Origin: Spizellomyces punctatus DAOM BR117 | Lineage: Eukaryota | Assembly: GCA_000182565.2 (NCBI GenBank) | Contig: KQ257452.1 | Reading direction: 5' to 3' (one strand) | Length of the DNA stretch: 64,000 nucleotides | In this document: positions 1 to 64,000 of the stretch, one piece after another | How positions within the stretch are numbered: position 1 is the stretch's first letter | Layout of the letters: the number at the start of each line of letters is the position of its first letter | The notes under the pieces: model-generated | What the model saw: only the letters and a program-made list of their open reading frames with translations | The model's database searches: none | What the model was told of the DNA's origin: nothing | Position numbers and translations under genes: made by a program

Positions 1-1
1 G

Positions 2-157
2 CAAAACACAATGCTTCCGCCGGATTATAAACGTCCTGCAACGTTACCAAGGGTTGCTGGACGGATTGTGAGTGAAATTGGGGAAGAGATGACGGGACGG
101 ACTCCTACTGCGACACCAGGTTCACTGCAGCGAAATCAATCTTCATCCACCTCCTAA
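2..157 (+). CDS. Possible 3' end of a gene entering from the left edge, product unknown
   Basis: Frame open from base 2 (QNTMLPPDYKRP...NQSSSTS) to TAA at 155-157, followed by AT-richer UTR-like sequence. No recognisable motif. Confidence 0.35.
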   Translation, partial: QNTMLPPDYKRPATLPRVAGRIVSEIGEEMTGRTPTATPGSLQRNQSSSTS

Positions 158-779
158 CTCATTCGCTGGGACTGCTTTTCTACTCCTAATGATCTCTGCG
201 ATTTTCTATATCGTAAACTGGACACGATACGAAATAACGTAATTCTTTAACTGGATTTTAAGCTACTGGCGACATTGTAAAGGTTGCTGACTGGGTTCTG
301 CACAAGGCGAAGGGGGAGGGAGTGAGGACTGATGAGCACCAGTACAGGGCTGGACTCTGTACTTAGCAATTGAATGTGTTTTTTATCTTGTACTTTTTTT
401 TTGTAAATGTGTACATAAATACTCGTCCTTAACTGTAACCCAAATCCGTCCAAGCCAACGGATAGTGATCATATCGCCAGGACATACTAGTGCTCATAAC
501 TGATTTCAATTTTGTATAACAAGAAGACTGTCGGATTTATCAACAATTCATCTACTTGAAAGACACACCTGAAGGTACCTCAAGTAAACTACAATTTACG
601 CTGCCTTCCCTTGGTAGGGTGTCTCATTTGAGTTTCGTTCGTATTATGACTTTACCAGCTTCAACATAGATGTTGTAACACACTCCGGGACCTCATGAGC
701 CAGACGTACACCTACTGCACATTCGGCGCTTCAAAGTTGGAAGTCATCACCTCAGAGCTCTCAGTGTCCATCACAGGGC

Positions 780-1751
780 TCAGAGCTTTGATGGCCTCTG
801 CTTTGACCACGAAGGCTTGGTTTTCTTTAAAAATGCAGACATTCCATCCCGCGCCTCCTCCGACTGAAGCATCTTTGTAAAGACTTCCTTTACATGTGGG
901 ATCGCATCTTCATGTGCGGGCGATTCAGAAACCAATCGCACGAGGTGTTTGACATTCGTCAGTGCTCCAGGAGCTCCTTCGATCAGCAAATCAGAGTACT
1001 TTCTCGTACATGTATCCAAAGCCACCTCGTCATCCACTACTTCGGATAAGGCACCAATGCGAAGGCATTCCTTGGCGGTCACCTTCTCTCCTGTCAACAT
1101 GTACTGACGGGTTCGAAATGGACCCAGCTGGGGCGTAATATACAGCGATATTATGGCAGGGACAAGTCCTCTCCGCACTTCAGGGAACGAGATATACGCG
1201 GATGCGACAGAGACTCGGATATCGCAGCAAAACAATACACCGACCCCGCCGCCCAGGCAAGGACCGTTGACGCGAGCAATGACCGGCTTGGGTGAATTTG
1301 CTATTGACTCAAAAAACCTGTAGCCGGCCTCCACCTGCGGACTCGAAGACCTTCCGTTTTGCGCTGTTGACGAGCCCCCCAAGTCCATTCCTGTACAAAA
1401 GTACTTGCCTGATAGTGTTTCGTCGATTACGGTTGTGTCACGATATTATGATACTCGCTGAATGAGACTTACATACCAGTGCCGGTCAGAACAATAACCC
1501 TGACGACAGGATCTTCATTCGCACGTGCAAAGGCGTCTGGTATTTCCTTTGACATTGTACTCGATATGGCATTCGCTCGTTCAGGATAGTTGAGCTACAC
1601 CGTTGAATGAATGGCGACATTTAGCAAATAAAGTCCCCTAGATATGCAGACAATTGCAAGATGTTGCGGCACATGAGACTCAGACGCTCACCGTGATCGT
1701 AGCCACACCATCATTGACAGAGTACAGGATTTGTTGATATGGAGCGGACAT
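780..1751 (-). CDS. Crotonase-family enoyl-CoA hydratase of the LiuC/AtuE (methylglutaconyl/isohexenylglutaconyl-CoA hydratase) type with C-terminal PTS1 (SKL); spliced
   Basis: ATG at 1751 (MSAPYQQILYSVNDGVATIT). Motifs YFCTGMDL, KPVIARVNGPCLGGGVG, FPEVRRGLVPAIIS and SEEARDGMSAF; ends PSKL-stop. GGGVG (no first catalytic Glu) is the bacterial LiuC/AtuE pattern, not the AUH pattern GGGLE. Confidence 0.9.
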
Positions 1752-1821
1752 GGCGGATATTGTCCTTTGGGAGGTCGCATCAACCACATCTAGTGGCCTG
1801 CTGCGCACAGGAACAGGTCTC

Positions 1822-1839
1822 TGAGTCATAATGAGTCAT
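1822..1839. promoter_or_regulatory. Two AP-1/Gcn4-type sites in a 172-bp bidirectional promoter
   Basis: TGAGTCA at 1822-1828 and ATGAGTCAT at 1831-1839, between the divergent ATGs at 1751 (-) and 1924 (+). Confidence 0.5.
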
Positions 1840-1923
1840 GACGGTGTGCTCTTACGAGGGTTCTGCTGGCTCCTTTTGTCCTTGTGCTTCTCTCTGGCCT
1901 TTACGGTCTGTCCTTATCCAGCC

Positions 1924-4900
1924 ATGTCCAACCCAGCTGTCCGTCTGGCATCTATTGCCCTTCACCTACAGTCAACCGGAGCCAGTCGCTCTGGTGGAGC
2001 CGGTCATTCGTTCGAAGTTAGCCCGCGACCAGAGGTATATTCGATACGCTAGGTATTCTCAATATGTTCAGGAATGGCTTATTCTCTTTGGTCTTTCAGC
2101 TGAACCAGCCGATGGCAGATATCCTACGCGAGAGAAAAAATGCCTCGTTTGATGTGAATCTCATGCAGACATATTTAAACGGAGGGAAGGAATACACCCA
2201 GGCAAAGGTACGGTGCTAACTTGGATCAACGTAAAGTTACAAGGAGGAAAATGCAACAAGAGTAGTTAGACTACTTTCTATATACCATGATGCACTCTCT
2301 TTCATGGACGTTTATAAAGCTATCTGTCTTTCATAGGAAATCGCGTATCAGATCATCCGACGCGATCCAATTCTCTTGTTCGATGGAGGAAACGACTACG
2401 ATCTTACGCGACCGGAAGCGCGAGAGAAAAGTATGGCACAAGTCCGCCGGTTTGTGGAAATATACCATAGCCTGAAGAACCCCATTCAACAGAAGGCATT
2501 TGAGGTCGTTCTATCGTACGTGTCCACGTCCGTATGGGGTAACCAGACCTTTCCGATAACCTAACATCCGACTTGTGCAAAGGTCCTACTCAGAGTCCTT
2601 TGGAATGCGTCTCTATGTGCATCATATGCTATTCAGAAACTCTATCAAGATGTTTGCGAGTGAGGAGCAAAAGAAAAAGACGACATGGGTGAAAGATATC
2701 GACGACTTTAGCGTGCTGGGGTGCTTTGCCATGGTAAGTGGAAAGCACAGCATAGCCTCCATGTCGTGAACCTCAAAATCTCAAACATTTCTCCTTGTCA
2801 AAGACGGAGCTCGGTCATAGGTATCCGAGCCCAATTTTTGTTGGATCGCCAGTACCCACTTCTAATATGTACCAACTGGTGTTTGAAGCTCGTCCCTTCG
2901 AGATCTGGAAGCCACTGCGACTTTTGATCACGCTACAGATTCGTTCATTCTCCACAGCCCGACATTAACCAGCACGAAATGGTGGATCGGGATGTCTGGC
3001 CAGGCTGCTACACATACGGTATTCCTAGCCCAAACGATCGTCAAAGGCAAAAACTGTGGTCTCAACTGGTTTATGGTCCCTCTTCGCGATCGGCATACTG
3101 GGAGGTTGTTTCCCGGAGTAACCTGCGGAGATATTGGAGCGAAAGCAGGGCGACATGGACTTGACAACGGATGGATCCAGTTGACGCAAGTGCGAATCCC
3201 AAGAGAAAACATGCTGATGCGCTGGTCGCAGGTTAGTTACCTATAACTCAAGTTATTTGTAGTAGGTGTATTCGTTAATTAAACAAACCTGCATAATGGC
3301 AGATCGATCGTGAAGGGAATATAAGCGAACCTCCAAACCAGGCTCTTGTGTACGTCTATCCTTCGGTCGCTCTGTATCTGTACATGCTGACATAGAAACT
3401 TCTAGATATGCCACACTTATCGCAGAGCGTCTCTGTACAGTTGATGGGACAAATAATCTCTGTGGACAAGCCCTGACAATTGCCACGAGATATAGTTGTG
3501 CACGACGCCAGGGAACTAGCAACCAGCAGATTATGGACTATCAAACACATTATGTCAATTTGATGCCCGGAGTTGCCGGAATGTATGTCTTGTCGCTGGT
3601 GGATCGGTATGTAACTCGCTCTCCCAGCTCCCGCATTGTTTTTGGCTTCTGACCTTTTTCCTATGGTCACCAGTTGTCTCTGGGCGTACTGGGATCGCAT
3701 GGAGGAACTGTCTCGTACAAACACCGAGGAATATTTGTACGTTATTTTTTCAGTCCAACATTCACATCGTACACATTAACGACGCGAGTGCTTATAGGCA
3801 GTACCTAAATGACATCCATTGCGTCGCCGCGGGTGCAAAAGCTTCCATTACTTGGTGGGGTTCTGAAATACTCGAACGATGCCGAAGAGCGATGGGTGGA
3901 CATGGGTTTAGCGCGTACAGTGGGATTCCGTCTATTATCGGCGACTGGGGAGTATTTACAACAGGCGGCGGGGACAACTTTCCTCTGGCGCAACAAACCG
4001 CGGTATATAGCCTCTTCTGTATCACAGACGTAGAGACTGCTCATTGACTTTGATTCATTCAGCGATATGTGCTTAATTGCGTCAACAGATCAATGCAAGG
4101 AAAGCCCAACTTTGGAAGTGCCGAGTACCTCAAGGATATCAAGGCCATCCTCGAGTTTAATGTGTGCCCAGCCGATTCATCCGCCGCGTGGTTGGATTTG
4201 CCTTTACTGCAAAGACTCTTTGCGTCTTTGACCGTCAAGCTGGTACGTCTTTAGGCAAGTGAGATGTGGAAGCATTTTTTCAAACTAATGTGATGGCATT
4301 ATCTAGGCTATGAGAATTGGACAGCGCTTGGCACCGGTTGCTAAGAAGGGCCAAGATAAAGTCGAAGCTGTGTGGAACGAGCATCAGCTTGACGTTCTGC
4401 GCCTCAGGTGAGATTACGATGCGACCTCTTAATTAGGACTGCTTCCGAATGATTATATTGGCTGATGATTTTTGTCTCTGCGCCGAACGCCAGCCACCTC
4501 CACACCATCCACTACCTGCTTTCCCTCTTCACATCCAGCGTCAGCTCGCTTGGATCCGAATACACTAGCTTGAAACCCATCTTGACAAAAGTCGGGCTTA
4601 CATGGGCGTTGGACATGGCTGTCCGTGACCTGGATTTGATGTTGGAGGAAGGGTTTGTTACCGCTGCCCAAGCACAGAATTTGAGAGTGGCGAGAAATGG
4701 AATCTGCAAGGAGCTGAGAAACGATGTTATTCCCTTAATGGATGGTACCGTTGTTCAGCCATTTCTAATGCCATTGTAGTATCTAAGAATTATGACTAAT
4801 TTCCCGCTTTTCTGGTCATATCTATGTAGCATTTGGAAGACCGGATTTCCTCTTGAAGAGCCCCTTGGGACGGTACGATGGAGATATTTACAACGGTAAT

Positions 4901-5071
4901 GCCTTTGTTTCACGCTTCTCCATTGTTGACCGCGACAGTTCCCTCTGTATTTACTATTAATGGTTTTCTGCAGCCTACTTTGACACTGTTACTAGAGCTC
5001 CCAACTGCTATGGCCCTGCCAATTACTGGAGTACGGAAGTGGAACCGCTCCTTACACGGGTCCGACCTTGA
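1924..5071 (+). CDS. Acyl-CoA oxidase family protein with N-terminal PTS2; multi-exon
   Basis: MSNPAVRLASIALHL contains the PTS2 pattern RLx5HL. Motifs GCFAMTELGHSS (spliced through a 17-nt micro-exon at about 2804-2820), TKWWIG, GVTCGDIGAKAGRHGLDNG, IPRENML, TIATRYSCARRQ, CRRAMGGHGFS and SPLGRYDGDIY; stop TGA at 5069-5071. Confidence 0.9.
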
Positions 5072-5341
5072 TGTCTATTATAGAGATGACTTTTGGGGGG
5101 AAATTTTGTAAACAAGGGATAAGAAGGACTGCTAATCCTAAATACTTGTAAAATGGTAAATGTCTATGCCAGCAACCATTGGGTATTCCCTACAATTGCA
5201 TATTTGAAAAGCTGTGAAGTTGTACAGTGATCGCCGTTGACGCGACACGACGACGCGACACGTACGTTGTAGTTTGTGATAGTACTGAGGACTCTGGAGA
5301 CCACAGACATCACAATTTCGAACTGTCCTTTTCCACACACA

Positions 5342-7806
5342 ATGTCCGTCGCTCAGGCGCCACCTTCCAACGGACATCAATATCGTCGGATAAAGTCCAA
5401 GGTCGATACGTCCCGCCCAGAATACACGGCCAATCATGCCGAAATGTCAGGGCTGGTGCAAGAGCTCCGCGAAAGGTTACGGGAGGCTACGGGACAGGGA
5501 CGAAAAAAAGTGATACAACGGCATTTGGAGAGAGGGCAGTTGCTGGGTATGTAGATATGTTCTAGACTGTCAATACTGGCCGTACGTGATGAAATGAGGA
5601 CTCCCCAACGTCCGCGACCGTTTGACTTGGAAAACTAAAGGAACCAACTCCCCCTTTTGCTTTTGCAGCTCGCGACCGTATTGAACTCTTGATAGATGAA
5701 GACTCTCCATTCCTCGAGTTGATGCCATTGGCAGGCTGGGGACAGGAAGATATGACCATTGGCGGCTCTACAGTTGCAGGCATAGGCCTCGTTTGGTGGG
5801 GACACAATCATACGTTTCGCTCTTGTTTTAAGCCCTTGAATAAGACTTGGAGTACTCCAAAACAGCGGTGTGGAAACTCTTATAGCTGCAAATATACCTA
5901 CCATTGCAGGCGGTGCAACCAATGAAGCGGGCGTGAAGAAGGCACTAAGGCTTCATGAAATTCAGATGGAGAATCGGCTGCCTGGGATCTGGCTCACGCA
6001 ATCGGTATGATTGTGCTCTAGTCAGCTGCAGGCGCATACATTATCCCTAATACCAAAGCGGTGTGAAGGCTGGTGCAAATCTAGGGCAGCAATCCCAAGT
6101 ATTTCATGCAGGAGGTGGAAATTTCCGAAATTTGGCCATTCGGTGCGTACTGCGATCACGTCTCAGGCCTGTACCAGTCCTGTCTTACACTTATTCTTGG
6201 CGTATCTCAGGTCTAAAGCCAACATCCCAACCTGCTGCGTTGTTTTCGGTAGCTCTACTGCCGGCGGTGCGTACACCCCGGGAATGTCAGATTATGTTAT
6301 TATGGTCAAGGTACTGTCTCGCACCTCACCTTGGTCGCATACACGTGTACGCTCACTGCTGATATTTTGTACTGTTCAGAATCAAGCCCAAGTCTTTCTG
6401 GGTGGGCCTCCACTCGTCAAGATGGCCACTGGTGAAGTCGTTGATGCTGAGTCTTTGGGTGGCGCGGAAATGCACAGCATAAAGTCTGGTAGGAGCCAGC
6501 TCCGTAACGGTTGAAAAACGTGCGCAGAATTCTGATTGCCGTCCCATATCAAAATAATACGCAGGCCTCTCTGATCAATTGGCCGACGATGAGCTGCATG
6601 CCATTCGCATGGCACGTGAGTGGGTCGAAGGCCTCAACTGGGAAAAGGCCGGTTCACTTCCTATGACACACATCACGGGCCGTTTTGAGGAGCCGGTTTA
6701 TGAATCTGGTAAGTCTTGCAAGTCGCAGCGCCAGCTCAATTCGATGTTGCTCACGAAGAGGCTACTGTGTGTCCATTAGAGGAACTTTTAGGAATAGTAC
6801 AAGCAAACATCCGTCTCCCGTTCGAATGCCGCGAGGTTATTGCGCGAATTGTTGATGGTAGTCGGTTCAGCGAGTTCAAACCGCTATACGGAAACAACCT
6901 TGTTACCGGGTTCGCCCATGTATACGGTTAGCTGATGATCGAATGCCCTATTACAGATACCGGTGGAAACTAGACATTTTCTCTCTATGAAGGAATTCCA
7001 ATCGGTATTATTTCGAATAACAGCGTCATCTTTCCAGAGGAAGCAAATAAAGCCACTCAATTCATACAACTGTGCAATCAACGGTAGGGTGCACTGTAGT
7101 GTTGTATTCGATTGCAAACTGCAGTCCATTGATGGCTGGCCGTAAATATCTAGATCAACACCCATCCTCTTCCTTCAAAACATCACTGGATTCATGGTCG
7201 GACGCGTATACGAGGAAGCAGGGATCATCAAGGCGGGTGCCCGATTCATTAATGCGGTATCAAATAGCTGCGTACCACACATAACTATCAACATGGGCGC
7301 AAGCTATGGGGCCGGGAACTACGCTATGTGTGGACGAGCATACCGGCCAAGGTAGGTTAATGTGTCCGAGGATGTAATATGTGCAATGACAGCATCTTAC
7401 GCTGACATTCTTTTATGGACAGATTTTTATTTTCTTACCCAAACAGCAAGTGTTCTGTTATGGGACCCGAGCAACTAACGGGTGTCATGGACATTATTGC
7501 TCGTGAAGCGGCTGCTCGGTAAGTCAGTTGCACACTTGTGGTCACAAGTAAGAGGTTACTAACCAGTACTTCACTCTCTATCGTAGAGCGAATCGCAAGG
7601 TGGATGAAGAAGCCCTTGCAGCACGTCTGGAGGTTTTTAGGTCCGCCGTTGCTGAGGAACAGGATGTGTACTTTACGTCATCCCGACTGTTAGATGATAG
7701 TATCATTGACCCAAGGGACACCCGGGACATTCTGGGCATTTGTCTCAGTGTTATTTATGGGGCTGAAGTGAAAGGCGGGAACTTGTATGGCGTTGCTAGG
7801 ATGTGA
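5342..7806 (+). CDS. Acyl-CoA carboxylase carboxyltransferase (beta) subunit, AtuC/AccD2-like branch of the MCC-beta family; ends in PTS1-like ARM
   Basis: Motifs [79 protein letters not shown] and [16 protein letters not shown]-terminus YGVARM. No obvious mitochondrial presequence. Confidence 0.88.
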
Positions 7807-8074
7807 GAGTAGACCTCTAAAGCTGGCTGCAGTTGACGGACTCATTGAGTGGTGGACAGTCATGCAGCTTCAACTAGCTAGTTAGAGAACAATCAATGGA
7901 GAAGAACTCGAGTTCAGTACATACGTTCATGACGACGAGACAAAAATAAATATTTCACTTCCAGGTATGCAACAGGAGAAAACTGCGAAGGGGGCAAGGT
8001 GATTTTTGCTTTGTACATACAAATATGCATTACATAAATGCAACTTGAAAAAAAGGACCAGGTGAAAGCGTCTA

Positions 8075-8157
8075 TGGGTGCTGTGAGATTCGAACTCACG
8101 CCTCCGGAGAGACTACGACCTGAACGTAGCGCCTTAGACCAACTCGGCCAAACACCC
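8075..8157 (-). tRNA. tRNA-Leu, anticodon CAG, intronless
   Basis: Reverse complement GGGTGTTTGGCCGAGTTGGTCTAAGGCGCTACGTTCAGGTCGTAGTCTCTCCGGAGGCGTGAGTTCGAATCTCACAGCACCCA: acceptor stem GGGTGTT/AGCACCC, anticodon stem CTACG/CGTAG with loop TT-CAG-GT, long variable arm, GTTCGAAT T-loop, discriminator A, and a downstream T-run (8048-8054) fitting a Pol III terminator. Confidence 0.95.
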
Positions 8158-8653
8158 ATGCTGAATTAAGTCTTCTCTAAAACTTGTATATTGTCATGCG
8201 GCGTTTGCCCGCTCAACTATACATTGACAAGTGTCTCCCATTATCCCCGTATTGATGACATTGTACCCTAATCGACACAACATTGTTTCTGGTAAGACCT
8301 GGAGAGTGTCCCTCAAGAATATCTCGAAATAGTTACCGCAAACGAAGCCCAGGCTCAAAAGTATGTCCTCCGGTTAGGTATGGGAGGCGTTTAGTAATGT
8401 ACTGGGAGATGATGACAAAGGATTCCATGCCTGAAAACGTAGACGCTTGCGTATCCTCACGAGGATATGTTACTCCAAATAATTTTAACGCCGAGATAGC
8501 TAGATGATGGTTAGGATCATGTATATTTTTGGTTATTTCGGCTTGGAGTAGAGACGAGGGCTGTATTTCAATAAAAGGATGCGCGAGCTGCCTTTAACTT
8601 CTTTGCACACGTTAGAGATTTTGCTCGCTTAAGGAACTTTGTTGAAATAAAAT

Positions 8654-10751
8654 ATGGAGTCAAACCGTTGTTCAGTTTACGGTGATAGTCCGGGAACGCC
8701 TACCTCTGCGACAGCCAAGTCGCCATTTTTGGGAGAAGGGCGTGCTAGACGGGTGACGGTTGGTGAATGTGATAATCCACGACGGTCCGTCGCAGAAGAG
8801 AATGGGCAACCAAGAGAGAGGAAGAAACTTTGGCGGATACCTTTTGTTGTGCCAATGATCTGTATGTTGTCTTTGTGGGTGTGCTTTAGAGTTATCCTGA
8901 AATTGTGATGGTGTTTCTCATTGGTGATGGTTATCAGCGATTCCCGTTCTCATATCTGTTGTGGCAATCTCCATCATTGGGTTCATGGCATTCAAAGGGG
9001 CAGACCAGACTGTCGACGAGAGTAAGTTTTGCTTTACCCGCAATATAGAGTTGATTCTGTCGATGCTCAAATCATCTTGTCCTTCACCAGTTACCGAGAC
9101 CTTACAGGACATTACAATGGATCGAGTTTATGATAGTGTAACATCCCTCGTTCAACAATGCTCTGATGCCCTTACGATTCTCGGACGTTCTCAGCCATCC
9201 TACGGCTCTTCCAAAGGATTGAATCCAATGTGACCAATATTTTATCGGATGATGTTACTGTGTAGGTTGCATATTTTTTTCGTTTCCATATGTCCGCTAA
9301 GAAGATAACATGCAGCCCATAGCATCTCCCAACTGTACGCGGTTGCGGCAACCTATGACTTTCTAACCTCTGCTGGCTTGGAAGTCTATCGTGACGAGAG
9401 TGTGATCTTTGCTACACCAAAGGTGCTCATGTTGCAGGACGGCTCATCCTATAACAACGTGACAAATGTCACCGATTTTGCCGTAAGATATGTCACTGGA
9501 GTCAATAATTATAGTGAAATGCAGTTTGGCCCACTTAACCGCTTACCGTGGCATTACTGGCAATCGGTAAGATTCGATGGTTATCATTGAATGTTGGGAA
9601 CAAAATAGCTACCAAGGGCAGGAAACTAACTTTACCTTCTAGATTGAACTCCCTTCGTTTCCCGATGGAAACAGTACTACGGTCTGGTCTGACTATTATG
9701 TCGGTTTAACCGAAATTTACTACCCCATCAAATGGCCAATATGGTGGGTACTGTGTAGTATATTGATGTTTGGCATATTGTTTGTTATAACACGAAGCTC
9801 TGACGCAACCAAACATAGGGCTGGCCTTCCTTTTGGCAAGGCGGATCCCGATGTCCCGCCTTTTGGAGCTGTGACATTAGCACTTTCGGTGACCAGTATT
9901 CAACGCATTCTGAGCAAGGTCTACGTTAGTCCTAATGCAGTTGTCGCATTGTGGTACGGTCCTTGTCTCTAAATTTCCTTCAGTCGCAAGTGCGCGGGTG
10001 TACTTAATGGTTATTTTCTGCAACAATTAGGGAACCAAGCGCAAACAGCAGTGTCTACTTTCACATGATTGCTGCCAGCGTGCCCAATATCAGCATACAC
10101 GCCGGGGACCGCTATTCCGCACTCGACTGCCCTCATAAGCTGTTATCGCAAGTCGCGCGTCGCTTGCAGTTGATTTACCCCAACTCCACTGCTTTCCCCA
10201 ATGAAATGTGGACAACTTTTAATGACTTGCCGGACGGCGATGGGACCATTCTCGTCAGCGCACGATGGATTAGTAACATTGTAGACCCGAATGGTTTCAA
10301 GTGGTTAGTTGTCGCCGTGATACCAAAGAACGACTTTCTAAAGACAATGCAGCAAACCCGTAAGCGCGTTATTGGAGCTGTTGCCGGTACAACGGCAGCA
10401 ATGGCAGTTTTTGCGATCATCATGGCCTACTTTCTGGTTTCTCCTATCAAGAAACTCTCCCAAACAATGATCCAGGCAACCGACGTTGACTTTTCCGCTA
10501 TTCGCGATGGATACTTGACCAAAAACAGTATTTTCGAACCACTGGAAATCGCACAGTGCAAAGAGGTCTTTAACATTATGTTGACCCGATTTGCGAAAGC
10601 CATTCAGATCAATAAGAGCTTGCAGGGAAACAGAGCACCAGCACTGGCATCAGCTCTGGTGTCATCTACGACTCCGCAGGCAAGGACTCAAAATAAGAGG
10701 TTGTCGGAGGTTTCTGGACAGAGTGGGGCCTCGGAGGAAGGACAAAGATAG
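8654..10751 (+). CDS. Two-TM membrane protein with Cache-like extracellular region and HAMP-like domain, no visible output domain; multi-exon
   Basis: TM1 (AIPVLISVVAISIIGFMAF); extracellular region ending GFKWLVVAVIPKNDFL (Cache-like end); TM2 (VIGAVAGTTAAMAVFAIIMAYFLV); HAMP-like SPIKKLSQTMIQA...LEIAQCKEVFNIMLTRF; short low-complexity tail; stop at 10751. Confidence 0.7.
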
Positions 10752-11839
10752 TTGACACCCGGTGTCCGCATTAAAGGCTATTCCAGTGCCTGTTTGAGTG
10801 GACTTTTTTTTAGTTGAGATTTGTTTTATTTTCCTTGCTGGACGACTGAGTAAAGAATAAGGCATACCCACTTACGCACATCGGTGATTTGATTTTAAGC
10901 CTAGCGAGAGACTGAACAGGCCAGTAAATCATCCAATAGATGTTCTAATCCTTGGCTGTCAAGTTTACACCACACTATCGTGAGGGTGTCGCTGCTTGAC
11001 AGGATATGTAGTCTCTGTGGGCTTTGATTTGTCAGATGTATCAAAAATTCGAGATACAAAAGACTTATAGTATCATACTTCATCAACATATCTTTGGTCT
11101 GGATATAATGGGAGACATTGACCTTACAAAAACAAATGCCGTTACTTGCTCGTGATGGAGATCCTCGTCAAAAGAACCTTGGTAAGATAAAGCAAATCTA
11201 AATCACAAGTGTTTTCTTGCTCGCACATGAGTACGGCGAGACTTCCAACTCTGCTCAACCAGACTTTCAATATCACTGTATTTATGGTGAAGCCAATGAT
11301 GTGGGCGAGTCGTGACTGACGAAGCTTGCATATCTTCTACGATATCGTTACAAAGGTGCATTACGAAATAAGCGCTCAGATTAGCTGTGGAGGACACTGG
11401 ACCCGCATGTGCATTATGCTATCGATAGTCGCAATTGAGATATGCGGTAAAACAAGTACGAAGCTCCCAACCCTATTCATCCATGTAGCGGCCACTGGTT
11501 CTCTACTGTGTAGTAAAGGCTTCTCGTACTTTAACCCCAGTGGCTCATAAGATCTACGGCCAAGAAACCATTCTTCGTCCTCAACTTGGCACACTAAACA
11601 TCTTTTCAAATGGGAGCGACCAGATCAGTTACATCGTTCAGGTGGAAAATAGATGCAAGAAATTCCAAAATATGTAAAGTTTCAAGTCACTGCTTCTATG
11701 ACGGTTTTCCAGTATTTTTCCAGTATTTTTCCAGACTCTTTCATACATCTTCAACATAAAACCAGTACTTTGAAAACCTTTGATATATTCAGCACTTTGT
11801 AAATTCTCCAACTAAAAACCCAACGTCCAAATCGCAACT

Positions 11840-13434
11840 TCACTTTGCACGCTGACTTTTCATTTTCCAAACCGCAATCGCAATTACAGAAGAGCCCACT
11901 ACAGCACTCCCAATCAAAGTCCACACACTCGGTTGGACTCCCCACAAGGCCCACTCGGCCAAGAACGCCACAACGACTTGGACATAATTCATACTGCTTG
12001 CCCGTCCGGCTGTTTCGATGTGTAAGGCTTTTGAAAGATAGATTTGACCAAAGAATGCAGAGCTTGAGACGAGGACGAGGTACATGTAAGTTAGCGGGTC
12101 TTGTGGGAGGATCCATGGGTGTGGGGAGGGGAGAACGAGTGCGAATAAGAGGGACAGGGGAACGGACATGAGAGAGAAAGTTGAAACAATATGCATGGGA
12201 GTCGCTCGGCCTTTGAGGCGACGAACAACAATGTAGACAAGGGCTCCAAACAAAGCACCCGTGATGGCTATGACAACTCCCAAGATGCGCGTTCCTTCGT
12301 TGGATGCGGCTACAGTTGCGGCTGCGGTTGCAGGAGTCGATGATGTGGGGTCCAAAACGGACGGATAGCCTTGAGCAAACTCGGAAGCAGTAGAAGGATC
12401 ATCCGGAATTTGTTCGGACCCGAAATCAGATGGTCCGGCTTGTAAAAGGTCATCTGGCGTAGCGTCCACGGCTGTGCGTCCAAACAAAAAGGACGGACGA
12501 GCAATGAATATGACCCCGATCATGGATAAAGCCCCAGTAATCCCGTCAATCAGCTAAAAAGTTTGACTAATGTTAGAGTTTTTCCGTGATATCGAAGTCA
12601 TGATAGATGATTACGCCGTTACCTCATAAGGTTCCTTTAGAATGAATCGAGCGAGAATGGCTGTAAAGACTGGTGACAAGAATCCAAGAACTGTTGCATC
12701 CGCCAAGTTGAGCATAGATAATGCAAACCATCCACACGTCAATCCACCAAACCCAATAACGCCTCGCAGGACCAACTACAATTCAAACATCACAGTCAAC
12801 AATCAGGCGCTACTGTTGATATCAAGCCTGCTTCACTCACCAAAAGGCGAACATCTTTGGGGCCCAGCAGCCAATCCTCATATCCCCAGCGAAGCATCCA
12901 AGCAGTTCCCATAAAGTAAACCAACACGCTTCTAAAGAAAACAATCTCCAACGTCGGCAGTTGTTCTGCAGCCTTGGTCATGGCCTTGACGCCGACAGAC
13001 ATGCAACAGAACAGGCATGCAGCGAAAAGCATGTAAAAGAGTCCCAGATTCGTTGCAACAAAGGTTTGAAAAGCAGTTTTCGGTGGCTCCAAGGAAGATG
13101 ATTTGAGAATAGTGGGGTCCTGCTCCCCACTTTTCTCCTTCTCTTCATGCAGTGTCTTGGCCGATGCATTGGGATTCACAAGCTGGTCGGTATCTCTTTC
13201 CGAAAATGCTTCCTCTCCCTCTTCTTCCTCTACTGCAGCGTCGCCTCCGCTCTCAAGTTCGCGAGCCTGGAGACCCGCTTCCTGGCTGGGCGTCCGAGGA
13301 ACATGAACAGGGGCACCACCGGGTTTGCGATAGATTCTTGACTGCTTGAGATTGCCAATGCTACCGCGGGGTGTGCCTGCCGTGTCAAGGAGATCGAGTT
13401 GGGATATGACGACAAGGTCGGCGGTTGAGTCCAT
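11840..13434 (-). CDS. EamA/DMT drug-metabolite transporter (SLC35G/YMR253C-like); 3 exons
   Basis: Multiple TM helices: GLFYMLFAACLFCCMSVGVK, EIVFFRS, LRGVIGFGGL, LADATVLGFLSPVFTAILARFILKE, GVIFIARPSFLFG and ETAGRASSMNYVQVV. Confidence 0.88.
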
Positions 13435-14192
13435 CTTGTTTTTGACTGACTTTAGTCTTTTGACGTTTGTTGGATTAAATGGCTCGTCCCAAGCTGTGTG
13501 TCAAATGGAATATCGTGAGGGAACAAAATGGGATATTTAACAGTAGTTTCTATAGCCCACATTTGACATCCACCCATGTCTGTCCAGAAATCTGTTTACA
13601 TGCGCTACATTAGAAATTCTTTTTTCATTGGTGATGTGATTCCACGGATGACCCCTAAAACGTCCCTATTATTCACCATTGCTGGAAGGTAAGCAACGGC
13701 GATTTCAACTTGCCGGCAGATTCTAATACTAGTTAGTTTCCTTTCTGGTTATAGGTCGGGGATTCGCTTCTAGATGTTGGAAGTTTCCTCCATTTCTTTG
13801 ATTTTGTCTTTGCTGCTTAAAGAAGCCCCAAGATATCAACAAGACACTAAAGTCCAAGATAGAATCGATGCGAAATGTGGGTCTCTACAATCTAGTGTTT
13901 TGTCGCATTTCGTGTTGCACGGGGATATCGCCTACTTTACTGTTATTTGCTTCGCTATTGAAGATCAGCAATGCATCCGAGTCACGCCAAAAGTCGCTAT
14001 CTCAGCAGATACAATAACCACTTTGCACTGTGCCTAGTGTTTGAAAAGCGTACTGTCAAATGTTTCTTTATATTTACGATATCCAATTTTCAACCCAACA
14101 TTTTTCCCCAACCAAACGCAAAGATATATACAACAAACACAATAAACTGTTTGTACAATAAAAAACGATGCGAATCAAACAAGCTCCCACTT

Positions 14193-14609
14193 CTACTCAA
14201 ACGCGCCTTCTCTGCATACACCCCACTCGCAAGCTCTCATTTCATCCTCGACACGGCCCTCCTCTTCAACACGGATGCTAATTCTTGCTCCCCGGTTGTT
14301 TAACCACGGGTAAGGAGGATTCGGAACGGGAACGTCAAACTCAATTGGAGAAGCACCTTCGGCGGCTGGTGCAATGCCAGATACTGGAGGAGCAATAGAA
14401 GCCAACACGTCAAGTGGGTTGACAACTCGGGGGCCACGACGTGGGTAAGAAGGTTTCGTTTCAAACGACGGTGCTTGAATAATCGTGTCTGGTCTCCGTG
14501 AGGGAATGCTTGGAAGGGAGTCAATGGGGTGAACGGAATGATCCCCTGGTATTTGCTGATAGGGCGCTTCCATGTAGGAAGGACTGGGTGAAGCAATGGT
14601 GGCAAGCAT
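14193..14609 (-). CDS. Hypothetical Pro/Ser-rich protein (~138 aa)
   Basis: Open frame from MLATIASPSP to RACEWGVCREGAFE with coding-like composition, flanked by AT-rich UTR-like sequence. Start uncertain (ORF extends to 14798). No family recognised. Confidence 0.5.
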   Translation of the reverse strand: MLATIASPSPSYMEAPYQQIPGDHSVHPIDSLPSIPSRRPDTIIQAPSFETKPSYPRRGPRVVNPLDVLASIAPPVSGIAPAAEGASPIEFDVPVPNPPYPWLNNRGARISIRVEEEGRVEDEMRACEWGVCREGAFE

Positions 14610-15366
14610 TTTGGATGTAGTGCCGGGTATCAAGCTGGAGGTAGAAATGACAGGGCGATAGGATGACAGCTGCGAGAATCTCGTCCGCATTGATAAACAA
14701 AAGAGCAGCTCAAGATGGAAATTGATGCAAGAAGACCTCCTTTTATATGGCCCCCCAGAGGAAAATAAAAAACGTGACAATAAACAAGGCCAAACCAAAG
14801 CAAGTGTTGAGCAATTCCCCTTGTAAGTCCCTTGTGTTTACGTCATTTACACTCATGATTAGAATGAGCATTCATTCCAATTCCAACGCATTCCATGGAA
14901 TTTACATGAAGAAAGCCTCAAAAGAATAATCACATTCATATGCATTAAATGACATTTCTACTCTTTGTCATGATGATATCATGAGAGACACTTTGTGTTT
15001 TTGTTTCTTCTTTGTTGTTTCTTGTTTCTCCGTGCTTGTTGTTTAAGCGCTAAGTCACTTGTCCGCACAGCAAAAGGCTCAGTTTTCCTTTGGCCATCTT
15101 GACCGCCTGGCGTGAACAGCAAGGACAAAGGAATAAAACATTTGCACAAGCAATTTAAAAAACATTTGGGAAAATGGATACGTGAAAAGAATAAATTCCT
15201 CCTCTTTGATGCATAACGACAAAAAAAAAGCTATCAACTATCTAAATCAACAAAGCCTTGTAAATGAAAAAAAGAAGGGGGGTGCATATACAAAGCTCCT
15301 TGTCCAACAAGCCAAACTACTCAAGTTGCAGACAGAGAGAACAAGGTCTACATGATTCACCTAGCC

Positions 15367-18300
15367 CTAACGACGACTGGTACGACGGACAGTAGTGAAT
15401 CCATCATCGTGCGGTGGTTGATCAGATCCTCGCTCACGCTCACGCTCCCTCCATCTGCTGCCAGGTGCCGCCGAGGATGGTTCAACTCCGTTAGATCGCG
15501 GCTCTTCCGCTTTTGAACGCCATCCTCCTGTGCCAGGTCTCCAGGCTCCAGAACGTTCCTCACGGGCAGGTTCGCGGGGGGCATCACGGGCAACATCGCG
15601 AAGAGTATCACGTAGGGGTGCTTGATCCTCCCCTGCCTTTTGTCGCCACGAGCCACCACCAGGTCTCCAAGTTCCCGGACGCTCTTCTCGAGGAGGCTCT
15701 TCGCTGCGAGGAGCTTCCGGGCGCCGCCACGCGTCAGGCTCTTCTCTCCTTGCCTCCTCACGAGCTCGCCATCCTCCTCCTCCAGACTCTTGGCGACGTA
15801 CCGGTGGGACGTACTTGCCTCCCGTGGCACCGCCTGCGGCAGAGACGGGTACTGGTGCAGGCGCAGGTTCACGTCTGCGCCATTCAGACTCTGCGGGTCG
15901 CGTAGGCGGAGCTCGCAGTTGCTCCCTTTCCCGTGCAAGGCGCTCTTCAATAGCTTGCTCGCGTTCCCGAGTCTTTTGCGCAACCTCCTCCAATTTTCTA
16001 ACGGATTATAATCAGATGAGTTTAACCTATTCTTGTTCTCAGACACGGTTGCAATTACTAGGTACCTGAGGCGCTCGGCTTCAGCTGCATGCTGGGCTTC
16101 CTGTCGAGCTGCTCTTTCTTCTGCTTCTCGAGCTTCCTCTGTAAAAGCGATACGCTTCGATATAAATAATCCGAGGCACTATCAAGGGCAACCTGTCCGG
16201 TTCTTACCTTCGGCGCGGATCCTGGCCAGCTCTTCTTGGCGGATCCTCTCCTGTTCTTCGTGTTCACGACGGCGCAGTTCTTCTTCCTTACGCTGCTTGT
16301 ACTCTTCAATCCTCCGCTGTTTAGCTTCAGCGAGTCGCGCCTCGGCATCGGCACGGATGGCTTCGTACTCGGCGTTCCGCTCGGCAGACATGCGCTCCTT
16401 CAGAGAACGGTAATCATCCAACATGCGGAGCATGCGGGATTTCTGCTGCATGGCTTCCTGGTGCTGAACTTTGGCCGCCTCGCGCTTTGCCTTAATGAGA
16501 ACCTTGTAGGAGGCCATGTCGGTGACCTTTTGTTCCTCGTAGTCCTTGTCAAAGAGAGGAATTTCCTCCTTGCGGTAGGCACGCTCAATGTGATCAAACT
16601 TCTTGCCAATGGCCTTCAGCTTATTCTGCATTTCGCGCTTCTCCTTTTCAAGTTGCTCAATTTGGATTTGTCTGAGACGGGTAGTGTCCAGAGTTTCGAG
16701 CTCCTCCTGTTTGACCTTCACATTCTTATCCTTGAGATCCTCCGCAAGCTTGGCGGCGAGCTTGGCAGCCTCCTGTTTTTGAATCTCCAAACGATGTTGA
16801 AGTAAACGGTCCTGCTCACGCTTCTTAGATTCCTCCTCCTGCCTAATTTTCTCCGCCTCTCTCTCCTTCTCGAGACGCTCTTTCCTAGCCTCCTGCTCGG
16901 CCTTTTCCTGTGACGCCATCCCATTGATAAGTATCAATCGTACTTTCTAATCGATGACTTTAACTTACTTTAGCCATCAGTTCATTCTCACGAAGCTCCT
17001 TCTTTTTCTCAATGAGCAAGCGCCTCTGCGCGGTCTGACGACGCTCTTCCTCGAGACGTTCAACGGCCTCCGCGAACGCTCGCGCCTTGGCTTCTTTCTT
17101 AACCTGAACCACGCGCTCTTCTGGAGGTAGAGTCTGCGACGTCATGCCAATCAAAGCAACGGCAGTGTGAAGGCGTTTTGCGAGACGCGTAAGTTGGGTA
17201 CGCATTTGCTCAGATGGGAGTGACTACAGAAAATACTCTCAATAAAAGGGCCAGGCAAGGGAGTCCAGTGTGCACTGCTTACCTGCAGTTGAGGTCCTTC
17301 AGAAATTGTTCCCCTTGAAGCCGCAAAGACATCTGTCTCAAAGGTAAGGGTCTGCGACTGATGATTGACACGAATAGATAGCTCGCCCTTTTTGCAGCCG
17401 TTCATGATAAATTTCTCAATGTGGTGAGCGCTGTAGCTAAAAGGTTCGGGGAACGACGCCAATTTGACCACCGAGTCAATTTTGATCGTGGTGTAGACTT
17501 GCGACAACTAATGCGCACATAGAGATAACATTAGTTCCAGTCAACCTATTAATACATAAACGCTGTACCAACCTGCTGTAAAAGGCGGGTCAGAATGACT
17601 TGGTGCAAAGGCTCCACGTATGTTGCCAGATCCTTGTCTTCCTGGAGCTTGGGCAGAAGATGCGCAATCTTTTTGGTGATCGACAGTGGGTGAAACTGAA
17701 CTTCCAAAATCTGGTAGAGTTCTTTCAGCTCGGGACGCACACGAGCGAAGACGGATTTGCTGAGGGCTTCCTTCAACAGAATTTCACGAGTGGGAGTCCG
17801 GGAGACACGAAGGAGATTCGCCAGGCGTGCTGTCTTTGGCTTGTTCTCGTCGCCATCCATGTACACACCGCGAGTCTTTGAGGTTGTAATAATGGGGATG
17901 GCAAGCGCAGACATCAGCACAATGGAGGCCATTCGTTCGTGTTCCTCCTCGCTCAAGTTCTTGTTCTGGCGCACGGTGCCGTAGTACTTATTCCATGCAG
18001 CGGCGTGGAACATGTAGTTCTCCCCTACCATGAAAATTCTGGCAAGCTTTTCGTAGTAGTTCGCCATCATGAAGGGCTTTGGCGGCTTCTTCGACATTGC
18101 CAACAGGTTGTGGATGTCCTCCACAGACCGGAATGCCTCTTGCCACAATTGAAGCTCTGTAGCTGCGTTCAACTGCACAAAGCGAGTGTCCAAATGGCGT
18201 TGGAGGGTATCAGGGTCATTCAAGTTGATAGCATGAGCCTGGTGAGCGTATTTGGCGGCAGTAGCCAGGTGCTGGCGAAGGAGCTCGCACAGCCGACGGA

Positions 18301-19030
18301 ACTCAGTTTTGCGCGTGTACTTTAAGCAAAACTGGAAGGCCTGGTTGGCCACCGATTGGTATAAAATCTCCAAGCGGGCATTGTTCCTCAGAATGTCCAG
18401 CGCTGTTCGGTAGGCCTCCCACAAGAACTTTAACCAAGGAGTCACCACCTCTCTGTCCGTACGGTCCTTGTCCACTTCAGCACTGACAGTGCTTAAAATG
18501 ATAGACTCCGGAGTCTCAGAGGCTTCCAGATCTTCAACAGAATCCAATGTAATCTTCTCGGCTTTGGCTTGTGCATCGGCCACCTTAGCCTCAGACAGCT
18601 CAATGAATCGCTTGATCACTTGCTACATACGCGACAGTCGTTAGTTCTTGCTGAACTATTATTCTGATGCTAACAATAACAACAAACCTCAATGCTCGCC
18701 ACCGTAATGTTTTGAGAAATGTTCTTATACTGGTGAAGACCCTCCTTGGCAGTCTTTCCCTTGCGAAGGTTAACACAAAGCTCGACAAACTTTAGCATAA
18801 TCGGCTCAAGAGTCCCCAAAGGAGTAGACCTTGACCGTTTCGACATGACAATTTCATGAAGAAGGGTCAATGCCGACGCAGGCTGGGACACTGCAATAAG
18901 GTCTACAAAAGAAGTCACAATTGTCAGCAGAGCTCCCAGGATTTCGATTACCTTGCCCAAACAAAGGATGGTCCTACACACCTTCAGCCCGCTTGAGAGC
19001 ATTCTCGGGCCTGTTGTAGAATCGCGACAT
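15367..19030 (-). CDS. TIF32: Translation initiation factor eIF3 subunit a; multi-exon
   Basis: Start [16 protein letters not shown]; motifs [49 protein letters not shown] and [19 protein letters not shown] region, long E/R/K coiled coil, and GKYVPP/WR-repeat tail. Confidence 0.97.
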
Positions 19031-19501
19031 GATTGCGCAAAAGGCCTCTTTCCTCCCCCGGTCACAGAAAGAGAAAAGAAGCTAGAGAAGCGTGGGTAAC
19101 CTCTGTCAAAGGCGGAGACAGGGGATACCGAGGTCGATGAAGGGGTTGAGGCGTAACCGGTGACCTCTAATGTAGCAGATGCTCCTCCGTTGAACAGGAG
19201 GGATGTGACGGATCCGCAAGGTGCTGTTGGCAGAACCCTCACCAGCTCGACAAGGGAAGAAAACCGGCTACGCGCAACAGTGGCACAGCCATCTTGAAAT
19301 CATGTGACTGTGAGTTGGCCTTCACCACAAAGTTAAACCACATCACGGTGGATTTGGGAACTTGGAAGATAAATCAAGGCAAATCAACATTTATATTAAT
19401 AGCCATCTGAGCAATACCATCCTTGTCAAGATACATATCCACCCTCCAATAACCTAAATCCTAGCCCAAAAAACAACATCATATAGCATTGAACGGAAGG
19501 C

Positions 19502-20684
19502 TTAAACAGACAAACCTCGGGAAACAATAGCTGCAAAATGCTTTCCCTGGTGAACACCAATATCAAGTTCCTTCTGAGATGGTTGACGAGATCCGTCACC
19601 GCCTGCAATGGTGCCAGCACCATAAGGACTACCCCCAACGACCTCAGTATTGTCATGCAGAATGGGAGTTGTGTACCCTGGGGGTATTGACAAAGTCATT
19701 CGTTAATCACTAGAGTATGAAGAGGTACCGTCACATACATACCTATGGGCACGTATAAGATGCCATGATGCGCAAAGTGTGGAAGGAAAGAAAAGGCTGT
19801 GGTTTCCTGTCCTCCATGCTGTGTCGCAGTTGAAAAAAAGAGACCGCCGTATTTTCCTAGTTGTATTGGTACGAAGTTGAGGAAATGAGAACCTGATACC
19901 ATTTAAATCCTTCCTGGACGACATACCAATCAAAGCCCCCTTTTGCCAAAGGTGCCCAGTTCCATCCCAGAATGTCTTGATCTGAGCGGGTTGGGTGCCA
20001 TATCGCGTACTAGCAGAGACAAGTGTTACTTCAAACCCAAAGAGCGCTTTACGTATGCCGAACTTACGGAATTCCAAACAAGAGGCCGTCCGCTTCCACC
20101 ATTTGCTCTGGCTCAATGATTGGGATGTCCTCGAATTCCGTACTTGCATGCATCTTCTCTAATACTTCTTTGGACAACGTCTCTCTGACACGCCAGAGCT
20201 TTGCTTCAGCTCCACCTTCCTCCAGCCCCTTCAGGATTGCATCCGCAAGCTTCTTGACATGTCCCCAGTTCGAATGGATAATCACGTAAATCTTGGGCTT
20301 CCGTGCAGGACTTGGTTTTGCAGGAGCCGCTACTTGATCTGTCGGTGGGCTCGATTTGAGGGCATCTGCATCTGCACTAGCATCGCCCGTTGCAGTGGCA
20401 GCACCTGTTGCGGTTTCGGCCTTTACCTCAGGCGCAACAGGTAGCGCCTTTTCCACGGCTGGTGCAGACGACACAGGTCCAACGGTAGAATCATGAGGAG
20501 CTGTTGCCTTTTGCGCGTCCGTCGCAGGACCTGCAGCCTCAGACGTTGGCGCATTCGATGCAGGTGTACTAGGCGCACCCGGAGCTGGCGTGGTGACCGC
20601 ACTGCCTTGAGCGTCCGCACTTGTTTCTGCTGATCTGCGCTTGGTCTTTGCCTTTTTCAGAGTTTTACTGATTTTCCCGCCCAT
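19502..20684 (-). CDS. Flavodoxin-like NAD(P)H:quinone oxidoreductase (WrbA/Pst2/Ycp4 family) with N-terminal Ala/Pro-rich extension
   Basis: Motifs [65 protein letters not shown] and [20 protein letters not shown]. Confidence 0.93.
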
Positions 20685-21480
20685 ATTTCAACTAGTGTTC
20701 GTTTTTCGTCAAATATGTGGTGGGCCTCGGTGTCGACAATGTTATGTTTGCCACTTGAGAAAAGACAGCAAGGTCATCAGCACCGTATGAGCATTTATAT
20801 CTGGGCAGCAATCAGCAAGGCGAGTTTGTCTCCTCCTTTAAAGCGAAAATCGCCGTTTCCCCCGTGTAATTTTCAAATAGACTCAAGTTATCTTTACTCA
20901 TCTTGCGCGTGCTGGCTTCGAGCGCGACCGCGCAAATGAGTCGATCGAATGACGGATTGTGCATTAGTCAGCAATTCGGGAAGGTGCACACGTGATTACC
21001 AGTTGGGATTTGGTGCGCATTGGAGTTCTTGTGGTCTTGTAGAGCGATGTGAGACAATGTCACCAAGTGGAGAACAGTGCCGGAATCAGAGGATGTCGCC
21101 TTTCGGATTGGTTTCTTAGGAAGCGGAACGAGGTATTCTGAATCTACGTACGGAACGAGTACGAAATGAGTACGAAACGAGGCTAGAACACTTGAACATT
21201 GAAGTCCAGTCTGGCGCTATGAGTAGATAGGTATTGATCACATATCGCCAGCAAATTAAGGAATAGAATACTTATTTTGATGGGAAAATCGGTCGAAAGC
21301 GTTACTACAGTTGGCTGCGTTTATTGCAGTCATGCATATCCAGAAACTTTTGAGCATGAGGCCGAAAAGCCACGCTTTGTCATGGCTTGTTCAATGTGGT
21401 TGATCACCTGATACGACGGCTTAGTAGCAATGACCAACCTTAACCTCACACAGTTCCTTGTCGATCCCCACATTTGAACA

Positions 21481-22547
21481 ATGGCCGAAAACCCAAGCGC
21501 CGTCCGCGGGACCCTTCCCGAGTGGCAGATAAATACTGACCTACGCCCTCCGAGCCGCTTTTCTTCTCCCAAAAGATCTGCGCCCAACGTGAACTTCATG
21601 CGACAACGCAAGGATCACAAACACAACCTTCAAACCATCCGCGATCCAGCAGAGCTGAGGGCCCTTCTTGCACGTACAGAAGATACGCTGAAGGACAGGT
21701 GTGAACCTGAGTACAAGGCTACAGTGCTTGGAAGGTTTTCGGTGGCAAAAGCGCCTTACACTGTGATGCTGTAGTGCCTTGATATCGGGTCTGTCGGATA
21801 AGGGCGAGAAATTGCGGCTCACTGCCGAGGCAATAAAAGCTCGTCTGAAAGAGATTGATGCTACTATGGAGCGTGGAGCGAACAACCAATTGAGTAATCC
21901 GCAGCGCAGCCCTCAAGGACAAGATGCGGACGCTGAAGACGAAGAAAACGATGTGGAACTAACCAACATGGAGAACCAGATGAGAAGGATGAGCATTCCA
22001 TCAGATACTGGTGACAGAGAAATACATGAATTAGAGGAGAAGATGGGAGAACTACACGTGCGAAATGCCGCGGAAGGTTCTCCAGCTAGAAATGGAACAC
22101 AGGGCCGACATCATCAATCACCATCAAAAGCTCACGCAAAGTCCCCAGGAGCGGTAGGCATCCTCTTGGGATTGGTATTCCACATCTACTGAGCCCTGCA
22201 ATCCGTCACACAGAACAGTAAAGTAAGAGCGCTGCCGCTTGAAGAAGTGGTCCAGTTGGAAGATGAGCGACAGAAGCAGATCGAGGTATACCCATGATCC
22301 ATAGCGTCAGCGTGTTGCAACCAAACTCTGACCGGTAGCCCTGGATCTATTAGAGAGCGCGAATTCAAGAGGCCAAAGAACGCCTCGCAAAATCATCTGC
22401 TGTTCGGTTTTCAACCAAACCAATGTATAGTCATACCCATGTTGTACACCGGACCCTGCCCCAGTTTGCAACTCACGTGGTATTTTCCTTAGGCATACAG
22501 ATGAGGACGACGAGGAGAGCGAGGACGATGACTTTGACTTTATTTGA
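21481..22547 (+). CDS. Gdown1/POLR2M (GRINL1A)-like protein; 5 exons
   Basis: Predicted introns 21699-21774, 22154-22213, 22286-22353 and 22425-22492 (all GT-AG, frame-preserving). Product contains ELRALLARTEDTLKDSALISGLSDKGEKL, then VRALPLEEVVQLEDERQKQIERARIQEAKERLAK, then an acidic end HTDEDDEESEDDDFDFI. Confidence 0.68.
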
Positions 22548-22874
22548 TTGCCTCTTGACTATACAAGTTTTGAATTAGTACTGAATGGTACGATCAATAT
22601 CGTGTACTTGTCGAATGCACGCACAACCATGTAGCCGCTTTCCGGAGATGGGACTTGTCTTATTTATTCGATCACCATGATTGACCATTCACTACAATTG
22701 ATAATCGGAATCAGCGGATTTGATGTCCATACCCAGCTTAGATTCTGAAGAGCAATGAGGTATCCAAAGTTGTTTGACAAAAGATAAAACTATACGCCGA
22801 ATTGGTACATTTTGATCATAGCGAAAGGGTCACACAGATTGTGCATGCAAAGGCAATCCGCTCCGCCCAGAATA

Positions 22875-24132
22875 CTAAACAAAGATGATTCTTGCCGCGC
22901 CATTAACTGTTCCGACTTCAACCTTTTGTTCGCCATTCTCAGCCCCTTTCCATCCTGTCCGACGTCCGCCAATGCCCGGAAAATGTCCGGGTCTGCCAGA
23001 GTCATCAAAATGCAGATCACTCCCTTCCACAGTGACACGGCCCATCTTCGTTGATGCAGCAAAGTGGCCGGAAAAGCTGTCCGGAAGGGAGACATGAGCT
23101 ACACCGTTTGTGGTGTGGACCGAAATGGTTTTGGGATGCTCGTCAGAGGCGGGAAAGGAAAGTTTTATCCCGCCATTTGTTGTTGTTCCTTTGAACGATG
23201 CCTTTGAGATGACATCACCCTGGATGGCGCCGTTTGTGGTTTGGAGTCCAATATCCGCCCCATTGATGGTCTAACAACACAAGAGAATGGTTAGTCGTCT
23301 TCCAGGATGGAACAGCAGTAACATGTGCTCACCTTGACAATGTCAATGGCACCATTAACAGTTATCAATTCCACGCCCCCGAATTGCACGTCCCCCATAT
23401 CCTCGACTTTGATGAAAGCATTCCGACCTTTCACTTTAAGCGCGAGACGTTCGCTCAAGGAGGTGGGTAGGGTGAGACGTACATCTGACAATATGCATCG
23501 TCCATCCAGCCGGTCCGGTGTTTCCACAGTGAACTGGAATGTACCGGATGAAGTAGTTACTGCGGTAACGTGTATGTCGCGAATGAGCTCTTCAGAGGCG
23601 AGACGAAAGTGGGCTTCAGCCGTGATTGTGGTAATCGAAGAAGATGTGCTTAGAGTAATTCCACCGCTCTGTAAAACGGGATGGACAGTGAGCACCATGC
23701 CCTTTTGGGTCGGGTGACAATATCCGATATAATTTGATTCCATACCGATGCGCCCTTGCCTTCTACCTCAATTGCCTGGACTTTACTGGGATCGGCATGC
23801 CATATCCCAGGCTCAGGAGTGTACTCAAATTCAGGTGGCTGGTGACAATACATTGGACGGTGTGAAGATTTCAAAACTGTTTGCAACGCTGTGACCTGTT
23901 TAGCAAGGCCCCGCAAGGTTTAAGCGACACATTCGTCTTCATAACAATTATGGTATCAGGGTACACTCACCAGAGGGTTCAGTAATAACGCCGCCATGGC
24001 TGCAACAACAAGAAGAGCACCCGCTTTGACAAACTTTGACGAACGCTGCCTTTCTTGGGGCACTGGTGATTGTGCAGCATACGGAAGGAGCAAGTCCTTC
24101 TCACTGAGGTACTGCTGCTGTTGGGAGTGCAT
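22875..24132 (-). CDS. Membrane-anchored protein with DUF4097/putative-adhesin-type beta repeats
   Basis: N-terminal TM (AGALLVVAAMAALLLNPL); repeated T(T/V)NG motifs (LITVNGAI, LQTTNGAI, GTTTNGGI, VHTTNGVA, VGTVNGAA); stop TAG at 22875-22877. Confidence 0.72.
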
Positions 24133-24401
24133 GGTTTCTGAAAAACAAAATGGGCAACTGGGCAAAAGAAGCGTTTAAATAGCAAACTGGTGGTTGACAG
24201 CCCCACGAAATAGATCTGATCGTGGACTCACGCGACTAAGCATGATAGTAAGCTTCCGGCAATTTTAAATTTCAGAGCAAAACATGATAGCAAATGCAAC
24301 ATCTGACAACGAGCAAATGCCTCCGATGAAGAATATGTACAAAGATTACTCAAGCTACGCTTTTGCTTAAGCGAGAAACAGTTTGCAACTTTGCCCTTTC
24401 C

Positions 24402-26125
24402 TCAGGTATAAGCTACAGCCGACGGAGGCCTGATGAAGTTTTTGATCATGCCATCCTCCTTTTTGTCAAAGGTTGCATATGCCTTGGGAATGTCCTCAAA
24501 GGCGGGGCGATGAGTAATAATGAACGAAGGGTCGATTTGGCCTTTCTCGATGCGACCAAGAAGGTCTTTCCAGTACCGTTGGCACGGACATTGACCACCG
24601 CGGATTAAGATGGCTGTTGAATTGAATCAATATCAGGCACTGACAGTTTCATGCGGCAACGAGCTGTCAAGTAGGAGTGCAAGACTGCACACAACTTGCC
24701 TTTCTCCATCAATGCACCGATGGGGAAGTGGTTAGCGTATCCAACGTAATCCGCGATGAGACCGATCCTACCGTACTGTGTCACAATGTAATTAGGATAC
24801 TCTCTTTAGCTGGCTACTGCGAATTCATGAGAATACCTTGCGACAAGACCTGATGATTTCCTCCAAGATATCGACTGCATCAGTTTCTGCCTTGATGGTC
24901 CTTTCAACTTTATGGACCAACGTCTTGGAGTAGCGGAAACCCGTCGCATCAATGCAGGCATCCGGACCGCCTGCAAATAAAAGCAGATTAGCAGCTTAAT
25001 AAAGTACAATTTGCGGGATGCACACCTACCTGGGAGCATTTTTTTCAAGGTTTCGACGACGTCAATGCCGTCTGGGTTGAGTGATTTAACACCAGGGTAG
25101 GACTCGGCCATCTTTCGCCGCGCTTCGACAGTTTCCACCACAACAACACTGGAAGCACCCCGAATCATAGCCCATCTAAAAAATGATAAGCCTCAGTGTG
25201 CCTTTATCTAAAGAGGATTTGTTGTAGCACATCACATGAGATACCTTGCAGAGAATTGACCAATGGGTCCGCCTCCCTGGTATCGTCGATATTATTACCC
25301 ACACCAATTTTTCTTTTATATCAATGAACACTTACCCAAATTGCGACTTTATCGTCCTTACCAACTTGAGCGCATTCGTTGGCGTACCAGCTTGTGCAGG
25401 CAATATCCGATAAGAATAAAACTTTCTCGTCCGGAAGACTATCGGGAACGGGAAGGGTATTGATGTCGGCGAAAGGAACTCTGACGTATTCAGCCTGTCC
25501 ACCGGGGTAGCCTCTAAAAATCGGCAGGTGAAAGCACACAAATGAGCAAAACAAATAATCCAATTCCACCCTGCTTGGAACACTATCTCACCCAGTCAAG
25601 TGCGAGTATCCAAATATCCCGGAAAGCCTATACCCGTACATTTTCTCCATCGTTACAGAGTCATTTGTTGTATCACATCCCGTAAATTCGCCCCGTTTGC
25701 AATAGTCGCATGTCCCACAAGCAATGTCAAAGCAAACCACAACGCGCTGTCCTTTCTTGCGATCTTTGACCTGATCGCCGACATCCTCGATAATCCCCAT
25801 GAATTCGTGACCGAGAATATCGCCTTTCATCATCTCGGGAATCTCATTGTGATAGAGGTGTAAATCGCTTCCGCAAATAGTGGTGGCTGTTACACGGATC
25901 AGTGCATCCTTGGGATGAGTGACCATTGGACGAGGCACGGTCTAACATCATGGAGAACATATCAATCTTGTCGTGCTGTCCCATTTGAAGATCGTTCGCC
26001 GATATTTGTGAGCTTACCTCCACTCGAACGTCACAGGTTCCATAAAATACGTTAGCCTTCATTGTCCTGGTCGGGTCCCACTTGGGCATGATGGGAGTAG
26101 AAGTCTTGATTCGTTGTTCAGACAT
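24402..26125 (-). CDS. Zn-dependent medium-chain alcohol dehydrogenase (glutathione-dependent formaldehyde dehydrogenase-like); multi-exon
   Basis: Motifs TTICGSDLHLYH, ILGHEFMG, structural Zn site [56 protein letters not shown] and HFPIGALMEK. Confidence 0.92.
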
Positions 26126-26816
26126 GATGGATAAACGTCACAAAGCAAAAGTAGAAAGTAAAGGCAGGCAAATGAGTTTGATCAATGGAAAAAAGTAGCA
26201 GTGGTTTTCAATGGAGGGCTCCAAAGACGTTGATGCGTTTAAATCAAGTGTGGGGAATGTTGCATCCAACTTGGTTTTAGTTTTGTCACGATATAAATTC
26301 TCAGCGAGCAAGCCCTCAGATCGTTCTCACCAGATACTGCCTGATCCCGAGATTACATGCGTAGGCATCATTAGAAAAGCCTCACAGGGTCCAGGTAAAA
26401 GAGCAAACAGGGGGAACGATCAATGAATCCTGTAGAATTTGGGTTGTCTTTGAGTGTGGGGAATGTACGTAAAGAAATGCCGTTTGCAAGCATTCCGCAA
26501 GCGCCTTCGAATGGAAGATGACACCTGTTGCGCGCAACTGACACTTTCTGACAATCACAGATTCAGAACTCGTTCACAAGGGTTCACTCTTAGCAGCGAC
26601 AATGTCTTTTGTCAAAAGAAAACGTAAACAATTCAAACAATGTACTATGTAGGGTAAAAAGTTGAAATCGTACACAAATATAACAATACAAGGAAGGAAA
26701 CAAAAGGAATAAGACAAGAAAAGAAGGAATTTCACACATCTCACAGTCCCGCAAAAAAAAAAAGTACTACCACAATCTACAAGTTTCAGACTGCTAACTT
26801 TTCTCCAGAATAACTA

Positions 26817-29060
26817 TCAGCTGACAGAACTTCCAAATATTCGATGGGCATTCTCACAATGACATGTATTCATGTCCAAATCGAGTAGGTAACAAATGAA
26901 CGTTGCGTCAACGCTACAGAATGAGTGTTAGCAAGGTCACCCTTGCGAAAACCATCCCTCCCACATCACTTACGTATTTTGCACTACGTGTCCTAGCACT
27001 TGGACCACGTAGAATGGTATAACGGTACCGACACCACCAACAACATATGCAAATGGACTACCTAGTCCGCGCGATGCGAAAAAGAAAGTCACAACGCCAC
27101 ATCCTAGGGCAATGGTGGCAGTGCCCATGAGTAGTATCAATCGGGTGACCGTGGAAGTAACTAGACCCAATATCAAGTTTCGACGGAATATGCGAGTGGT
27201 TCGGTAGGATGACACGCAGAAGGAGTCCCCACTCAATCCAACATATACTAGCGCGTATGAGGATACGTTGTCGGCTAATTGACCCCAACAATCCAAGCAG
27301 CTCGTTAGGAACGCGTGTATGGCGCTGTTATTCGACGAACGCTACAGTAAAGAGATTGGTCAAGTGCCTTTGTATGTTGCTACATGAAAGCCAGACTTAC
27401 TCCGCGAGCTAACCGGGTTATAAATTGCATCGTTTGAATTATTCCAAGGATGAGAGATGCAAAGGCGATGCTACCAAATGACTTTGTGATGGCGGCCTTG
27501 AAATTCTTCAACGTTCGATCGGTAGAAAGAGCCCCTTCAGGTCTACTTCCAAATGCATGTTAATTGCTACACAACGACACAGCCACGTATATATTGCTGA
27601 CCTTTGGAAGTACCATTCGCCAACAACTCCGGCAATAGTGACTTTTTCCACATTCTTAAAAATGGCCGATGTCCAGAAATACATTAACGTAAAGAATCCA
27701 GCAACCCAGCCAGTTCCGTTTGCCATGTGCCATCGCACCACGCCTGTGTTAACAAGGTTGCCTGTTGAGTGCCATGAGTGCTGCAGGAGATAAAATACAC
27801 AATGCCTACCGGACGGATCGGTTTCCTTAAGTCCTCGAAGAAACAAGTGACTAAATAAGAACATCCAGGCGACAGCAAAGAGCATATACGTCGCAGTCAA
27901 AAGCACCGATACGACGAAAATTCCCGGATTCGTTCGGAGTATATCGCACGACAGCTGTCCAATTCACCGTTGATTATCAGTCTGGAACATCATGGAGTGC
28001 AAAGTGCAACTATTTCCTCACCTGAAGGATATGGATAGTTTGTTCAATCTCTTGCCGGCGATTGAATAGGAAGGTCGCCGAGGCGATACCGCCCATCAAA
28101 AAGCTTGTAGCAAGTACGATCATCCCATCGTATTGCACTCCAAGGTATGGGGCATCATGGGCCTTTCCAAGAATCGAGTTTGTAAGAGTCGCGGCAAAGA
28201 ACCCGAGACACGTTACAGGTATTGCCAGAATGGTTATCACGACCACAGGCTACAGAAGGATCCCATCACAACTGTTGGTGCTTGGCTCTATCACGAGAAA
28301 CATGACAAACTGCAGGAGACTCACCCTAACAAACGACCTCAACAAACTTAGCCAAGCAGCGCCGACGAGTACGGCCACGCCGGTAATCGCCGTCAGTAAC
28401 CCTAAATTTAGCATACAATCTAAGTACATCTTTGCGGGTTGTCAACATGAGAGTATGCAGACATACCGGCAGAGTCCCTAATGGTAGTGTAAATAGGTCG
28501 GGGGAAAATAGAATCCAATCGTGCGTTCTGCAATCATTCACCACGGTCAATTTCATGGTAAGATATTAAGATGAGTGGGCATTCGCCGTACCTTTGTAGT
28601 AAAGAGAACCACAATCCCAGTTATTAACATTGTTATCAACGCAATACTGTATAAAACAGCAAATGGGATATCGCGATATCCTCTATTTCCAACATCAATG
28701 TACAACGGGACATCCTAAAGTCCGAGAAATCAGCACTGAGCACAAAATGAATCTCCTACGCATTTCACCGACCTCGTCCACTGGAAGTAGCTTTTCAAAA
28801 AGGGGATTCAAACCACTTGGTGGTTGCGGAATTTCCGCTCCAGGTACAGGTTCGGCATACGGGCTCGATAGAAAGCTGCCTCCCAATCCTGGCCGTTTGG
28901 GTTTCGACTTCAACTCATTCTCAACAACCATTCCCCCCGCCACAGGACTACCATATCGTGAAAATTCAATGGATTCCTCATCGTCTTCTTCCCCAGAATG
29001 AAACGAGGCGAAAGGAGGTGCCGAAAGAGGAATATAAGCCGCTCTCGACGGCTTTGTCAT
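26817..29060 (-). CDS. Choline transporter-like (CTL/SLC44, PNS1 family) membrane protein; multi-exon
   Basis: Many TM segments; motifs YRDIPFAVLY, WTSAIFKNVEKVTIAGVVGEWYF, AITKSFGSIAFASL, SYALVYVGLSGDSFCVSS and VDATFICYLLD. Confidence 0.85.
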
Positions 29061-30061
29061 TCGAAGTCAGGAAACTTGTCGCAAGGCTGTAACTCTCGTT
29101 CTGCTTTTATTTCTTTTAACAAGTTATGCAGAATAACATGAGGCGCCGTCCTATTCCTCCGTGGGCACAGCGGGGAAACTGGTAATGCAAAAACTTGGTC
29201 AAGCTATCCAAAAGTGGCTCAGCGAAATTAAAACTTGATGATGAGAAAGCCGGGGGCTTGAGCGTAAAGCGAATAATAGAGTTTTGCTTGATAAAACGAA
29301 AGGGTTACGAGCGTATTTTACAGATTTTAGCTGGCTTGGTTAATGAGTAAATGGGCACCTTGGAAAATGGCGAACAAAAGGACTGCGAAGGGCCCCTGCG
29401 CAATGGATGATGATAAGTCAAATCGCGTCACGAGGCCCATCACGTAATCCAAACAAACTGACGTTTTGCAATCTCCTCGGTTGGCCTCATGTCCCATAGC
29501 GATATAGTGAACGATATAGTGAAGGTAAAGAATAAACTAGCGGAGAGCAGGTGGGGCCTGCCGTACATACATTGGTATGCCCCTTATTGCTATGTTAAGT
29601 AGCGTATATGGAAGACTGCATACGTAGGTGTGATGAGGAAACCATTGGCTGGATGTTGAGACTGTGGGGTTCAGGCAAGCTTTCAGCTCCCTAGCAAGTG
29701 ACTTGGATCTGTATACAAAAAGTAATATCCATTGTCTATGCTCGCTTCCCACATTTTTCGGGTCCTTCTCCTGTTGAAGACGATACTGTATCGTAAGTGC
29801 TGTAAGGGAAATGTATAAAACCAGAAAGCCTGGAAGCGGCAAGGACGAAAGTGTAACTATCCAATATAAAGAAAAACTTAACCAAAAACAGTACAATTAC
29901 GATACGGTAAATACGAAAATTACATGTGAAATAGAGCTCAGAGTACGGTGTTCCTCCAGCCTATGAAAGGTTGGATGCATCTGATCCATGAAATCACTCT
30001 GCACTCTACGATAAACTTCTGATTTTTTCCACCCACCAATAATGAGCCAATCATAACGACT

Positions 30062-33000
30062 TCATTCTACCACCTTGCCCTTGCCTTTTGCATCTTCCTC
30101 ATAGCCAAACGGGTGCTGTGGCAGAGTTCCTGGTTCGTACTCTTGTGTTGGCCACTCGTTGGGCTGTTGTCGTTGAAGGGGGATACCATCGCCCTCTGCA
30201 TTTCCATCCGTACCGGCACTTTTCGAAGCAGCTGAAGGTTCAGGATGAGAAAATAGTGATGGCGTCGATAGCATAGACTCCACAGGTGGTGCACTGGTAT
30301 TTTGCCCAGCCTGCCCACCCGTCTCCGCCTCGTCTGCAACTTTTTCATCCATTTCAGCAACACCAACTCCCATTTCTTTGTTCTTCTCGGCCATTTCAAT
30401 TAAGCCAGGAAGCTCTTTCTCTTTCTCTCCGACAACCAATCGGGGAATGCTAACGTGGTAAACCCCAATGCCAATGTGCTGGCGATGCTTTGGAGGCTCG
30501 AAACGAAGTCGAAACACTGCAAGCTCTGGAGTTGCGATTTTCTCGTCTACCACTGGATCACCGCTTTCCTGGCGTGTAATCCAGGAGGCAGGGACCACCT
30601 CATCGATCTCGCACCAGTTACGCCGAGCCATAATTTTACGGTGTCCCTTTTTGTTAGGATGGCCATCAACGTCGTGCTGGAAAATATGCACAAGTCCTTC
30701 GGTCGTATTTGGTACATTCAGCACCGGTTTACGAGAAGACGACCATTGGAACAATTTCAACACAATCTTTGGTGGTGGAATATTCCCAATAGCGGAGGAT
30801 ACAATGTTGTACATTAATCTGTCAAGGAAGAGCAACGTCAGGATGTGCATACAAAGTGATACTCGTAGGGGCTGCTGACCTTGGATCCTGCAGCGGTGGA
30901 ATTTCGTATACATGCTTCGTGTCCCGTTTTAAATTCGCTTGAGTCCTAAACTGGGCGATGGCAGCACAGTGTACATCGCCGGCAATGATGGTAACACGAA
31001 TAGANNNNNNNNNNNNNNNNNNNNNNNNNNNNNNNNNNNNNNNNNNNNNNNNNNNNNNNNNNNNNNNNNNNNNNNNNNNNNNNNNNNNNNNNNNNNNNNN
31101 NNNNNNNNNNNNNNNNNNNNNNNNNNNNNNNNNNNNNNNNNNNNNNNNNNNNNNNNNNNNNNNNNNNNNNNNNNNNNNNNNNNNNNNNNNNNNNNNNNNN
31201 NNNNNNNNNNNNNNNNNNNNNNNNNNNNNNNNNNNNNNNNNNNNNNNNNNNNNNNNNNNNNNNNNNNNNNNNNNNNNNNNNNNNNNNNNNNNNNNNNNNN
31301 NNNNNNNNNNNNNNNNNNNNNNNNNNNNNNNNNNNNNNNNNNNNNNNNNNNNNNNNNNNNNNNNNNNNNNNNAATCTTGCTGAACAGCTCCATAACCTTT
31401 TCGGTGACACCGAGTACAGGAAACGAGACAGGAACACCGGCAGCAAAAATCAAATGTTCCACTGTTGGGGGCAACGAAGGCAAGTACTCCTCAAATAGCA
31501 TATCCCAAGTTTTAGGATCGCAAACGCGAGTTTTTTTACGTTCAAAGCGACCGTCACTGCCAAAGATGGCTGTCCGTGGACCCATAAGCCGAAGGAAATT
31601 GTAGCCAGTAGATCCTCCCCATAGCCCTTCATCTCGAGCTCGCAGCGTGGTGGTATGGTGTTGGAACAGAAGGTAGAACCGGAGAGCAATCTTCCCAATA
31701 GCTTGAAAGACAGGACACTGTTGTAATGGATCAGGGTAAGCTACAAAACAATAAGTGGAACGGGTCAAAAAAACTGAGAGCACAATTGCAGCAATCGCAA
31801 GACTGGTCTTACATCCAAATCCGCTACAATCAGACAAGAACAAGATTCAATCAGATGTCAACAGTTTGCATCGTCATGCCAAAGAAACAAAAAGCTCTTG
31901 CTTACTCAAAAATATCATGATCATCCACAATGTTAATGCTGGGGATCGCGGCCATGGCATCCCCCACCACCGGCTGCGAGAAGTGAGCGAGATAGTGCAT
32001 CAAGTAATATCTAAACGTCTGTTTAGATCACAAAGCCAAAGACGAATGATTAATCGCGATTAGTACCGTTCAACTTCAATTTGCATCTCCACGGTGAACT
32101 GGTAGGATTCACGTTCAACGCTATTAGTAATATCCAGCCATTGGCGAAGACTTTGGCAATGGAAAAAGAAATCGTCTTGATATATCTGGTTTGAATGAGA
32201 TGAACATATCAATCAGAGATGTGTGAAGGTGTCTACGATGCGTCTCTTGATATCGCAATTACCTGATCCCCACATCCAACCATTAAATGTAGCGGTCGTT
32301 TCTTATGAACCGCCAACTTATCCCGCCAAAGGGGTCGCACGCCATCGAACTTTTCCTCCGGATTCTTCGTGTCCGTTCCAAATCCGTTGCAAGAGTAGAA
32401 TGCCCAATGCCAAGGTTCGTCTCTGGCAGCTACATAAAACTCGTAGGCTGTGCCGCCAGATATTGTTGAATCTACTCCTTCCGTTGTACCGTTTCCCTGT
32501 GAGCTCGACGCCTCTTGCGGGTCAACCGTGTAGGTAACTTTTTGACTTCGGCCAGAGCTAACACGTGGCTCCCCAGTTTCTATACCTTGCTGCTTCAAGT
32601 GCCGTGCTTGTGGATCACCTACTTCTGTGGCATCAAGAAGGGGCTCTGAAGGTGCGTTTTCAAGCGATATTTGCAAATCGTAGCGGACAGCAGAGTAACC
32701 TGTTCCGCTAATGTCTTCATCGAGGATGACGGGATCTACCCATCGTCCGCCGTCTAGTTTGGAATGAACATGAATGCGAGGAGGAGTACGGGACATGTGA
32801 TGCACGTATAGAATATTTCCAAGCCACACGTTCTTGTCCAAATCAACGTTGTGAAAGTTCAGGAATGGTCCATATAAGGGCTTGAGGGGTGCAGGCGGTG
32901 GAACTTTCTTCTTGTGATCCGTTCCCTCAGATACGTCTTTATCTTTGTTGCTTGCATTTTTCTGGCCGCTGTTTTGTTCGGGGTGAGCGAGCTGGTCGAG

Positions 33001-33327
33001 CTCGACGGTTTGTCCATCTTCCAAATGAAAGGCGATCTCGACATTGTCAGTTCCACCCACTTCCTTTTTGGCATCTTGTAGCGCTGCGAGCATATCATGA
33101 CATGCTTGAACACCCAGGTCTCCCCCTCGGTTCAGTCGTGCTCGACGGTGTGTGATATTCCTTTCACGAAAGAAACCTACACACGGGTTGCATGACACTG
33201 CCTTGTGGCTTTGGACCGCGATCTCTGAAGCTGGGGCGTGAGTATGAACCCCACTATGTGGCCTATGTGTGTCGTCCCTGGATACTGCCGGGTGCGTTGC
33301 GTTGGACATGGCGGATGGACAGGACAC
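30062..33327 (-). CDS. Fungal PhoD-like phosphatase-domain protein, interrupted by an assembly gap
   Basis: Motifs YGPFLNF, WAFYSCNGF, PLWRDKLAVHKKRPLHLMVGCGDQ-IYQD, NIVDDHDI, FYLLFQHHTT, AGDVHCA, MYNIVSSAIGN and MARRNWC. Start could be 33327 or 33309. Confidence 0.8.
31005..31372. other. Assembly gap (368 N)
   Basis: Run of N inside the PhoD-like gene. Confidence 1.
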
Positions 33328-34932
33328 AAAATGGATGGCAGGCTGAACGGACTTTGAACTTTCGCGCCTTGAACTGGGCGGGACTCAGGTTGCGTCATCA
33401 GCTGTCACATGTTTAACAGCGCTCACCCTGCAGGGCTTTTGGACGACTTATTTGCCAACGTGCATGGCAAAGACTTCTGCTACAAATTGCTTGGCAGAAA
33501 ATACGGGATCTACCAAAGCTGTCACTCCATCAGCGGCGGTGTGCATCTTTACTGTTGAGATGGATCATGAAGGCATCGCATTGTTCTGTTGGTGATCACT
33601 CATTTACCAGATCTGGAGCGACTGTGCTGCAGACAGAGTGTGAGTAGCGATTATCCATCATCCTTCAACTTGCACATTGCCTGGATTTGGTATGATTGCT
33701 TTACTAGTAGAAAAGTATTAGTATCGATAGCGGTCGAGTGGAATGTTGAACACATTATTATGCATTACCTAAATTTGGTATCGGTGTCGAAGATGCCAAA
33801 AGGTTGCGTCCAAATTGCGATATGGTCAGCTCAGGTATCGGGCAGCATCAAGCCAGTTTTGGCTCTTGGCTGACCATGTTTCAAGACCATATGCTATCCC
33901 AAATCCTACAAATCTGTTCAAACGATGGCTTCGCTATAGAGGCTTTCCATCACATCAAAATGTTGTGCTTGCTGTAGGTATGCTTCGGATTTCCCGTTCA
34001 TAATCCATGTCGCTTCTATAACGGTTCCTTTCTGGTGCTACTCCGTCTCTGTCGTGAGGTCTGGAATGAATCTAAATGCTTTGCACAGTCTCGGCAACCA
34101 TTCATGGTTTCTGCTTTAGCCTTTATCTCTATCCGCTGCATAAAACTATAACAAATCAATGAAATCTTGATGGTTTCGGGACGCCTTTTTGGTCAGTTGT
34201 ATGCAGGATGTGGATCCGCACTGATCAAAATCGCTGAAGCGCCGTGGAGCGCCATGATCCAGGATGCATCTCTTATTCCTGTGCCTGGGAGACCACTTCA
34301 TTTGCAACTATGCAACGATAGCAAACTTGGAGTTACAGTATGGCTACGAGAGACCTAGAAAGTCCTCCTGGTTGCCGCAGAGCTATAAAGTCGCTCACTG
34401 TATGCGTCTGGTAGCCTATAAGCATCAGGCTTTTCGAAACTGGTTCTGAATGCGGGCATGACTGAAAAGCACCTTGCAGCACCAGTAAAACCATTCAAGG
34501 TGGATGAGATTGCACTTGGGTCTAAACCGCGATAGTGTCCGGGTATGACCACGGAATCATTCCCGTTCACGAGATAGGAGCGATCCAACGAAAATCCAGT
34601 ATTCAGATGCCATAGCCTCTCACATTTCTCATCCAAAAGCTCACTTTTCCCACCTAATTGTAACATTGCAAGGTAATGCAAGCTCGTACACAGCACAACT
34701 GTCGCCGGTAACTTTCGTCAACTCAACATACGTAAGCTTCCCGCAAATCACACTAAAGGGGACAGAAAATAGTTACAATTCTGTAATTTATTATTATAAA
34801 CCAATATTTCGTGCAGTCAAGTAAAAGCGCATTAAACCACCGAGGGATCAGCCTGTTCTGTATACACAAACCACGTGTGGACTTCTAACGGACATGGCTA
34901 ATTTACAAACTATTCGAAACTGTGCAAAGTAT

Positions 34933-36135
34933 CTAAACAGCGAGGGCAAACAGGGCGGCCACGCCCACCAGTAATCCAGCTGCCACTTTGTTAACCATCA
35001 CCTGTTCGCCAGCACTTTTGGCACTCGCAGCTATGGGTGAACCGGAGGTAGGGGAAGGCGAGGCTGGGCTGCTTGCGGTCGAGGTCGAAACCGAGGTAGG
35101 AGTCGCCGAGGGTGCTGTCGATGTAGATGAAGTGGGAGTAGTTCCATTACCGCGATAAAAGGGCTGGTTCAGGCAAGTCCCAACGGGCATCATTTTGAGT
35201 GGAAAGTTGGCACCGGCAGCTTTCACCTCGTTAAGAACGTTTATCGCGATGCCGCTTGTGAATGGACTAATGTCGTGTTCAAGACTAATAAAACTCTTTT
35301 GAGCGGTGAACCACGTCTTGACGGTGTCTACAATCTTTTGCGAAGTGGCGGGAGATGCATCTGTTTGATCAGCATCAGTCGAGTCTCGGACCGGAGTGGT
35401 CGTCCAGAGAGTGGTAGAGTAGCCCAATGCCGTGGCAATGGCACGGATCCGGTCATCAACGTCACCACAGGGCGGACGCCAAAAGATCGGAAGACTACCG
35501 GTAGCGTTGTAGATCATGGCCTCAGTGTACTTTATTTCCGCAACAAATTGAGCGTTGGTGAGGGAAGTGGCGGGATAATGCGTCCAGGTGTGGACTCCAA
35601 TCTGATGACCTTCAGCAAACGATTTTTTAATCTCTTCTGGATTCTGTAATCCATTGGCGCCAACGATAAAGAAAGTAGCTTTGAGCTTCATGGCATCTAG
35701 TGCTGCCCTGAGCGAGGGAGTATCATTCTGGTTTTGTCCATTTACCACGTTGACGGTTGGACCATCATCGTATGTCAGGCCCCACACGTTATCCCCGGGG
35801 CAGCTAACGACATCAGCCTTAAAACCCGCCGTGTCATTTGTTCTCACGCAAAGATTGTTTGGCCAGTAGCAGTTTGTAGCGGCTGTGTCGGCAGGGTATG
35901 TTGCAACGCATGGAGACTTGTATTGTGACGGAGGAATGTTCAAGTACTGAGGGGGAACAGTTGCCTGCACGTAGGCGAGGGCGGTTGTAACGAGAGGATC
36001 CTTTAGGAAATTTTCGGGAATGGGACTTGCTTCATCTGTTGGCGGCCAGGCTGCCGGCATGGGAGGTGGTAAGGGGAGATCGGCGGCAATCGCCGTTGCT
36101 GCAAGCAGGATGAGAGAAGCAACTTGAGGAAGCAT
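34933..36135 (-). CDS. Chitin/polysaccharide deacetylase (CE4), secreted, probably GPI-anchored; intronless
   Basis: Signal peptide MLPQVASLILLAATAIA; NodB motifs LTYDDGP, HTWTH, FWRPPCG, DSTD and ISLEH; Ser/Thr-rich linker; hydrophobic C-terminus. Confidence 0.92.
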   Translation of the reverse strand: MLPQVASLILLAATAIAADLPLPPPMPAAWPPTDEASPIPENFLKDPLVTTALAYVQATVPPQYLNIPPSQYKSPCVATYPADTAATNCYWPNNLCVRTNDTAGFKADVVSCPGDNVWGLTYDDGPTVNVVNGQNQNDTPSLRAALDAMKLKATFFIVGANGLQNPEEIKKSFAEGHQIGVHTWTHYPATSLTNAQFVAEIKYTEAMIYNATGSLPIFWRPPCGDVDDRIRAIATALGYSTTLWTTTPVRDSTDADQTDASPATSQKIVDTVKTWFTAQKSFISLEHDISPFTSGIAINVLNEVKAAGANFPLKMMPVGTCLNQPFYRGNGTTPTSSTSTAPSATPTSVSTSTASSPASPSPTSGSPIAASAKSAGEQVMVNKVAAGLLVGVAALFALAV

Positions 36136-38645
36136 GGTTAGATCAATGAACGTTCAACCTGCAGCTTGCCGCGTCGGGGAGGGAACAAGTGGGGGAGGAG
36201 ATAAAGGACGGGGGAGTGGGGCAAGTCGGCTGGTTCTCTTTTAAAAGAAAAAAAGCCTTGGGTCAAAACCAGCAGCGGGCTGAACATTTCTGGTGGGCTC
36301 AGGAACGCGGAGTGTTCCTTTTTGGAAAGATCTTTTGGATATTTAGAATATTTTATTCGTGGTTTGCCAATATTAGGTAATTAAAGAACATGTGGCGGTA
36401 CAAATTTCCGCGAGGCTAAGCACTTTGTCTCCCATCTCACAGCGCCTCCGTGACTCTGCCACTGCGGTTGTGGGGCGAAGGAAGAAAGGCACGGGAGCAC
36501 AGCCACAAAGGAAACAGGACGGAGAGAGGAGGTGTTCTATAAAGGATTGGGCGTTGTTTGTCCATGGCTGATTTCCATGGCTGCTGCACAGTTTCCCTTC
36601 TTCCGCCCCTCTCAAGGCCATGCTGCAAATTGATGGGGCGATTCCCCTTACAAAAGAACATTCAACGGATCTCTGCGCGAGGGTACCCGAACGCATTCCA
36701 GGCGTTGGAGTAGAGAGCATTGTTTTGCGGGGTGAAAAGGCCATCGTACTCGAGACCATACGCGCTTTAGATGAGCGTTTCAATCGTGAAACGTTGAGGG
36801 AGTAGCGCAATGTTTGTCCACAATGGTTACGGAGGATGATGGTTGCTGTGATCGACGCATGCCGTACACTGTGACAAGGGCCACACATTCCATTTATTTT
36901 TCCTCCACATTACAATCGTCCTTAGTTGCACGGTTGCGCCGTTCCTACCAACCGGGTTTTTGATTACCTCAAGCATGGCAAGGGAAACACCGCGTTGTTC
37001 ATAGTAGCTGTCAAGATGGTAGGGTGATGGATTTGTTCATACAGCGTAGCATGTCTTATCTGAAGAACAACGGTGGGATCTACCACTTCTACCGTGTTAA
37101 TCTTTTATGCCACACTGCAACTGAGATTTGAACCATCAATTAACGTGACTGAACACATGTAGACAGTGACCGCGCCCATTTAATTGAATTCATGCATTGG
37201 AACCTACATATTGGGTTACTCCAGCGTGTAGGAGTGGTAGCGCGTCGCAGTCAGTCAGTGCGTAAGTCCAAGGCATAAGAAGGCCGCATAGACACGTTTA
37301 CACAGTCTTCCGCACATTACAGAGTTGGCGTTGCCTCTGCCCATGGCATCCTTTTGCGCTACCTCCGCGGATGCTCAGCTTTATAGTGCAAAATGATCAT
37401 GAGGTATGGCAAGGCATATGAGCCAATGACCAGTGTAAAAACCCAAAGTTGCCGATCACACATTACAAGTTTGCAACCATCCCTGGGCATCGCCGAGTTG
37501 TGTGGCCACAGGTGATTTTATTCAATAGGCAGTCCATTAACCCAAAAATGTAAGGCGGAAATGAAACGCGGGATAATTGCTTCCGGAATTTTGCCGGCAC
37601 ATGGTTTGCCACACGTCATTTAAGCTTTGGCTTTTGGTACTGGTAAATTATTTGAGACCAGTTTCCGGTTTGCTTGGAACAAGATGGGGTTGACATGCGA
37701 ATTGGGAATATTAGTTCCGGTTAACAATAGCACAGGGTGTGGTTGGTTATCACATTTTAAAGCTTTGTAGCGTCAGAATGAAATGATTTGACTCATTGAA
37801 TATGATCTGAATATGGGTATCAATGAAATGAAAGAAGCCAGATTAACAATATGCTGCATGAGATTGTTGCTGGCCATCGCATGCTGTGTACTGTTCCCCG
37901 GGGGACAATACAATACTCCACTGTTGTATAATGCATCTTTGATCAAGAAACTCGAGAAAGAGAACTGCATGCAGAAATTGAACATGGCAAGGGGCATTGA
38001 GGAAAAACAGATCTTGGAGTACCGATCCTACTTCTATCGTGGAGCCAAAAGCTATGGAGCTAGTGTCAAAAAGAGCAAGCGGCGGTGAAAAAGATCCGAG
38101 GGAACACAGCCCGGGCAGACCCGCATGAGTGTTGCAGTATCACATGTGCGAGTGATATCCAGACGATACACACAAACTACCCACTAGTGTTTTTCACATG
38201 TGCTTTACAGACAACATCTCATTTCCAGAATGACCCTGTAACTCAGCCAACGACTCAATGGAAAAAAGGAGGGTCAGGAGCGTGTGCACTGAAAAACCCA
38301 GGGTTGTATTCACCCAAACAGCCTAAAAATAGTATAGTTGCGAAAAAATCATTAACCTAAACCTGTGTTCCGATTGATAAAATTCCCCCACGTAAGCGTA
38401 TGGAATTTCTGTGTCCGGGGCTATCGTAATTCATGGCAAGATTGTGGAAGAGTTTTTGTTTGTTTGGTGAAGTTACTGATTTGTATGATTGCCACAATGC
38501 ATCAAAGCCCGTTCAACAAGCACAACGTACCCGTATGGTCGCTCGGGCATTTATATGGGTGCTTAAAAGGGCAGATAGGCACGAAATATAATCGCCATTT
38601 CTCTCGGCTTCACCCATAGAGTCCCCAAACACAAAATCCTCCGAT

Positions 38646-41600
38646 ATGACTGTTTCAAGTAAAGTATCGTCACCCTTAGAGACGTCAGTGGCCCATCTTC
38701 AACGTCAAGCCAAACATCGCCCAGATGAGCCTCTCTTTGTATTCCATGATGACAATTGTAATGTCATTGAGAAGCTCACCAGCAAGGAGGTCTACCGATG
38801 CGCACTCTCCATTGCTGCTGACCTGCGAAATGTTCTCGCACCCGGTGATCGCGCCGTCCTTTTATATCCACCTGGCACATCCTTCATCACTGCGTTTTTC
38901 GGATGCTTAATTGCCGGTATCGTTGCGATTCCAATGCCTCCAATTAACTTTACCGATACCCGTGACGAACAGCAATGGGATCATTTAGCAAAAGTAAGCA
39001 AAGCTTAGGAGTATTTTCTTCATGCATTGGAGCTCACGCTTTCTTCTTTTGATCCGTACAGGTGATTGAGACATCTGGAAGCAAAGTTATACTAACGGAT
39101 ACCATGTACTACAGGCTATCGACAGCCTACCAGATGAAAATTATGGTCAGCACACTTTCATTTCGGTCGAAATGGCCAAAGATCCCGTGGTAGGTGGTTT
39201 GGGATAATTATATGACTATGCCATCCGCGCGTTCTATACAAATCACGTGACAACTGATCCTTCCGTTGTCCAAAGGCGAACCACCGACACTGTCGCCGTC
39301 CAAGACAATATCAGTGAAGCAATCATTGTGCCTTCGACTCTGGACGACACTGCCTTTCTCCAGTTTACCTCTGGATCCACTTCCGCACCTAAAGGTACGC
39401 GGCGGCTATATATATATATATATGACTAGCCTAACTAATTTTGATCATGTTCCTTACAGGTGTCATTATGACCTACAGAAATGTCGGACATCAACTGGAC
39501 GTCTCTCGGGACACTTTGCTAACCCTTCCAGGCGGGAGCTATGTCTCATGGATCCCCCATTGGCATGACTTTGGTCTAATCGGAGCCATCCTGTGCACCG
39601 TGCACAACGACTCTACATATTACTTTACGTCACCATTGACGTTTATGCGAAAACCAAGTTCTTGGATTGAACTCATGTCGAGATACCGGGCGACACACAC
39701 CGCGGCCCCGACCTTTGCGTTTGATCTGGTGGTCAGGAAAACGCAGCCCGAAGAACGACTGGCGTGGGATCTGTCTGCGTTGAAGGTTATCAATATTTCG
39801 GCAGAACCAATTTCTTTTGACGTACTGCGAGGCTTTGCAGATGCTTTTGAAGCATCCGGGTTGAGACCTGGCTGTTTGGCTCCATGCTACGGATTGGCCG
39901 AGCACACAACGGGTATTACAGTATATGGTTCGTCTGTGTTGTGTGTGGACAAGCAGACACTAGAAGAAAGCAGTCAAGTAGAGGTGCGGCACTATAGCAA
40001 GGATGGATTGCACAAATGCCGGACCATACCTCTCGCTGGAGATAAGCAGGTGAAAGTCTTTGTTTCATCTGGTAAGCCGTACCGCGGTGTGACTGTTGCC
40101 ATTGTTGACCCGGTAGGTTGCTGATTGGCTTTGTGAGAGTATGGGAAAGTCGCTGTACTGTTTTCATGCACCGGACTGATGGTCAACTTTTGGTTTGCTA
40201 AAGATCTCGCGCTATCGCTGCCCACCACTGACCGTTGGGGAAATCTGGGTGGATAGTTGGTCAAAGGCGCCCGGTTATGACGGTCTGGCGGACGTCTCAA
40301 CAGAAACCATGGAGGCACGAATTGCTGATGACCCAGCAGATGCCACGCCATACCTTCGCACGGGTGACCTCGGTTTCTTTTATGACGGAGAATTGTACAT
40401 ATGCGGTAGAATTAAAGATATGATAGTTATTAATGGTGGGTTACCTGACTCGCACATACATATGGTCCGCGCCATTTTGTCTCTCAAGTATGTATTTCAC
40501 TTACAAACTGATCATTGCCGTGGTAAATATAGGTCACAACATTTATCCACAGGATATCGAGGACAAGTTGCGGAACAACGTCCATTCTGCTATCCGGCCC
40601 GGAGGTAGTAAGGAAAATCTATTCTTGTTTTTATGAACAGGACTGAAAACTGAGCCCATTTTGCATAGGCCTCGCTTCTTTTGCTGTGGAAGGTTCCAAG
40701 TTTGGAGAAGAAGGTCTCGTTGTATTTGTCGAAATCAAAAAGGAAGCAAATGACGGCGGCAAGAAAGGATCGGGTGCCGCGTCTTCTGATGCTTTGGGTC
40801 GAGACGTTGCCAAAGCAGTCCAGCGCGCTGTTGCGCGCGAGTTTGGCGTGCGTTGCTATGCGGTGGTCGTTGGCCTTCCCGGTCTTGTGCTCAAGACCAC
40901 AAGTGGAAAGGTTCGACGCCAAGCTTGTAAAAAAGAATTTGGCACTGGCGCAATTCACAAACTGAAAGCCACAATTTTGGTTGAGCGGTTTGGAAAATCT
41001 GACGAAAACAGCGAGAGACCACTTGTCTCTGAAGTCAGCGACTCATTAAACATTCCTGACCTTGTTCAAAGCCTCGACGCCCCGTTTCAATCCATTATAG
41101 GAGAATTGTCGACAATGTTTGGAGGCATGACGAAGCAATCGCATGACCGAGTCTTCCACCGTCGTGCAACAACATTATTGGGAACATGTCAAGTATTGGC
41201 CGATACCGATATTCCGGCCAACGACTTTCTTAAACCTGGGGCAGAGTATTCAGTATTGGTCCGTCATGCAAATGGGGTAGCTGATGATGACGCTGCAACC
41301 GATAATCGCGGAGCAACTGTTCGGCTCTTTGACGCAAAGCACAATGATATGAATCTGCCCAGCTTGGACTTACTGCTGACAACTGGAGAGTGCTTTGTTA
41401 ACGGAACTGCGGAGGATTTCCGTAACTGGATGCTAGCCTCCCTACCTGAAAAGGAACGCATTGCATCCGATAACCCGCTTGTCAGTGATGCGGCCTGGGC
41501 TGCATTCAGAGAAGGAATTGGATCGTATACTGATTATCATTACTACTCGAAGACATCAAGCATACTGACTGATGTCGATGGGGAAAAGCATATTGTTCAG

Positions 41601-44600
41601 TTCCGACTGGTAGGGGATGAGAAGAATGTCAATGGTAAGGTTATTTGTTCGAGTCTCGTACTCAGAACCATAGTACTCAGTTCGTGTTAACTCGTTTGCC
41701 ACTTAGCTGATCCCGGGAGGCTTAACCCAACAAGCATCCTTCCGCCAAATCGTCCGGCTATCCGTCAGCCAAACGACACCCGTCCCGCTGACTATCTTCA
41801 CGCCGAACTGCGAACTCGTCTCACATGGGGACCTATAACGTACTCTCTTCAAATTCGTGTCCATCCCTACTCGCGTGCCGCACCTTTAAACGCTCGGGCA
41901 TTGGATGCAACAATTCCATGGCCCAAACATCTTCAATGGCAGACAGTTGGCCGATTTACCTTGGACAGAATAGTCGATGACGAGCAGGCAGTGACGAAGC
42001 TCGCATTTAATGTATTTCATGCCCCTGCAGTCATTCGTCCCCCATTGACACGCTCGTCTCGGGATCCTGCGTCCTTAGCCTTGACCAGAGCGATCGTATA
42101 TGATGTGGCGGCTCGAACAAGAAGAGGAGAAAAGATTCCAGAATCTATTGCTAAGCTGGCTGCTTCTCGTCCGGTTCATCAATCCCCGTCCAGGGCCGAG
42201 AAAAGTCAAGGAAAATTGGAAGCGGTAGAGAAATTAACCACATTTGAGGTATCTGTGAGCAAGTCTCCCTACAGCTCATCAATCTCTGCACCTTTGCCAT
42301 CGTTCCAGCGAACTACACCGCTTCGGGTCGCTGTTATCGGTGCTGGACCCTCCGGACTCGCCGCAGCGTACGCTTTGCACAAATTGGGCTACGCTGTAAC
42401 AGTATACGAAGCATCCGATCGCATTGGCGGCAAGGCTGGTACCGTGAACGTGAAGGGGCTAGATTTTGATCTTGGAGGACACGTATGCACTCAGAGGTAC
42501 ACCAAGACTTGGTCCTTGGTGCAAGAGCTTGGCCTCCCAACAGAAGAAGTTACCCCAGGCAAGATCCTGAATCCAAGCAACCAGACCTGGCGCACGATTT
42601 ACGAAGTAACTGAGAAGGAACGTACCCCAGCGTGGCTTCTGGAGGCTGCATCGTACATGAAGATTCAACGGCAATACTTCCCGGAACCTTTTCCGACTAG
42701 ATTGTCGGCAAATGCAAAGTTGACAAACCTCACCGCGCCTGCAGCCAATTTCCTGAATAGCAACGGTCTTCCAAATTATCGCAAGGACATTGAGATCTTT
42801 TACTCCGGATGCGGCTACGGCATGCTCGATGAGCCTGACCATCCAGCCGCACATCTGATCAAATACTCTGAACTTCTCGGACTGTATGATACTGTCGACA
42901 CTCCCAGGCAATGGACGGTGAAGGGAGGTATGGGGAAACTATTCGAAGCTATAGCTAGCAAGTTGCCAGATATACGGCTAGCTTCCAGAGTAAATTGGGT
43001 GCAGAGAAAGGACGGTCAGATCTCGGTGCAAGCTGAAGGTCAGGAGCCCGCTACTTTTGATCGGGTCATGGTCGGTGTCTCTCCAAAAGTCTTTGAGTCG
43101 ATCTGTGCAGACGTTACAGTGCAGGAACGTGAGCTATTCGAAAATGTGCGATATCGCAATTACTGGACAATTATCTTTACTGCCGATGGTTTACCAAAGA
43201 AGGGATTCTTCCTGTTGGAAAATAACCAAGTGCAACAAAAGGGTTTGTGTTTCCTTTTGGCATTTTTTATTAGCATACATTTCCAGTACACTAATACCTT
43301 ACTATCAGAGGGTCATGTCGTCGCATTGCACCACCGTTACGATGACTCGAACATTTATTGTGCATACTCATACGGCGCAGAGTCTCATTCCGCAAAGGAT
43401 ATAGTTGCGTTCCTTCATGAGGATGTTGCCGAAATGGGCGGAAAAATGATTGAGGTTCACGGAACGTATCAATGGGGTGACTACATGCCTCATTATGGGC
43501 CAAAAGAACTTCCTACGATGCAAAAGAAGTTGGAAGCATATCAGGGAACCAAAGGAACCTTTTTCCTCGGCGGGTTGTTGTCCTTTGAGTTAATCGAATG
43601 CAACGTTTCTTACGCGACTGGCTTGGTGGAACGCTTTTTTACTGGGTCCTTTGCAACAGCCCCCAAGGACGTACAGATAACAAGCACGTCCAGTGGTACA
43701 CCCTTGCAGAGCTTCCACTTAGAAAACAATGAAGAACGGAAGCGCCGATCAATGGTGGATTACATTCGATTGGTCCTGAAAGAAGAGTTGGGAGATGAAG
43801 CCGTTGCTGAGATCGGGGATGAGGATGAGTTCTCGACTTTGGGTCTAAACAGTATCGCTGCTACTCGTATGACCGATCGTATCTGCAAAGACACGCAGGT
43901 CACGATTGCCCCTGTGACGCTATTTGCCTTCCCGACCATCGTGGCGCTTGCGGACCATCTTGTTGAGCTACATGCTGATCAGAGCATCGCGAACGAGGTG
44001 CCCGTCCCACTATCTCACCCGGTGCCGCACAGTTTCCGTCAGATGCCAAGTTTAATGGTTGCTACGGCACAAATACCCGAGATTTCTGTGCCTGTAGACG
44101 TGAAAGACAGACCCTTGGACATATTGAAGAAGGTGTCGAGCGACCAGGAGCGTCGTCAGGCGCTCTGTACGTATTTGCAGACCATATTACGCGAAGAGCT
44201 CGGGAGCGATGCGCTGAATGGATTCGATCAAGAAACCGAATTTGCGTCGATCGGGATGAACAGTATTCAATTCTCGTCTTTATCGAGCAAATTATCGACC
44301 GACGTTGGTGTAAACCTCGCACCGGTCACCTTCTTTGCTTTCCCAACAGTAACAGCCCTGGTGGACCATCTGGCAGAAATCGTAGATGTTGGGACTCTTG
44401 ATAAGCCTGTTGCTTGCCACAATGTATCCTCTAGCCCAGTGACACCGCCGCCTAGATACACCTCAAACACATCACCCTCTCCAACAGTAGATTCAAGGAG
44501 CACAGGAGGCTCGTACATTCGTCACCGCAACCTGACACTAGAAACGTCTTGCCATACAGCCTGCTTGGTTGACGTCTTTGTCCCTGCTACGTGGACCAGA

Positions 44601-47600
44601 ACTGGCTTGCTCGTCGATGTCATCAGTCGCGGATGGAACTCAAACGTTGCAGAAGTTGATCGCAAGTTAGCCCTGTACGATCATCTTTGTCACAAGGGAT
44701 ACGTGGTTGTTGCGGTCCGTGTTGGTTCCGGCCCAGATGTCAACTTGGCTACGATGGTGGCGGGCATCAGGGCTGCAATTCAATGGACTACTACCACTTC
44801 TGCTCGGGTGGAGTTGATGGGTATCCGTAGTGACAACATTGAAACCGTGCTTATGGGCGAGCACACAGGAGGTTTTGTTGCCGCTTCTTCCATTGGCCGC
44901 TTAAGCGCCACAGAAATGGTCGATCGTGTACTTCTCGTCCAGGTATGGCAAGTTTCTGCAATTTTAAAGCTCCTGTAGTCCGCCTAACTTTTTTTGATGC
45001 CTCCAATTAGCCTACGGTTGACTTCCAAGTCCCTCCACAAAGTAGATCGGGCGTTGCATTCCCATATGAAACTTTATCGGCTGCCAGCCTTTTGGCTCTG
45101 GAAGTGCCCGAATTGGCCAATAAACCGGAAATCGCTCTCGTGGGTCATTCTGGAAGCTGGTCGCTGCCTATGAGAGACTTGTCTGAATATTCACGGAAAT
45201 TTGCTCGTCGTAATGTCATTGCCTTCTTTGGCGCTGTCGACAGCCAGATGTGTAGCTCGGAGAGTGCATTGGAATGGTTGACCGGTGTGTAACTGTACTG
45301 GAATAGACAATAAAGTTTTTTTGTACCTTGTGTACTTCGAATTAGCTTTATATTCATCTTTCCTATTCTCACTAGAAAAAGACCGAACGGTCACTACAAA
45401 AAGGCTGGCGAAGAAACAATCCACCCCAACTGCACACTCAACGGCCACTGTCCAAAGATTACCTGCAAGCGATAAATCACTCCTCACAGTAGACCACGCG
45501 GTCGCTACCAAAACACAACTTGTCCCTCCAAGAACACCTCCTCCGAAGAATTCACTAAAACGGAGAGTTCCAGAATCAATTCAGGCATGCGATGGATGGT
45601 TCCTTATAACACCCAGTCAAGTATTGCCACCTAGTGTTCGCCTTCTAGTCCTTCACGATGCTGGGGGTAGTGCCGATCTCTATTCAAACTGGCCATCCCA
45701 GGTACCGCAGAGCTTGGAACTCGTTCGAATCGAGCTCCCAGGACATGGGCAACACCGTGGCGAACACTTCACCGACGGAAATGCACTTATCGGGGCATTG
45801 CTCAATGTCTTGGAACCAATGCTGGCCGATGGCATGCCATATGCCATTTTTGGACATTCTATGGGCGCAGCGCTCACCTTTGAGCTCACCAAAGCGATTT
45901 ATGAGCGGAAATGGGCTAGCCCCTTGATGATCTTCCTTTCTAGTTACCCGGCATTCAACGGTACCGATTATAAAATGGCGATAGAGCACAAAGCCGATAG
46001 ATCGGTTCTGTTTTCTTTGGCGGCTACTAGAACAGATGTATGTCTCCCTATCCCTGTATGTGCAATGGGAGGTGAGGAGGAAGCGATGAAGGGACTTTTG
46101 CCCTGTCTCTCAGCGTGGCGAAAACGAACGACTGCGGCCGGCTACCGAGGATTTTCTGTGAAACTATTCCCTGGAAACCACTTTTACGTCGCCGGTGCGG
46201 CTAGAGACGCTGTGGCTGAATATGTTTTCAAGCGGGTTTTCGATGCATTGGAAATGCGTGACCGATCAGCGGTTCCTCCCGAACGATATTTCCGAATGAA
46301 TGACCAGCCTGCGGAGATGCAGAATGACATAAACCCGTCCGTGCAAGCTTTGGCTCAGTCCTGGCGACGAAACCCGGCATCTATTACGTCCACTCAGGCT
46401 TTCTATTCGTTAGCGTGCATTGCCCGGCTTCTTGACGATGAAACCGGCAGACCCATCTTTGCAAACGGTTTGGAAGTTGTTTTGGGGATGCTAAACGAGG
46501 ATGGATACGGCTTCATCCAACCACAGCCGCTTGCGGTGGCTAACTGTGCAGCAGCCCTGGCTGTTGCAAACACATTGATGCTTCTCAACAGAGATGAGGA
46601 GCATAACGCAGGCTTCGATCATATGGACCGTCTGGTAAACTATGTGTTTGACGAATTGGCCAAAGTGAGGAGCGCAAAGAGATTGAAAAAGAGCGATTTA
46701 CCTTGTAAGTTCTCAGTAGATGATGCTGACGGTGCGTTTGACACCATGCTAATGAAAACTTGACACAGACGGAAAATACTTCGAGTTTTCCGACTTCTTG
46801 GCGATAAACCATACCTTTTATCACGAAGGTGCCTTATTTCTCAAACTGGCTTCCGATTCTTTGTGCCCCCAGGACAAGCGTCGTGAACTGGAAGTTTCCC
46901 TCAAGTCGGTAGCGTACGTTAGGATGGCATACGGGAAAGGAGTTGACTTGAAATCCTTATTTGACACGAATCACACTTTATTGTGGTTTGCGCATTGTGA
47001 GTTGTCATTGCAGGTGCTACGTTATGTTGTCAGCGCTACAAGAGCTGACTCTTTTTTTGTTGGGTAGACTTCAAAGACGGTACCTTGTCTAGTTCCGCTG
47101 CTCGGTCTCATGCGGCTGCCCGTAAAGTTGTCGGCTGGAACGTTGCTTCCACAGTGAAATTCTATGAAGAGACCAAAGACTCAAATGCTCTGCAAACGCT
47201 TCGCACGATGATGAAAAGGCCACGTATGTACTCTTCTGGGGTTAATGTAATAGTCGTTTTTGCGTCTGTTCTAACTCCCACAATTAGATGACGGCCTGCA
47301 TCCGGATATGTACCTTATGGAAACCCTGTTCATTTTCTATTATCTCCGCCGCGGCGGTGTCGACCTCCTCGCAGCAGGGTTTGAAGATGAACTGCGCTAC
47401 CTTGCGTCCTGTCTGGAACCAGACGGCGTTGGTATCTTTGAAGATCTGGGTCTCAAAGACGTGGATGTGTCCGCATTGGCCATATACCTGTTGCAGAATA
47501 CTCACATTCCTTCCCGTATGCGGGTTACCGGTTTGGAAGCATTTTGGAACGAGCGATATGGATTTTACGAAAATTTCGAAAGATCGGACTTTTTCGTGAC

Positions 47601-48213
47601 GGCGAATCATATGCACATCCTCGAAGCGTACTGCACGGCGCCGGATGATCATGTTTCGTTCGAAGGCAAACTGAAAATTTGGCAACGCATCACGGGCCTT
47701 CTTAAAACAAGGTCATGGGGAGAACATAACCACCTGTCATCCCTATACATTTGGGAAAGGGTTGTCTCGTGCATTTACACATATCAGCACCTGTTCCCCG
47801 ATGACCCTGTAGACGTACACAAAGTTGCCTTGGAACTCATCCTTCAGTTGCAAGACGAGCAATCAGGGGGAGTTGGCTCGGCGGCCTTAAACGGACGGCC
47901 AAATATGGAGGAAACCGGAATGGCTCTTTTGGCCATTCGAAGTGCCCTAAGAAGCAAAGGAGGTTTAGAGGAAAGCCTGCGGATCAAATGTGAACGAGCG
48001 CTCAGGAAAGGGAAGAAATATCTCCAAAAAGAGTGGGACAAATGCAGCAAGGAGGAAATTCCCATGTTTGAGGCGCTGTGGCCTGGTATGTGCCATGAAA
48101 TGAGAGTGAAGCCGTTGTGCCGATGTTAACAATTCCAATCTATTGTAGGATACCTGGCATTCTGTCCGACAAATATCGTTAAATCGATCATTGTTTCAAG
48201 TCTGCTGGAGTGA
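38646..48213 (+). CDS. Giant multidomain enzyme (~2,845 aa, 15 exons): FAAL, catalase-related heme domain, FAD oxidoreductase, ACP, ACP, degenerate alpha/beta hydrolase, thioesterase, class II terpene-cyclase-like gamma-beta didomain
   Basis: Manual splicing with GT-AG introns 38994-39061, 39190-39275, 39395-39459, 40113-40203, 40436-40532, 40605-40668, 41635-41706, 43243-43308, 44943-45010, 45285-45375, 46705-46768, 46997-47067, 47224-47287 and 48086-48148 gives one 8,538-nt open frame. Motifs: FLQFTSGSTSAPKG, PCYGLAE, YLRTGDLGF, KTTSGKVRR; RVFH, RHAN, RAIVY; VIGAGPSGLAAA; LGLNS, IGMNS; GHSMG, GNHFY; KDVDVS, NMEETGMALLA. Confidence 0.85.
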
Positions 48214-51200
48214 TAGACTAGATTATTCACGGGATAGTTTTGGACGGGTTAGAATAGGTGGGATTCTGCATCGAGGTGGAGGAACTGTTTGCACATATAA
48301 TAGGCATTGAAAAATTCAATATGGTTGCTCTGCTTCATAGTTTAACCTTCGAACTACTATTTGTTGATAGTAATGATGCTGACGGTCGTGATTGCTTCAT
48401 TCATCACTCAAAGTCGACGAGCTGCCTTTGTCATTGCGCGAAACACCAACAGAGCTCTAGGCAAGCAACGATTTGAAAACAATATTCTTTTCAAAAGATG
48501 GAGTAGCTTATGTAAATTCCCATGTTGCTCTCTTCCCAGGCACCTGAAATTGCACAATATCTTTGACTTGGCTGGTTCTCGCGATGGCCGAATTAACTCG
48601 ATTCACCAGACCTTCCAAAAAGGTCCGTTTTGAATATTGATCTTGCTGAAATTTGCACCGTCCGTACGATCTGTCGTCCAATGTTTCCCGTAAATCTAAT
48701 TGAGTGGCATCTGTAAATACCCAACGCATTTACAGTTATGCATGGAACCGTGTATACTGACCTCCTTGGCAGAGAGAATCGGAATGTACCTTTGATAAGT
48801 TCTCTGACCCTCAAGGCAATGCTCGGGTTCGACTAGATACTTATCACCATTAAGATAATTCCTGCGGGATATCAGGGATGGTACTCTCTGAATGGTTTTG
48901 CACATACAATGTATTCAAGCTTTTCAGTCAACATCTCGTTCAAAAATGGAAACGAGAGGGATATCCAAACGGGGTATCATAATTTGAGAACCGCCCTCTC
49001 ATGCGCAAACATATTGGCCTTACGATAAGACAAATAATACATTTCAACTCCTTTTCCAGCACAGAACGTCGCAAACTTCAAGACTATCCGTCAAATATGG
49101 CACGCTTTACAGTGATGTGCATCCCAGAGAAGAGCCAAAGCTACCTATCCTACAAACAAAGCAAACCCTTCAAAGCCAGCATGCCCTACTTTAAGAAAAT
49201 GGGACCTTCAAAGACGCACGTCGAGTTTAAAGAAACCTCTTTGACAATATCTCAAAGAAAATTTCCTCACCTCTCCCATACCGGGCATTTTCAATGAGCG
49301 TAAACTTAGGAAACAGTTTCAGGAGCGGTTGCGTCATTGCTGTGCTGCGAAGTATTGTACAATTAGATCGAGCGTTGCTCTGAAGCATCACAGATGCCTC
49401 GCACGGACGCAACCGTGGTTGACAGTCAAACCATATCGGACTTGGGAGGCATCGCCTTAAAGTATTCTCGTCATTAACTATGTATGGGATATGTGGTGCC
49501 ATCAGTTTGATGACAACGGCGCATGGGATTTTGTGGAAGGTGGGCTTGTGGGCTTTTGAGCAGGTCAATCAGATACAATTCTTGTGCCAAGAAGGCATGG
49601 CAAACCCGCCATGCATAGTTGGGGCTGAGGGCTGTGAAAACCAAATCCTCAAGTGTTTCTGGGTTTGGCACGAGCTCGGAACAAGCATAAAAGATGCGCT
49701 AAGCAAGACTATCCCCCGTTCACCAATGCAGAGGAACATTACCGTTTGGGGAGGACCGTGGGAAAATCAAGATAAACAAATGACTCGCTTCACGCGTTTA
49801 CATAATCTGAACTTACGCGACGTGTGCAAGGGGAACGAACGCACGCCAGGAGGTCTGCCAGGAGGTGGAAAACGACGACGATGATTGGGTGTTCATGGCG
49901 TGCTCAGAAGAATGACGTACGCAGGATACGGAATCTTCCGCCGAGAATTCCCGAAATGCAAAAAAAAGCGCAGTTCCCCAGGGTTATAAAAAGGCGACCC
50001 TCTCTCGCATCCCCCCGCATTTCTCTTCATCTTTCCTTCCGCCTCGGGATGGCATAAAACTCGCTCCAGCCATGGGTACTGGCGTAAAACTCAACTCGGT
50101 CCAAAAGTATACCGGATAACTTTAAAGGCCGTTGTAGTAATGCAACGTGATAACCTCTTTGAGGTGGGCGCCTGGGACTGATCGTGTGCGCGCGCCAGAA
50201 ATGGTAGGAGCAACGACTCGCCGGAGCCTTCGGGCGATGATGGCATCCTCTTCGGGGGAAGGGCCTGTGATAAAGGGTGAAATAGGATGAAATATGATAT
50301 CTTGACAAAGTAGAGAAACCGGCGCGGTATTTCCCGTGCATACTTTGGATCCACAGCCGCCTTGATAACCGCCTTGCTGCTCACAAATGGTCTCCGCTTC
50401 TCAGACCTACGAAAATCCACGAGATGCAGACAACTTCTGAGCTAGACTCTTACTCTTACTCGGCACTTCCTGGCTCCTGGCTCCCGCGCTACAGGATTCC
50501 AAGATAACCCCCACGAACACCGCTCTGGTTTCGGTGCGCCGACTGCAGCAGAACTCTAACCGCCCACAGGACAACTTGCAAACTGCAAACACTTCTTCAT
50601 CTCCGCCGCTGCCTTCCCAGCTGTTGCCCCGGCTCCTACCTCACATGTTCCGTTACCTTCATCCTCATCGGTATCGGTTGAAACGACGATTTTCGCCCGT
50701 CCCATCAAGACCATCATTGAGCGAATAATCCATCAACGCCAGCCGTCGCTGCAAGCCTGCATGCTGTGTAACTATCCTAACCTTGCCGTGGTTAATACAA
50801 GACCGCAGGCTGTCCCCAGTGCGGAATAAGTTCGGCACTGGTGAGAAATCCCCACGCTCAACTATCAGCATTATACGGATGGTAAGTGTACGCCAGACCA
50901 GACCCTTTCTCAATCGTCAACCCTGACCTGCCCTTTGATATCTCAATTTGCATCATCACCATGTCCAAGTGCGTGCGGAGCCAACTTGTTATCGCCCGGT
51001 CACAGGAGATGGGGAAAACGAAGCCAAAATACGAGCAAATCCGCACTGCCAAAGTGGAAGCGCTAATAGGGGGAGGTAGGATTAGTTGCAGCACATATCG
51101 AGGAGAAGCCACGGCTTCCAAGCGGCGGTCAACACATGTTCACAGCTGATCCATTCTGGATCTGTGTTGATTAGCCCAAAGCGACACCCGGTTTACGTGC

Positions 51201-51251
51201 AACAGAAGGGCCCTTGGCCTTCCACCGCCAAAGGACAACCAGACATATCAA

Positions 51252-51427
51252 TGACATTTGGAACAGTTTTACAGCAATTCTCTGTGCAAGAGAAGCCTAT
51301 TTTCTTGCTCGACTCCATCGACAATGGTGCTGGGCCGGTATTTTGCCACAGCCATTGGCCATGGAGTCGAGCAAAGAAATAGGCTTCTCCTTCGTAGAGC
51401 ATTGCCGTAAAGCTGGTCCAGAAATCA
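51252..51427. repeat. Long imperfect inverted repeat (hairpin/MITE-like)
   Basis: Core GAGAAGCCTATTTTCTTGCTCGACTCCAT (51290-51318) matches the reverse complement of 51361-51389 at 27/29; weaker pairing extends outward to about 51252/51427 and inward. Confidence 0.85.
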
Positions 51428-54222
51428 CACTTTTCTGGCGTCTGATGAGATGATATTGCAGTTCCGACTGAGATATATGGGCGGAGCTACTGGCTGGAGA
51501 GCTAGCAAACGAGAATCCGGTTATTTCGCTACGAGACGTGACGTATGAGCGAAGAGCGGGGAACAAGCATCCGTCGTGGCATGATGCGATGTGCACGTCG
51601 ACCCAGCCTCTGACAATGGGGCAGCGGGAGCGGGAGGTGCTGCCGAGGTTTCTTACCTAATGTTTCGGCATCTGATCAATCTATTTTATTCGGTGATGCA
51701 AATGATCTCCGCAATCCATCTCCCTACCCTCCATGATAGAATGATCAGATTGCACAGCTCCAAGAAAGATCGGCAGCACCACCAGTTCCCGCGGCCGCAT
51801 TGTCTAAAGCTTGGTTGAATGTCACCTCGCAAGGCCCTTCTGCTGGGGAAGGCATCGCGATGGACACTGTGGATCAAACGTCTTAAACGGAAACAATTGA
51901 TGCAGATTATCATCTGGTTGAAGATCAGCATACCATGGAACTGAAGGTAAGTAAGTCGCTTCAACCGACGTGGTTCGAAGGGATTTATTTATTTATGCAC
52001 GGCATTGTTTTCCTGCAATGATGAGCAAAATGTGAACGTGTCGAGCAAAAAGCCGTTCACATAGGCCACCCTGGAGGTGCACAAGCTGACGGGTCGAGGT
52101 CCTCTTGACCTATTTGCCAAGCTCGTAGGCTCATGTGAATCCATGGTCTGGGGGGAGAGAGTGTTTGGCATGTCCACCCGCACCCCGTCCGTTCCGGGTT
52201 AGAGCGATTGGTAAGGGCCATCTTCGTCCATTTTACCTAACTTTTACCTCAACCCGATTCTTTGGACTATTAGTTGAGCTGCAACTATCATCAGTTGAGA
52301 GCAGAACGAGTTTCTGCAACCCACTACTCCCTCGCAGCACCCACCACACAGAGCACACGCCCTACTTACACCGCTAGAGTCGCTTCCGCTCTCTCGACAA
52401 GTCCATCATGTCTGGTATCGATCCAACTCGCCTCGAAGCATTCGGATTTACTTGGAGGTGCGATTCATTGGTAACAGCCATATCGACGCCAACGACGCTG
52501 CCGTTTACTATGAACGTCTGCTATGAGCGAAATGACATGGTAAGAAGCATACCTTCCTTTTTAACTGCTTTCAGCTGATATATCCTTGTAAGTTTCACAT
52601 CGTGGCCATGGGTCTTTTGCTGCATCGACTCGTCTTACTGCCTCACAACTCCTGGTGCAACTTGAGGGGCCAATACACCCTACGAATGTCAGACTGGCCT
52701 CTGCCACGGCACAGGGCAAGTCCTCGTCTCCCGCAGCAGACACACATGGCAAAAAGTCATCCCGATGTTGGGATGCACGACCTTGGTCATGTAATTGGGC
52801 ATCCCGACATCGGTCAAGTAATTTGAAATCATCTGCGGTCATCACAGTGGAAGCCCCTTAAGACGAGCATTCGTACAATCCGTACTACTTCAAGTAGGAC
52901 GCCAAGCACATCGAGGTCGATTATGAGACGTTCTGCGCGTCTGTTCACTGCGCCGTCCATGCGGAGGAACTAAGAAGAGATTAAGCAACAAGAAAGGGAA
53001 CAAAAAATCAAGAAGGACTCACATGGACCGTCTGTACGGCCGTATGAAGCTTCTTCTGGCTCTTATCGCTCCTTAACTCCAATCGGTACTCGACAAACTT
53101 CTTCCGCACAGCCTGGTCACAGTTCGAGCACTGTATTTGACGAGGGAATCAAGGCCGAGTCCCACGATCTCTTTGACTCATTCTGTAGTATGCCAGTTTT
53201 TTCCGAGTGCCCAGCGTGGGTAAGGAGCTAGTTTGCGAGAAGCACTAGGAAGAGGTTGTGCCAGGCCGCCCCGTGCAGCATCACCGCCCGCTGCAGCACT
53301 TAGTACCATGATGCAGCTAGAACAGGTCCACTACAAACTTTCACCGTGTCTTTCCAACGTCCATCATGAGCATAGTAGTCGGTGCTGCCGGAGGCCGAAT
53401 AGGAGAGCAAATCACCCGCCCGGAGGAAGCTCACCTTTGGTAACTGGCCTGTACCACCCCAACAACCTTTTCGTACGAAAGGAGATCGGAACACATGGTC
53501 GATATGTCTGAAAATGAAGGGTGATGTACAGTCTGTGACCTCCCCACTTCTTTCGGTCGAAGTTCGCTTCCGTGGACGACGAAACGTGCTTATAGGCAGC
53601 AATACCAGCTCCCAAATCACAATGCCAACGACCAGGGATTATAACAATTGACTCGGCGTTAGCTTGTTATCCCCACTATGACCACGACACTTCACAGTTC
53701 ATGACGCTTGCCGCCGACATTTCAAGAGCAAGTCCTGGGCTCGGAAATTACCCGGGCGTTCAGCCCGTAGAGAACTTTCGTCAATAAATTACGGTGACCC
53801 CCTTCTTGATTAAGAAGGTAGGCGGCCATGTGGCAGGTACGAAACAGGCAGACAACCTCCAGACGCCCACGGTCCTTCCCTTGGGCACTGACGATTTGCA
53901 CATCTCGCAGAGGTAACAATGTTCTTGAGATCTGATGCTACGTACGTCAGGAAACTCGAGTAATGAGTACCTCGATCCGAAGACCTCGAAAACACCCTTT
54001 GATGTTCCCAGACGAGCGCGGTAATCCATTGCGGGATGAGACCTGGGTACGCTGCGTGCCAGGGAACGGAATCAGTATGGTATCCTCCTCTGTTTAGGCA
54101 ACAAAAGGCAGCAGCAACAACCACCGGACAATAATTTGACACATGGGGCCTGTCCTGCCACTATTTCCTCCGCTGCCCCAGCAGCAAGCGACATAGCAGG
54201 CATCCGCAATATGCTTTATGAT

Positions 54223-54270
54223 CACGATTTCCCAAGGAGTCTTCAACACGATTTCCGAAGGAGTCTTCAA
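54223..54270. repeat. 24-bp tandem duplication
   Basis: CACGATTTCCCAAGGAGTCTTCAA followed by CACGATTTCCGAAGGAGTCTTCAA (1 mismatch). Confidence 0.9.
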
Positions 54271-56800
54271 TATGAAGCAGAACCACCAATTTACACATAA
54301 GCGCGGCCTTCGGAAGAAGTTTCTGATCCACGCGGCAGATTCGAAACCGAATGAGAACGTTATGGTTGATGTACGGCAATCCTGGAGGTGGACGTTGTCT
54401 TGCATCATGCCAAAACCCGACATGCGCATAAATGGCCTACTCGCCCAAAGATCCATAGGACCCCAGTCGGATCATCTTCCGCACCCGTGCCTCTGGCCGA
54501 TCGGTGCGGTGATACATCCCGCACAAGGTCGGACCTGGCTATTGGTCGGGTCCGAAACCCCCTTATCCGACAAGGGATTGACATACCAATAAGCTACAGC
54601 TGAAGGGTGTGGCATTCTATCGCTGAACCGATCGGCCGTTGCGTGTTAGGTTCCGAAGCCCACCTCCGGACTCCAGCATCGTCCTCTACTGCGTTGGCAG
54701 CGAGCCCGAAAGCTTGAACGATATTCATCTAGAACCCTCTAGCCCCCATTGAAATATGAACTTCTGCCCTCACCTGCTCCTCCGCCTCACTGCAGCCTGC
54801 CAAATGACAAAACTACTCTTCGTTGCGGATGTACGTTTCCATCGCAACATAAGGACAATGGATCATCAAATTGCATTAGAAACGCATATGTCGAATTTGT
54901 TAGAGGTCAGATTGACTATACATCGGCAAAGCATTGAAGAACTGGACAAGGAGGGTGCAGGGAGCGCGAAAATTGAGGATTGCGATGTGCAACCAAGTTA
55001 GCATCCTCACAGACATCCCGATTCTCATTCCCCATACTCACGGCCCAGTTCTTCATTTCTTGCCCATCTGCTCTCTTTGACACTCGAGGAATATTAATCT
55101 GGTACGGAGATACGCTTTTAACGCGACTTGAAAAGCGCTTTCTCATATATCCTATGGATTTTCAAAGCGGACAAGGCGTACACACTCTTCCAAGTCCGAT
55201 CTAGCCTACCCCGACATGCAGGATTGCACGTCGATGGAAGAAGCAGCGCTATGTCGATGCAGAACTCACGGAACTCACGATGGTGTCGGCTGTGCAGAGC
55301 TTTCGTCGTGAGCCACACAGCCAAATGTTGAACTGAGCGCAACGGTTGACGCCCTGCATGTCACCGTCTCGCTTCATTTATATAAACAGCCTGTGCGCCA
55401 GGCATTCGGATTGACCAATGCATACAACTGATTTAGGAAGATCTCTCGAGTTGAGCTGTTAGTATTTGAAATGACTACACTGGTTCGTCGCTGCTGTCAC
55501 TCATTGCTGCATATGTGGTGGTATACTTGCAGCCATGCCATGGTCACTGAGGTTGCTATCAAGCTACCACGGATGCTGCCGGTCAGGTAACCTATTTTGA
55601 GTTCCCTGTCGACCGTCTGCTCACCGTCGCACGAGCAGAACACCAACAGGTTACCGCAACAACGGTGACCAGTCTGGCCGGTGTTATACGATTAGTCGTC
55701 GCCGTCGTCCTCCGCTTCTCCCTTCCCTAGCAGCCTCTTTTTCTTCCGATATACCTTCTTCCACGTCCTCACCGCAACGATATCATTTCTACACGAGCGT
55801 GATGACGGTGGTCCCAAGAGGAAGAGTTCTTCCGAAGAAGCACCCGTGAGAATCGAGAGTGGATACAAATGAAGGCGGTGGTTCGCGGAAAGTACCATGG
55901 AAGGTTCATTAGTACCTCATAAAAGAACCCATGTTTGCAAAAGTGCCCAATCCCAACAGCTGAAGCAGGCCCAAATCTGTTGCTTGTGGCATATAACGAC
56001 CGGACACGCGGGGAGCCATCACCTTCTTCAATCAGTATCCCCTCCACATTAACTACGACAAGCACGACGATATAGCGAACAACCTGGAGTCGTGTACTCG
56101 TAGAACCACCTCCTCTTGGGCAACCTTGGGATTACATCACTTTGCCCACATCGTAGCAATCATACGATTCTCATGTCGAACGCGACCCATATCGGAGACT
56201 TACGTTAAATGGTCTGACGAGGCTTTCGTCTTTCACTATCCATCTCTGACTCCTGGTGTAGGACTGTTGTTGCCGGCGAAAGACTGGGAGAGCATCAGTT
56301 CCTCAACGCCCTTGTACGCAAACAAAACGAAGTGGCACAGAGTTGTCCATAACCCGCTGTTGCAACTGTTGCCAACGAAACACCTCCCCCCACCTTCCGC
56401 GGACATGACATTAAATAAATCACTGTTCGTAGGCCATCTTCGTATCTCTTCTTGCACCCGGTGGTTTTTCGCGGAACTCATAGCGACAGTTGTACGGGCG
56501 GCTGCTCCTCGCGTGCTGATCCGCCAGCTGCTGCATCTGCCAACGACCCACCCGCAAACGACACTCCGCCCACCAACCGTCCCGCTACAAATCTTGCTCC
56601 CAGTTGCTGGGCTTTCTGCACAGGTGTCATCACCTTTCTCAAGCCCATCTCTTTAAACTTCAAAATCAATCATTGCGGTTTGGACCAGGTAGCCTATGAT
56701 GAGCTGAGGGAGTACTACGGGGATTATCGGATACAAACGGAATTGCTACGATCTGCATACCTAGTATCCCGCGAGCATGCTTTCCAGAATTTCCGCCTTG

Positions 56801-59800
56801 CATGTGCAGTTCTGTAGTGCTCGGTACTACTGCAATGGCAACGCACTGTAGGACATTCGCTCTGGGAAAATCCACAGGTTCTACCGCTGATGAACTTGGA
56901 TACCCATTCCCTAACATTATGTGACGATATGCGGCAACTACTCCGCTTATAGCCCAAATACGAGGACGAGGAAGGTTTTGGGCCCCGTGTACGCTGACAC
57001 TCGGTGGTCGGGCCGGTAGCTGCGGGGAGGACTGGAGGGAATCCAAACTCTTTCCAGGCATTTACTCTTCCTGGTTAATACGTCAATTTCGGAGAGAATA
57101 ATTGCAATGGTTGCAATGCCTTCAGTTCCATGCATAGGCAAAATGGACATGTCTTCCGTAACGTTACGTGACGAGACCCACGCGCTGGCGTTCTACATCA
57201 TGAACGTCGTTTTGGCGGAGAAGTTGGGTGATGCGGAGAGCGGGAACGGCGGCGATCTTGTGCGGGCATCTGGAGAATTCGAGCGTCGGGATTGTTTCTG
57301 AGTCAATTTGGACAGCGGGACGAGCAGGAGTGCGGCCTGGAGAATAACATGCATGGACATAGTTGGGGGAATGACTATGATTGGGCTCTGTTATGGCGCG
57401 ACCGACATGAATTCACCGCCTCCTCGAGAGAAGAGGAATTCATAACGTGATCTACAAACAGTAAATCGACGGTGTAACAAGAAAGGTCCAAACCTGACCG
57501 AGCTCATCCAGCGGTGATCAAGTACCGTCCTACAAACTGGTCCTGGTTCTCCGTACGCTCCTCCAAGGACTTCCTTATCGGCTGCTCCAAAAACTGGTAA
57601 TGCCAGTGGTTGAAAAAAGGTTGGATATCTACTTAGGTTGCGTAGAGAAACATGTCGCGTCGATGTCGCGGTTAAAAGCGCTTCTCGGAAGGAACAGCGC
57701 TGATCATGCCGGTCACGGTGTACGTCGGAGCATAACATGTTCAGTGGCAAGTAGGCGGGGAAAGAAGGGGGGCTGTGGACCTTGCTTCGCGGCAGATCCG
57801 CTCGAAGCGACAAACCGCGAATTATACGAACTGGATGGCGTAGTATTTCGCGGCGTGGTCGGGTGACGTTCAAGGTTTCGCCGAGGTCTATTCAGCAATT
57901 TGTGGGGACAGAGTTCCTGAATTGGGGCAGCGGGACGAGCAGGTGTGCGGCCTGGAGACGAACATGCATGGACAGTGTCAGCGGGATAAGATGAGAGGCC
58001 TGAATCATTTCTGCTACGGTGGAATGGGTATCCGGGTTCATCTTCGCAGAGCGTGTTGGGATCCCAGCTTCCTGAGGGGAGTGTCATCCATCGCACTGCC
58101 ATTGCACTAGTTCCGAGCACTACAGAATTGCACATGATTGGATATGCTACGGGGGCAGGACGCACAAAATGGACATGTATTTCCCAACGTAACATGATGA
58201 TATGCGGCAACTACCCCTTTTATCGCCCAAGGCGAGGGCAAGGGAAGAAGCTTCGGTGGCCGTCATCAGAAGCAAGGCACTTTGGATTCTCTTCAGCATT
58301 ACTCCTCTGCGCAGCTACCGGCCAGATGACCGAGAGTCCAATTGGGCAAACTCATTCCCGGTCATTAATTATGGCTGCATCATTTCGTATCCATGGTGTG
58401 GTACCGAAAAAAAATTGGGCCAAACCGCAGGCGTTGATCGAAGCCACTGCATCAATTTCGGAGAGAAGCATTGCAATGGCCGAAATTGATGCAGTGGTTT
58501 TGATTAGCCCTTAAGGCCCGGCACAATCTTGTTTTGGCACCACATCATGGATACAAAATGGTGCAGCAGCCATAAGCGCTGCTTACTAGTTAATGCCTGG
58601 GAAGATACCAGCCTTGCACATTGCACTTGACCAACCTTATCGTAACTTTGGACGAGGGCAGAGCATGCAGACCGCCTTTTGTGGCCAATCCCACAACGGC
58701 GCTGGCCAACCGAGCAAAATATTGGACGAACCACTCTCAAAACTGTTGTGCGGCAGCCGGCCATGGATTGTATCGTCGCGCACTCCATTCGCAAAATTAG
58801 GGGGGTCCTTCCTTCCTTAGATGATACCGACACATTGCCCTGCCTAGTTGTCCCCGCATGGCCCCCCGTCCCCGTCCCTGCGCTACCCAACATATTATCG
58901 TTGCCTCCCTCATCGGCTTTTCTCTGGATGGCCAAGGTCTACTGGGATTTTACTCATTTGCAACCTCCAAGACGATCCGGAGGATATGTCACCCCTTGAG
59001 CGGGGGCTGCACATCTGCCAGATTTTAACGCAGCACAGGGCATGACCTCCATACGATGAAAAGACTAGCCAAGAGAGGAATTTGAACCAAACACACTTCC
59101 AAGACGACGTTTAAAAAAATGGTACGCGTGGCCCCCATCCGCTCTTTTCATATCCAGATGTTACTATTTGCTACAAGCAGTAAATCGACAGCGTAGCAAA
59201 GGGGTTCCAAGCCTGACAGAGCTCATCCGGCAATTATTAAGGAACTCTTTACAAACTGGTCGAGGTCCATTATACTCTCTCCAAGAACCCCTCATTGTCG
59301 GTTGCTCCAAAACTTGACACTGGCAGTGGTTGAAAAAACGGGTTGGATAACGACTCCATTTGCTGAGAGATGCAACATCCAAACAGCCTTCTCGGGAGGA
59401 GTTTGGCCTGTCCCCAACGTGAATCGCGGCCTCTGTGGCTAGAGTGAGTCGTACCGATGCCTGCCGATGTTTTCGCTCATCATATCCTCCGTTGCAACCG
59501 GTGCTTGTTGAGGTGCCGTGGTTATCCGTTCCTTGGGGCTCGATGCGCAACATTTCAATAACCCCAATGTGGGCTTTAGACGACATCAAAGCTAATCCAT
59601 TTTGCGAGAGACTAGATGGATGGAGGCGGCATTTTGTTCGAGAAGAATCTGCGATTTGATCACAAGACGACGTTCACCCTTTTGCATTCTATGTCGTGAA
59701 TGTCAATGTCGCTCTGGAAGATGAGTTGGGAAGCGCGGGGAGGAGGACGGCGGCGACGATGTTGGGGAACCTCTATGGACGGACTTTTTGACACATCTGT

Positions 59801-61090
59801 GGGAAAGGGACAAAGCAAGCTTATGGACTGGAGAATAACATGTACGATTCAAAGCAAAAACGGGGAAAGGTACGGTGATGTGGCCCTTTCTTCGTCCAGA
59901 ATTCTCCGAGAAGCAATCTGTTGATGTCGGCAAAGGTGCAACCTGCAAAATACGCATACTAGAGCGCTATGGCCTGCGTCCTCCCAGCAATTCTCAGAGT
60001 GGTATATCCAACGCTTTGTGTTTCCGGCCAGCGCCAGAGTTGATGGCAAGATCGACCGCCCCGCCGACGTTTCAAAAGATGATATAATCCGTCGTTCGAG
60101 TGGATTTCGATTACATCGAATATCGGACTCTGTCGCGACTGGTTGATCGGCCAATAACGGGGAGAATGAGGGGCGTGCGCGTCGACGATGTGCCCACAAC
60201 CTCCACCCACAATTCTTGTCCTTCTGTTCAAGGTCTGGCTCCCTTGGTGGCCATGCAGTACGTAAATGGCGACGGTTGGTTGGTTGGTCGCATTGATCAG
60301 GTGTGGACGATGCAGCTAGAGTTTTTGTGATGAATGTCATCTTCGAGGAAACTTTGCTGTGCTGCGGGCATCTACAAAGATCGCCCAAAGGTTGGCAAAG
60401 TCATCGGCTACTGCCAAGTACGCCAGGTCGCAAAAGTCGCTGGTCTCTGTTTACATGCCACCAAATCCTTATTCTGGGCCCAATCGCTATTTTCACCTAT
60501 ACCCAAAAATGAGAAACCGAGTGAACCGGATAAGGGTTTTTCATCTTTGGTGTGGGTTCAGACCTTCGGCTATGGCCTGAAATATTGGAGATGGTGGATG
60601 GACAACCACATGGTTCATAGCGGATGTCATACTTGCGTCGTATGAAGAACTTGTGTAGGCCGCGCCGGATCGGGTGCAAAAACAAAGCCCGCAACTACCC
60701 GCCGACTCTGCGCGTACAGTGTTGTTCTCCCCTCCGCATACTTGTTCTTCTCGCTCCGATAAGACATCCACAAAATCTGTCCCCCCAATGCTCGACGCCC
60801 AAGTTCCCCAGATATCGATGCATGAACAGCCCCCCCGAACAAATAGAGCTGAGAAGGCTTGTATAAACAAAAGTTGGCACCACCAACGCCGTATCCATGA
60901 AGGCAATGGGGAACGTAGCATCTCCTCAGTTTCCCCGGGCTGCTTTGGCCGCAAATGTTCTTCGCCAAGCTACAGGATTGATCGTCTCTCTCCCCCAAGT
61001 TATCAAAGATTCTGGATTGTGGGGACCGGACTGACGCACTTTGTGGAAAGACATGAACAAGCCTGTGGCGCGGAAAACAACATGCATGAC
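56801..61090. pseudogene. Mosaic of decayed, locally duplicated segments of an unidentified gene or element family
   Basis: Related ~50-bp cores at 57308-57360, 57922-57974, ~59800-59845 and ~61043-61090; a ~180-bp direct pair 57451-57630 vs 59170-59351 (both read RYPT..F...PVC...MSSVR.G..LL..RFT.C on the minus strand); an inverted pair 56801-56840 vs 58097-58136 (37/40). No long intact ORF. Confidence 0.6.
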
Positions 61091-61619
61091 CAAAGTAAGC
61101 GGGGAAGAGTGAGGGCGATGTGGGCATTGTTTCGTGCCCGACCGCGGGTAGAACAACCTTTAGGGAGTAGCAGCCCGCAAATTGTAACTGGAGTGTAATG
61201 GAGGGGGATGGTCTATTAACGTATCAGTTTATGAAACATGCGTCAAGCATGCATTGCCCTGGATCTATACCAGCAAATTCTTTAATCTGCGGGATGTTCT
61301 TTCGGGATTTTGGTTCCCTCGACGTCCCTGCATGATATGAACGGTGAACCGACCTTCAAAATCCGCATTTTCAAAGTACTCAAATATGCATCAAAGACAA
61401 GAGCGTATCGTTTCACACCTGCTCAATACGACCACCCAACCACACGTCTTAGCCATGCTTGGAGCATGCGTTATCTAGGAGAACCTTTGGGAAAACCCTA
61501 ACCCCCAAAAATGTGCATCATTGATACACTCCCCTAGACGGAGATTCCCGGTTGCAACATCGTCGCGATTGTGAGGTTTACGTGGTGGACGTGCTCGGGT
61601 GCTCCCAATGTTTTCTCTC

Positions 61620-62030
61620 AACGGTTCTCCCAGATAATGGTGCATGCCCGAAAGCATGGACGGAAATGTCGGAACGTACGAAATCACTCCGAATACGGAA
61701 TTTACTTTGGGAACCTTCAGTGGCGACATGGAGAACTTTTAGTGGCAGCGCGTGATGTTTGACTGATTGCTTCATTCGAGAGTCTTATTGCATTAACAAC
61801 ATTGAATATTTGTAGACTTGGACGATTCTCCCAGAAAATGGACATGATCGAAAACATGGACGGAAATGTCGGACAGCTACACGAAAGTACCTCTAATGGC
61901 AGTCCGGAATACTTGCTTCATTCAAAATGCCGCCTGTTTTTGCATCAAACGACATGGGAGATTTGTAGAATTGAACGGTTTCTCCCAAAACAGTAAACAT
62001 GCTCAAAATGGACGCAAAAAAATTCGGAAA
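61620..62030. repeat. Three degenerate direct repeat units spaced ~150-200 bp apart
   Basis: TTCTCCCA...ATGGACG...TCGGA recurs near 61620, 61821 and 61973; CATGGACGGAAATGTCGGA is exact in the first two; TGCTTCATTC and ATTTGTAGA also recur. Confidence 0.7.
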
Positions 62031-62219
62031 CGTTCTTTTCTTAGATCCCGGTCCCGTATATTAGCAAAAAAAAGGTTGTAATGCAGCGTCAATCAGTGAC
62101 GGGGACTTGACCTTAAGCCAAGCACAACTTTTGCCATCCAATAAATGCTATCAGCTTTGAAGATGCTGCTCGAGCTGGCCATTGGAGTGGCAACAGGATA
62201 TATGAACGTGGTGGCCAAC

Positions 62220-62480
62220 GGTCCCTGAAGCTATCTATCTCTGACATCTTCTGTGCGAAATCAAACTTGGGAATGCCCACAAATGACCATTCAAATCTTT
62301 ACTGCGACAAACAAGGGAACCATCGCCCTCTCCGAAAATTAATCGGACCACATCCTGATGCGAAGCACATGGACGTACGGCATCATTACATCCGGGAGCT
62401 GGCATCCCGAGAAAGTTTTCCCTATTTCAGTGCATCCGTCAAAAATGGTTTGCCGATACCTCTTACACAAGTCGCTGCGA
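62220..62480 (+). mobile_element. Degenerate Ty1/copia retrotransposon RNase H remnant
   Basis: EAIYL*HLLCEI...LYCDKQG...HPDAKHMDVRHHYIREL matches the copia RNase H consensus (LYCDNQ.AI...H.RTKHIDVRYHFIRE), with a stop and frameshifts. Confidence 0.8.
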
Positions 62481-63155
62481 AAGCCCCCGCTTTTTTTGGT
62501 AGAATAAGAACCAATCAAGTACCAATTAAAAAACTAATAACCTTTGCTCCGCTTTTTTTCTTCTTGTAGAGTGTTTTTGGAAAATGTCAAAAGCACAATC
62601 TAAGCTTTTTAATTTGGATAGAATAAAATACCATTATCGTACGTTTGTTTTATAAAGAATGTGATGAACCAAATGCGTTATTGCTTCCTTTACACAAAGG
62701 CCACGACAAAAACGCAAGGTGTCTACCATCATTGGTACATACGCTAACATGGCATGTTAAATAAACCGATAATGTTAATGTATCTAAAGATGATTAGGTT
62801 TGTGTTTAACCTTCAGGAATCGCAAGCAGTGTGGTATTCTAAAATAAAGATGCGGCGAACATGGGCAGAACAGTATTACAAACAAATGATCAACCTATCA
62901 TGTAAAACATTCCACTCCGCATGCAAAAAATCTGGGTAGATTGATCAGAGTTCCATTAATCTCTAAACAATACGGTAAACCATCTTTGGCTGTAAAAGAG
63001 CAACACAATAAAAGCACATATCGAATTTCAAATCTGCACGTTTTATTAAGTGCAACGATTAAGAGTCATCAATTCTATATGAGTTTATCTACTTATGAGA
63101 TCTGTATTCTATATATTCTAATATAGCAACCACTCCCTAAATCGTAAAAGGTCAT

Positions 63156-63952
63156 CTAAAAATGAGACTCTACAATATCATTCCCTGCCCTAATAGCAAA
63201 CTCAACCGTCTCAAATCCATTCAACCCAGACGCATAAAACGTATTCAGCTTTCCTTGCAACGCATTGAATTTCTCATAATACCCTTCAGAAAGTTCCTTT
63301 GTATCATAATGCGGGAAATAATCCCATTCTTTAAAGGCTTTGATATCAGTGTCGGTGATTCCTTTAGGCGGAGTAGAAGTGTCACGAGGGTCTTTATTTA
63401 TTTTCGAAATGGTTGATTTCAAGAGGGTGTAGCCTTCATTTAGGGTTTGGTTACTCTTATATTTTCCCCAAGACCAGGTAGTAGCGATTTGAGATGCATT
63501 ATGAACGCGGATAAACGCCGTGGGTTGTCCATTCGCTTTCGGCATAAAGGGGATAAACGCACCCGGGAGGGACGGAAGAGGAACGGGGAGCTTATTAAGC
63601 CACTCATTAATGGTGTTGATAAATGTTGGACGGAGGAACCCGGCAAAGTTGTCTCCGTTGGGTGTATTGACGTTGACGGCTCCAGACCAGTACTTTGTGA
63701 CGCCAACAGGTGAGAAGGCTTCTTGTTCTTCAGGGGAGATGGCGAGGTTGGCGGCTTGGAGGGCGTGCATGACGGGAGGGAAGGCTAGGACGAGTTTAGA
63801 GCAGGTTTGAGTGGTGGGTGTTGTTTGACCTGGTAAAGTGTAAGTAATGACTGGGGTGGGACCCGTACGATCAATCTTGTTGATGGTGGTGCATAGATGG
63901 AGGGGGCCCTTGACGTGCTGTTCGGCGTACTGCTGAAACACTTTTTGAAAGT
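63156..63952 (-). CDS. Last exon of a FAD-dependent oxidoreductase (amine-oxidase/PAI-like fold); gene continues past the window end
   Basis: C-terminal motifs WDYFPH, NALQGKLNTFYASGLNGFETVE and DIVESHF; splice acceptor near 63953 on the minus strand. Confidence 0.8.
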
Positions 63953-64000
63953 CTAAGGAAAATAGAATTGATTAGCATGTGTGTATGGCACAAAAGTAAG

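Follow-up and report, generated by a model that had tools for sequence, protein, structure and literature searches.

A putative peroxisomal Atu-like gene trio for the breakdown of 3-methyl-branched acyl-CoA in the chytrid Spizellomyces punctatus

Layout and transcription of the three genes

The DNA analysed here, referred to as the window, is a stretch of 64,000 nucleotides (64 kb) from Spizellomyces punctatus DAOM BR117. Close to its start are three adjacent genes, all rich in introns according to the gene models (Table 1): a hydratase of the crotonase family (ECH), an acyl-CoA oxidase (ACOX), and the carboxyltransferase (CT, or beta) subunit of an acyl-CoA carboxylase. An earlier sequence-only reading had placed three neighbouring genes here, with the peroxisomal signals SKL, RLASIALHL and ARM. 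All of these are present in the sequence, and the two spacers are exactly as long as that reading had given them.

Table 1. Positions of the genes, selected exons and spacers of the trio in the 64-kb window.
Feature	Position	Strand	Description
Hydratase/crotonase (ECH) gene	780..1751	-	268 aa, 3 exons; = SPPG_01693
Hydratase exons	1751-1692, 1594-1477, 1408-780	-	stop included
Hydratase–oxidase intergenic region	1752..1923		172 bp, ATG to ATG, divergent
Acyl-CoA oxidase gene	1924..5071	+	15 exons, 706 aa
Oxidase exon 1	1924..2034	+	37-aa N-terminal extension ahead of the usual ACOX start, with the PTS2-type nonapeptide
Oxidase stop to CT ATG spacer	5072..5341		270 bp; oxidase 3'UTR and poly(A) sites inside
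CT (beta) subunit gene of acyl-CoA carboxylase, GCC/AccD2 type	5342..7806	+	12 exons, 549 aa

The last exon of the hydratase (208 aa) was 100% identical to SPPG_01693 of S. punctatus DAOM BR117, which is also 268 aa long. The oxidase model was 95% identical to, and equal in length with, the NCBI model P0032 of Spizellomyces sp. 'palustris'. All 14 of its introns were of the GT..AG type with lengths of 56–129 nt, and two of them (4745–4829 and 4896–4973) were backed by RNA reads. For the CT gene, the acceptor of intron 3 (6005–6068) was set from orthologues. One RNA run provided sense-strand 3'-end reads for all three genes, with mean depths in their end bins of 18.8, 74 and 25.5, and placed the poly(A) ends of the oxidase near 5175 and 5195. 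The hydratase and the oxidase may share regulation from the divergent region between them.

Putative targeting signals of the three proteins

The hydratase ends in SKL, a PTS1 within the accepted set of tripeptides, and 70 of its 73 best relatives (P0152–P0224) end in [SAP][KR]L. The oxidase begins MSNPAVRLASIALHL and carries the PTS2-type nonapeptide RLASIALHL at residues 7–15, which fits the RLx5HL prototype quoted in PMC3427985 and lies within the first ~50 N-terminal residues. Because its C-terminus reads TRVRP, it has no PTS1. The nonapeptide was kept across genera, against flanking residues that diverged: S. palustris has RLASIALHL, Borealophlyctis has RLASVALHL and Chytridium/Dinochytrium have RITAL[AT]AHL. 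Most other members of the oxidase clade had a nonapeptide of the RLx5[HQ]L type or else a PTS1-like C-terminus.

The CT terminates in GVARM. All 13 eukaryote-type CT relatives found (P0006–P0018) end in [AS]R[MI], and the remaining 13 matches, which are bacterial, end in FR[MLP]. The tripeptide ARM is an experimentally validated plant PTS1, along with SRM, SRI and ARL (Table A1 of PMC3427985); it falls outside the S. cerevisiae-derived PTS1 consensus, which PMC13343957 gives as [A/S/C/P]-[K/R/H]-L. The C-terminus of the CT family already reads ...xR[ML], and therefore the residue at -3 alone has changed in -ARM; A or S at this position is also found in bacterial GCC beta (GVARF, GVSRF). The CT has no N-terminal presequence, with 63 aa ahead of the conserved RGQLL, compared to 36–59 in bacteria and 72–145 in mitochondrial-type MCC representatives. 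The signals that the sequence-only reading named as peroxisomal are conserved across the relatives of all three proteins.

If the CT were instead cytosolic and its -ARM merely the C-terminus of the family, the oxidase and the hydratase alone would be peroxisomal, as auxiliaries of beta-oxidation, and therefore the adjacency would not stand for a single pathway within a single compartment. This would fit with family ends of the form ...[FYLAS]R[MLF] in bacteria as well, with an ARM that lies beyond the yeast-derived consensus, and with the alpha subunits of the fungal clusters described below, which carry no PTS. We nevertheless regard a cytosolic CT as improbable given the contrast between [AS]R[MI] in 13/13 eukaryote-type members and FR[ML] in the nearest bacterial relatives, and given the strong signals on the enzymes acting before the carboxylase (ACAD-SKL or oxidase-PTS2) and after it (lyase–hydratase AKL/SKL/PKL). 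CoA esters do not pass freely through the peroxisomal membrane and piggy-back import of oligomers into peroxisomes is established, both of which also speak against it.

Active sites and relatives of the three enzymes

The four ACOX Pfam domains (Acyl-CoA_ox_N, Acyl-CoA_dh_M, ACOX_C_alpha1 and ACOX) were read in order on P0032, the 95%-identical orthologue of the oxidase, and Yarrowia ACOX1 (5y9d) matched at 339 bits. The canonical catalytic Glu of [WY]EG[DE]N was absent: the oxidase reads TTGGGDN, with Gly aligned in the WEGDN column of 5y9d. A Glu precedes a conserved Arg (LIAERL) ~138 aa upstream of the canonical site, and this Glu-before-Arg (LIAER) occurred in 79 of the 80 rows without a Glu at the canonical site; among the 14 rows that keep one there, 0 had it. 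The active-site columns of the oxidase and of acyl-CoA dehydrogenases (ACADs) were aligned by hhalign at 97% probability. Common to the window oxidase and to the ACADs of the bacterial and fungal clusters were the Glu-Arg on the helix-G equivalent and, at the canonical site, Gly or another small non-acidic residue. The relocated Glu may act as the base of the oxidase, and the part of PMC10925408 that deals with this position gives a helix-G base only for IVD and LCAD among known ACADs. The oxidase sits in a large clade (51 rows) with the putative catalytic Glu at the IVD/LCAD position throughout. Since the relocation is clade-wide and extends to paralogues with no known CT/ECH linkage, it gives no specific information on the substrate of this gene.

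The hydratase matched Pfam ECH_1 (2.5e-49). Its motif GGGVGVLFCCD has Gly for the first crotonase Glu (GGGVG) and the second Glu is kept (FPEVRRG); in the ECHs of bacterial AtuA clusters the aligned motifs are AGG[LM]G (for GGGVG) and [ST]E[AV]R (for FPEV). AtuE (4zu2) matched at 103.5 bits. No NCBIfam cut-off was reached by the hydratase, the gamma-carboxygeranoyl-CoA hydratase model (PRK05674) giving 139.2 bits vs. a cut-off of 426, and several relatives bear the JGI/KEGG name methylglutaconyl-CoA hydratase (liuC). The protein had previously been read from its GGGVG as being of the AtuE/LiuC type, and this agrees with the loss of the first Glu, which is also missing in AtuA-cluster hydratases.

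The beta subunits of geranyl-CoA carboxylase (GCC) are described in the relevant part of Jurado et al. 2015 (PMC4673880) as having Gly for Phe191 of MCC and as being without a 3-residue insert, two marks that, according to the same part, control the use of geranyl-CoA. In the CT studied here, a Gly occupies the column of PfGCC Gly162 (Phe191 in PaMCC beta), where the GCC-type P0269 (FIP-G-GKTF) and the PaGCC beta chain 5ikl_B (FVE-G-ARGF) also have a Gly. The CT also has no 3-residue insert just ahead of this Gly, and an identical 3-residue gap appears in the alignment with human MCCC2. At the Gly/Phe position, rows of the MCC clade had F in many cases and G in some. The insert was present in 24 of 25 MCC-clade rows, in none of clade A (Pseudomonas GCC beta with the 5ikl_B-like P0269) and in only two long-branch rows of clade B (CTs of actinobacterial AtuA clusters). 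The N-terminal helix region was extended, a feature that PCC beta lacks: alignments of the chytrid orthologue P0007 to MCC/GCC chains start at its residue 12–20, opposite residue 3–26 of those chains, and its alignment to PCC beta chains starts only at residue 39.

A 59-row CT tree joined the fungal clade to the actinobacterial CTs (SH-aLRT 99), separate from both the MCC clade and the Pseudomonas GCC clade, which places the CT in clade B and not in clade A. Forcing the fungal and MCC clades together was 32.3 lnL units worse and was not rejected (AU p = 0.069), in a test whose groups were named only after the tree had been seen. The assignment of the beta subunit to the AtuC/AccD2 type, and not to the MCCC2 type, is supported by the tree, by the Gly and no-insert marks and by the nearest prokaryotic relatives, which lie in AtuA clusters (78/80 loci); the AU test disfavours an MCC affinity only marginally. 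The sequence-only reading had made the same assignment. With the two marks the active site would have a large pocket, which points to substrates of greater size than 3-methylcrotonyl-CoA, for example isoprenoid acids of the citronellyl/geranyl type or longer ones.

A peroxisomal leucine/isovalerate (Liu-like) route would use the same reaction chemistry. The oxidase would convert isovaleryl-CoA to 3-methylcrotonyl-CoA, the carboxylase would be an MCC, the hydratase would be a 3-methylglutaconyl-CoA hydratase, and HMG-CoA lyase would end the pathway. The liuC names among the hydratase relatives are consistent with this, as are the HMGL-like lyase that other fungi have in fusion with the hydratase, the IVD-type base in the oxidase and ACADs, the MCC affinity left standing by the AU test, and PDB bit scores for P0007 that were a little higher for MCC beta (human, 511.5; P. 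aeruginosa, 485.6) than for Pseudomonas GCC beta (457.3). Weak activity of wild-type GCC on 3-methylcrotonyl-CoA is likewise described in PMC4673880. Yet in the mutants described there (Jurado et al.; PMC4673880), the Gly/no-insert marks went with geranyl-CoA use and poor use of 3-methylcrotonyl-CoA, and in our data the MCC beta sequences of mitochondrial type make up a clade of their own and AtuA, a marker of Atu and not of Liu, lies beside the nearest prokaryotic CT relatives (78/80 loci). We therefore consider a Liu-like route rather unlikely, though worth weighing.

Gene neighbourhoods and the proposed route

The 80 nearest prokaryotic CT loci were all from Actinomycetota, with 54–59% identity over the full length. 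Their cluster content was AtuA–ACAD–CT–biotin carboxylase–ACAD–ECH: AtuA and the alpha subunit were each present in 78/80 loci, each of two ACAD queries matched in 75/80, and 61/80 held a homologue (33–38% identity) of the hydratase in the window. The corresponding Mycobacterium genes are called accD2/accA2/fadE12/fadE13/echA7, and we know of no established substrate for an actinobacterial cluster of this type. These clusters thus hold the closest relatives of the CT (the sister clade in the tree), a hydratase homologue, and ACADs with the Glu-Arg/Gly arrangement of the window oxidase. They differ from the trio in being operons, in CTs that end in FRM, in the presence of AtuA and in having a dehydrogenase for the oxidase.

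Searches with the hydratase family led to 80 metagenome loci, and in 22 of them the hydratase has a PTS1-like end. All seven long-flank loci among the 22 held at least one further gene of the pathway (4 with CT, 4 with alpha and 6 with an ACAD), and two short metagenome contigs contributed CT plus alpha in one and CT in the other. The CT–ECH neighbourhood was present in six intron-bearing metagenome contigs, with varying gene orders. Three intron-bearing fungal metagenome contigs (L090, L110 and L131) all hold an acyl-CoA synthetase, CT, alpha, an HMGL-like–ECH fusion and an ACAD, in differing order. Their C-termini, in the order of the contigs, are -ARI/-ARM/-ARM for the CT, -AKL/-SKL/-PKL for the fusion and -SKL/-SKL/-SRL for the ACAD, and the alpha subunit in each has ESMKME at its C-terminal end, a short N-terminus and no PTS. 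A fungal Zn-cluster factor is also found in L110 and L131. The CT and ECH proteins of Chytriomyces sp. MP71 both list a longest contig of 61,325 bp, and the CT and ACOX proteins of S. palustris both list a contig of 152,969 bp. Linkage in other fungi, put forward earlier as a check, is thus conserved with an ACAD ending in -SKL/-SRL in place of the oxidase; for the oxidase itself, linkage was seen in Spizellomyces only, and other fungi have an ACAD at that step.

Chance adjacency of three unrelated genes, with the hydratase serving for example as an enoyl-CoA isomerase-type auxiliary enzyme, would be compatible with Spizellomyces being the sole genus with oxidase linkage, and crotonases that have only the second Glu do include isomerases. 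The CT–ECH neighbourhood in 61/80 actinobacterial loci and in the six intron-bearing contigs, the hydratase–HMGL-like lyase fusion in three fungal contigs and the shared contig size in Chytriomyces make this explanation very hard to sustain. The three adjacent genes carry peroxisomal signals and their homologues also lie together in bacteria and elsewhere among fungi, which makes the adjacency more than chance.

Pfam comparison of the 252 stop-to-stop frames of at least 75 aa past position 7900 detected none of the biotin carboxylase, HMGL-like, AtuA and ACAD domains, and tblastn of the window with proteins of these four types gave no match at E <= 1e-3. The 64-kb window therefore encodes neither the alpha subunit nor the lyase, as had been stated earlier, and it does not hold a complete Atu/Liu-type cluster (no alpha, lyase or AtuA). 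AtuA was likewise not found in the fungal contigs searched.

Our preferred reading, which we hold to be reasonably probable, is that the enzymes of the trio act one after another in a peroxisomal Atu-like ("Seubert-type") route that takes beta-oxidation past a 3-methyl branch; the comparisons of sequence made here support the earlier Atu-like interpretation. The PTS2-bearing oxidase, standing in for an AtuD/IVD-type dehydrogenase, would turn a 3-methyl-branched acyl-CoA into the 3-methyl-2-enoyl-CoA and pass the electrons to O2. A biotin carboxylase holoenzyme, with the -ARM CT as beta and an alpha encoded elsewhere in the genome, would carboxylate the 3-methyl group, and the -SKL hydratase would hydrate the resulting 3-(carboxymethyl)-2-enoyl-CoA. 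An HMG-CoA-lyase-like enzyme, its gene also elsewhere, would then cleave the branch off as acetate and leave a 3-oxoacyl-CoA for normal beta-oxidation. Since the alpha subunits of the related fungal clusters themselves lack a targeting signal, alpha probably enters peroxisomes by piggy-back, bound to beta. We infer localisation, substrate, reaction order and piggy-back import alike. If true, this would put a biotin-dependent carboxylase inside the peroxisomes of a chytrid; no publication on such a peroxisomal Atu-like trio was found.

The order of reaction types is that of the Pseudomonas Atu pathway (AtuD, the AtuC/AtuF geranyl-CoA carboxylase, AtuE and AtuA), with which the trio shares the GCC beta marks (Gly, no insert) and the long N-terminal helix region of the CT. 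Unlike that pathway, the trio is eukaryotic, intron-rich and equipped with peroxisomal signals, and it has an H2O2-forming oxidase for the dehydrogenase. Its CT lies outside GCC clade A, the GCC beta 5ikl_B scores below MCC beta in the PDB search, and AtuA is lacking from the window and the fungal contigs searched. Mitochondrial leucine catabolism (IVD, MCCC1/MCCC2, AUH and HMGCL) applies the same chemistry to the smallest substrate, and resembles the trio in the score of P0007 against human MCCC2 and in the HMGL-like lyase partner of other fungi. It differs in compartment and in using a dehydrogenase, and its MCC beta, a separate clade, has Phe191 together with the 3-residue insert, with eukaryotic forms also carrying a long N-terminal presequence (72–145 aa ahead of the RG vs. 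63 here). Animal peroxisomal alpha-oxidation of phytanic acid takes place in the same organelle as proposed for the trio and meets the same 3-methyl block to beta-oxidation. It proceeds by hydroxylation and removal of C1, with unrelated enzymes, whereas the route proposed here would proceed by carboxylation and hydration, with the branch lost as acetate.

Gene models and targeting signals of the trio

Gene models were built by hand from six-frame translation and GT..AG introns in the window sequence, which was eukaryotic and intron-rich. The resulting hydratase (ECH), acyl-CoA oxidase and carboxyltransferase beta subunit (CT) genes matched the sequence-only reading in all coordinates, spacers and motifs, with 172 bp between the divergent hydratase and oxidase genes and 270 bp from the oxidase stop to the CT gene. 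An acceptor at 6058 for CT intron 3 was rejected because it gave a frameshift, and alignment with orthologues placed the true acceptor at 6068. SPPG_01693 of Spizellomyces punctatus DAOM BR117 was 100% identical to the hydratase exon, and proteins of Spizellomyces sp. 'palustris' were 95–99% identical to the window oxidase and CT. RNA reads came from a single run, X7, in which each gene of the trio had sense-strand coverage at its 3' end. These reads confirmed two introns of the oxidase gene as well as poly(A) ends ~100–125 nt past its stop; as they were 3'-biased, coverage missed most introns and the exon-1 junction. The remaining runs (X1, X2 and X6) were low-depth DNA contigs. One contig of X6 was missing a base at 5467 and at 6472, within the CT gene, where the other covering runs kept it (X2 at both sites, X1 at 6472), and these losses are probably a contig error.

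Features of the window and of three metagenome contigs recovered with the hydratase family
Sequence	Feature	Position	Strand	Details
Window	Crotonase (hydratase)	1751-1692, 1594-1477, 1408-780	minus	268 aa, 3 exons; ends SKL; motifs GGGVGVLFCCD...FPEVRRG
Window	Acyl-CoA oxidase	1924-5071	plus	706 aa, 15 exons; introns 56-129 nt; N-terminus MSNPAVRLASIALHL; C-terminus TRVRP
Window	Carboxyltransferase (CT)	5342-7806	plus	549 aa, 12 exons; C-terminus GVARM
Window	tRNA-Leu (anticodon CAG)	8074-8158	minus	268 bp downstream of CT stop
Window	Assembly gap	about 31000-31400		368 N, inside frames with PhoD-like matches
Window	Large NRPS-like gene or gene pair	38592-46760	plus	AMP-binding pieces, 1095-aa open frame (flavin amine-oxidase and two carrier-protein (PP-binding) matches), then thioesterase domain
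L090, L110, L131	Acyl-CoA synthetase			In each
L090, L110, L131	CT			Ends ARI, ARM, ARM; Gly/no-insert motif FHKGGQ
L090, L110, L131	Alpha (biotin carboxylase/BCCP partner of CT)			ESMKME near C-terminus; short N-terminus; without PTS; ends SVI, TVT, TVT
L090, L110, L131	HMGL-like lyase fused in frame to hydratase	L090:8859-10771, L110:8752-10750, L131:8909-10750		Ends AKL, SKL, PKL
L090, L110, L131	Acyl-CoA dehydrogenase (ACAD)			Ends SKL, SKL, SRL
L110, L131	Zn-cluster regulator			Also present

The peroxisome-type signals of the trio recurred in related proteins. An [SAP][KR]L end was present in 70 of the 73 best hydratase relatives, which came from chytrids, Mucoromycota, Mortierellomycota, Glomeromycota, Blastocladiomycota, an amoebozoan and a green alga. 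The PTS2-type nonapeptide of the oxidase was retained in other genera (RLASVALHL, RITALAAHL) although adjacent residues vary, and most other members of the oxidase clade had an RLx5[HQ]L-type motif or a PTS1-like end. The CT C-terminus read [AS]R[MI] in 13/13 eukaryote-type relatives found and FR[MLP] in the other 13 matches. Validated plant PTS1 tripeptides include ARM, SRM, SRI and ARL (Table A1, PMC3427985); unlike -ARM, the yeast-derived consensus in the available part of PMC13343957 must end in L. Ahead of the conserved RGQLL, the window CT has 63 residues, compared with 36–59 in bacteria and 72–145 in MCC-clade representatives with long N-termini, and this length consequently leaves no room for a presequence.

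Type of the carboxyltransferase and hydratase

PDB scores of the chytrid CT orthologue (P0007) were about equal for 3-methylcrotonyl-CoA carboxylase (MCC) beta (511.5 and 485.6 bits), Mtb AccD1 (464) and Pseudomonas geranyl-CoA carboxylase (GCC) beta (457). A prokaryote search was run with one genome per species and the best 80 CT loci were taken, all of which belonged to Actinomycetota, at 54–59% identity. The gene order around these actinobacterial CTs was AtuA – ACAD – CT – biotin carboxylase alpha – ACAD – ECH, with an acyl-CoA synthetase sometimes present. Among these best 80 loci, AtuA and alpha were each found at 78, each of two ACAD queries matched at 75, and 61 had a homologue of the window hydratase. 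The AtuA search of named control genomes matched 0/14. Annotated AtuA-family genes (DUF1446) exist in certain fungi and plants.

A 59-row CT tree, whose comparison set was without named AtuC or LiuB sequences of Pseudomonas, contained three groups, which were labelled by PDB best match, N-terminal length and neighbouring genes. These were a Pseudomonas-type GCC clade, a member of which (P0269) matched GCC beta 5ikl_B at 764 bits, an MCC clade containing the representatives with long N-termini, and a clade joining fungal CTs ending in [AS]R[MIL] with actinobacterial AtuA-cluster CTs (SH-aLRT 99). Constraining the fungal CTs to the MCC clade cost 32.3 lnL units, which the AU test did not reject (p = 0.069; groups named after tree inspection). 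Two proteins, P0273 (1153 aa) and P0278 (1100 aa), combined a biotin-carboxylase N-terminus (...ANRGEIA...) with an MCC-clade carboxyltransferase end, making them single-chain alpha–beta fusions.

Two marks independent of the tree distinguish GCC from MCC beta subunits and control substrate size in the available portion of Jurado et al. (PMC4673880): Gly162 in GCC versus Phe191 in MCC, and a 3-residue insertion directly ahead of the Phe191 position in MCC. The window CT has Gly at the PfGCC Gly162 position and is without the insertion, as in the GCC and actinobacterial clades; the insertion was present in 24 of the 25 MCC-clade rows. On these marks the CT is GCC/AccD2-type in its sequence features, although it lies outside the clade of the Pseudomonas GCC with which it has them in common. 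An AtuC/AccD2-type beta subunit had been proposed from the sequence, and both the marks and the grouping with actinobacterial AtuA-cluster CTs support that assignment. The same pocket favours substrates larger than 3-methylcrotonyl-CoA, which argues against a Liu-like role of the trio on leucine or isovalerate, a reading we consider unlikely. At the same substrate-pocket position, a fungal-type CT on metagenome contig L098 (4698-5968; last exon not recovered) read FHKARQ, with Ala-Arg in place of the Gly-Gly of its relatives.

The window hydratase had a crotonase fold (Pfam) and reached no NCBIfam cut-off. Its PDB neighbours were uncharacterised crotonases, with AtuE at 103.5 bits and SidH at 101 bits. 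Despite a score near that of AtuE, the identity of a SidH-type mevalonyl-CoA hydratase (siderophore pathway) was rejected, as the gene context does not fit. The first catalytic Glu is replaced by Gly and the second kept, as in the hydratases of actinobacterial AtuA clusters, in agreement with the LiuC/AtuE type first suggested for this protein.

Active site of the oxidase

The canonical catalytic Glu of acyl-CoA oxidases (ACOX; [WY]EGDN) is replaced by Gly in the window oxidase (TTGGGDN), and a Glu stands ahead of a conserved Arg (LIAER) about 138 residues upstream. Alignment with Yarrowia ACOX1 confirmed the active-site columns. The oxidase set consisted of the window protein (1924-5071) and the homologues P0032–P0129, beginning with that of S. 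palustris. Of 94 aligned oxidases, 80 lacked the canonical Glu, and 79 of these had Glu-Arg, which was seen in none of the 14 that retained the canonical residue; the sole exception was a mis-modelled stretch. A clade of 51 of the 64 tree rows, from chytrids, Zoopagomycota, Mortierello-, Glomero- and Mucoromycota and Amoebozoa, had Gly or Ala at the canonical Glu and the covarying Glu-Arg at the helix-G position of IVD and LCAD. Since this arrangement is common to the whole clade, the Glu relocation is not specific to the window oxidase. The latter occupied a long branch (0.53), sister to 13 further members from chytrids, consistent with a diverged paralogue.

Comparable motifs were found in the cluster ACADs, reading ...SER.../...PER... 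and ...GIGGGT.../...IAPVS... in actinobacteria and ...HER... and ...VGGGSEE... in fungi. Using hhalign, the Glu-Arg and GGG columns of the oxidase were placed on their ACAD counterparts with 97% probability, and by alignment the actinobacterial and fungal cluster ACADs have the same Glu-Arg/Gly arrangement as the window oxidase. According to the available part of PMC10925408, only IVD and LCAD, enzymes for branched or bulky substrates, are known among ACADs to have the catalytic base on helix G rather than in the J-K loop. In the open-access literature, no report was found of an ACOX with its catalytic base at the IVD/helix G position, and nothing under 'isovaleryl-CoA oxidase'.

Linkage in other fungi and a candidate pathway

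A metagenome scan queried with the hydratase family returned 80 loci, 22 of which had a PTS1-like hydratase end. All seven such loci with long flanks on both sides carried at least one further pathway gene (four with CT, four with alpha and six with ACAD). Two shorter contigs carried CT with alpha (L108) or CT and ECH in divergent orientation, separated by about 220 bp (L154). Genes on the metagenome contigs were interrupted by short introns, and the contigs were taken to be fungal, probably from Dikarya, given their Fungal_trans and GH72 domains and a closest named hydratase from Alternaria (52%). Three of them (L090, L110 and L131) had three different gene orders, and the fusion of hydratase and lyase that they share links the hydratase to the lyase reaction. 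AN5273 of A. nidulans, for which PMC5371717 tabulates an ECH together with an HMGL-like domain, may carry the same fusion. Among named relatives, CT and ECH were both listed with a 61,325-bp contig of Chytriomyces sp. MP71, and CT and ACOX with a 152,969-bp contig of S. palustris. The clustering put forward in the sequence-only reading was therefore found in other fungi for CT, ECH, alpha and ACAD (metagenome contigs) and probably for CT and ECH (Chytriomyces), but not for the oxidase, whose linkage was seen only in Spizellomyces among the named relatives and metagenome loci.

The simplest account of these sequences would be a peroxisomal Atu-like module of desaturation, carboxylation, hydration and lyase steps. 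Desaturation, performed in Spizellomyces by an oxidase, would be followed by gamma-carboxylation of the 3-methyl group, hydration and the lyase reaction. The alpha subunit and lyase would be encoded elsewhere than the window, and alpha would probably enter the peroxisome bound to beta. Jointly, we consider it plausible, at slightly less than even confidence, that fungi from chytrids to probable Dikarya possess a peroxisomal GCC-type biotin enzyme, the first biotin carboxylase assigned there, with alpha imported via the PTS1 of beta. This joint reading includes a 'beta-decarboxymethylation' route that would serve in place of alpha-oxidation on phytol, terpenoid and other 3-methyl-branched acids, an ancestry common with actinobacterial AtuA clusters, possibly by ancient transfer, and a chytrid replacement of the dehydrogenase by an oxidase from an undescribed ACOX clade with an IVD/LCAD-type Glu.

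If this is true, biotin-dependent carboxylation joins the peroxisomal repertoire, and eukaryotes would have a second route past the 3-methyl branch of isoprenoid-derived fatty acids besides alpha-oxidation. The system would also offer a naturally occurring test of how a very large alpha/beta holoenzyme is imported piggy-back, and an example of a natural dehydrogenase-to-oxidase swap within one pathway. Open-access papers and preprints (supplements excluded) described no peroxisomal MCC/GCC-type carboxylase, no synthetase–lyase fungal cluster and no ACOX with a relocated base; in the available part of a Histoplasma peroxisome proteome, MCC appears solely as a biotinylated control endogenous to the cell. 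Neither the conserved cluster of fungal catabolic genes (synthetase, ACAD-SKL, alpha, beta-ARM, lyase–hydratase fusion and Zn-cluster regulator) nor the large ACOX clade, whose putative catalytic Glu is at a position known only in IVD and LCAD, was found described in these searches.

Biotin carboxylase, HMG-lyase-like, AtuA and ACAD domains were absent from the 252 frames of at least 75 aa beyond 7.9 kb, and tblastn of the window for alpha, lyase, AtuA and ACAD found none either, as had been noted earlier for alpha and the lyase. This part of the window contained an EamA transporter, eIF3a, an alcohol dehydrogenase, a choline-transporter-like gene, PhoD-like pieces and a polysaccharide deacetylase. 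The NRPS-like gene was taken to be unrelated to the trio, as it lies >30 kb away.

Follow-up and report, generated by a model that had tools for sequence, protein, structure and literature searches.

The window (the whole 64-kb stretch of Spizellomyces punctatus DNA that was analyzed) is chytrid DNA rich in introns. Three neighboring genes were identified within it: an enoyl-CoA hydratase/isomerase gene, an acyl-CoA oxidase (ACOX)-family gene, and a carboxyltransferase β-subunit gene of the MCC/GCC lineage (Table 1). The hydratase gene is transcribed divergently from the ACOX-like gene, and their ATG codons are 172 bp apart. The introns of the ACOX-like gene are GT..AG throughout and 56 to 129 nt long. 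Its product is colinear with P0001, an annotated acyl-CoA oxidase of Spizellomyces sp. 'palustris', and the two proteins align without gaps at 95.5% identity (674/706). RNA reads map to the 3' ends of all three genes, with depths of 18.8 for the hydratase on its own strand and 25.5 for the carboxyltransferase. RNA run X7 is 3'-biased and reaches only the last two introns of the ACOX-like gene, both of which it confirms. Poly(A) loose ends in the same run mark two polyadenylation sites about 104 and 124 nt past the stop codon.

Table 1 Positions of the three genes and their features in the window.
Feature	Position	Strand	Description
Enoyl-CoA hydratase/isomerase gene	780..1751	-	3 exons (1751-1692, 1594-1477, 1408-780), 268 aa
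Hydratase C-terminal -SKL	783-791	-	PTS1
ACOX-family gene	1924..5071	+	15 exons, 706 aa, spliced model
ACOX-like gene, exons 1-8	1924-2034, 2100-2207, 2337-2515, 2583-2733, 2804-2820, 2889-3231, 3303-3349, 3406-3606	+	
ACOX-like gene, exons 9-15	3674-3736, 3798-4002, 4063-4242, 4307-4407, 4494-4744, 4830-4895, 4974-5071	+	
PTS2-like nonapeptide RLASIALHL	1942..1968	+	Residues 7-15; identical in P0001
YATLIAERL, helix G	3407-3433	+	Exon 8; Glu at 3425-3427 is residue 326
ERL of helix G	3425..3433	+	Glu326, proposed catalytic base; Arg327, conserved helix-G arginine
TGGGDN in place of T[FWY]EG[DE]N	3961..3978	+	Exon 10, residues 462-467
Introns confirmed by RNA reads	4745-4829, 4896-4973	+	ACOX-like gene, run X7
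Polyadenylation sites, ACOX-like mRNA	5175 and 5195	+	11 reads each, run X7
Carboxyltransferase β-subunit gene, MCC/GCC lineage	5342..7806	+	12 exons, 551 aa; Pfam Carboxyl_trans
Gly172 of the carboxyltransferase	6111..6113	+	Aligns with Gly162 of GCC β (Phe191 in MCC β)
Carboxyltransferase C-terminal -ARM	7795-7803	+	PTS1-like

The domain content and predicted fold of the ACOX-like protein are those of an ACOX. Pfam identified Acyl-CoA_dh_M, ACOX_C_alpha1, and ACOX in the exon translations, and the precomputed domains of P0001 are PF14749, PF02770, PF22924, and PF01756. The AF2 model (pLDDT 92.2) includes the extra C-terminal α domain, and its best Foldseek matches are ACOX structures (TM 0.78 to 0.92, 25 to 30% identity). 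Residue 326 lies near the start of helix 322–351, and residues 463–466 form the loop between helices 450–462 and 467–486. The four-domain fold and the Pfam domains are shared with the solved ACOX (rat ACOX1, 1IS2/2DDH; Arabidopsis ACX1, 1W07; Yarrowia ACOX1/3, 5Y9D/5YS9). The conserved helix-G Arg, the GGHGY motif, and a peroxisomal targeting motif are shared with peroxisomal ACOX. The PTS2 consensus is [RK][LVIQ]x5[HQ][LAF], and a nonapeptide of this type stands near the amino terminus. The carboxy terminus (...TRVRP) has no PTS1.

The sequence is unlike that of peroxisomal ACOX in three places. The loop motif T[FWY]EG[DE]N, which holds the canonical catalytic Glu, reads TGGGDN, with Gly463 in place of the aromatic residue and Gly464 in place of the Glu. 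A Glu stands directly before the helix-G Arg, and the Gly of the TELGHGS motif is a Ser. A phmmer search of the PDB aligned TGGGDN to TWEGDN, TFEGEN, and TYEGDN of five solved ACOX (Yarrowia ACOX3 and ACOX1, rat, human, and tomato) and aligned YATLIAERL to YGTMVYVRQ and YGALIRGRV. The initial annotation had reported that the aromatic residue and the catalytic Glu are both gone from the loop and that a Glu appears in the upstream helix. Translation confirms both readings.

The Glu shift had been taken at first for a peculiarity of this one gene, but it is the trait of an old and widespread clade. In a MAFFT alignment run with faster settings, 111 of the 256 aligned sequences have the helix-G Glu without the loop Glu, and 127 have the reverse state. 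The residue at the former Glu site is G or A in all 111. Both Glu residues are present only in P0145, a short 528-aa predicted protein and a doubtful exception. The loop Glu is absent from 111 of the 112 clade members in which both columns are readable. E326 and R327 are invariant across a 62-member clade alignment, and other clade-specific substitutions are tightly kept (S189 100%, G463 98%, T461 100%). S189 lies in the TELGH-G/S-S loop, which aligns with the ACAD SEPGAGSD segment; canonical ACOX have a Gly at this site that is 99% conserved. PTS2-like motifs occur within the first 45 residues of 38 of the 89 end-complete clade members, and 62 of the 89 have either a PTS2-like or a strict PTS1 signal.

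A tree of 219 sequences places the 98 full-length clade members in one group (support 0.982) nested within the ACOX sequences. The co-variation of helix G and loop is far beyond chance, and because the clade is monophyletic it represents one evolutionary event and not 111 independent ones. The clade is found in the Chytridio-, Blastocladio-, Mucoro-, Mortierello-, Glomero-, and Zoopagomycota, and outside the fungi in Amoebozoa (Planoprotostelium, Balamuthia) and Thecamonas. Coexistence of the two types was seen in Balamuthia, which has a clade member (P0075) beside a paralogue that keeps the canonical Glu (P0132). ACOX with the canonical Glu are also present in other chytrids (P0099, P0102). 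The Amoebozoa proteins that read TGEGDN (P0132, P0170) were considered as direct intermediates and set aside as a suggestion only; the sister node with P0132 has a support of 0.0, and only the wider group of 102 tips has support (0.958). An ESM Atlas look-up of P0001 returned generic ACOX clusters only. Our literature searches found no description of a relocated-Glu ACOX clade, which is apparently undescribed, and passages of a zebrafish paper (PMC8919083) call ACOXL little studied. The signature ER[LFIV] plus TG[GA]GDN separates the clade from the current generic 'acyl-CoA oxidase' annotation.

A relocated catalytic base is known from textbooks as an oddity of IVD and LCAD among the dehydrogenases. 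HHalign placed E326–R327 of the clade profile on the Glu–Arg pair of Sinorhizobium IVD (Prob 96.5%, E 8.6e-10), and the matching pair in human IVD is E254–R255. The AERL of the window protein corresponds to LERL/YERV in IVD (human 1IVH; S. meliloti 4KTO). The loop of IVD reads I-G-A-G-T (human G374-A375-G376), compared to T-G-G-G-D in the window protein, where other family members have aromatic-Glu-Gly. The AtuD type is represented here not by P. aeruginosa AtuD but by the ACAD of an annotated Atu-type cluster on the Achromobacter plasmid NC_014642.1, which combines EERL with I-G-G-G-A, the closest match to T-G-G-G-D. Human LCAD (8W0T) likewise lacks the loop Glu and has one in helix G (QERL), but it keeps the aromatic residue (I-Y-G-G-T). 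The loop segment by itself aligns weakly (E 0.0082 with the AtuD-like protein and 0.34 with IVD). Set beside one another, these motifs support a predicted active-site layout like that of IVD and AtuD and unlike that of LCAD. The layout had been assigned to IVD, LCAD, and AtuD alike; the likeness stands for IVD and the AtuD-like protein, and the Y-G-G loop of LCAD does not fit.

In IVD and the AtuD-like ACAD, this layout makes the pocket wider next to C3, so that a 3-methyl branch fits. IVD is mitochondrial in eukaryotes and is a tetramer of a roughly 390-aa ACAD that reduces ETF. The AtuD-like representative is a bacterial ACAD of 385 aa, and LCAD also has the ACAD architecture. The window protein differs from all of these in having 706 residues and the ACOX architecture with a PTS2-like motif, instead of the three domains and about 380 to 400 aa of an ACAD. 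Judged by its sequence, it resembles IVD/LCAD-type enzymes in having a Glu right before the helix-G Arg and no J-K loop Glu, yet it is not a member of the ACAD family by architecture or descent. The tree identifies the likeness to IVD as convergent and not as common descent of the trait. By homology with IVD, the E326 carboxylate would lie over substrate C2. Passages of PMC5798300 describe the base relocation in IVD and its effect on the pocket.

The PDB matches of the carboxyltransferase are MCC β (5.5e-25), GCC β (1.3e-21), and PCC-type proteins (1e-8 or weaker). It has no evident N-terminal presequence. In the passages of PMC4673880 that deal with the distinction, GCC β differs from MCC β by a Gly at the Gly162 position and by the absence of a 3-residue insertion. 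By these two published features the window protein is of the GCC β type: Gly172 occupies the position, and the MCC-specific insertion just before it is absent. The alignment rows at this site are EVFPDRDHFGRIF, and the GCC row is EIF---VEGARGF. Many homologues that carry an MCC annotation and are presumed bacterial share this state, which therefore marks an open pocket, not geranyl specificity. The pocket residues predict a carboxyltransferase of the geranyl-CoA-carboxylase type. The C-terminal tail is -SRM or -ARM in 39 fungal homologues and -FRM, -FRH, or -FRL in presumed bacterial ones. No carboxyltransferase from Mortierellomycota or Amoebozoa was among the matches listed.

The hydratase matches Pfam ECH_1 at 1.4e-27, and its PDB matches are crotonases including AtuE (4zu2, 5e-18) and AUH (1hzd, 2e-14). 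No NCBIfam family scored above its cut-off, and the MG-CoA and isohexenylglutaconyl-CoA hydratase types are not separable on this basis. The sequence identifies the protein as a divergent enoyl-CoA hydratase.

The gene arrangement resembles the bacterial Liu and Atu clusters. An acyl-CoA desaturase-type gene adjoins an MCC/GCC β-subunit gene and a crotonase-family hydratase gene, and the bacterial clusters contain the same trio, except that an IVD or AtuD-type ACAD stands where the oxidase is here. The order on NC_014642.1 is carboxyltransferase, ACAD, hydratase, biotin carboxylase, and AtuA. The S. meliloti biotin-carboxylase α subunit and HMG-CoA lyase and the Achromobacter AtuA were used as tblastn queries, and none of the three had a match in the 64-kb window at E≤1e-3. 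The α subunit, the lyase, and AtuA are thus not part of the cluster within the window. Ten peptide pieces of the carboxyltransferase and the hydratase were used as queries against 80 metagenome loci, including 11 clade-type loci of which six have 1.4 to 4.7 kb of flank, and none of the 80 had a carboxyltransferase or hydratase match. At least 21 genera with a clade member also have a listed [SA]RM carboxyltransferase. Among the matches listed, both genes apparently lie on one contig only in Spizellomyces sp. 'palustris' and not in about 13 other genera. The cluster hypothesis of the initial annotation holds within the window, where genes for an -SKL hydratase and an -ARM carboxyltransferase flank the ACOX-like gene, but conservation of the cluster outside Spizellomyces was not seen in the data examined.

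On balance, it is moderately probable that the gene encodes a PTS2-targeted peroxisomal flavoenzyme of ACOX architecture, with its base relocated to E326, that acts on 3-methyl-branched acyl-CoAs. The base would have moved from the T[FWY]EG[DE]N loop to the residue before the helix-G Arg while the adjacent aromatic residue simultaneously became Gly, a layout that IVD and the AtuD-like dehydrogenase reached independently in the ACAD family. E326 would abstract the pro-R α proton of a 3-methyl-branched acyl-CoA, either isovaleryl-CoA or a longer citronellyl-type ester, and the hydride would pass from C3 to FAD N5. Oxygen would then reoxidize FADH2 and yield H2O2. The 3-methyl-2-enoyl-CoA product would go to a peroxisomal biotin carboxylase, with the GCC-type β subunit encoded by the downstream neighbor, and then to the neighboring -SKL enoyl-CoA hydratase. 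In this way the peroxisome of a eukaryote would have its own equivalent of the bacterial Liu/Atu route.

If this reading is true, fixation of the same base relocation across a clade of a sister oxidase family is a clean case of convergent active-site remodeling. The clade, with the peroxisome-tagged GCC-type carboxylase and hydratase genes, hints at an unrecognized peroxisomal route, and such a route would clear a β-methyl block without α-oxidation. It would bear on the breakdown of leucine and isoprenoid chains outside mitochondria and on a possible role of biotin carboxylases in peroxisomes. A broader proposal is made tentatively: early-diverging fungi, amoebozoans, and apusomonads might retain an ancient pathway by which peroxisomes process 3-methyl-branched acyl-CoAs (leucine-derived isovaleryl-CoA and/or isoprenoid acids, citronellyl or geranyl in type). 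The parts of this organellar Liu/Atu analogue could be the convergent IVD/AtuD-site ACOX together with a GCC-type carboxylase and a hydratase, both PTS1-tagged; Dikarya, and perhaps animals, may have lost it.

The enzyme could instead be an active relocated-base ACOX for other substrates (long, bulky, 2-methyl-branched, dicarboxylic, or ring-bearing) that works in the manner of LCAD beside coincidental neighbors. LCAD uses a helix-G Glu yet is no 3-methyl specialist, and such a base can serve long or bulky unbranched substrates. Coincidental neighbors would agree with a synteny known from Spizellomyces only and with a window that lacks the α subunit and the lyase, but not with flanking genes, both with peroxisomal signals, for the two activities that accompany IVD or AtuD in bacterial clusters. 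Like IVD and the AtuD-like protein and unlike LCAD, clade members have a G-G-G loop, which is G-A-G in some of them, and the [SA]RM-tailed carboxyltransferase is present in at least 21 of the clade's genera. We consider the other-substrate explanation unlikely.

A less probable alternative is that the base is relocated in an enzyme that is not an O2-using oxidase, and that the protein uses another electron acceptor or carries out other chemistry such as nitroalkane/carbanion oxidation. Sequence does not reveal oxygen reactivity, and the replacement of a nearly invariant Gly by S189 in the loop aligned with SEPGAGSD is compatible with this idea. The complete ACOX architecture with its C-terminal ACOX domain and the peroxisomal targeting motifs argue against it. 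To our knowledge, no ETF-type acceptor occurs in the peroxisomes of the fungal, amoebozoan, and Thecamonas groups that make up the clade.

Loss of the canonical Glu and the presence of canonical ACOX paralogues in Balamuthia and other chytrids would also fit a dead or regulatory paralogue, for example a heterodimer partner of a canonical ACOX. We consider this highly improbable. All 111 clade members have a Glu at the sole alternative position known to work in the superfamily, and their clade-specific substitutions vary little. The fold prediction is of high confidence, and the clade has persisted in Fungi, Amoebozoa, and Thecamonas alike.

A sequencing, assembly, or gene-model artefact is refuted for practical purposes: the 3'-biased RNA run gives no joints over exons 8 and 10, but both motifs recur in over 100 independent proteins from databases and in 11 metagenome loci, the gene model is colinear with the independently annotated P0001, and DNA contigs from three runs, which may derive from the window's own assembly sample, have 0 differences at the motif sites. 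The flank of metagenome locus L003 contains an open frame that, judged by eye, resembles an ATP synthase β subunit.

The acyl-CoA oxidase (ACOX) homologue of the window carries glycine at both the canonical catalytic glutamate and the preceding aromatic position of the active-site loop. The loop reads TGGGDN, and its PDB counterparts are TWEGDN (Yarrowia ACOX3 and ACOX1), TFEGEN (rat and human), and TYEGDN (tomato). The conserved helix-G arginine is immediately preceded by a glutamate (YATLIAERL), and the PDB counterparts of this segment are YGTMVYVRQ and YGALIRGRV. The initial annotation had claimed a loop without the aromatic residue and catalytic glutamate and a glutamate in the upstream helix; translation and PDB alignment bear out every detail.

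Features of the window and their coordinates
Feature	Position	Strand	Remarks
Crotonase-family gene	1751-780	-	three exons, 268 aa, C-terminus -SKL; start 172 bp upstream of ACOX
ACOX gene	1924-5071	+	15 exons, 14 introns of 56-129 nt, 706 aa; assembled from three-frame translation
Ser189 codon	2819-2820 and 2889		TELGH-S-S loop of ACOX
YATLIAERL	3407-3433	+	helix G, E326-R327; translation
TGGGDN	3961-3978	+	loop; translation
Carboxyltransferase gene	5342-7806	+	downstream of ACOX; 12 exons, 551 aa, ends -ARM, no evident presequence
Long open frames	8259-10748	+	several, just 3' of carboxyltransferase; no Pfam match
Open frame	10008-10748	+	247 aa, hydrophobic stretch, no Pfam match
EamA-type transporter	11843-12553	-	Pfam
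eIF3a (PCI/TPR region)	17552-19299	-	Pfam
PhoD-related phosphatase	30932-33384	-	Pfam
Polysaccharide deacetylase	34936-36153	-	Pfam
NRPS-like gene or gene pair	38592-46760	+	large
AMP-binding pieces	38592-40121	+	NRPS-like region
1095-aa open frame	41691-44975	+	flavin amine-oxidase domain, two phosphopantetheine-binding sites
Thioesterase domain	45282-46760	+	NRPS-like region

The G+C content of the window is ~47%. Its bacterial-style open reading frames are all short and the region of the finding contains numerous short GT..AG introns, which identify the DNA as eukaryotic. An exon search of a large protein collection gave as best match P0001, a 706-residue Spizellomyces sp. 'palustris' protein annotated 'acyl-CoA oxidase'. 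The gene model matches it without gaps and with 674 of 706 residues identical, which shows the model to be sound and the source organism to be closely related to that chytrid. Pfam searches of the exon translations returned Acyl-CoA_dh_M, ACOX_C_alpha1 (in two pieces), and ACOX. The AlphaFold2 model of P0001 (61 sequences) has a mean pLDDT of 92.2, and Foldseek matches it best to acyl-CoA oxidases of solved structure, those of Yarrowia, Arabidopsis, tomato, human, rat, and C. elegans (TM 0.78-0.92). A 3'-biased RNA-seq run with the same species label (X7) confirmed introns 4745-4829 (10 reads) and 4896-4973 (16 reads) and placed the poly(A) ends at ~5175 and ~5195. In this run, RNA depth at the 3' end was 74 for ACOX; the carboxyltransferase had 25.5 and the hydratase, read on its own strand, 18.8. 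Three DNA runs showed 0 differences from the window, although the sample may be the assembly's own.

Acyl-CoA dehydrogenases (ACADs) of known context were obtained by searching plasmid records with one exon of the neighboring carboxyltransferase gene. The search recovered a leucine cluster from Sinorhizobium meliloti (IVD, MCC beta, MCC alpha, HMG-CoA lyase, and crotonase) and, from Achromobacter, a cluster of the Atu type (carboxyltransferase, ACAD, hydratase, biotin carboxylase, and AtuA). Alignment of S. meliloti IVD with human IVD (1IVH) identifies the LDLERL glutamate as E254 and the loop as I373-G374-A375-G376-T377 (chain numbering). The excerpted text of PMC5798300 describes an alanine at the canonical glutamate site of IVD, a helix-G glutamate that assumes its place and function, and a pocket laterally wider for a beta-branched substrate; it gives the aromatic residue of MCAD as Tyr375. 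A profile of 62 members of the ACOX clade with the relocated glutamate aligned to S. meliloti IVD (Prob 96.5%, E 8.6e-10) with YATLIAERL on MSGLDYERV, and E326-R327 fall on the IVD Glu-Arg pair. The loop alone, TTGGGDN, falls on SIGGGAD of the AtuD-like Achromobacter ACAD (E 0.0082) and on IGAGTS of IVD (E 0.34), matches that are weak in themselves and anchored by the preceding GGxGY. Helix G of the AtuD-like protein reads EERL, like the ERL of the window ACOX, and that of human LCAD reads QERL. The LCAD loop, I-Y-G-G-T, keeps the aromatic residue, unlike the G-G-G of the window ACOX. With its aromatic residue lost, the window ACOX belongs in layout with IVD and AtuD and not with LCAD. The predicted structure puts residue 326 close to where helix 322-351 begins and residues 463-466 in an inter-helix loop, in agreement with published positions of helix G and the J-K loop in ACADs.

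The window model was aligned with 255 database proteins taken from a word-indexed search (120) and from the best 150 of 5658 matches among 1.84 billion representatives. A helix-G glutamate occurs with loop Gly/Ala in 111 rows, and in 127 rows helix G has no glutamate and the loop has Glu (124) or Asp (3). One of the two columns is unreadable in a further 17. No row of this aligned set has neither. The sole row with both (PERL and VGEGDD) is P0145, a 528-residue 'putative' protein of Rhizopus microsporus that may be a gene-model error or a mis-spliced short model. A homologue with neither glutamate, with FGALVYART in helix G and a TAGGDN loop, was seen on a metagenome contig (L071, match 47-1819). 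FastTree analysis of the 219 rows of at least 560 aa and readable at both columns grouped the relocated-Glu sequences, 98 in all, as a single clade (support 0.982), indicating that the swap happened once. The co-variation of the two sites is one event, kept afterwards.

Source names place the clade in Chytridiomycota, Blastocladiomycota, Mucoromycota, Mortierellomycota, Glomeromycota, and Zoopagomycota and, outside fungi, in Amoebozoa (Planoprotostelium and Balamuthia) and in the apusomonad Thecamonas; none of the clade members listed bears a Dikarya or animal name. Canonical-Glu ACOX proteins are present in other chytrids (P0099 and P0102), and in Balamuthia a clade member (P0075) coexists with a canonical-Glu paralogue (P0132), so the clade is a specialized paralogue rather than the sole ACOX. 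The nearest supported group (102 tips, support 0.958) has no supported exact sister relation to the clade and contains P0132, P0162, and P0170. These three proteins (TGEGDN in P0132 of Balamuthia and P0162 of Luapelamoeba, PGEGDA in P0170) have glycine at the aromatic position, keep the loop glutamate, and have no helix-G glutamate; by sequence, they may represent an intermediate state. Ser189, within TELGH-S/G-S, is found in 100% of the clade versus glycine in 99% of canonical ACOX, and Trp249, Thr461, Met141, and Gly463 also separate the clade sharply. The TELGH-S-S loop aligns with the ACAD SEPGAGSD segment, and Ser189 may be compensatory, acting close to the flavin or thioester site.

The carboxyltransferase matches MCC beta (E 5.5e-25) and GCC beta (E 1.3e-21) in the PDB ahead of PCC-type proteins (1e-8 or weaker) and, by these matches, belongs to the MCC/GCC beta lineage. 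Excerpts of PMC4673880 distinguish MCC beta, with Phe191 after a 3-residue insertion, from GCC beta, with Gly162 and no insertion; in our alignment, Phe191 is consistent with human MCC beta numbering. Compared with EVFPDRDHFGRIF (MCC) and EIF---VEGARGF (GCC), the window protein has the glycine and lacks the insertion. All listed homologues of at least 400 aa share this state except four rows with L or T at the glycine column. Because the list includes many proteins, presumed bacterial, that carry an MCC annotation, we read it as an 'open pocket' and not as proof of geranyl specificity. The 64-kb window encodes no alpha subunit, lyase, or AtuA.

The P0001 gene and that of the S. 'palustris' carboxyltransferase, P0260, are each on a 152,969-bp contig, hence probably the same one. 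In ~13 other genera, the clade ACOX and the carboxyltransferase are on contigs of unlike size. The clade profile retrieved 80 metagenome loci, 11 of them relocated-Glu type, and no carboxyltransferase or hydratase match was found across these loci (flanks of 1.4-4.7 kb in 6 of the 11). The three-gene cluster therefore looks specific to Spizellomycetales. At least 21 genera are common to the clade ACOX and the carboxyltransferase among the matches listed; Mortierellomycota, Amoebozoa, and Thecamonas are absent among the carboxyltransferase matches listed, which neither supports nor refutes the pairing.

Both ends are complete in 89 clade members, of which 37 carry a PTS2-like signal alone, 24 a strict PTS1 alone, 1 both, and 27 neither; the clade is mostly tagged with peroxisomal-type signals. 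Fungal carboxyltransferases among the homologues listed (P0260-P0389) end in -SRM (36), -ARM (3), or, in three others, -SRL, -ARI, and -SRI, whereas the remaining, presumed bacterial, homologues listed end in -FRM (47), -FRH (10), or -FRL (9). The fungal branch therefore converted a conserved tail to a PTS1-like tripeptide. One change at position -3 makes the family tail PTS1-like.

The most economical reading, by analogy with IVD and AtuD, is that the window ACOX would be a functional peroxisomal flavoenzyme with E326 as its base and a pocket opened beside C3. Its substrates would be 3-methyl-branched acyl-CoAs, and the product would pass to a peroxisomal GCC-type carboxylase and the hydratase. 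E326 is a strong candidate for the catalytic base; 3-methyl-branched acyl-CoAs have an even or slightly better chance of being the preferred substrates. Isovaleryl-CoA and longer isoprenoid esters are about equally good candidates, with the open pocket of the carboxyltransferase and the large cavity of the ACOX tipping the balance slightly to the longer esters. One rival is a bulky-substrate oxidase with coincidental neighbors; the separate contigs of other genera may be set on its side, and the PTS1-like tails of both neighbors against it. A dead or regulatory ACOX paralogue would fit the missing loop glutamate and fits less readily the helix-G glutamate kept throughout the clade. Non-oxidase chemistry, which the Ser189 change might allow, sits poorly with the solved oxidases that head the structural matches.

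In the databases, the proteins all carry unspecific names ('acyl-CoA oxidase', 'fatty-acyl coenzyme A oxidase', or 'hypothetical protein'). In the full-text literature searched, which is drawn mainly from outside the subscription journals, we found no description of an ACOX with a relocated base, no 'isovaleryl-CoA oxidase', 'citronellyl-CoA oxidase', or '3-methylbutanoyl-CoA oxidase', and no combination of geranyl-CoA carboxylase, peroxisomes, and fungi; 'citronellyl-CoA dehydrogenase' was found. Earlier work, for example on plant peroxisomal branched-chain oxidation, may already have described such an enzyme.

Elsewhere in the window, the eIF3a, EamA-type transporter, PhoD-related phosphatase, and polysaccharide deacetylase genes have no obvious link to the ACOX cluster. 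The domain mix of the NRPS-like region is unusual for a chytrid.

Follow-up and report, generated by a model that had tools for sequence, protein, structure and literature searches.

The regions of human Gdown1 (POLR2M/GRINL1A) that engage RNA polymerase II (Pol II) are mapped in passages of a recent structural report (PMC13443923). An RPB10-binding region (RBR, residues 19-73) is described there as three helices with the pentapeptide LPDKG, and R30, R33 and L44 are placed at the interface. The external-binding region is residues 224-255, and the protrusion-binding region (PBR, residues 290-344) includes helix alpha5 (305-344) together with L303 and L304 (PMC13443923). The LPDKG sequence is also described as the most conserved motif of TTF2 (PMC4007455, PMC8887472), and LPDRG is a natural variant of it in Xenopus (PMC4007455). 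In excerpts of the literature, the role of Gdown1 is often treated as an animal-specific form of Pol II control that encompasses pausing, Mediator dependence and repression in mitosis or under stress.

Gdown1 has been called 'absent in yeast and worms' (PMC3852498, 2013), 'metazoan-restricted' (PMC8887472, 2022) and 'metazoan-specific' (bioRxiv 10.64898/2025.12.10.692585, 2025; PMC13443923, 2026) in published passages, the last three of which bear out the premise of the original prediction that the protein is usually regarded as specific to metazoans. Alignments described in such passages range from insects to primates (PMC4007455) and from fly to human (PMC9728996). No report of a fungal Gdown1 was found by a literature search of the main texts of openly accessible papers. 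Here we describe a chytrid protein, SPPG_01701, that is quite likely, as judged from sequence comparison, a divergent fungal homologue of Gdown1, mostly disordered and with helical islands predicted to dock on Pol II.

Gene structure and transcription of SPPG_01701

The window, meaning the whole 64,000-nucleotide stretch of Spizellomyces punctatus DNA that was analysed, was found to carry a gene of five exons and four introns on its plus strand at positions 21481-22547, with an ATG start codon at 21481-21483 and a TGA stop codon at 22545-22547 (Table 1). The spliced product of 264 aa is 100% identical to P0001, the uncharacterized protein SPPG_01701 of S. punctatus DAOM BR117 in the database. 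The splicing proposed for this interval in the original prediction coincides with the deposited gene model, and its product is letter-identical to the database protein. Of the peptides quoted there, the first was located at residues 58-97 over the junction of exons 1 and 2, and the second over exons 3-5. All four introns have GT..AG borders. Two other choices of splice acceptor were examined and found to break the reading frame. At the N-terminus, the alignment of SPPG_01701 with its chytrid relatives begins at residue 1.

Table 1. Positions in the window of the exons, introns and protein features of SPPG_01701.
Feature	Position	Strand	Description
Exon 1	21481..21698	+	Met1 to first 2 bases of codon 73; holds start of the RBR-like block
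Intron 1	21699..21774	+	76 nt, GT..AG; deposited model and gap-free junction alignment to relatives
Exon 2	21775..22153	+	Residues 73-199; translation matched SPPG_01701 at 100% identity
Intron 2	22154..22213	+	60 nt, GT..AG; 5 spliced raw RNA reads of X6 and RNA contig of X1
Exon 3	22214..22285	+	Residues 200-223; model and RNA
Intron 3	22286..22353	+	68 nt, GT..AG; 16 spliced raw RNA reads of X6 and contig of X1
Exon 4	22354..22424	+	Residues 224-246 and 2 bases of codon 247; model and RNA
Intron 4	22425..22492	+	68 nt, GT..AG; read-depth dip, loose ends, contig of X1
Exon 5	22493..22547	+	Acidic C-terminal tail and stop codon (22545-22547)
N-terminal motif	21508..21552	+	Residues 10-24; kept in 4/4 Spizellomycetales sequences
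RBR-like block	21640..21880	+	Residues 54-108, split by intron 1; similar to human 19-73, offset 35
LSDKG	21791..21805	+	Residues 79-83; counterpart of Gdown1 LPDKG
Candidate external-binding-region counterpart (weak)	21947..22006	+	Residues 131-150; helix then Pro-containing stretch
PBR-like block	22214..22404	+	Residues 200-240, split by intron 3; weakly aligned to human 296-337

Transcription was assessed with two RNA runs, X6, which carries the same species label, and X1, a root metagenome. About 6 in 100 of the X6 run was read, and 442 reads were aligned, which cover the gene in sense orientation and with a 3' bias. Introns 2 and 3 were each crossed by spliced X6 reads and were also removed from a 221-nt RNA contig of X1 that continues into exon 5. 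For intron 4, no joint was listed in X6; read depth was 1.4 inside the intron vs 33 and 23 in its flanks, 12 loose read ends at position 22493 carry the last bases of exon 4, and the sequence at the loose end of the X1 contig is that with which exon 5 starts. No spliced joint over intron 1 was detected among the X6 reads, because the 5' part of the gene was thinly covered (depth there ≤1.5). Thus, of the four introns for which RNA-seq confirmation had been proposed, two are documented by joints and one by indirect reads, and intron 1 is placed by the gene model and conservation alone. SPPG_01701 is transcribed and spliced.

Inspection of the genes next to SPPG_01701 showed an ORF of the DUF7330/DUF4097 type on the minus strand, without a functional link to it. 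An RPB10 gene was looked for in the 64-kb window by means of short motifs, and none was found.

Similarity of the fungal family to Gdown1

Relatives of SPPG_01701 were gathered with the chytrid protein alone, and Gdown1 played no part in their selection. A phmmer search of 1.84 billion representative sequences at E ≤ 1e-3 returned four proteins, including the query. The other three were from Powellomyces hirtus (P0003, E = 3.9e-13), Fimicolochytrium jonesii (P0004, E = 2.1e-8) and the zoopagomycete Tieghemiomyces parasiticus (P0005, E = 8.1e-6); P. hirtus and F. jonesii both belong to the Spizellomycetales. A protein of Spizellomyces sp. 'palustris' (P0002), which has the same length as SPPG_01701 and is 87-89% identical to it, was also included. 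Word-index searches for further relatives yielded none besides these five fungal proteins, and no Dikarya match was found in the phmmer scan of the 1.84 billion representatives.

When SPPG_01701 was used alone, it did not retrieve Gdown1. Pfam searches with the whole protein and with single exons gave no GCOM2 match at E ≤ 10, with coiled-coil families at chance level, and phmmer against 177,635 PDB sequences gave no Gdown1 at E ≤ 10 and only helical constructs of gp41 (E = 0.44-0.98). By contrast, a whole-length profile of the five fungal sequences placed human GRINL1A (28jc chain M, 9t5h) first among the same 177,635 PDB sequences (E = 2.7e-4, 23.9 bits), with collinear stretches on human Gdown1. 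Profile positions 57-100 were aligned to human 22-65, and a second long, weak stretch ended with profile positions 190-231 on human 296-337. A profile of the N-terminal block likewise had human GRINL1A as its first PDB match, over human residues 20-65 (E = 1.8e-5, 27.6 bits, bias 0.2); the runner-up, among designed helical bundles and the like of about 13-14 bits, was at E = 0.36. The HMMER comparison with Gdown1 that had been suggested as a check is thus negative for the single protein and positive for the family profile.

The individual relatives pointed to the same target. GRINL1A was the top PDB match for the P. hirtus protein (E = 0.19) and the sole PDB match for the T. parasiticus protein (E = 0.52), neither of which is significant; it therefore stood first in the PDB for four of the five queries, these being the two profiles and these two proteins but not SPPG_01701 itself. 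In Pfam, the GCOM2 family (PF15328) was matched by the P. hirtus protein at E = 2.4e-4 (21.9 bits, profile positions 1-98) and by the T. parasiticus protein at E = 0.056 (14.1 bits), and the two Spizellomyces proteins and that of F. jonesii gave no match to it at E ≤ 10. The GCOM2 gathering score of 27 bits is reached by none of the five family members, and the two that match do so below it.

The register produced by HMMER was then that of the original prediction, in which residues 58-97 of SPPG_01701 were set on the N-terminus of human Gdown1 without gaps at about 15 of 40 identities. On human residues 23-62, 15/40 identities were counted by eye; the human segment given there agrees with the human chain in the HMMER alignments, and LSDKG falls at the position of LPDKG in the N-terminal block profile alignment as it had been placed. 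The proposed parallel between the two C-termini fared less well: the order of the segments is collinear as claimed, but the match is weak and not significant alone, with i-Evalues for the C-terminal block of 14 (whole profile), 7.4e2 (T. parasiticus) and 2.3e4 (P. hirtus).

Embedding and structure searches were also performed. In the ESM Atlas, the three clusters nearest to SPPG_01701 and to the P. hirtus protein include one of arthropods, in which 58% of the members carry PF15328, and one of 82 members, mostly from Mucoromycota, in which 11% carry it. The scores, 0.88-0.89, provide leads only; values below 0.9 are attained by a third of shuffled proteins. A structure search of the Atlas with SPPG_01701 gave TM values of at most 0.31, which are meaningless. 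Foldseek comparison of the AlphaFold model to the PDB (library to 2026-04-08, which may lack Gdown1 entries) gave no match with an E-value under 0.17, and Gdown1 was absent from the matches listed, a null result that is expected because the model is extended and partly disordered.

Two other readings of these data were weighed. TTF2 also carries LPDKG (PMC4007455, PMC8887472, as described in passages of both), so the N-terminal block alone cannot separate Gdown1 from TTF2, and SPPG_01701 might instead be a different Pol II-associated factor, with an LPDKG-type RPB10-docking module common to Gdown1 and TTF2, and no Gdown1 orthologue. Statistical significance is confined to the N-terminal block, the C-terminal block being without it, and a TTF2 cluster came first in the Atlas structure search, though at the meaningless TM of 0.31. 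We regard this reading as unlikely in view of size and overall layout: small and disordered, with a block towards the N-terminus and a helix towards the C-terminus, SPPG_01701 is built like Gdown1 and not like an ATPase of about 1000 residues, and no SNF2 domain is found in it by Pfam. In addition, three HMMER runs agree in placing the C-terminal block on human 302-343 in the same order, and the GCOM2 match of the P. hirtus protein extends over profile positions 1-98, beyond the motif.

A chance or generic likeness among helical, charged, low-complexity proteins of unrelated function would be compatible with the matches obtained by SPPG_01701 alone, which are at chance level (the gp41 constructs and weak Pfam matches of the Fez1/NleF type), with the largely disordered state of the protein and with Atlas scores in the range that shuffled proteins attain. 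Yet the N-terminal block profile gives Gdown1 twice the score of generic helical proteins at low bias, invariant fungal columns coincide with identical human residues, and Pfam and the PDB concur independently, with one target at the top for four different queries. Chance is very improbable, because four orders of magnitude separate Gdown1 from the runner-up PDB match. Homology to Gdown1, the reading we prefer, is supported because the relatives were chosen without Gdown1 and yet their profile finds GRINL1A at the top; the claim made for this locus is likewise upheld by the Pfam match of the P. hirtus protein, with the Atlas clusters as leads.

Conserved islands and the regions mapped in human Gdown1

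Alignment of the five fungal sequences revealed two conserved islands amid unconserved sequence. Between SPPG_01701 and the three distant relatives, identity was 42-50% over residues 54-108 and 28-37% over residues 200-240, and over residues 109-130 it was 0-8%. The short motif near the N-terminus (Table 1) is absent from the zoopagomycete relative, the protein of which begins just upstream of the RBR-like block.

The N-terminal island is significantly similar, at the level of sequence, to the human RBR with its LPDKG motif. AlphaFold2, supplied with the five-sequence alignment, predicted helices at residues 56-71, 73-77 and 84-112 of this block (pLDDT about 89-94), with LSDKG between the second and third. 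Of the five sequences, that of Powellomyces alone has exact LPDKG; both Spizellomyces proteins read LSDKG, Fimicolochytrium has LPDGG and Tieghemiomyces LPDQG. L79, D81 and G83 are invariant in all five. Human D46, K47 and G48 correspond to D81, K82 and G83, and human P45 is replaced by Ser in both Spizellomyces proteins. Of the human contact residues, L44 corresponds to L79 (5/5) and R30 to R65 (Arg in 3/5), and R33 corresponds to D68 at an unconserved position. The invariant fungal columns L59, L63, L70, L79, D81 and G83 are all occupied by identical residues in human Gdown1.

The C-terminal island appears weakly collinear with the human protrusion-binding helix. Three separate HMMER runs, all weak, put it on one human segment; in the register of the whole-length profile, in which human residue n corresponds to residue n-98 of SPPG_01701, helix alpha5 (305-344) would fall on residues 207-246, and a long helix was predicted by AlphaFold2 at residues 208-238 (pLDDT 87-89). 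Human L304 corresponds to L206 (Leu/Ile in 5/5), and L303 to the unconserved A205. The predicted helices thus match both mapped human regions in position. Between the islands, HMMER set residues 136-155 on human 232-251, within the external-binding region, in a stretch that is not significant alone, and the helix predicted there (131-144) is of low confidence. The protein as a whole is largely disordered; pLDDT falls below 50 at 108 of its 264 residues.

Origin of the family and comparison with known systems

By analogy with the human protein, a mechanism can be proposed for SPPG_01701. Its N-terminal three-helix block would bind RPB10 and RPB3, as suggested by human structure and biochemistry, and its C-terminal helix may bind the RPB2 protrusion and exclude TFIIF, as in the human complex. 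From docking of this kind it would follow that SPPG_01701 prevents Pol II from transcribing, either while the enzyme is being assembled in the cytoplasm and imported or by acting as a global repressor.

The presence of the Gdown1 family in fungi is already implicit in databases, because Pfam tags PF15328 on 11% of the mostly Mucoromycota cluster. The caveat of the original prediction that fungal members may already be catalogued holds to this extent, and no paper on a fungal Gdown1 was found by the literature search. SPPG_01701 most likely adds a new and divergent member to a family already known, and it corrects the 'metazoan-specific' label. The advance is modest, in that the family and its mechanism are known and some Mucoromycota proteins are already tagged in domain databases.

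Because a chytrid fungus has a divergent relative of Gdown1, the family probably arose before animals and fungi separated. It would go back to their common ancestor or further and, in yeasts, would have been lost or have diverged past recognition. We lean, with somewhat better than even confidence, towards an animal-fungal ancestor that already had a Pol II-docking Gdown1 with an RPB10-binding block, a linker and a protrusion-binding helix; this protein would persist in chytrids and Zoopagomycota, and probably in Mucoromycota too, and would have been lost in Dikarya, as in nematodes. Should a Euglenozoa cluster of the Atlas prove to be a true relative, Gdown1 would be older still.

Given a fungal homologue with islands for Pol II contact, the family would have arisen no later than in the opisthokont ancestor, and its loss in yeast would then be the event that needs explanation. 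[quoted passage not shown] At 196-264 aa, the fungal proteins may represent a natural 'minimal' Gdown1 that shows which parts are indispensable. S. punctatus is transformable, and an ancestral form of Gdown1 would be open to study in a unicellular fungus.

Among yeast factors, Iwr1/SLC7A6OS, Rtr1/RPAP2 and Npa3/GPN1 are comparable in that they bind Pol II and serve in its assembly and import; passages of PMC13443923 describe them as present with Gdown1 on cytoplasmic Pol II. Iwr1, Rtr1 and Npa3 are conserved in yeast and no sequence relation to them was seen, whereas the SPPG_01701 family had no Dikarya match in the phmmer scan. TTF2, known as lodestar in Drosophila, is a large SNF2-family ATPase and was compared by description; SPPG_01701 lacks an SNF2 or helicase domain by Pfam, and its C-terminal block resembles that of Gdown1. 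The point of likeness to TTF2 is the conserved LPDKG pentapeptide, which SPPG_01701 carries as LSDKG and which, according to passages of PMC4007455, is thought to set TTF2 in competition with Gdown1 for Pol II.

Compared to human Gdown1, for which excerpts of the literature report regulatory features at Ser-270 and of the NES/CAS type, SPPG_01701 is shorter (264 vs 368 aa) and has about 50 additional N-terminal residues with a chytrid-specific motif. It carries Ser for Pro in the pentapeptide, R33 and L303 are not conserved, its external-binding region is barely recognisable, and the Pfam threshold is not reached. Similar in the two proteins are an N-terminal three-helix block, predicted in SPPG_01701, with an L-x-D-K-G loop; a C-terminal amphipathic helix, likewise predicted and weakly aligned, that follows a hydrophobic L-x-[LI]-E-E stretch, in the same order; long disordered linkers; and the contact residues R30, L44 and, in the weak C-terminal alignment, L304, which are among the conserved positions.

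Transcripts at and beside the Gdown1-like gene

Expression of the Gdown1-like gene (product P0001, SPPG_01701) and of its surroundings was examined by use of RNA reads and an assembled RNA contig. A 221-nt contig from a root-metagenome RNA run (X1) was found to correspond to the spliced form of exons 2-5 of the gene and to differ from the window sequence at three letters. As judged from this one contig, a spliced sequence with these differences suggests that a close relative of S. punctatus was transcriptionally active in that sample.

On the 3' side, RNA reads revealed a transcript convergent with the Gdown1-like gene. This minus-strand transcript is expressed far above the Gdown1-like gene, with an RNA depth of up to 106 compared to at most 41 (raw read run X6, labeled S. 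punctatus). Poly-T loose ends were detected at ~22639 on 17 reads of the convergent transcript, which suggests its poly(A) site lies ~90 nt from the Gdown1-like stop codon. An ORF upstream on the same strand also matched the DUF4097 'toastrack' family weakly. A further minus-strand open frame, for which a Pfam search found no family at E≤0.01, is probably a single exon of a neighboring gene.

Features in and around the Gdown1-like gene
Feature	Window position	Strand	Remarks
Open frame, 207 aa	20064-20687	minus	Ala/Pro/Thr-rich N-terminal half
N-terminal motif G-T-[LF]-P-x-W-x-x-N-x-x-L-x-P	21508-21552		residues 10-24; conserved in Spizellomycetales
X1 RNA contig	22098-22429		spliced
Convergent transcript	22575-22750	minus	RNA reads
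ORF	22875-23270	minus	upstream of convergent transcript; DUF7330, E=1.8e-8

Relatives and the N-terminal motif

By ESM Atlas look-up, P0001 and its Powellomyces hirtus relative P0003 each had, as one of their three closest clusters, a 57-member, mostly Euglenozoa cluster of hypothetical proteins (210 aa), with scores of 0.87 and 0.90. If truly related, this cluster would extend the Gdown1-like family past opisthokonts. Tieghemiomyces parasiticus was found to encode two 196-aa relatives (P0005 and P0006), at least 90% identical and on two different contigs, that may represent a recent duplicate or two haplotypes.

The N-terminal motif was kept in all four Spizellomycetales proteins and is absent from the zoopagomycete T. 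parasiticus relative in the alignment of relatives. In P0001, the motif precedes the segment matched to human Gdown1, of which the aligned region begins at about residue 20.

What the first reader, a model, noticed from the sequence alone, without database searches (positions are those of the whole stretch)
41070..42130. Allene-oxide-synthase-like mini-catalase domain embedded directly after the FAAL
Seen: RVFH (His at 41157-41159), RHANGVADDDAATDNRGATVR, LDLLLTTGECF, LDATIPW and RAIVY (Tyr at 42099-42101). Known: catalase-related AOS/HPL domains keep a distal His and an RxxxY proximal heme ligand and have a distal Asn in an MNTG-like motif; they are normally paired with a lipoxygenase. Here that Asn position appears to be Thr and no lipoxygenase is visible in the window. 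Inference: altered heme chemistry, possibly using a peroxide supplied by the adjacent flavin domain on an ACP-bound acyl chain.
Basis: partly seen in the sequence, partly recalled or inferred. Interest (0 to 1): 0.7.

Follow-up and report, generated by a model that had tools for sequence, protein, structure and literature searches.

The report
Mini-catalase in lipoxygenase-free lipid assembly line
A chytrid fungus gene contains a real relative of the coral heme enzyme that rearranges fat peroxides, but here it is joined to a fatty-acid-loading enzyme, a flavin enzyme and carrier domains instead of its usual lipoxygenase partner; this uncharacterised module also occurs in bacteria, algae and plants, and may make oxidised lipids by an unknown route.

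Summary
The domain is real. It is a homologue of coral catalase-type allene oxide synthase (cAOS; PDB 1u5u) and keeps the distal His, proximal Tyr and four heme Arg residues. It sits inside one spliced 2845-aa chytrid gene: FAAL, cAOS-like, flavoprotein, two ACPs, a Ser-less hydrolase, thioesterase, class II terpene-cyclase fold. More telling are Thr66-to-Phe (loss of the Thr-His hydroperoxide hallmark) and Lys107-to-Val (loss of the carboxylate anchor), both typical of its clade. The flavin neighbour is not a generic oxidase: it is a full-length relative of the fatty-acid double-bond isomerase PAI. No lipoxygenase was detected in the genome. The cAOS+PAI+ACP core recurs in myxobacteria, actinobacteria, cyanobacteria, protists and land plants with varied release domains, once directly behind a PUFA-synthase gene. 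Best reading (about 0.45): a thiotemplated oxylipin line in which the flavin oxidises an ACP-bound polyunsaturated chain and supplies the peroxide that the heme uses on that chain. The chemistry is inferred, not shown. The plant architecture was noted in print as uncharacterised; I found no characterised member.

The parts
38646..48213 (+). Whole gene, 15 exons, 2845 aa (record P0019, named SPPG_08952 of Spizellomyces punctatus by its source)
   Evidence: two introns seen spliced and a poly(A) end at 48319 in RNA reads
38646..40976 (+). Fatty acyl-AMP ligase (FAAL) domain, aa 1-620
   Evidence: PF00501; best NCBIfam model 'fatty-acid--AMP ligase', E 1e-97, below the curated cut-off
41061..42140 (+). 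cAOS-type mini-catalase domain, aa 649-984 (the finding)
   Evidence: proxy model of a bacterial homologue matches 1u5u
41148..41159 (+). R-V-F-H: Arg678 (= Arg64), Phe680 (in place of Thr66), distal His681 (= His67)
41262..41279 (+). Arg716 (= heme Arg102) and Val721 (in place of the carboxylate anchor Lys107)
41379..41381 (+). Thr755 in place of distal Asn137
41635..41706 (+). 72-nt GT..AG intron inside the catalase domain, with an in-frame TAA
   Evidence: removed in record P0019; splicing of this intron was not seen in the RNA laid
42087..42122 (+). Proximal Arg967, Tyr971 (= Arg349, Tyr353) and Arg978 (= Arg360 by two-residue extrapolation of the alignment)
42312..43646 (+). [quoted passage not shown]
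   Evidence: profile vs 2b9w E 1.3e-72 over the full length, next hit 4.4e-22; model TM 0.85 to 2b9w
43740..43979 (+). ACP 1 (Ser1533 in GLNS)
   Evidence: PF00550
44145..44390 (+). ACP 2 (Ser1670 in GMNS)
   Evidence: PF00550, two stretches
44520..45283 (+). alpha/beta-hydrolase-like domain; His where the nucleophile Ser would be (GEHTG)
   Evidence: weak BD-FAE hit, E 0.003; similar to hydrolase domains of homologues
45594..46268 (+). Thioesterase (GHSMG Ser2149, His2256)
   Evidence: PF00975 E 5e-20
46296..48213 (+). Class II terpene-cyclase-like beta/gamma domain with DxD (Asp2616, Asp2618)
   Evidence: profile vs 6vpt 'Cyclase' E 4e-19 and diterpene synthases; second Asp invariant in 9 of 9 aligned rows

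Best explanation
The domain is a heme-binding, cAOS-type mini-catalase that works as a tailoring step of a one-gene, carrier-bound lipid line. Shown by sequence and structure: fold, heme ligands, one polypeptide with FAAL, PAI-like flavoprotein, ACPs, TE and cyclase fold. Inferred steps: (1) FAAL loads a polyunsaturated fatty acid on ACP. (2) The PAI-like flavin removes the bis-allylic hydride as PAI does, but the reduced flavin is reoxidised by O2, giving a conjugated polyene plus H2O2, or an acyl-chain hydroperoxide. (3) The heme domain uses that peroxide on the tethered chain (oxygen transfer, or allene-oxide/epoxy-alcohol-type rearrangement); loss of the carboxylate anchor fits a thioester-bound substrate, and a hydrophobic residue before the His fits a heme open to H2O2. 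(4) TE releases the product and the class II cyclase fold protonates an epoxide or alkene to close a ring. The flavin/ACP unit thus stands where a lipoxygenase stands in known cAOS systems.
For: Heme set kept in 64 ACP-line domains: Arg102 64, Arg360 63, Tyr353 62, Arg349 62, His67 58. Domain 93% identical to the orthologue P0163 of a second Spizellomyces, against 73-89% in linkers. 57 of 65 catalase-domain proteins that carry FAAL, PAI or cyclase carry the PAI domain; of the 8 without, 5 end within 189 aa after the catalase domain and 3 are plant-type. Lys/Arg at position 107 in 12 of 12 Thr/Ala-His ACP-line members and 0 of the other 52 (one event on the tree, not 52). PAI column changes in 51 full domains: Arg88 kept in 1, Phe168 small in 51, His at Ile61 in 48, acid at Gly406 in 51 (where that column is mislabelled G409), so it is not a plain PAI. 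L031: PUFA-synthase-type gene (four FabA domains plus AT) directly upstream of FAAL and cat-PAI-ACP-TE-P450. No lipoxygenase found in the genome while the same family search rang in 4 of 5 myxobacterial genomes; desaturases are present. A structural relative of PAI, CpaO, abstracts hydride and makes H2O2 1:1 (PMC13003489, passages). Nearest relatives in the tree are Thr-His domains fused to lipoxygenase.
Against: No biochemistry; heme binding and any peroxide formation are untested. The solved PAI is an isomerase. FAAL+PAI+ACP sets exist with no catalase domain (L131, L133), so the flavin step does not need the heme. Distal His is absent in 6 of 64 ACP-line rows, 2 of them gaps. 4 of 5 bacterial carriers tested hold lipoxygenases elsewhere, and L034 has a true lipoxygenase beside a 51%-identical FAAL. 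The genome has four animal-heme-peroxidase-family loci that I did not exclude as hydroperoxide sources. One intact-looking lipoxygenase fusion (P0133) also has Phe-His. Only 1 complete actinobacterial locus was recovered among 80, so the PUFA-synthase link is a single case; a Pfa-like gene was found in only 2 of 5 myxobacterial carriers, not adjacent. Both window ACPs read Asn-Ser, not Asp-Ser. Swapping of lipoxygenase and PAI partners is not shown: one ACP-line clade is not rejected (AU p 0.215).
Confidence: 0.45

Rival explanations
1. Safety valve: the heme domain is a peroxidase/catalase that removes H2O2 or lipid peroxides formed by the flavin domain or by autoxidation of the conjugated product; it does not shape the product.
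For: Hydrophobic residue before the His as in the 33-kDa catalase-related protein 3e4w, which also lacks the Asn (alignment; its organic-peroxide activity is recalled); T66V gives coral cAOS catalase activity (title and passage in PMC5617202); catalase-less versions of the line exist.
Against: Fold and sequence are much closer to cAOS than to 3e4w or catalases (Z 33 vs 25 vs 23; E 4e-41 vs 7e-15); the genome already has two ordinary catalase genes.
Confidence: 0.2
2. Classical cAOS/lyase chemistry: the flavin only isomerises, and the hydroperoxide comes from outside (a lipoxygenase or heme dioxygenase in trans, or autoxidation), perhaps loaded as such by the FAAL.
For: Basal ACP-line members keep Thr-His and Lys107; lipoxygenases in 4 of 5 bacterial carriers; lipoxygenase next to a related FAAL in L034; four heme-peroxidase loci in this genome.
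Against: This domain lacks Thr66 and Lys107; no lipoxygenase detected here; three of the four peroxidase genes appear to begin with a signal peptide or run into membrane segments by my reading (not tested).
Confidence: 0.15
3. O2-using heme oxidase: the flavin makes a conjugated polyene by isomerisation or desaturation and the heme activates O2 itself (superoxide/radical cyclisation), as in the catalase-fold chanoclavine synthase paired with a flavoenzyme.
For: Proximal ligands are better kept than the distal His/Asn; catalase-fold chanoclavine synthase 9jdc is a precedent (listed; its mechanism is recalled).
Against: 9jdc scores no better than ordinary catalases (TM 0.65, 16% identity).
Confidence: 0.13
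4. Relic or scaffold: the domain is carried along without catalytic role in the fungus.
For: Neighbouring hydrolase domain lacks its Ser; ACP motifs are atypical; some homologues lost the distal His.
Against: All heme ligands intact; 93% identity to the orthologue, as high as the other domains (91-95%), with none of the 23 differences at a key site; gene is spliced and polyadenylated.
Confidence: 0.07

Closest known systems
Coral catalase-type allene oxide synthase (Plexaura homomalla cAOS, PDB 1u5u / AOS-LOX 3dy5) and coral cHPL
   Same: Fold (proxy model TM 0.84, Z 33); Arg64, His67, Arg102, Arg349, Tyr353, Arg360.
   Different: Thr66 is Phe, Lys107 is Val, Asn137 is Thr; partner is FAAL/PAI/ACP, not lipoxygenase; activity untested.
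Bacterial cAOS-lipoxygenase fusions (P0029 Desmonostoc, P0053 Acanthopleuribacter; names)
   Same: Nearest lipoxygenase-fused relatives; lie inside or beside the ACP-line group; also lack Asn137 (Ser).
   Different: Keep Thr-His and Lys107; carry a lipoxygenase, no ACP.
Plant FAAL-like proteins between 'HemY'/amino-oxidase and catalase domains (PMC8460268)
   Same: Same catalase clade and same PAI-type flavin domain (P0042 Selaginella, P0045 Eucalyptus cluster, P0067 Marchantia); function stated unknown in that paper (passages).
   Different: Domain order differs (FAD-ACP-FAAL-ACP-hexapeptide-catalase); the paper does not call the domains cAOS-like or PAI-like in the passages read.
[quoted passage not shown]
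   Same: Full-length match of the neighbouring flavin domain.
   Different: Stand-alone, acts on free acids; Arg88 and Phe168 (roles recalled) are not kept, and a His and a Glu are new near the flavin.
33-kDa catalase-related protein 3e4w
   Same: Mini-catalase fold, hydrophobic residue before His, no distal Asn.
   Different: More distant (Z 25, E 7e-15); stand-alone.

Membership tests
Catalase-related AOS/HPL hemoproteins | Truncated catalase core fold | tested here: met
   Model of homologue P0003 (44% identical over the first exon), pLDDT 86.9, best match 1u5u; window halves hit 1u5u directly
Catalase-related AOS/HPL hemoproteins | Proximal RxxxY and heme Arg64/Arg102/Arg360 | tested here: met
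Catalase-related AOS/HPL hemoproteins | Distal His67 | tested here: met
   His681
Catalase-related AOS/HPL hemoproteins | [quoted passage not shown] | tested here: not met
   Phe680; Phe in 43 of 68 ACP-line domains, Thr/Ser in 19 of 24 lipoxygenase fusions
Catalase-related AOS/HPL hemoproteins | Distal Asn137 | tested here: not met
   Thr755; described as not essential; Ser in two lipoxygenase fusions
Catalase-related AOS/HPL hemoproteins | Fused or adjacent lipoxygenase | tested here: not met
   positive control; an exon-wise genome search can miss a divergent gene
Catalase-related AOS/HPL hemoproteins | Heme binding and turnover of fatty acid hydroperoxide | not testable with these tools
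   needs protein
Monofunctional catalases | Full 480-aa-plus chain, PF00199 match, His plus Asn | tested here: not met
   336-aa domain; no PF00199 hit; Asn absent
PAI-type fatty acid isomerases (neighbouring domain) | Full-length PAI fold | tested here: met
PAI-type fatty acid isomerases (neighbouring domain) | Substrate residues Arg88 and Phe168 (roles recalled; paper not held) | tested here: not met
   Pro and Cys here; the Arg88 column is aligned with low confidence
Class II terpene cyclases (C-terminal domain) | beta/gamma domain with DxD general acid | tested here: met
   substrate unknown, no fold was predicted for it

The most novel reading that the evidence does not exclude
The PAI-like flavin domain is a metal-free stand-in for lipoxygenase: it dioxygenates an ACP-tethered polyunsaturated acyl chain, the mini-catalase rearranges the tethered hydroperoxide, and a terpene-cyclase fold closes a carbocycle. 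That would be a thiotemplated, lipoxygenase-independent oxylipin pathway shared by myxobacteria, actinobacteria, protists, a chytrid and land plants, and would explain the uncharacterised plant FAAL-catalase giants.
Probability: 0.2. Interest if true: 0.9.

Novelty: new variant of a known kind. Interest (0 to 1): 0.68.

Why it matters
Characterised cAOS-type enzymes get their substrate from a lipoxygenase (PMC5617202 passages; the wider statement is recalled). Here a clade of them is tied to a FAAL/ACP line and a fatty-acid-isomerase-like flavin, and the window's branch has lost the residues that hold a free hydroperoxy acid. If the heme acts on a carrier-bound chain, that is new oxylipin chemistry in one expressible gene, with homologues that end in thioesterase, acyltransferase, reductase, condensation, P450 or cyclase domains. 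It also gives a testable function for a conserved plant protein reported as unknown, and a secondary-metabolism gene in a fungal group described as poor in them (PMC7466969, passage).

Tried and rejected
Asn137-to-Thr as the key change: rejected. Ordinary catalase: rejected. Flavin domain as amine oxidase or HemY: single-sequence search ranked putrescine oxidase first, but profile and fold searches put PAI far ahead. Pseudogene: the in-frame stop lies in an intron. Gene cluster in the fungus: neighbours are unrelated (polysaccharide deacetylase, PhoD-like, choline transporter, eIF3a). The 260-aa insert between catalase and PAI domains of basal members as a lipoxygenase remnant: its profile hit only its own members. 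Repeated LOX/PAI partner swaps: not shown (AU p 0.215); the independent-pairs test of Thr loss against partner had 2 pairs, both without a difference, so that link is one evolutionary event. One eukaryotic origin: rejected (9 named rows, AU p 0.0005, quick LG+G4 tree). Plasmid search with P0061: no match. Metagenome scan: 79 of 80 loci did not match the catalase part. Myxococcota sample: catalase domain in 3 of 301 genomes, one of them the query's source and one stand-alone; PAI-type domain in 18 of 301. ESM Atlas gave only unnamed or 'catalase' clusters, top structural row a plant cluster. Complex prediction of heme and flavin domains was not available, so their docking is untested. The window's own catalase domain was not folded; a bacterial homologue served as proxy. 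Papers: 10 searches; those returned nothing; searches listed no characterised member by title or abstract start; two FAAL papers had 0 hits for catalase, isomerase or lipoxygenase in the main text. The PAI paper, the Thr-His review and the Acaryochloris paper were not held. No supplements were read; those of PMC8460268 and PMC12820801 may list these proteins.
Full report
Observation. The window is fungal DNA with spliceosomal introns. A 72-nt GT..AG intron (41635-41706) with an in-frame stop splits the domain. Fourteen GT..AG introns join 38646-48213 into one reading frame; with one donor moved by 3 nt it is identical to the record P0019, 2845 aa, which its source names SPPG_08952 of Spizellomyces punctatus; an orthologue P0163 is on record from a second Spizellomyces. 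RNA reads (about 6% of one run, strongly 3'-biased) show two of the introns spliced (2 and 14 reads) and a poly(A) end at 48319; one RNA-library contig covers 41253-41511, which does not prove transcription; the intron inside the catalase domain was not seen spliced.

The domain. Each exon half finds coral cAOS (1u5u) as best solved relative; a family profile gives E 4e-41 against 7e-15 for the mini-catalase 3e4w and 0.003 for a true catalase. An AlphaFold model of the bacterial homologue P0003 (pLDDT 86.9) matches 1u5u at TM 0.84 and Z 33.1, against 25 for 3e4w and 23 or less for catalases. By these alignments Arg64, His67, Arg102, Arg349, Tyr353 and (by extrapolating two residues) Arg360 are kept; PMC5617202 names these as the heme set (passages). 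Three sites differ: Thr66 is Phe680, Lys107 is Val721, Asn137 is Thr755. The same paper says Asn137 is not important for catalysis per se, that Thr66 and His67 contact the hydroperoxide, and that Lys107 probably holds the carboxylate.

The gene. Order: FAAL, cAOS-like, flavoprotein, ACP, ACP, hydrolase fold without Ser, thioesterase, class II cyclase fold. The flavin domain is a full-length relative of the P. acnes fatty acid isomerase PAI (profile E 1.3e-72, next hit 4e-22; model TM 0.85), with its own conserved changes in 51 full-length copies: Arg88 kept in 1, Phe168 small in all, His at Ile61 in 48, Glu/Asp at Gly406 in all (PAI numbers counted; roles of Arg88 and Phe168 recalled). The C-terminal domain matches class II diterpene cyclases (E 4e-19) and keeps the second Asp of DxD in 9 of 9 rows; it occurs in 11 of the 65 line proteins.

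The family. A profile search of 1.84 billion representatives gave 755 hits; I studied the best 150, plus 12 and one translated locus. Of these 162, 65 carry FAAL, PAI or cyclase with the catalase domain, and 57 of the 65 carry PAI. Partners at the C-terminus vary: thioesterase, PlsC acyltransferase, reductase, condensation, P450, hydrolase, cyclase. Named carriers: Archangium and other myxobacteria, Streptomyces, Lentzea, Pseudonocardia, Nocardiopsis, cyanobacteria, Gefionella, Myrmecia, Flectonema, Selaginella, Eucalyptus, Marchantia. Archangium gephyra has FAAL-cat-PAI-ACP-TE-cyclase in one chain, 36% and 30% identical to the fungal protein over the two parts. The module is rare: 3 of 301 sampled Myxococcota had the catalase domain. 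Of 155 catalase domains, position 66 is Phe in 43 of 68 ACP-line members but Thr/Ser in 19 of 24 lipoxygenase fusions; Asn137 is kept in 10 of 68 against 17 of 24 (lipoxygenase labels come from Pfam scans of 74 chosen proteins). In trees (150 rows FastTree; 69 rows IQ-TREE quick after dropping near-copies and most stand-alone rows) ACP-line domains group with two lipoxygenase fusions; basal members keep Thr-His or Ala-His and Lys/Arg107 (12 of 12), while the branch holding the window's protein, the actinobacterial and the plant proteins has mostly Phe-His and never Lys/Arg107 (0 of 52). This is one event, not many. One ACP-line clade is not rejected; one eukaryotic clade is, which points to several transfers or old paralogy; I did not establish a donor.

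Where could peroxide come from? No lipoxygenase was found in the genome by family or by protein (the protein query did find the catalase exons), and the family search rang in 4 of 5 myxobacterial genomes. Four animal-heme-peroxidase loci exist and were not excluded. Desaturases are present; two ordinary catalases too. Context in bacteria points to polyunsaturated substrates: in L031 a PUFA-synthase-type gene lies directly upstream of FAAL and cat-PAI-ACP-TE-P450 (one case); in L034 a lipoxygenase lies between an ACP-TE gene and a closely related FAAL cut by the contig end. FAAL+PAI+ACP sets without catalase, and PAI fused to cyclopropane synthase, also exist, so the flavin does lipid chemistry on its own and the heme domain is an add-on.

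Mechanism. Shown: fold, ligands, architecture, conservation (93% to the orthologue), expression of the gene. Inferred: loading of a polyunsaturated acid on ACP; hydride removal by the flavin; O2 reoxidation giving H2O2 or acyl hydroperoxide (precedent in the PAI-fold oxidase CpaO, PMC13003489, passages); use of that peroxide by the heme on the tethered chain; release and ring closure. I give this 0.45, a protective peroxidase 0.2, classical cAOS with outside hydroperoxide 0.15, an O2-activating heme 0.13, a relic 0.07.

Known versus new. It works like a cAOS-type hemoprotein in fold and ligands, but fails the Thr-His, Asn and lipoxygenase-partner tests, so it should not be filed as an allene oxide synthase. 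The plant architecture was reported with unknown function in PMC8460268 (passages). My 10 paper searches and reading of passages in two FAAL papers found no characterised member and no mention of the cAOS or PAI relationship; the library lacks most subscription papers and I read no supplements. Papers seen as search passages only: PMC8460268, PMC5617202, PMC13003489, PMC11719350, PMC10813956, PMC7466969, PMC11837247, PMC12820801. Verdict: a real, new variant of a known enzyme kind inside an uncharacterised and widespread lipid-tailoring line; interest 0.68.

Noticed in passing
window 44836-45523: A second pile of 3'-type RNA reads inside the gene (depth 13-17 against under 2 around it); internal priming or an early poly(A) site that would give a form without thioesterase and cyclase.
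   Followed up: no
window 43845-43853 and 44256-44264: Both ACP motifs read Asn-Ser rather than Asp-Ser, also in the orthologue P0163, while the bacterial homologues matched by the motif have Asp-Ser.
   Followed up: partly
window 44856-44870: The hydrolase-like domain has His at the nucleophile position (GEHTG), kept in P0163; hydrolase domains of P0192 and P0039 have Ser there.
   Followed up: partly
L031 118-12866: PUFA-synthase-type gene, FAAL gene and cat-PAI-ACP-TE-P450 gene on one strand: a compact candidate cluster for an unknown oxylipin.
   Followed up: partly
L034 2493-9190: Hydrolase-ACP-TE, a short lipoxygenase and a GST-FAAL fusion in one run: a lipoxygenase tied to a carrier line.
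   Followed up: partly
L134 6508-9210: Cyclopropane fatty acid synthase fused to a PAI-type domain; several about 900-aa frames of this size among 18 of 301 Myxococcota hits.
   Followed up: no
proteins P0030, P0034, P0036, P0048, P0051, P0052, P0056, P0070, P0102: An unnamed domain of about 260 aa between catalase and PAI domains in the Thr/Ala-His members only.
   Followed up: partly
proteins P0082, P0088, P0097, P0105, P0112, P0116, P0117, P0130, P0136, P0139, P0146, P0149, P0150, P0155, P0157: A starred clade of cAOS-like domains, some fused to lipoxygenase, mostly with Ser-His and Asn and with no Tyr at the aligned proximal position; may be an alignment shift or a different ligand.
   Followed up: no
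L003 7495-8157 and L004 near 1176-1900: A HAD-type hydrolase-like gene lies head to head with the FAAL-cat-PAI-ACP gene in two myxobacterial loci (my reading; not scanned).
   Followed up: no
G000 C5, C8, C12, C13 (L012-L019): Four animal-heme-peroxidase-family genes in this chytrid, some with signal-peptide-like starts and C-terminal membrane-like parts.
   Followed up: partly
window 34933-36135: Upstream neighbour on the minus strand: secreted polysaccharide deacetylase with a Ser/Thr-rich tail.
   Followed up: no
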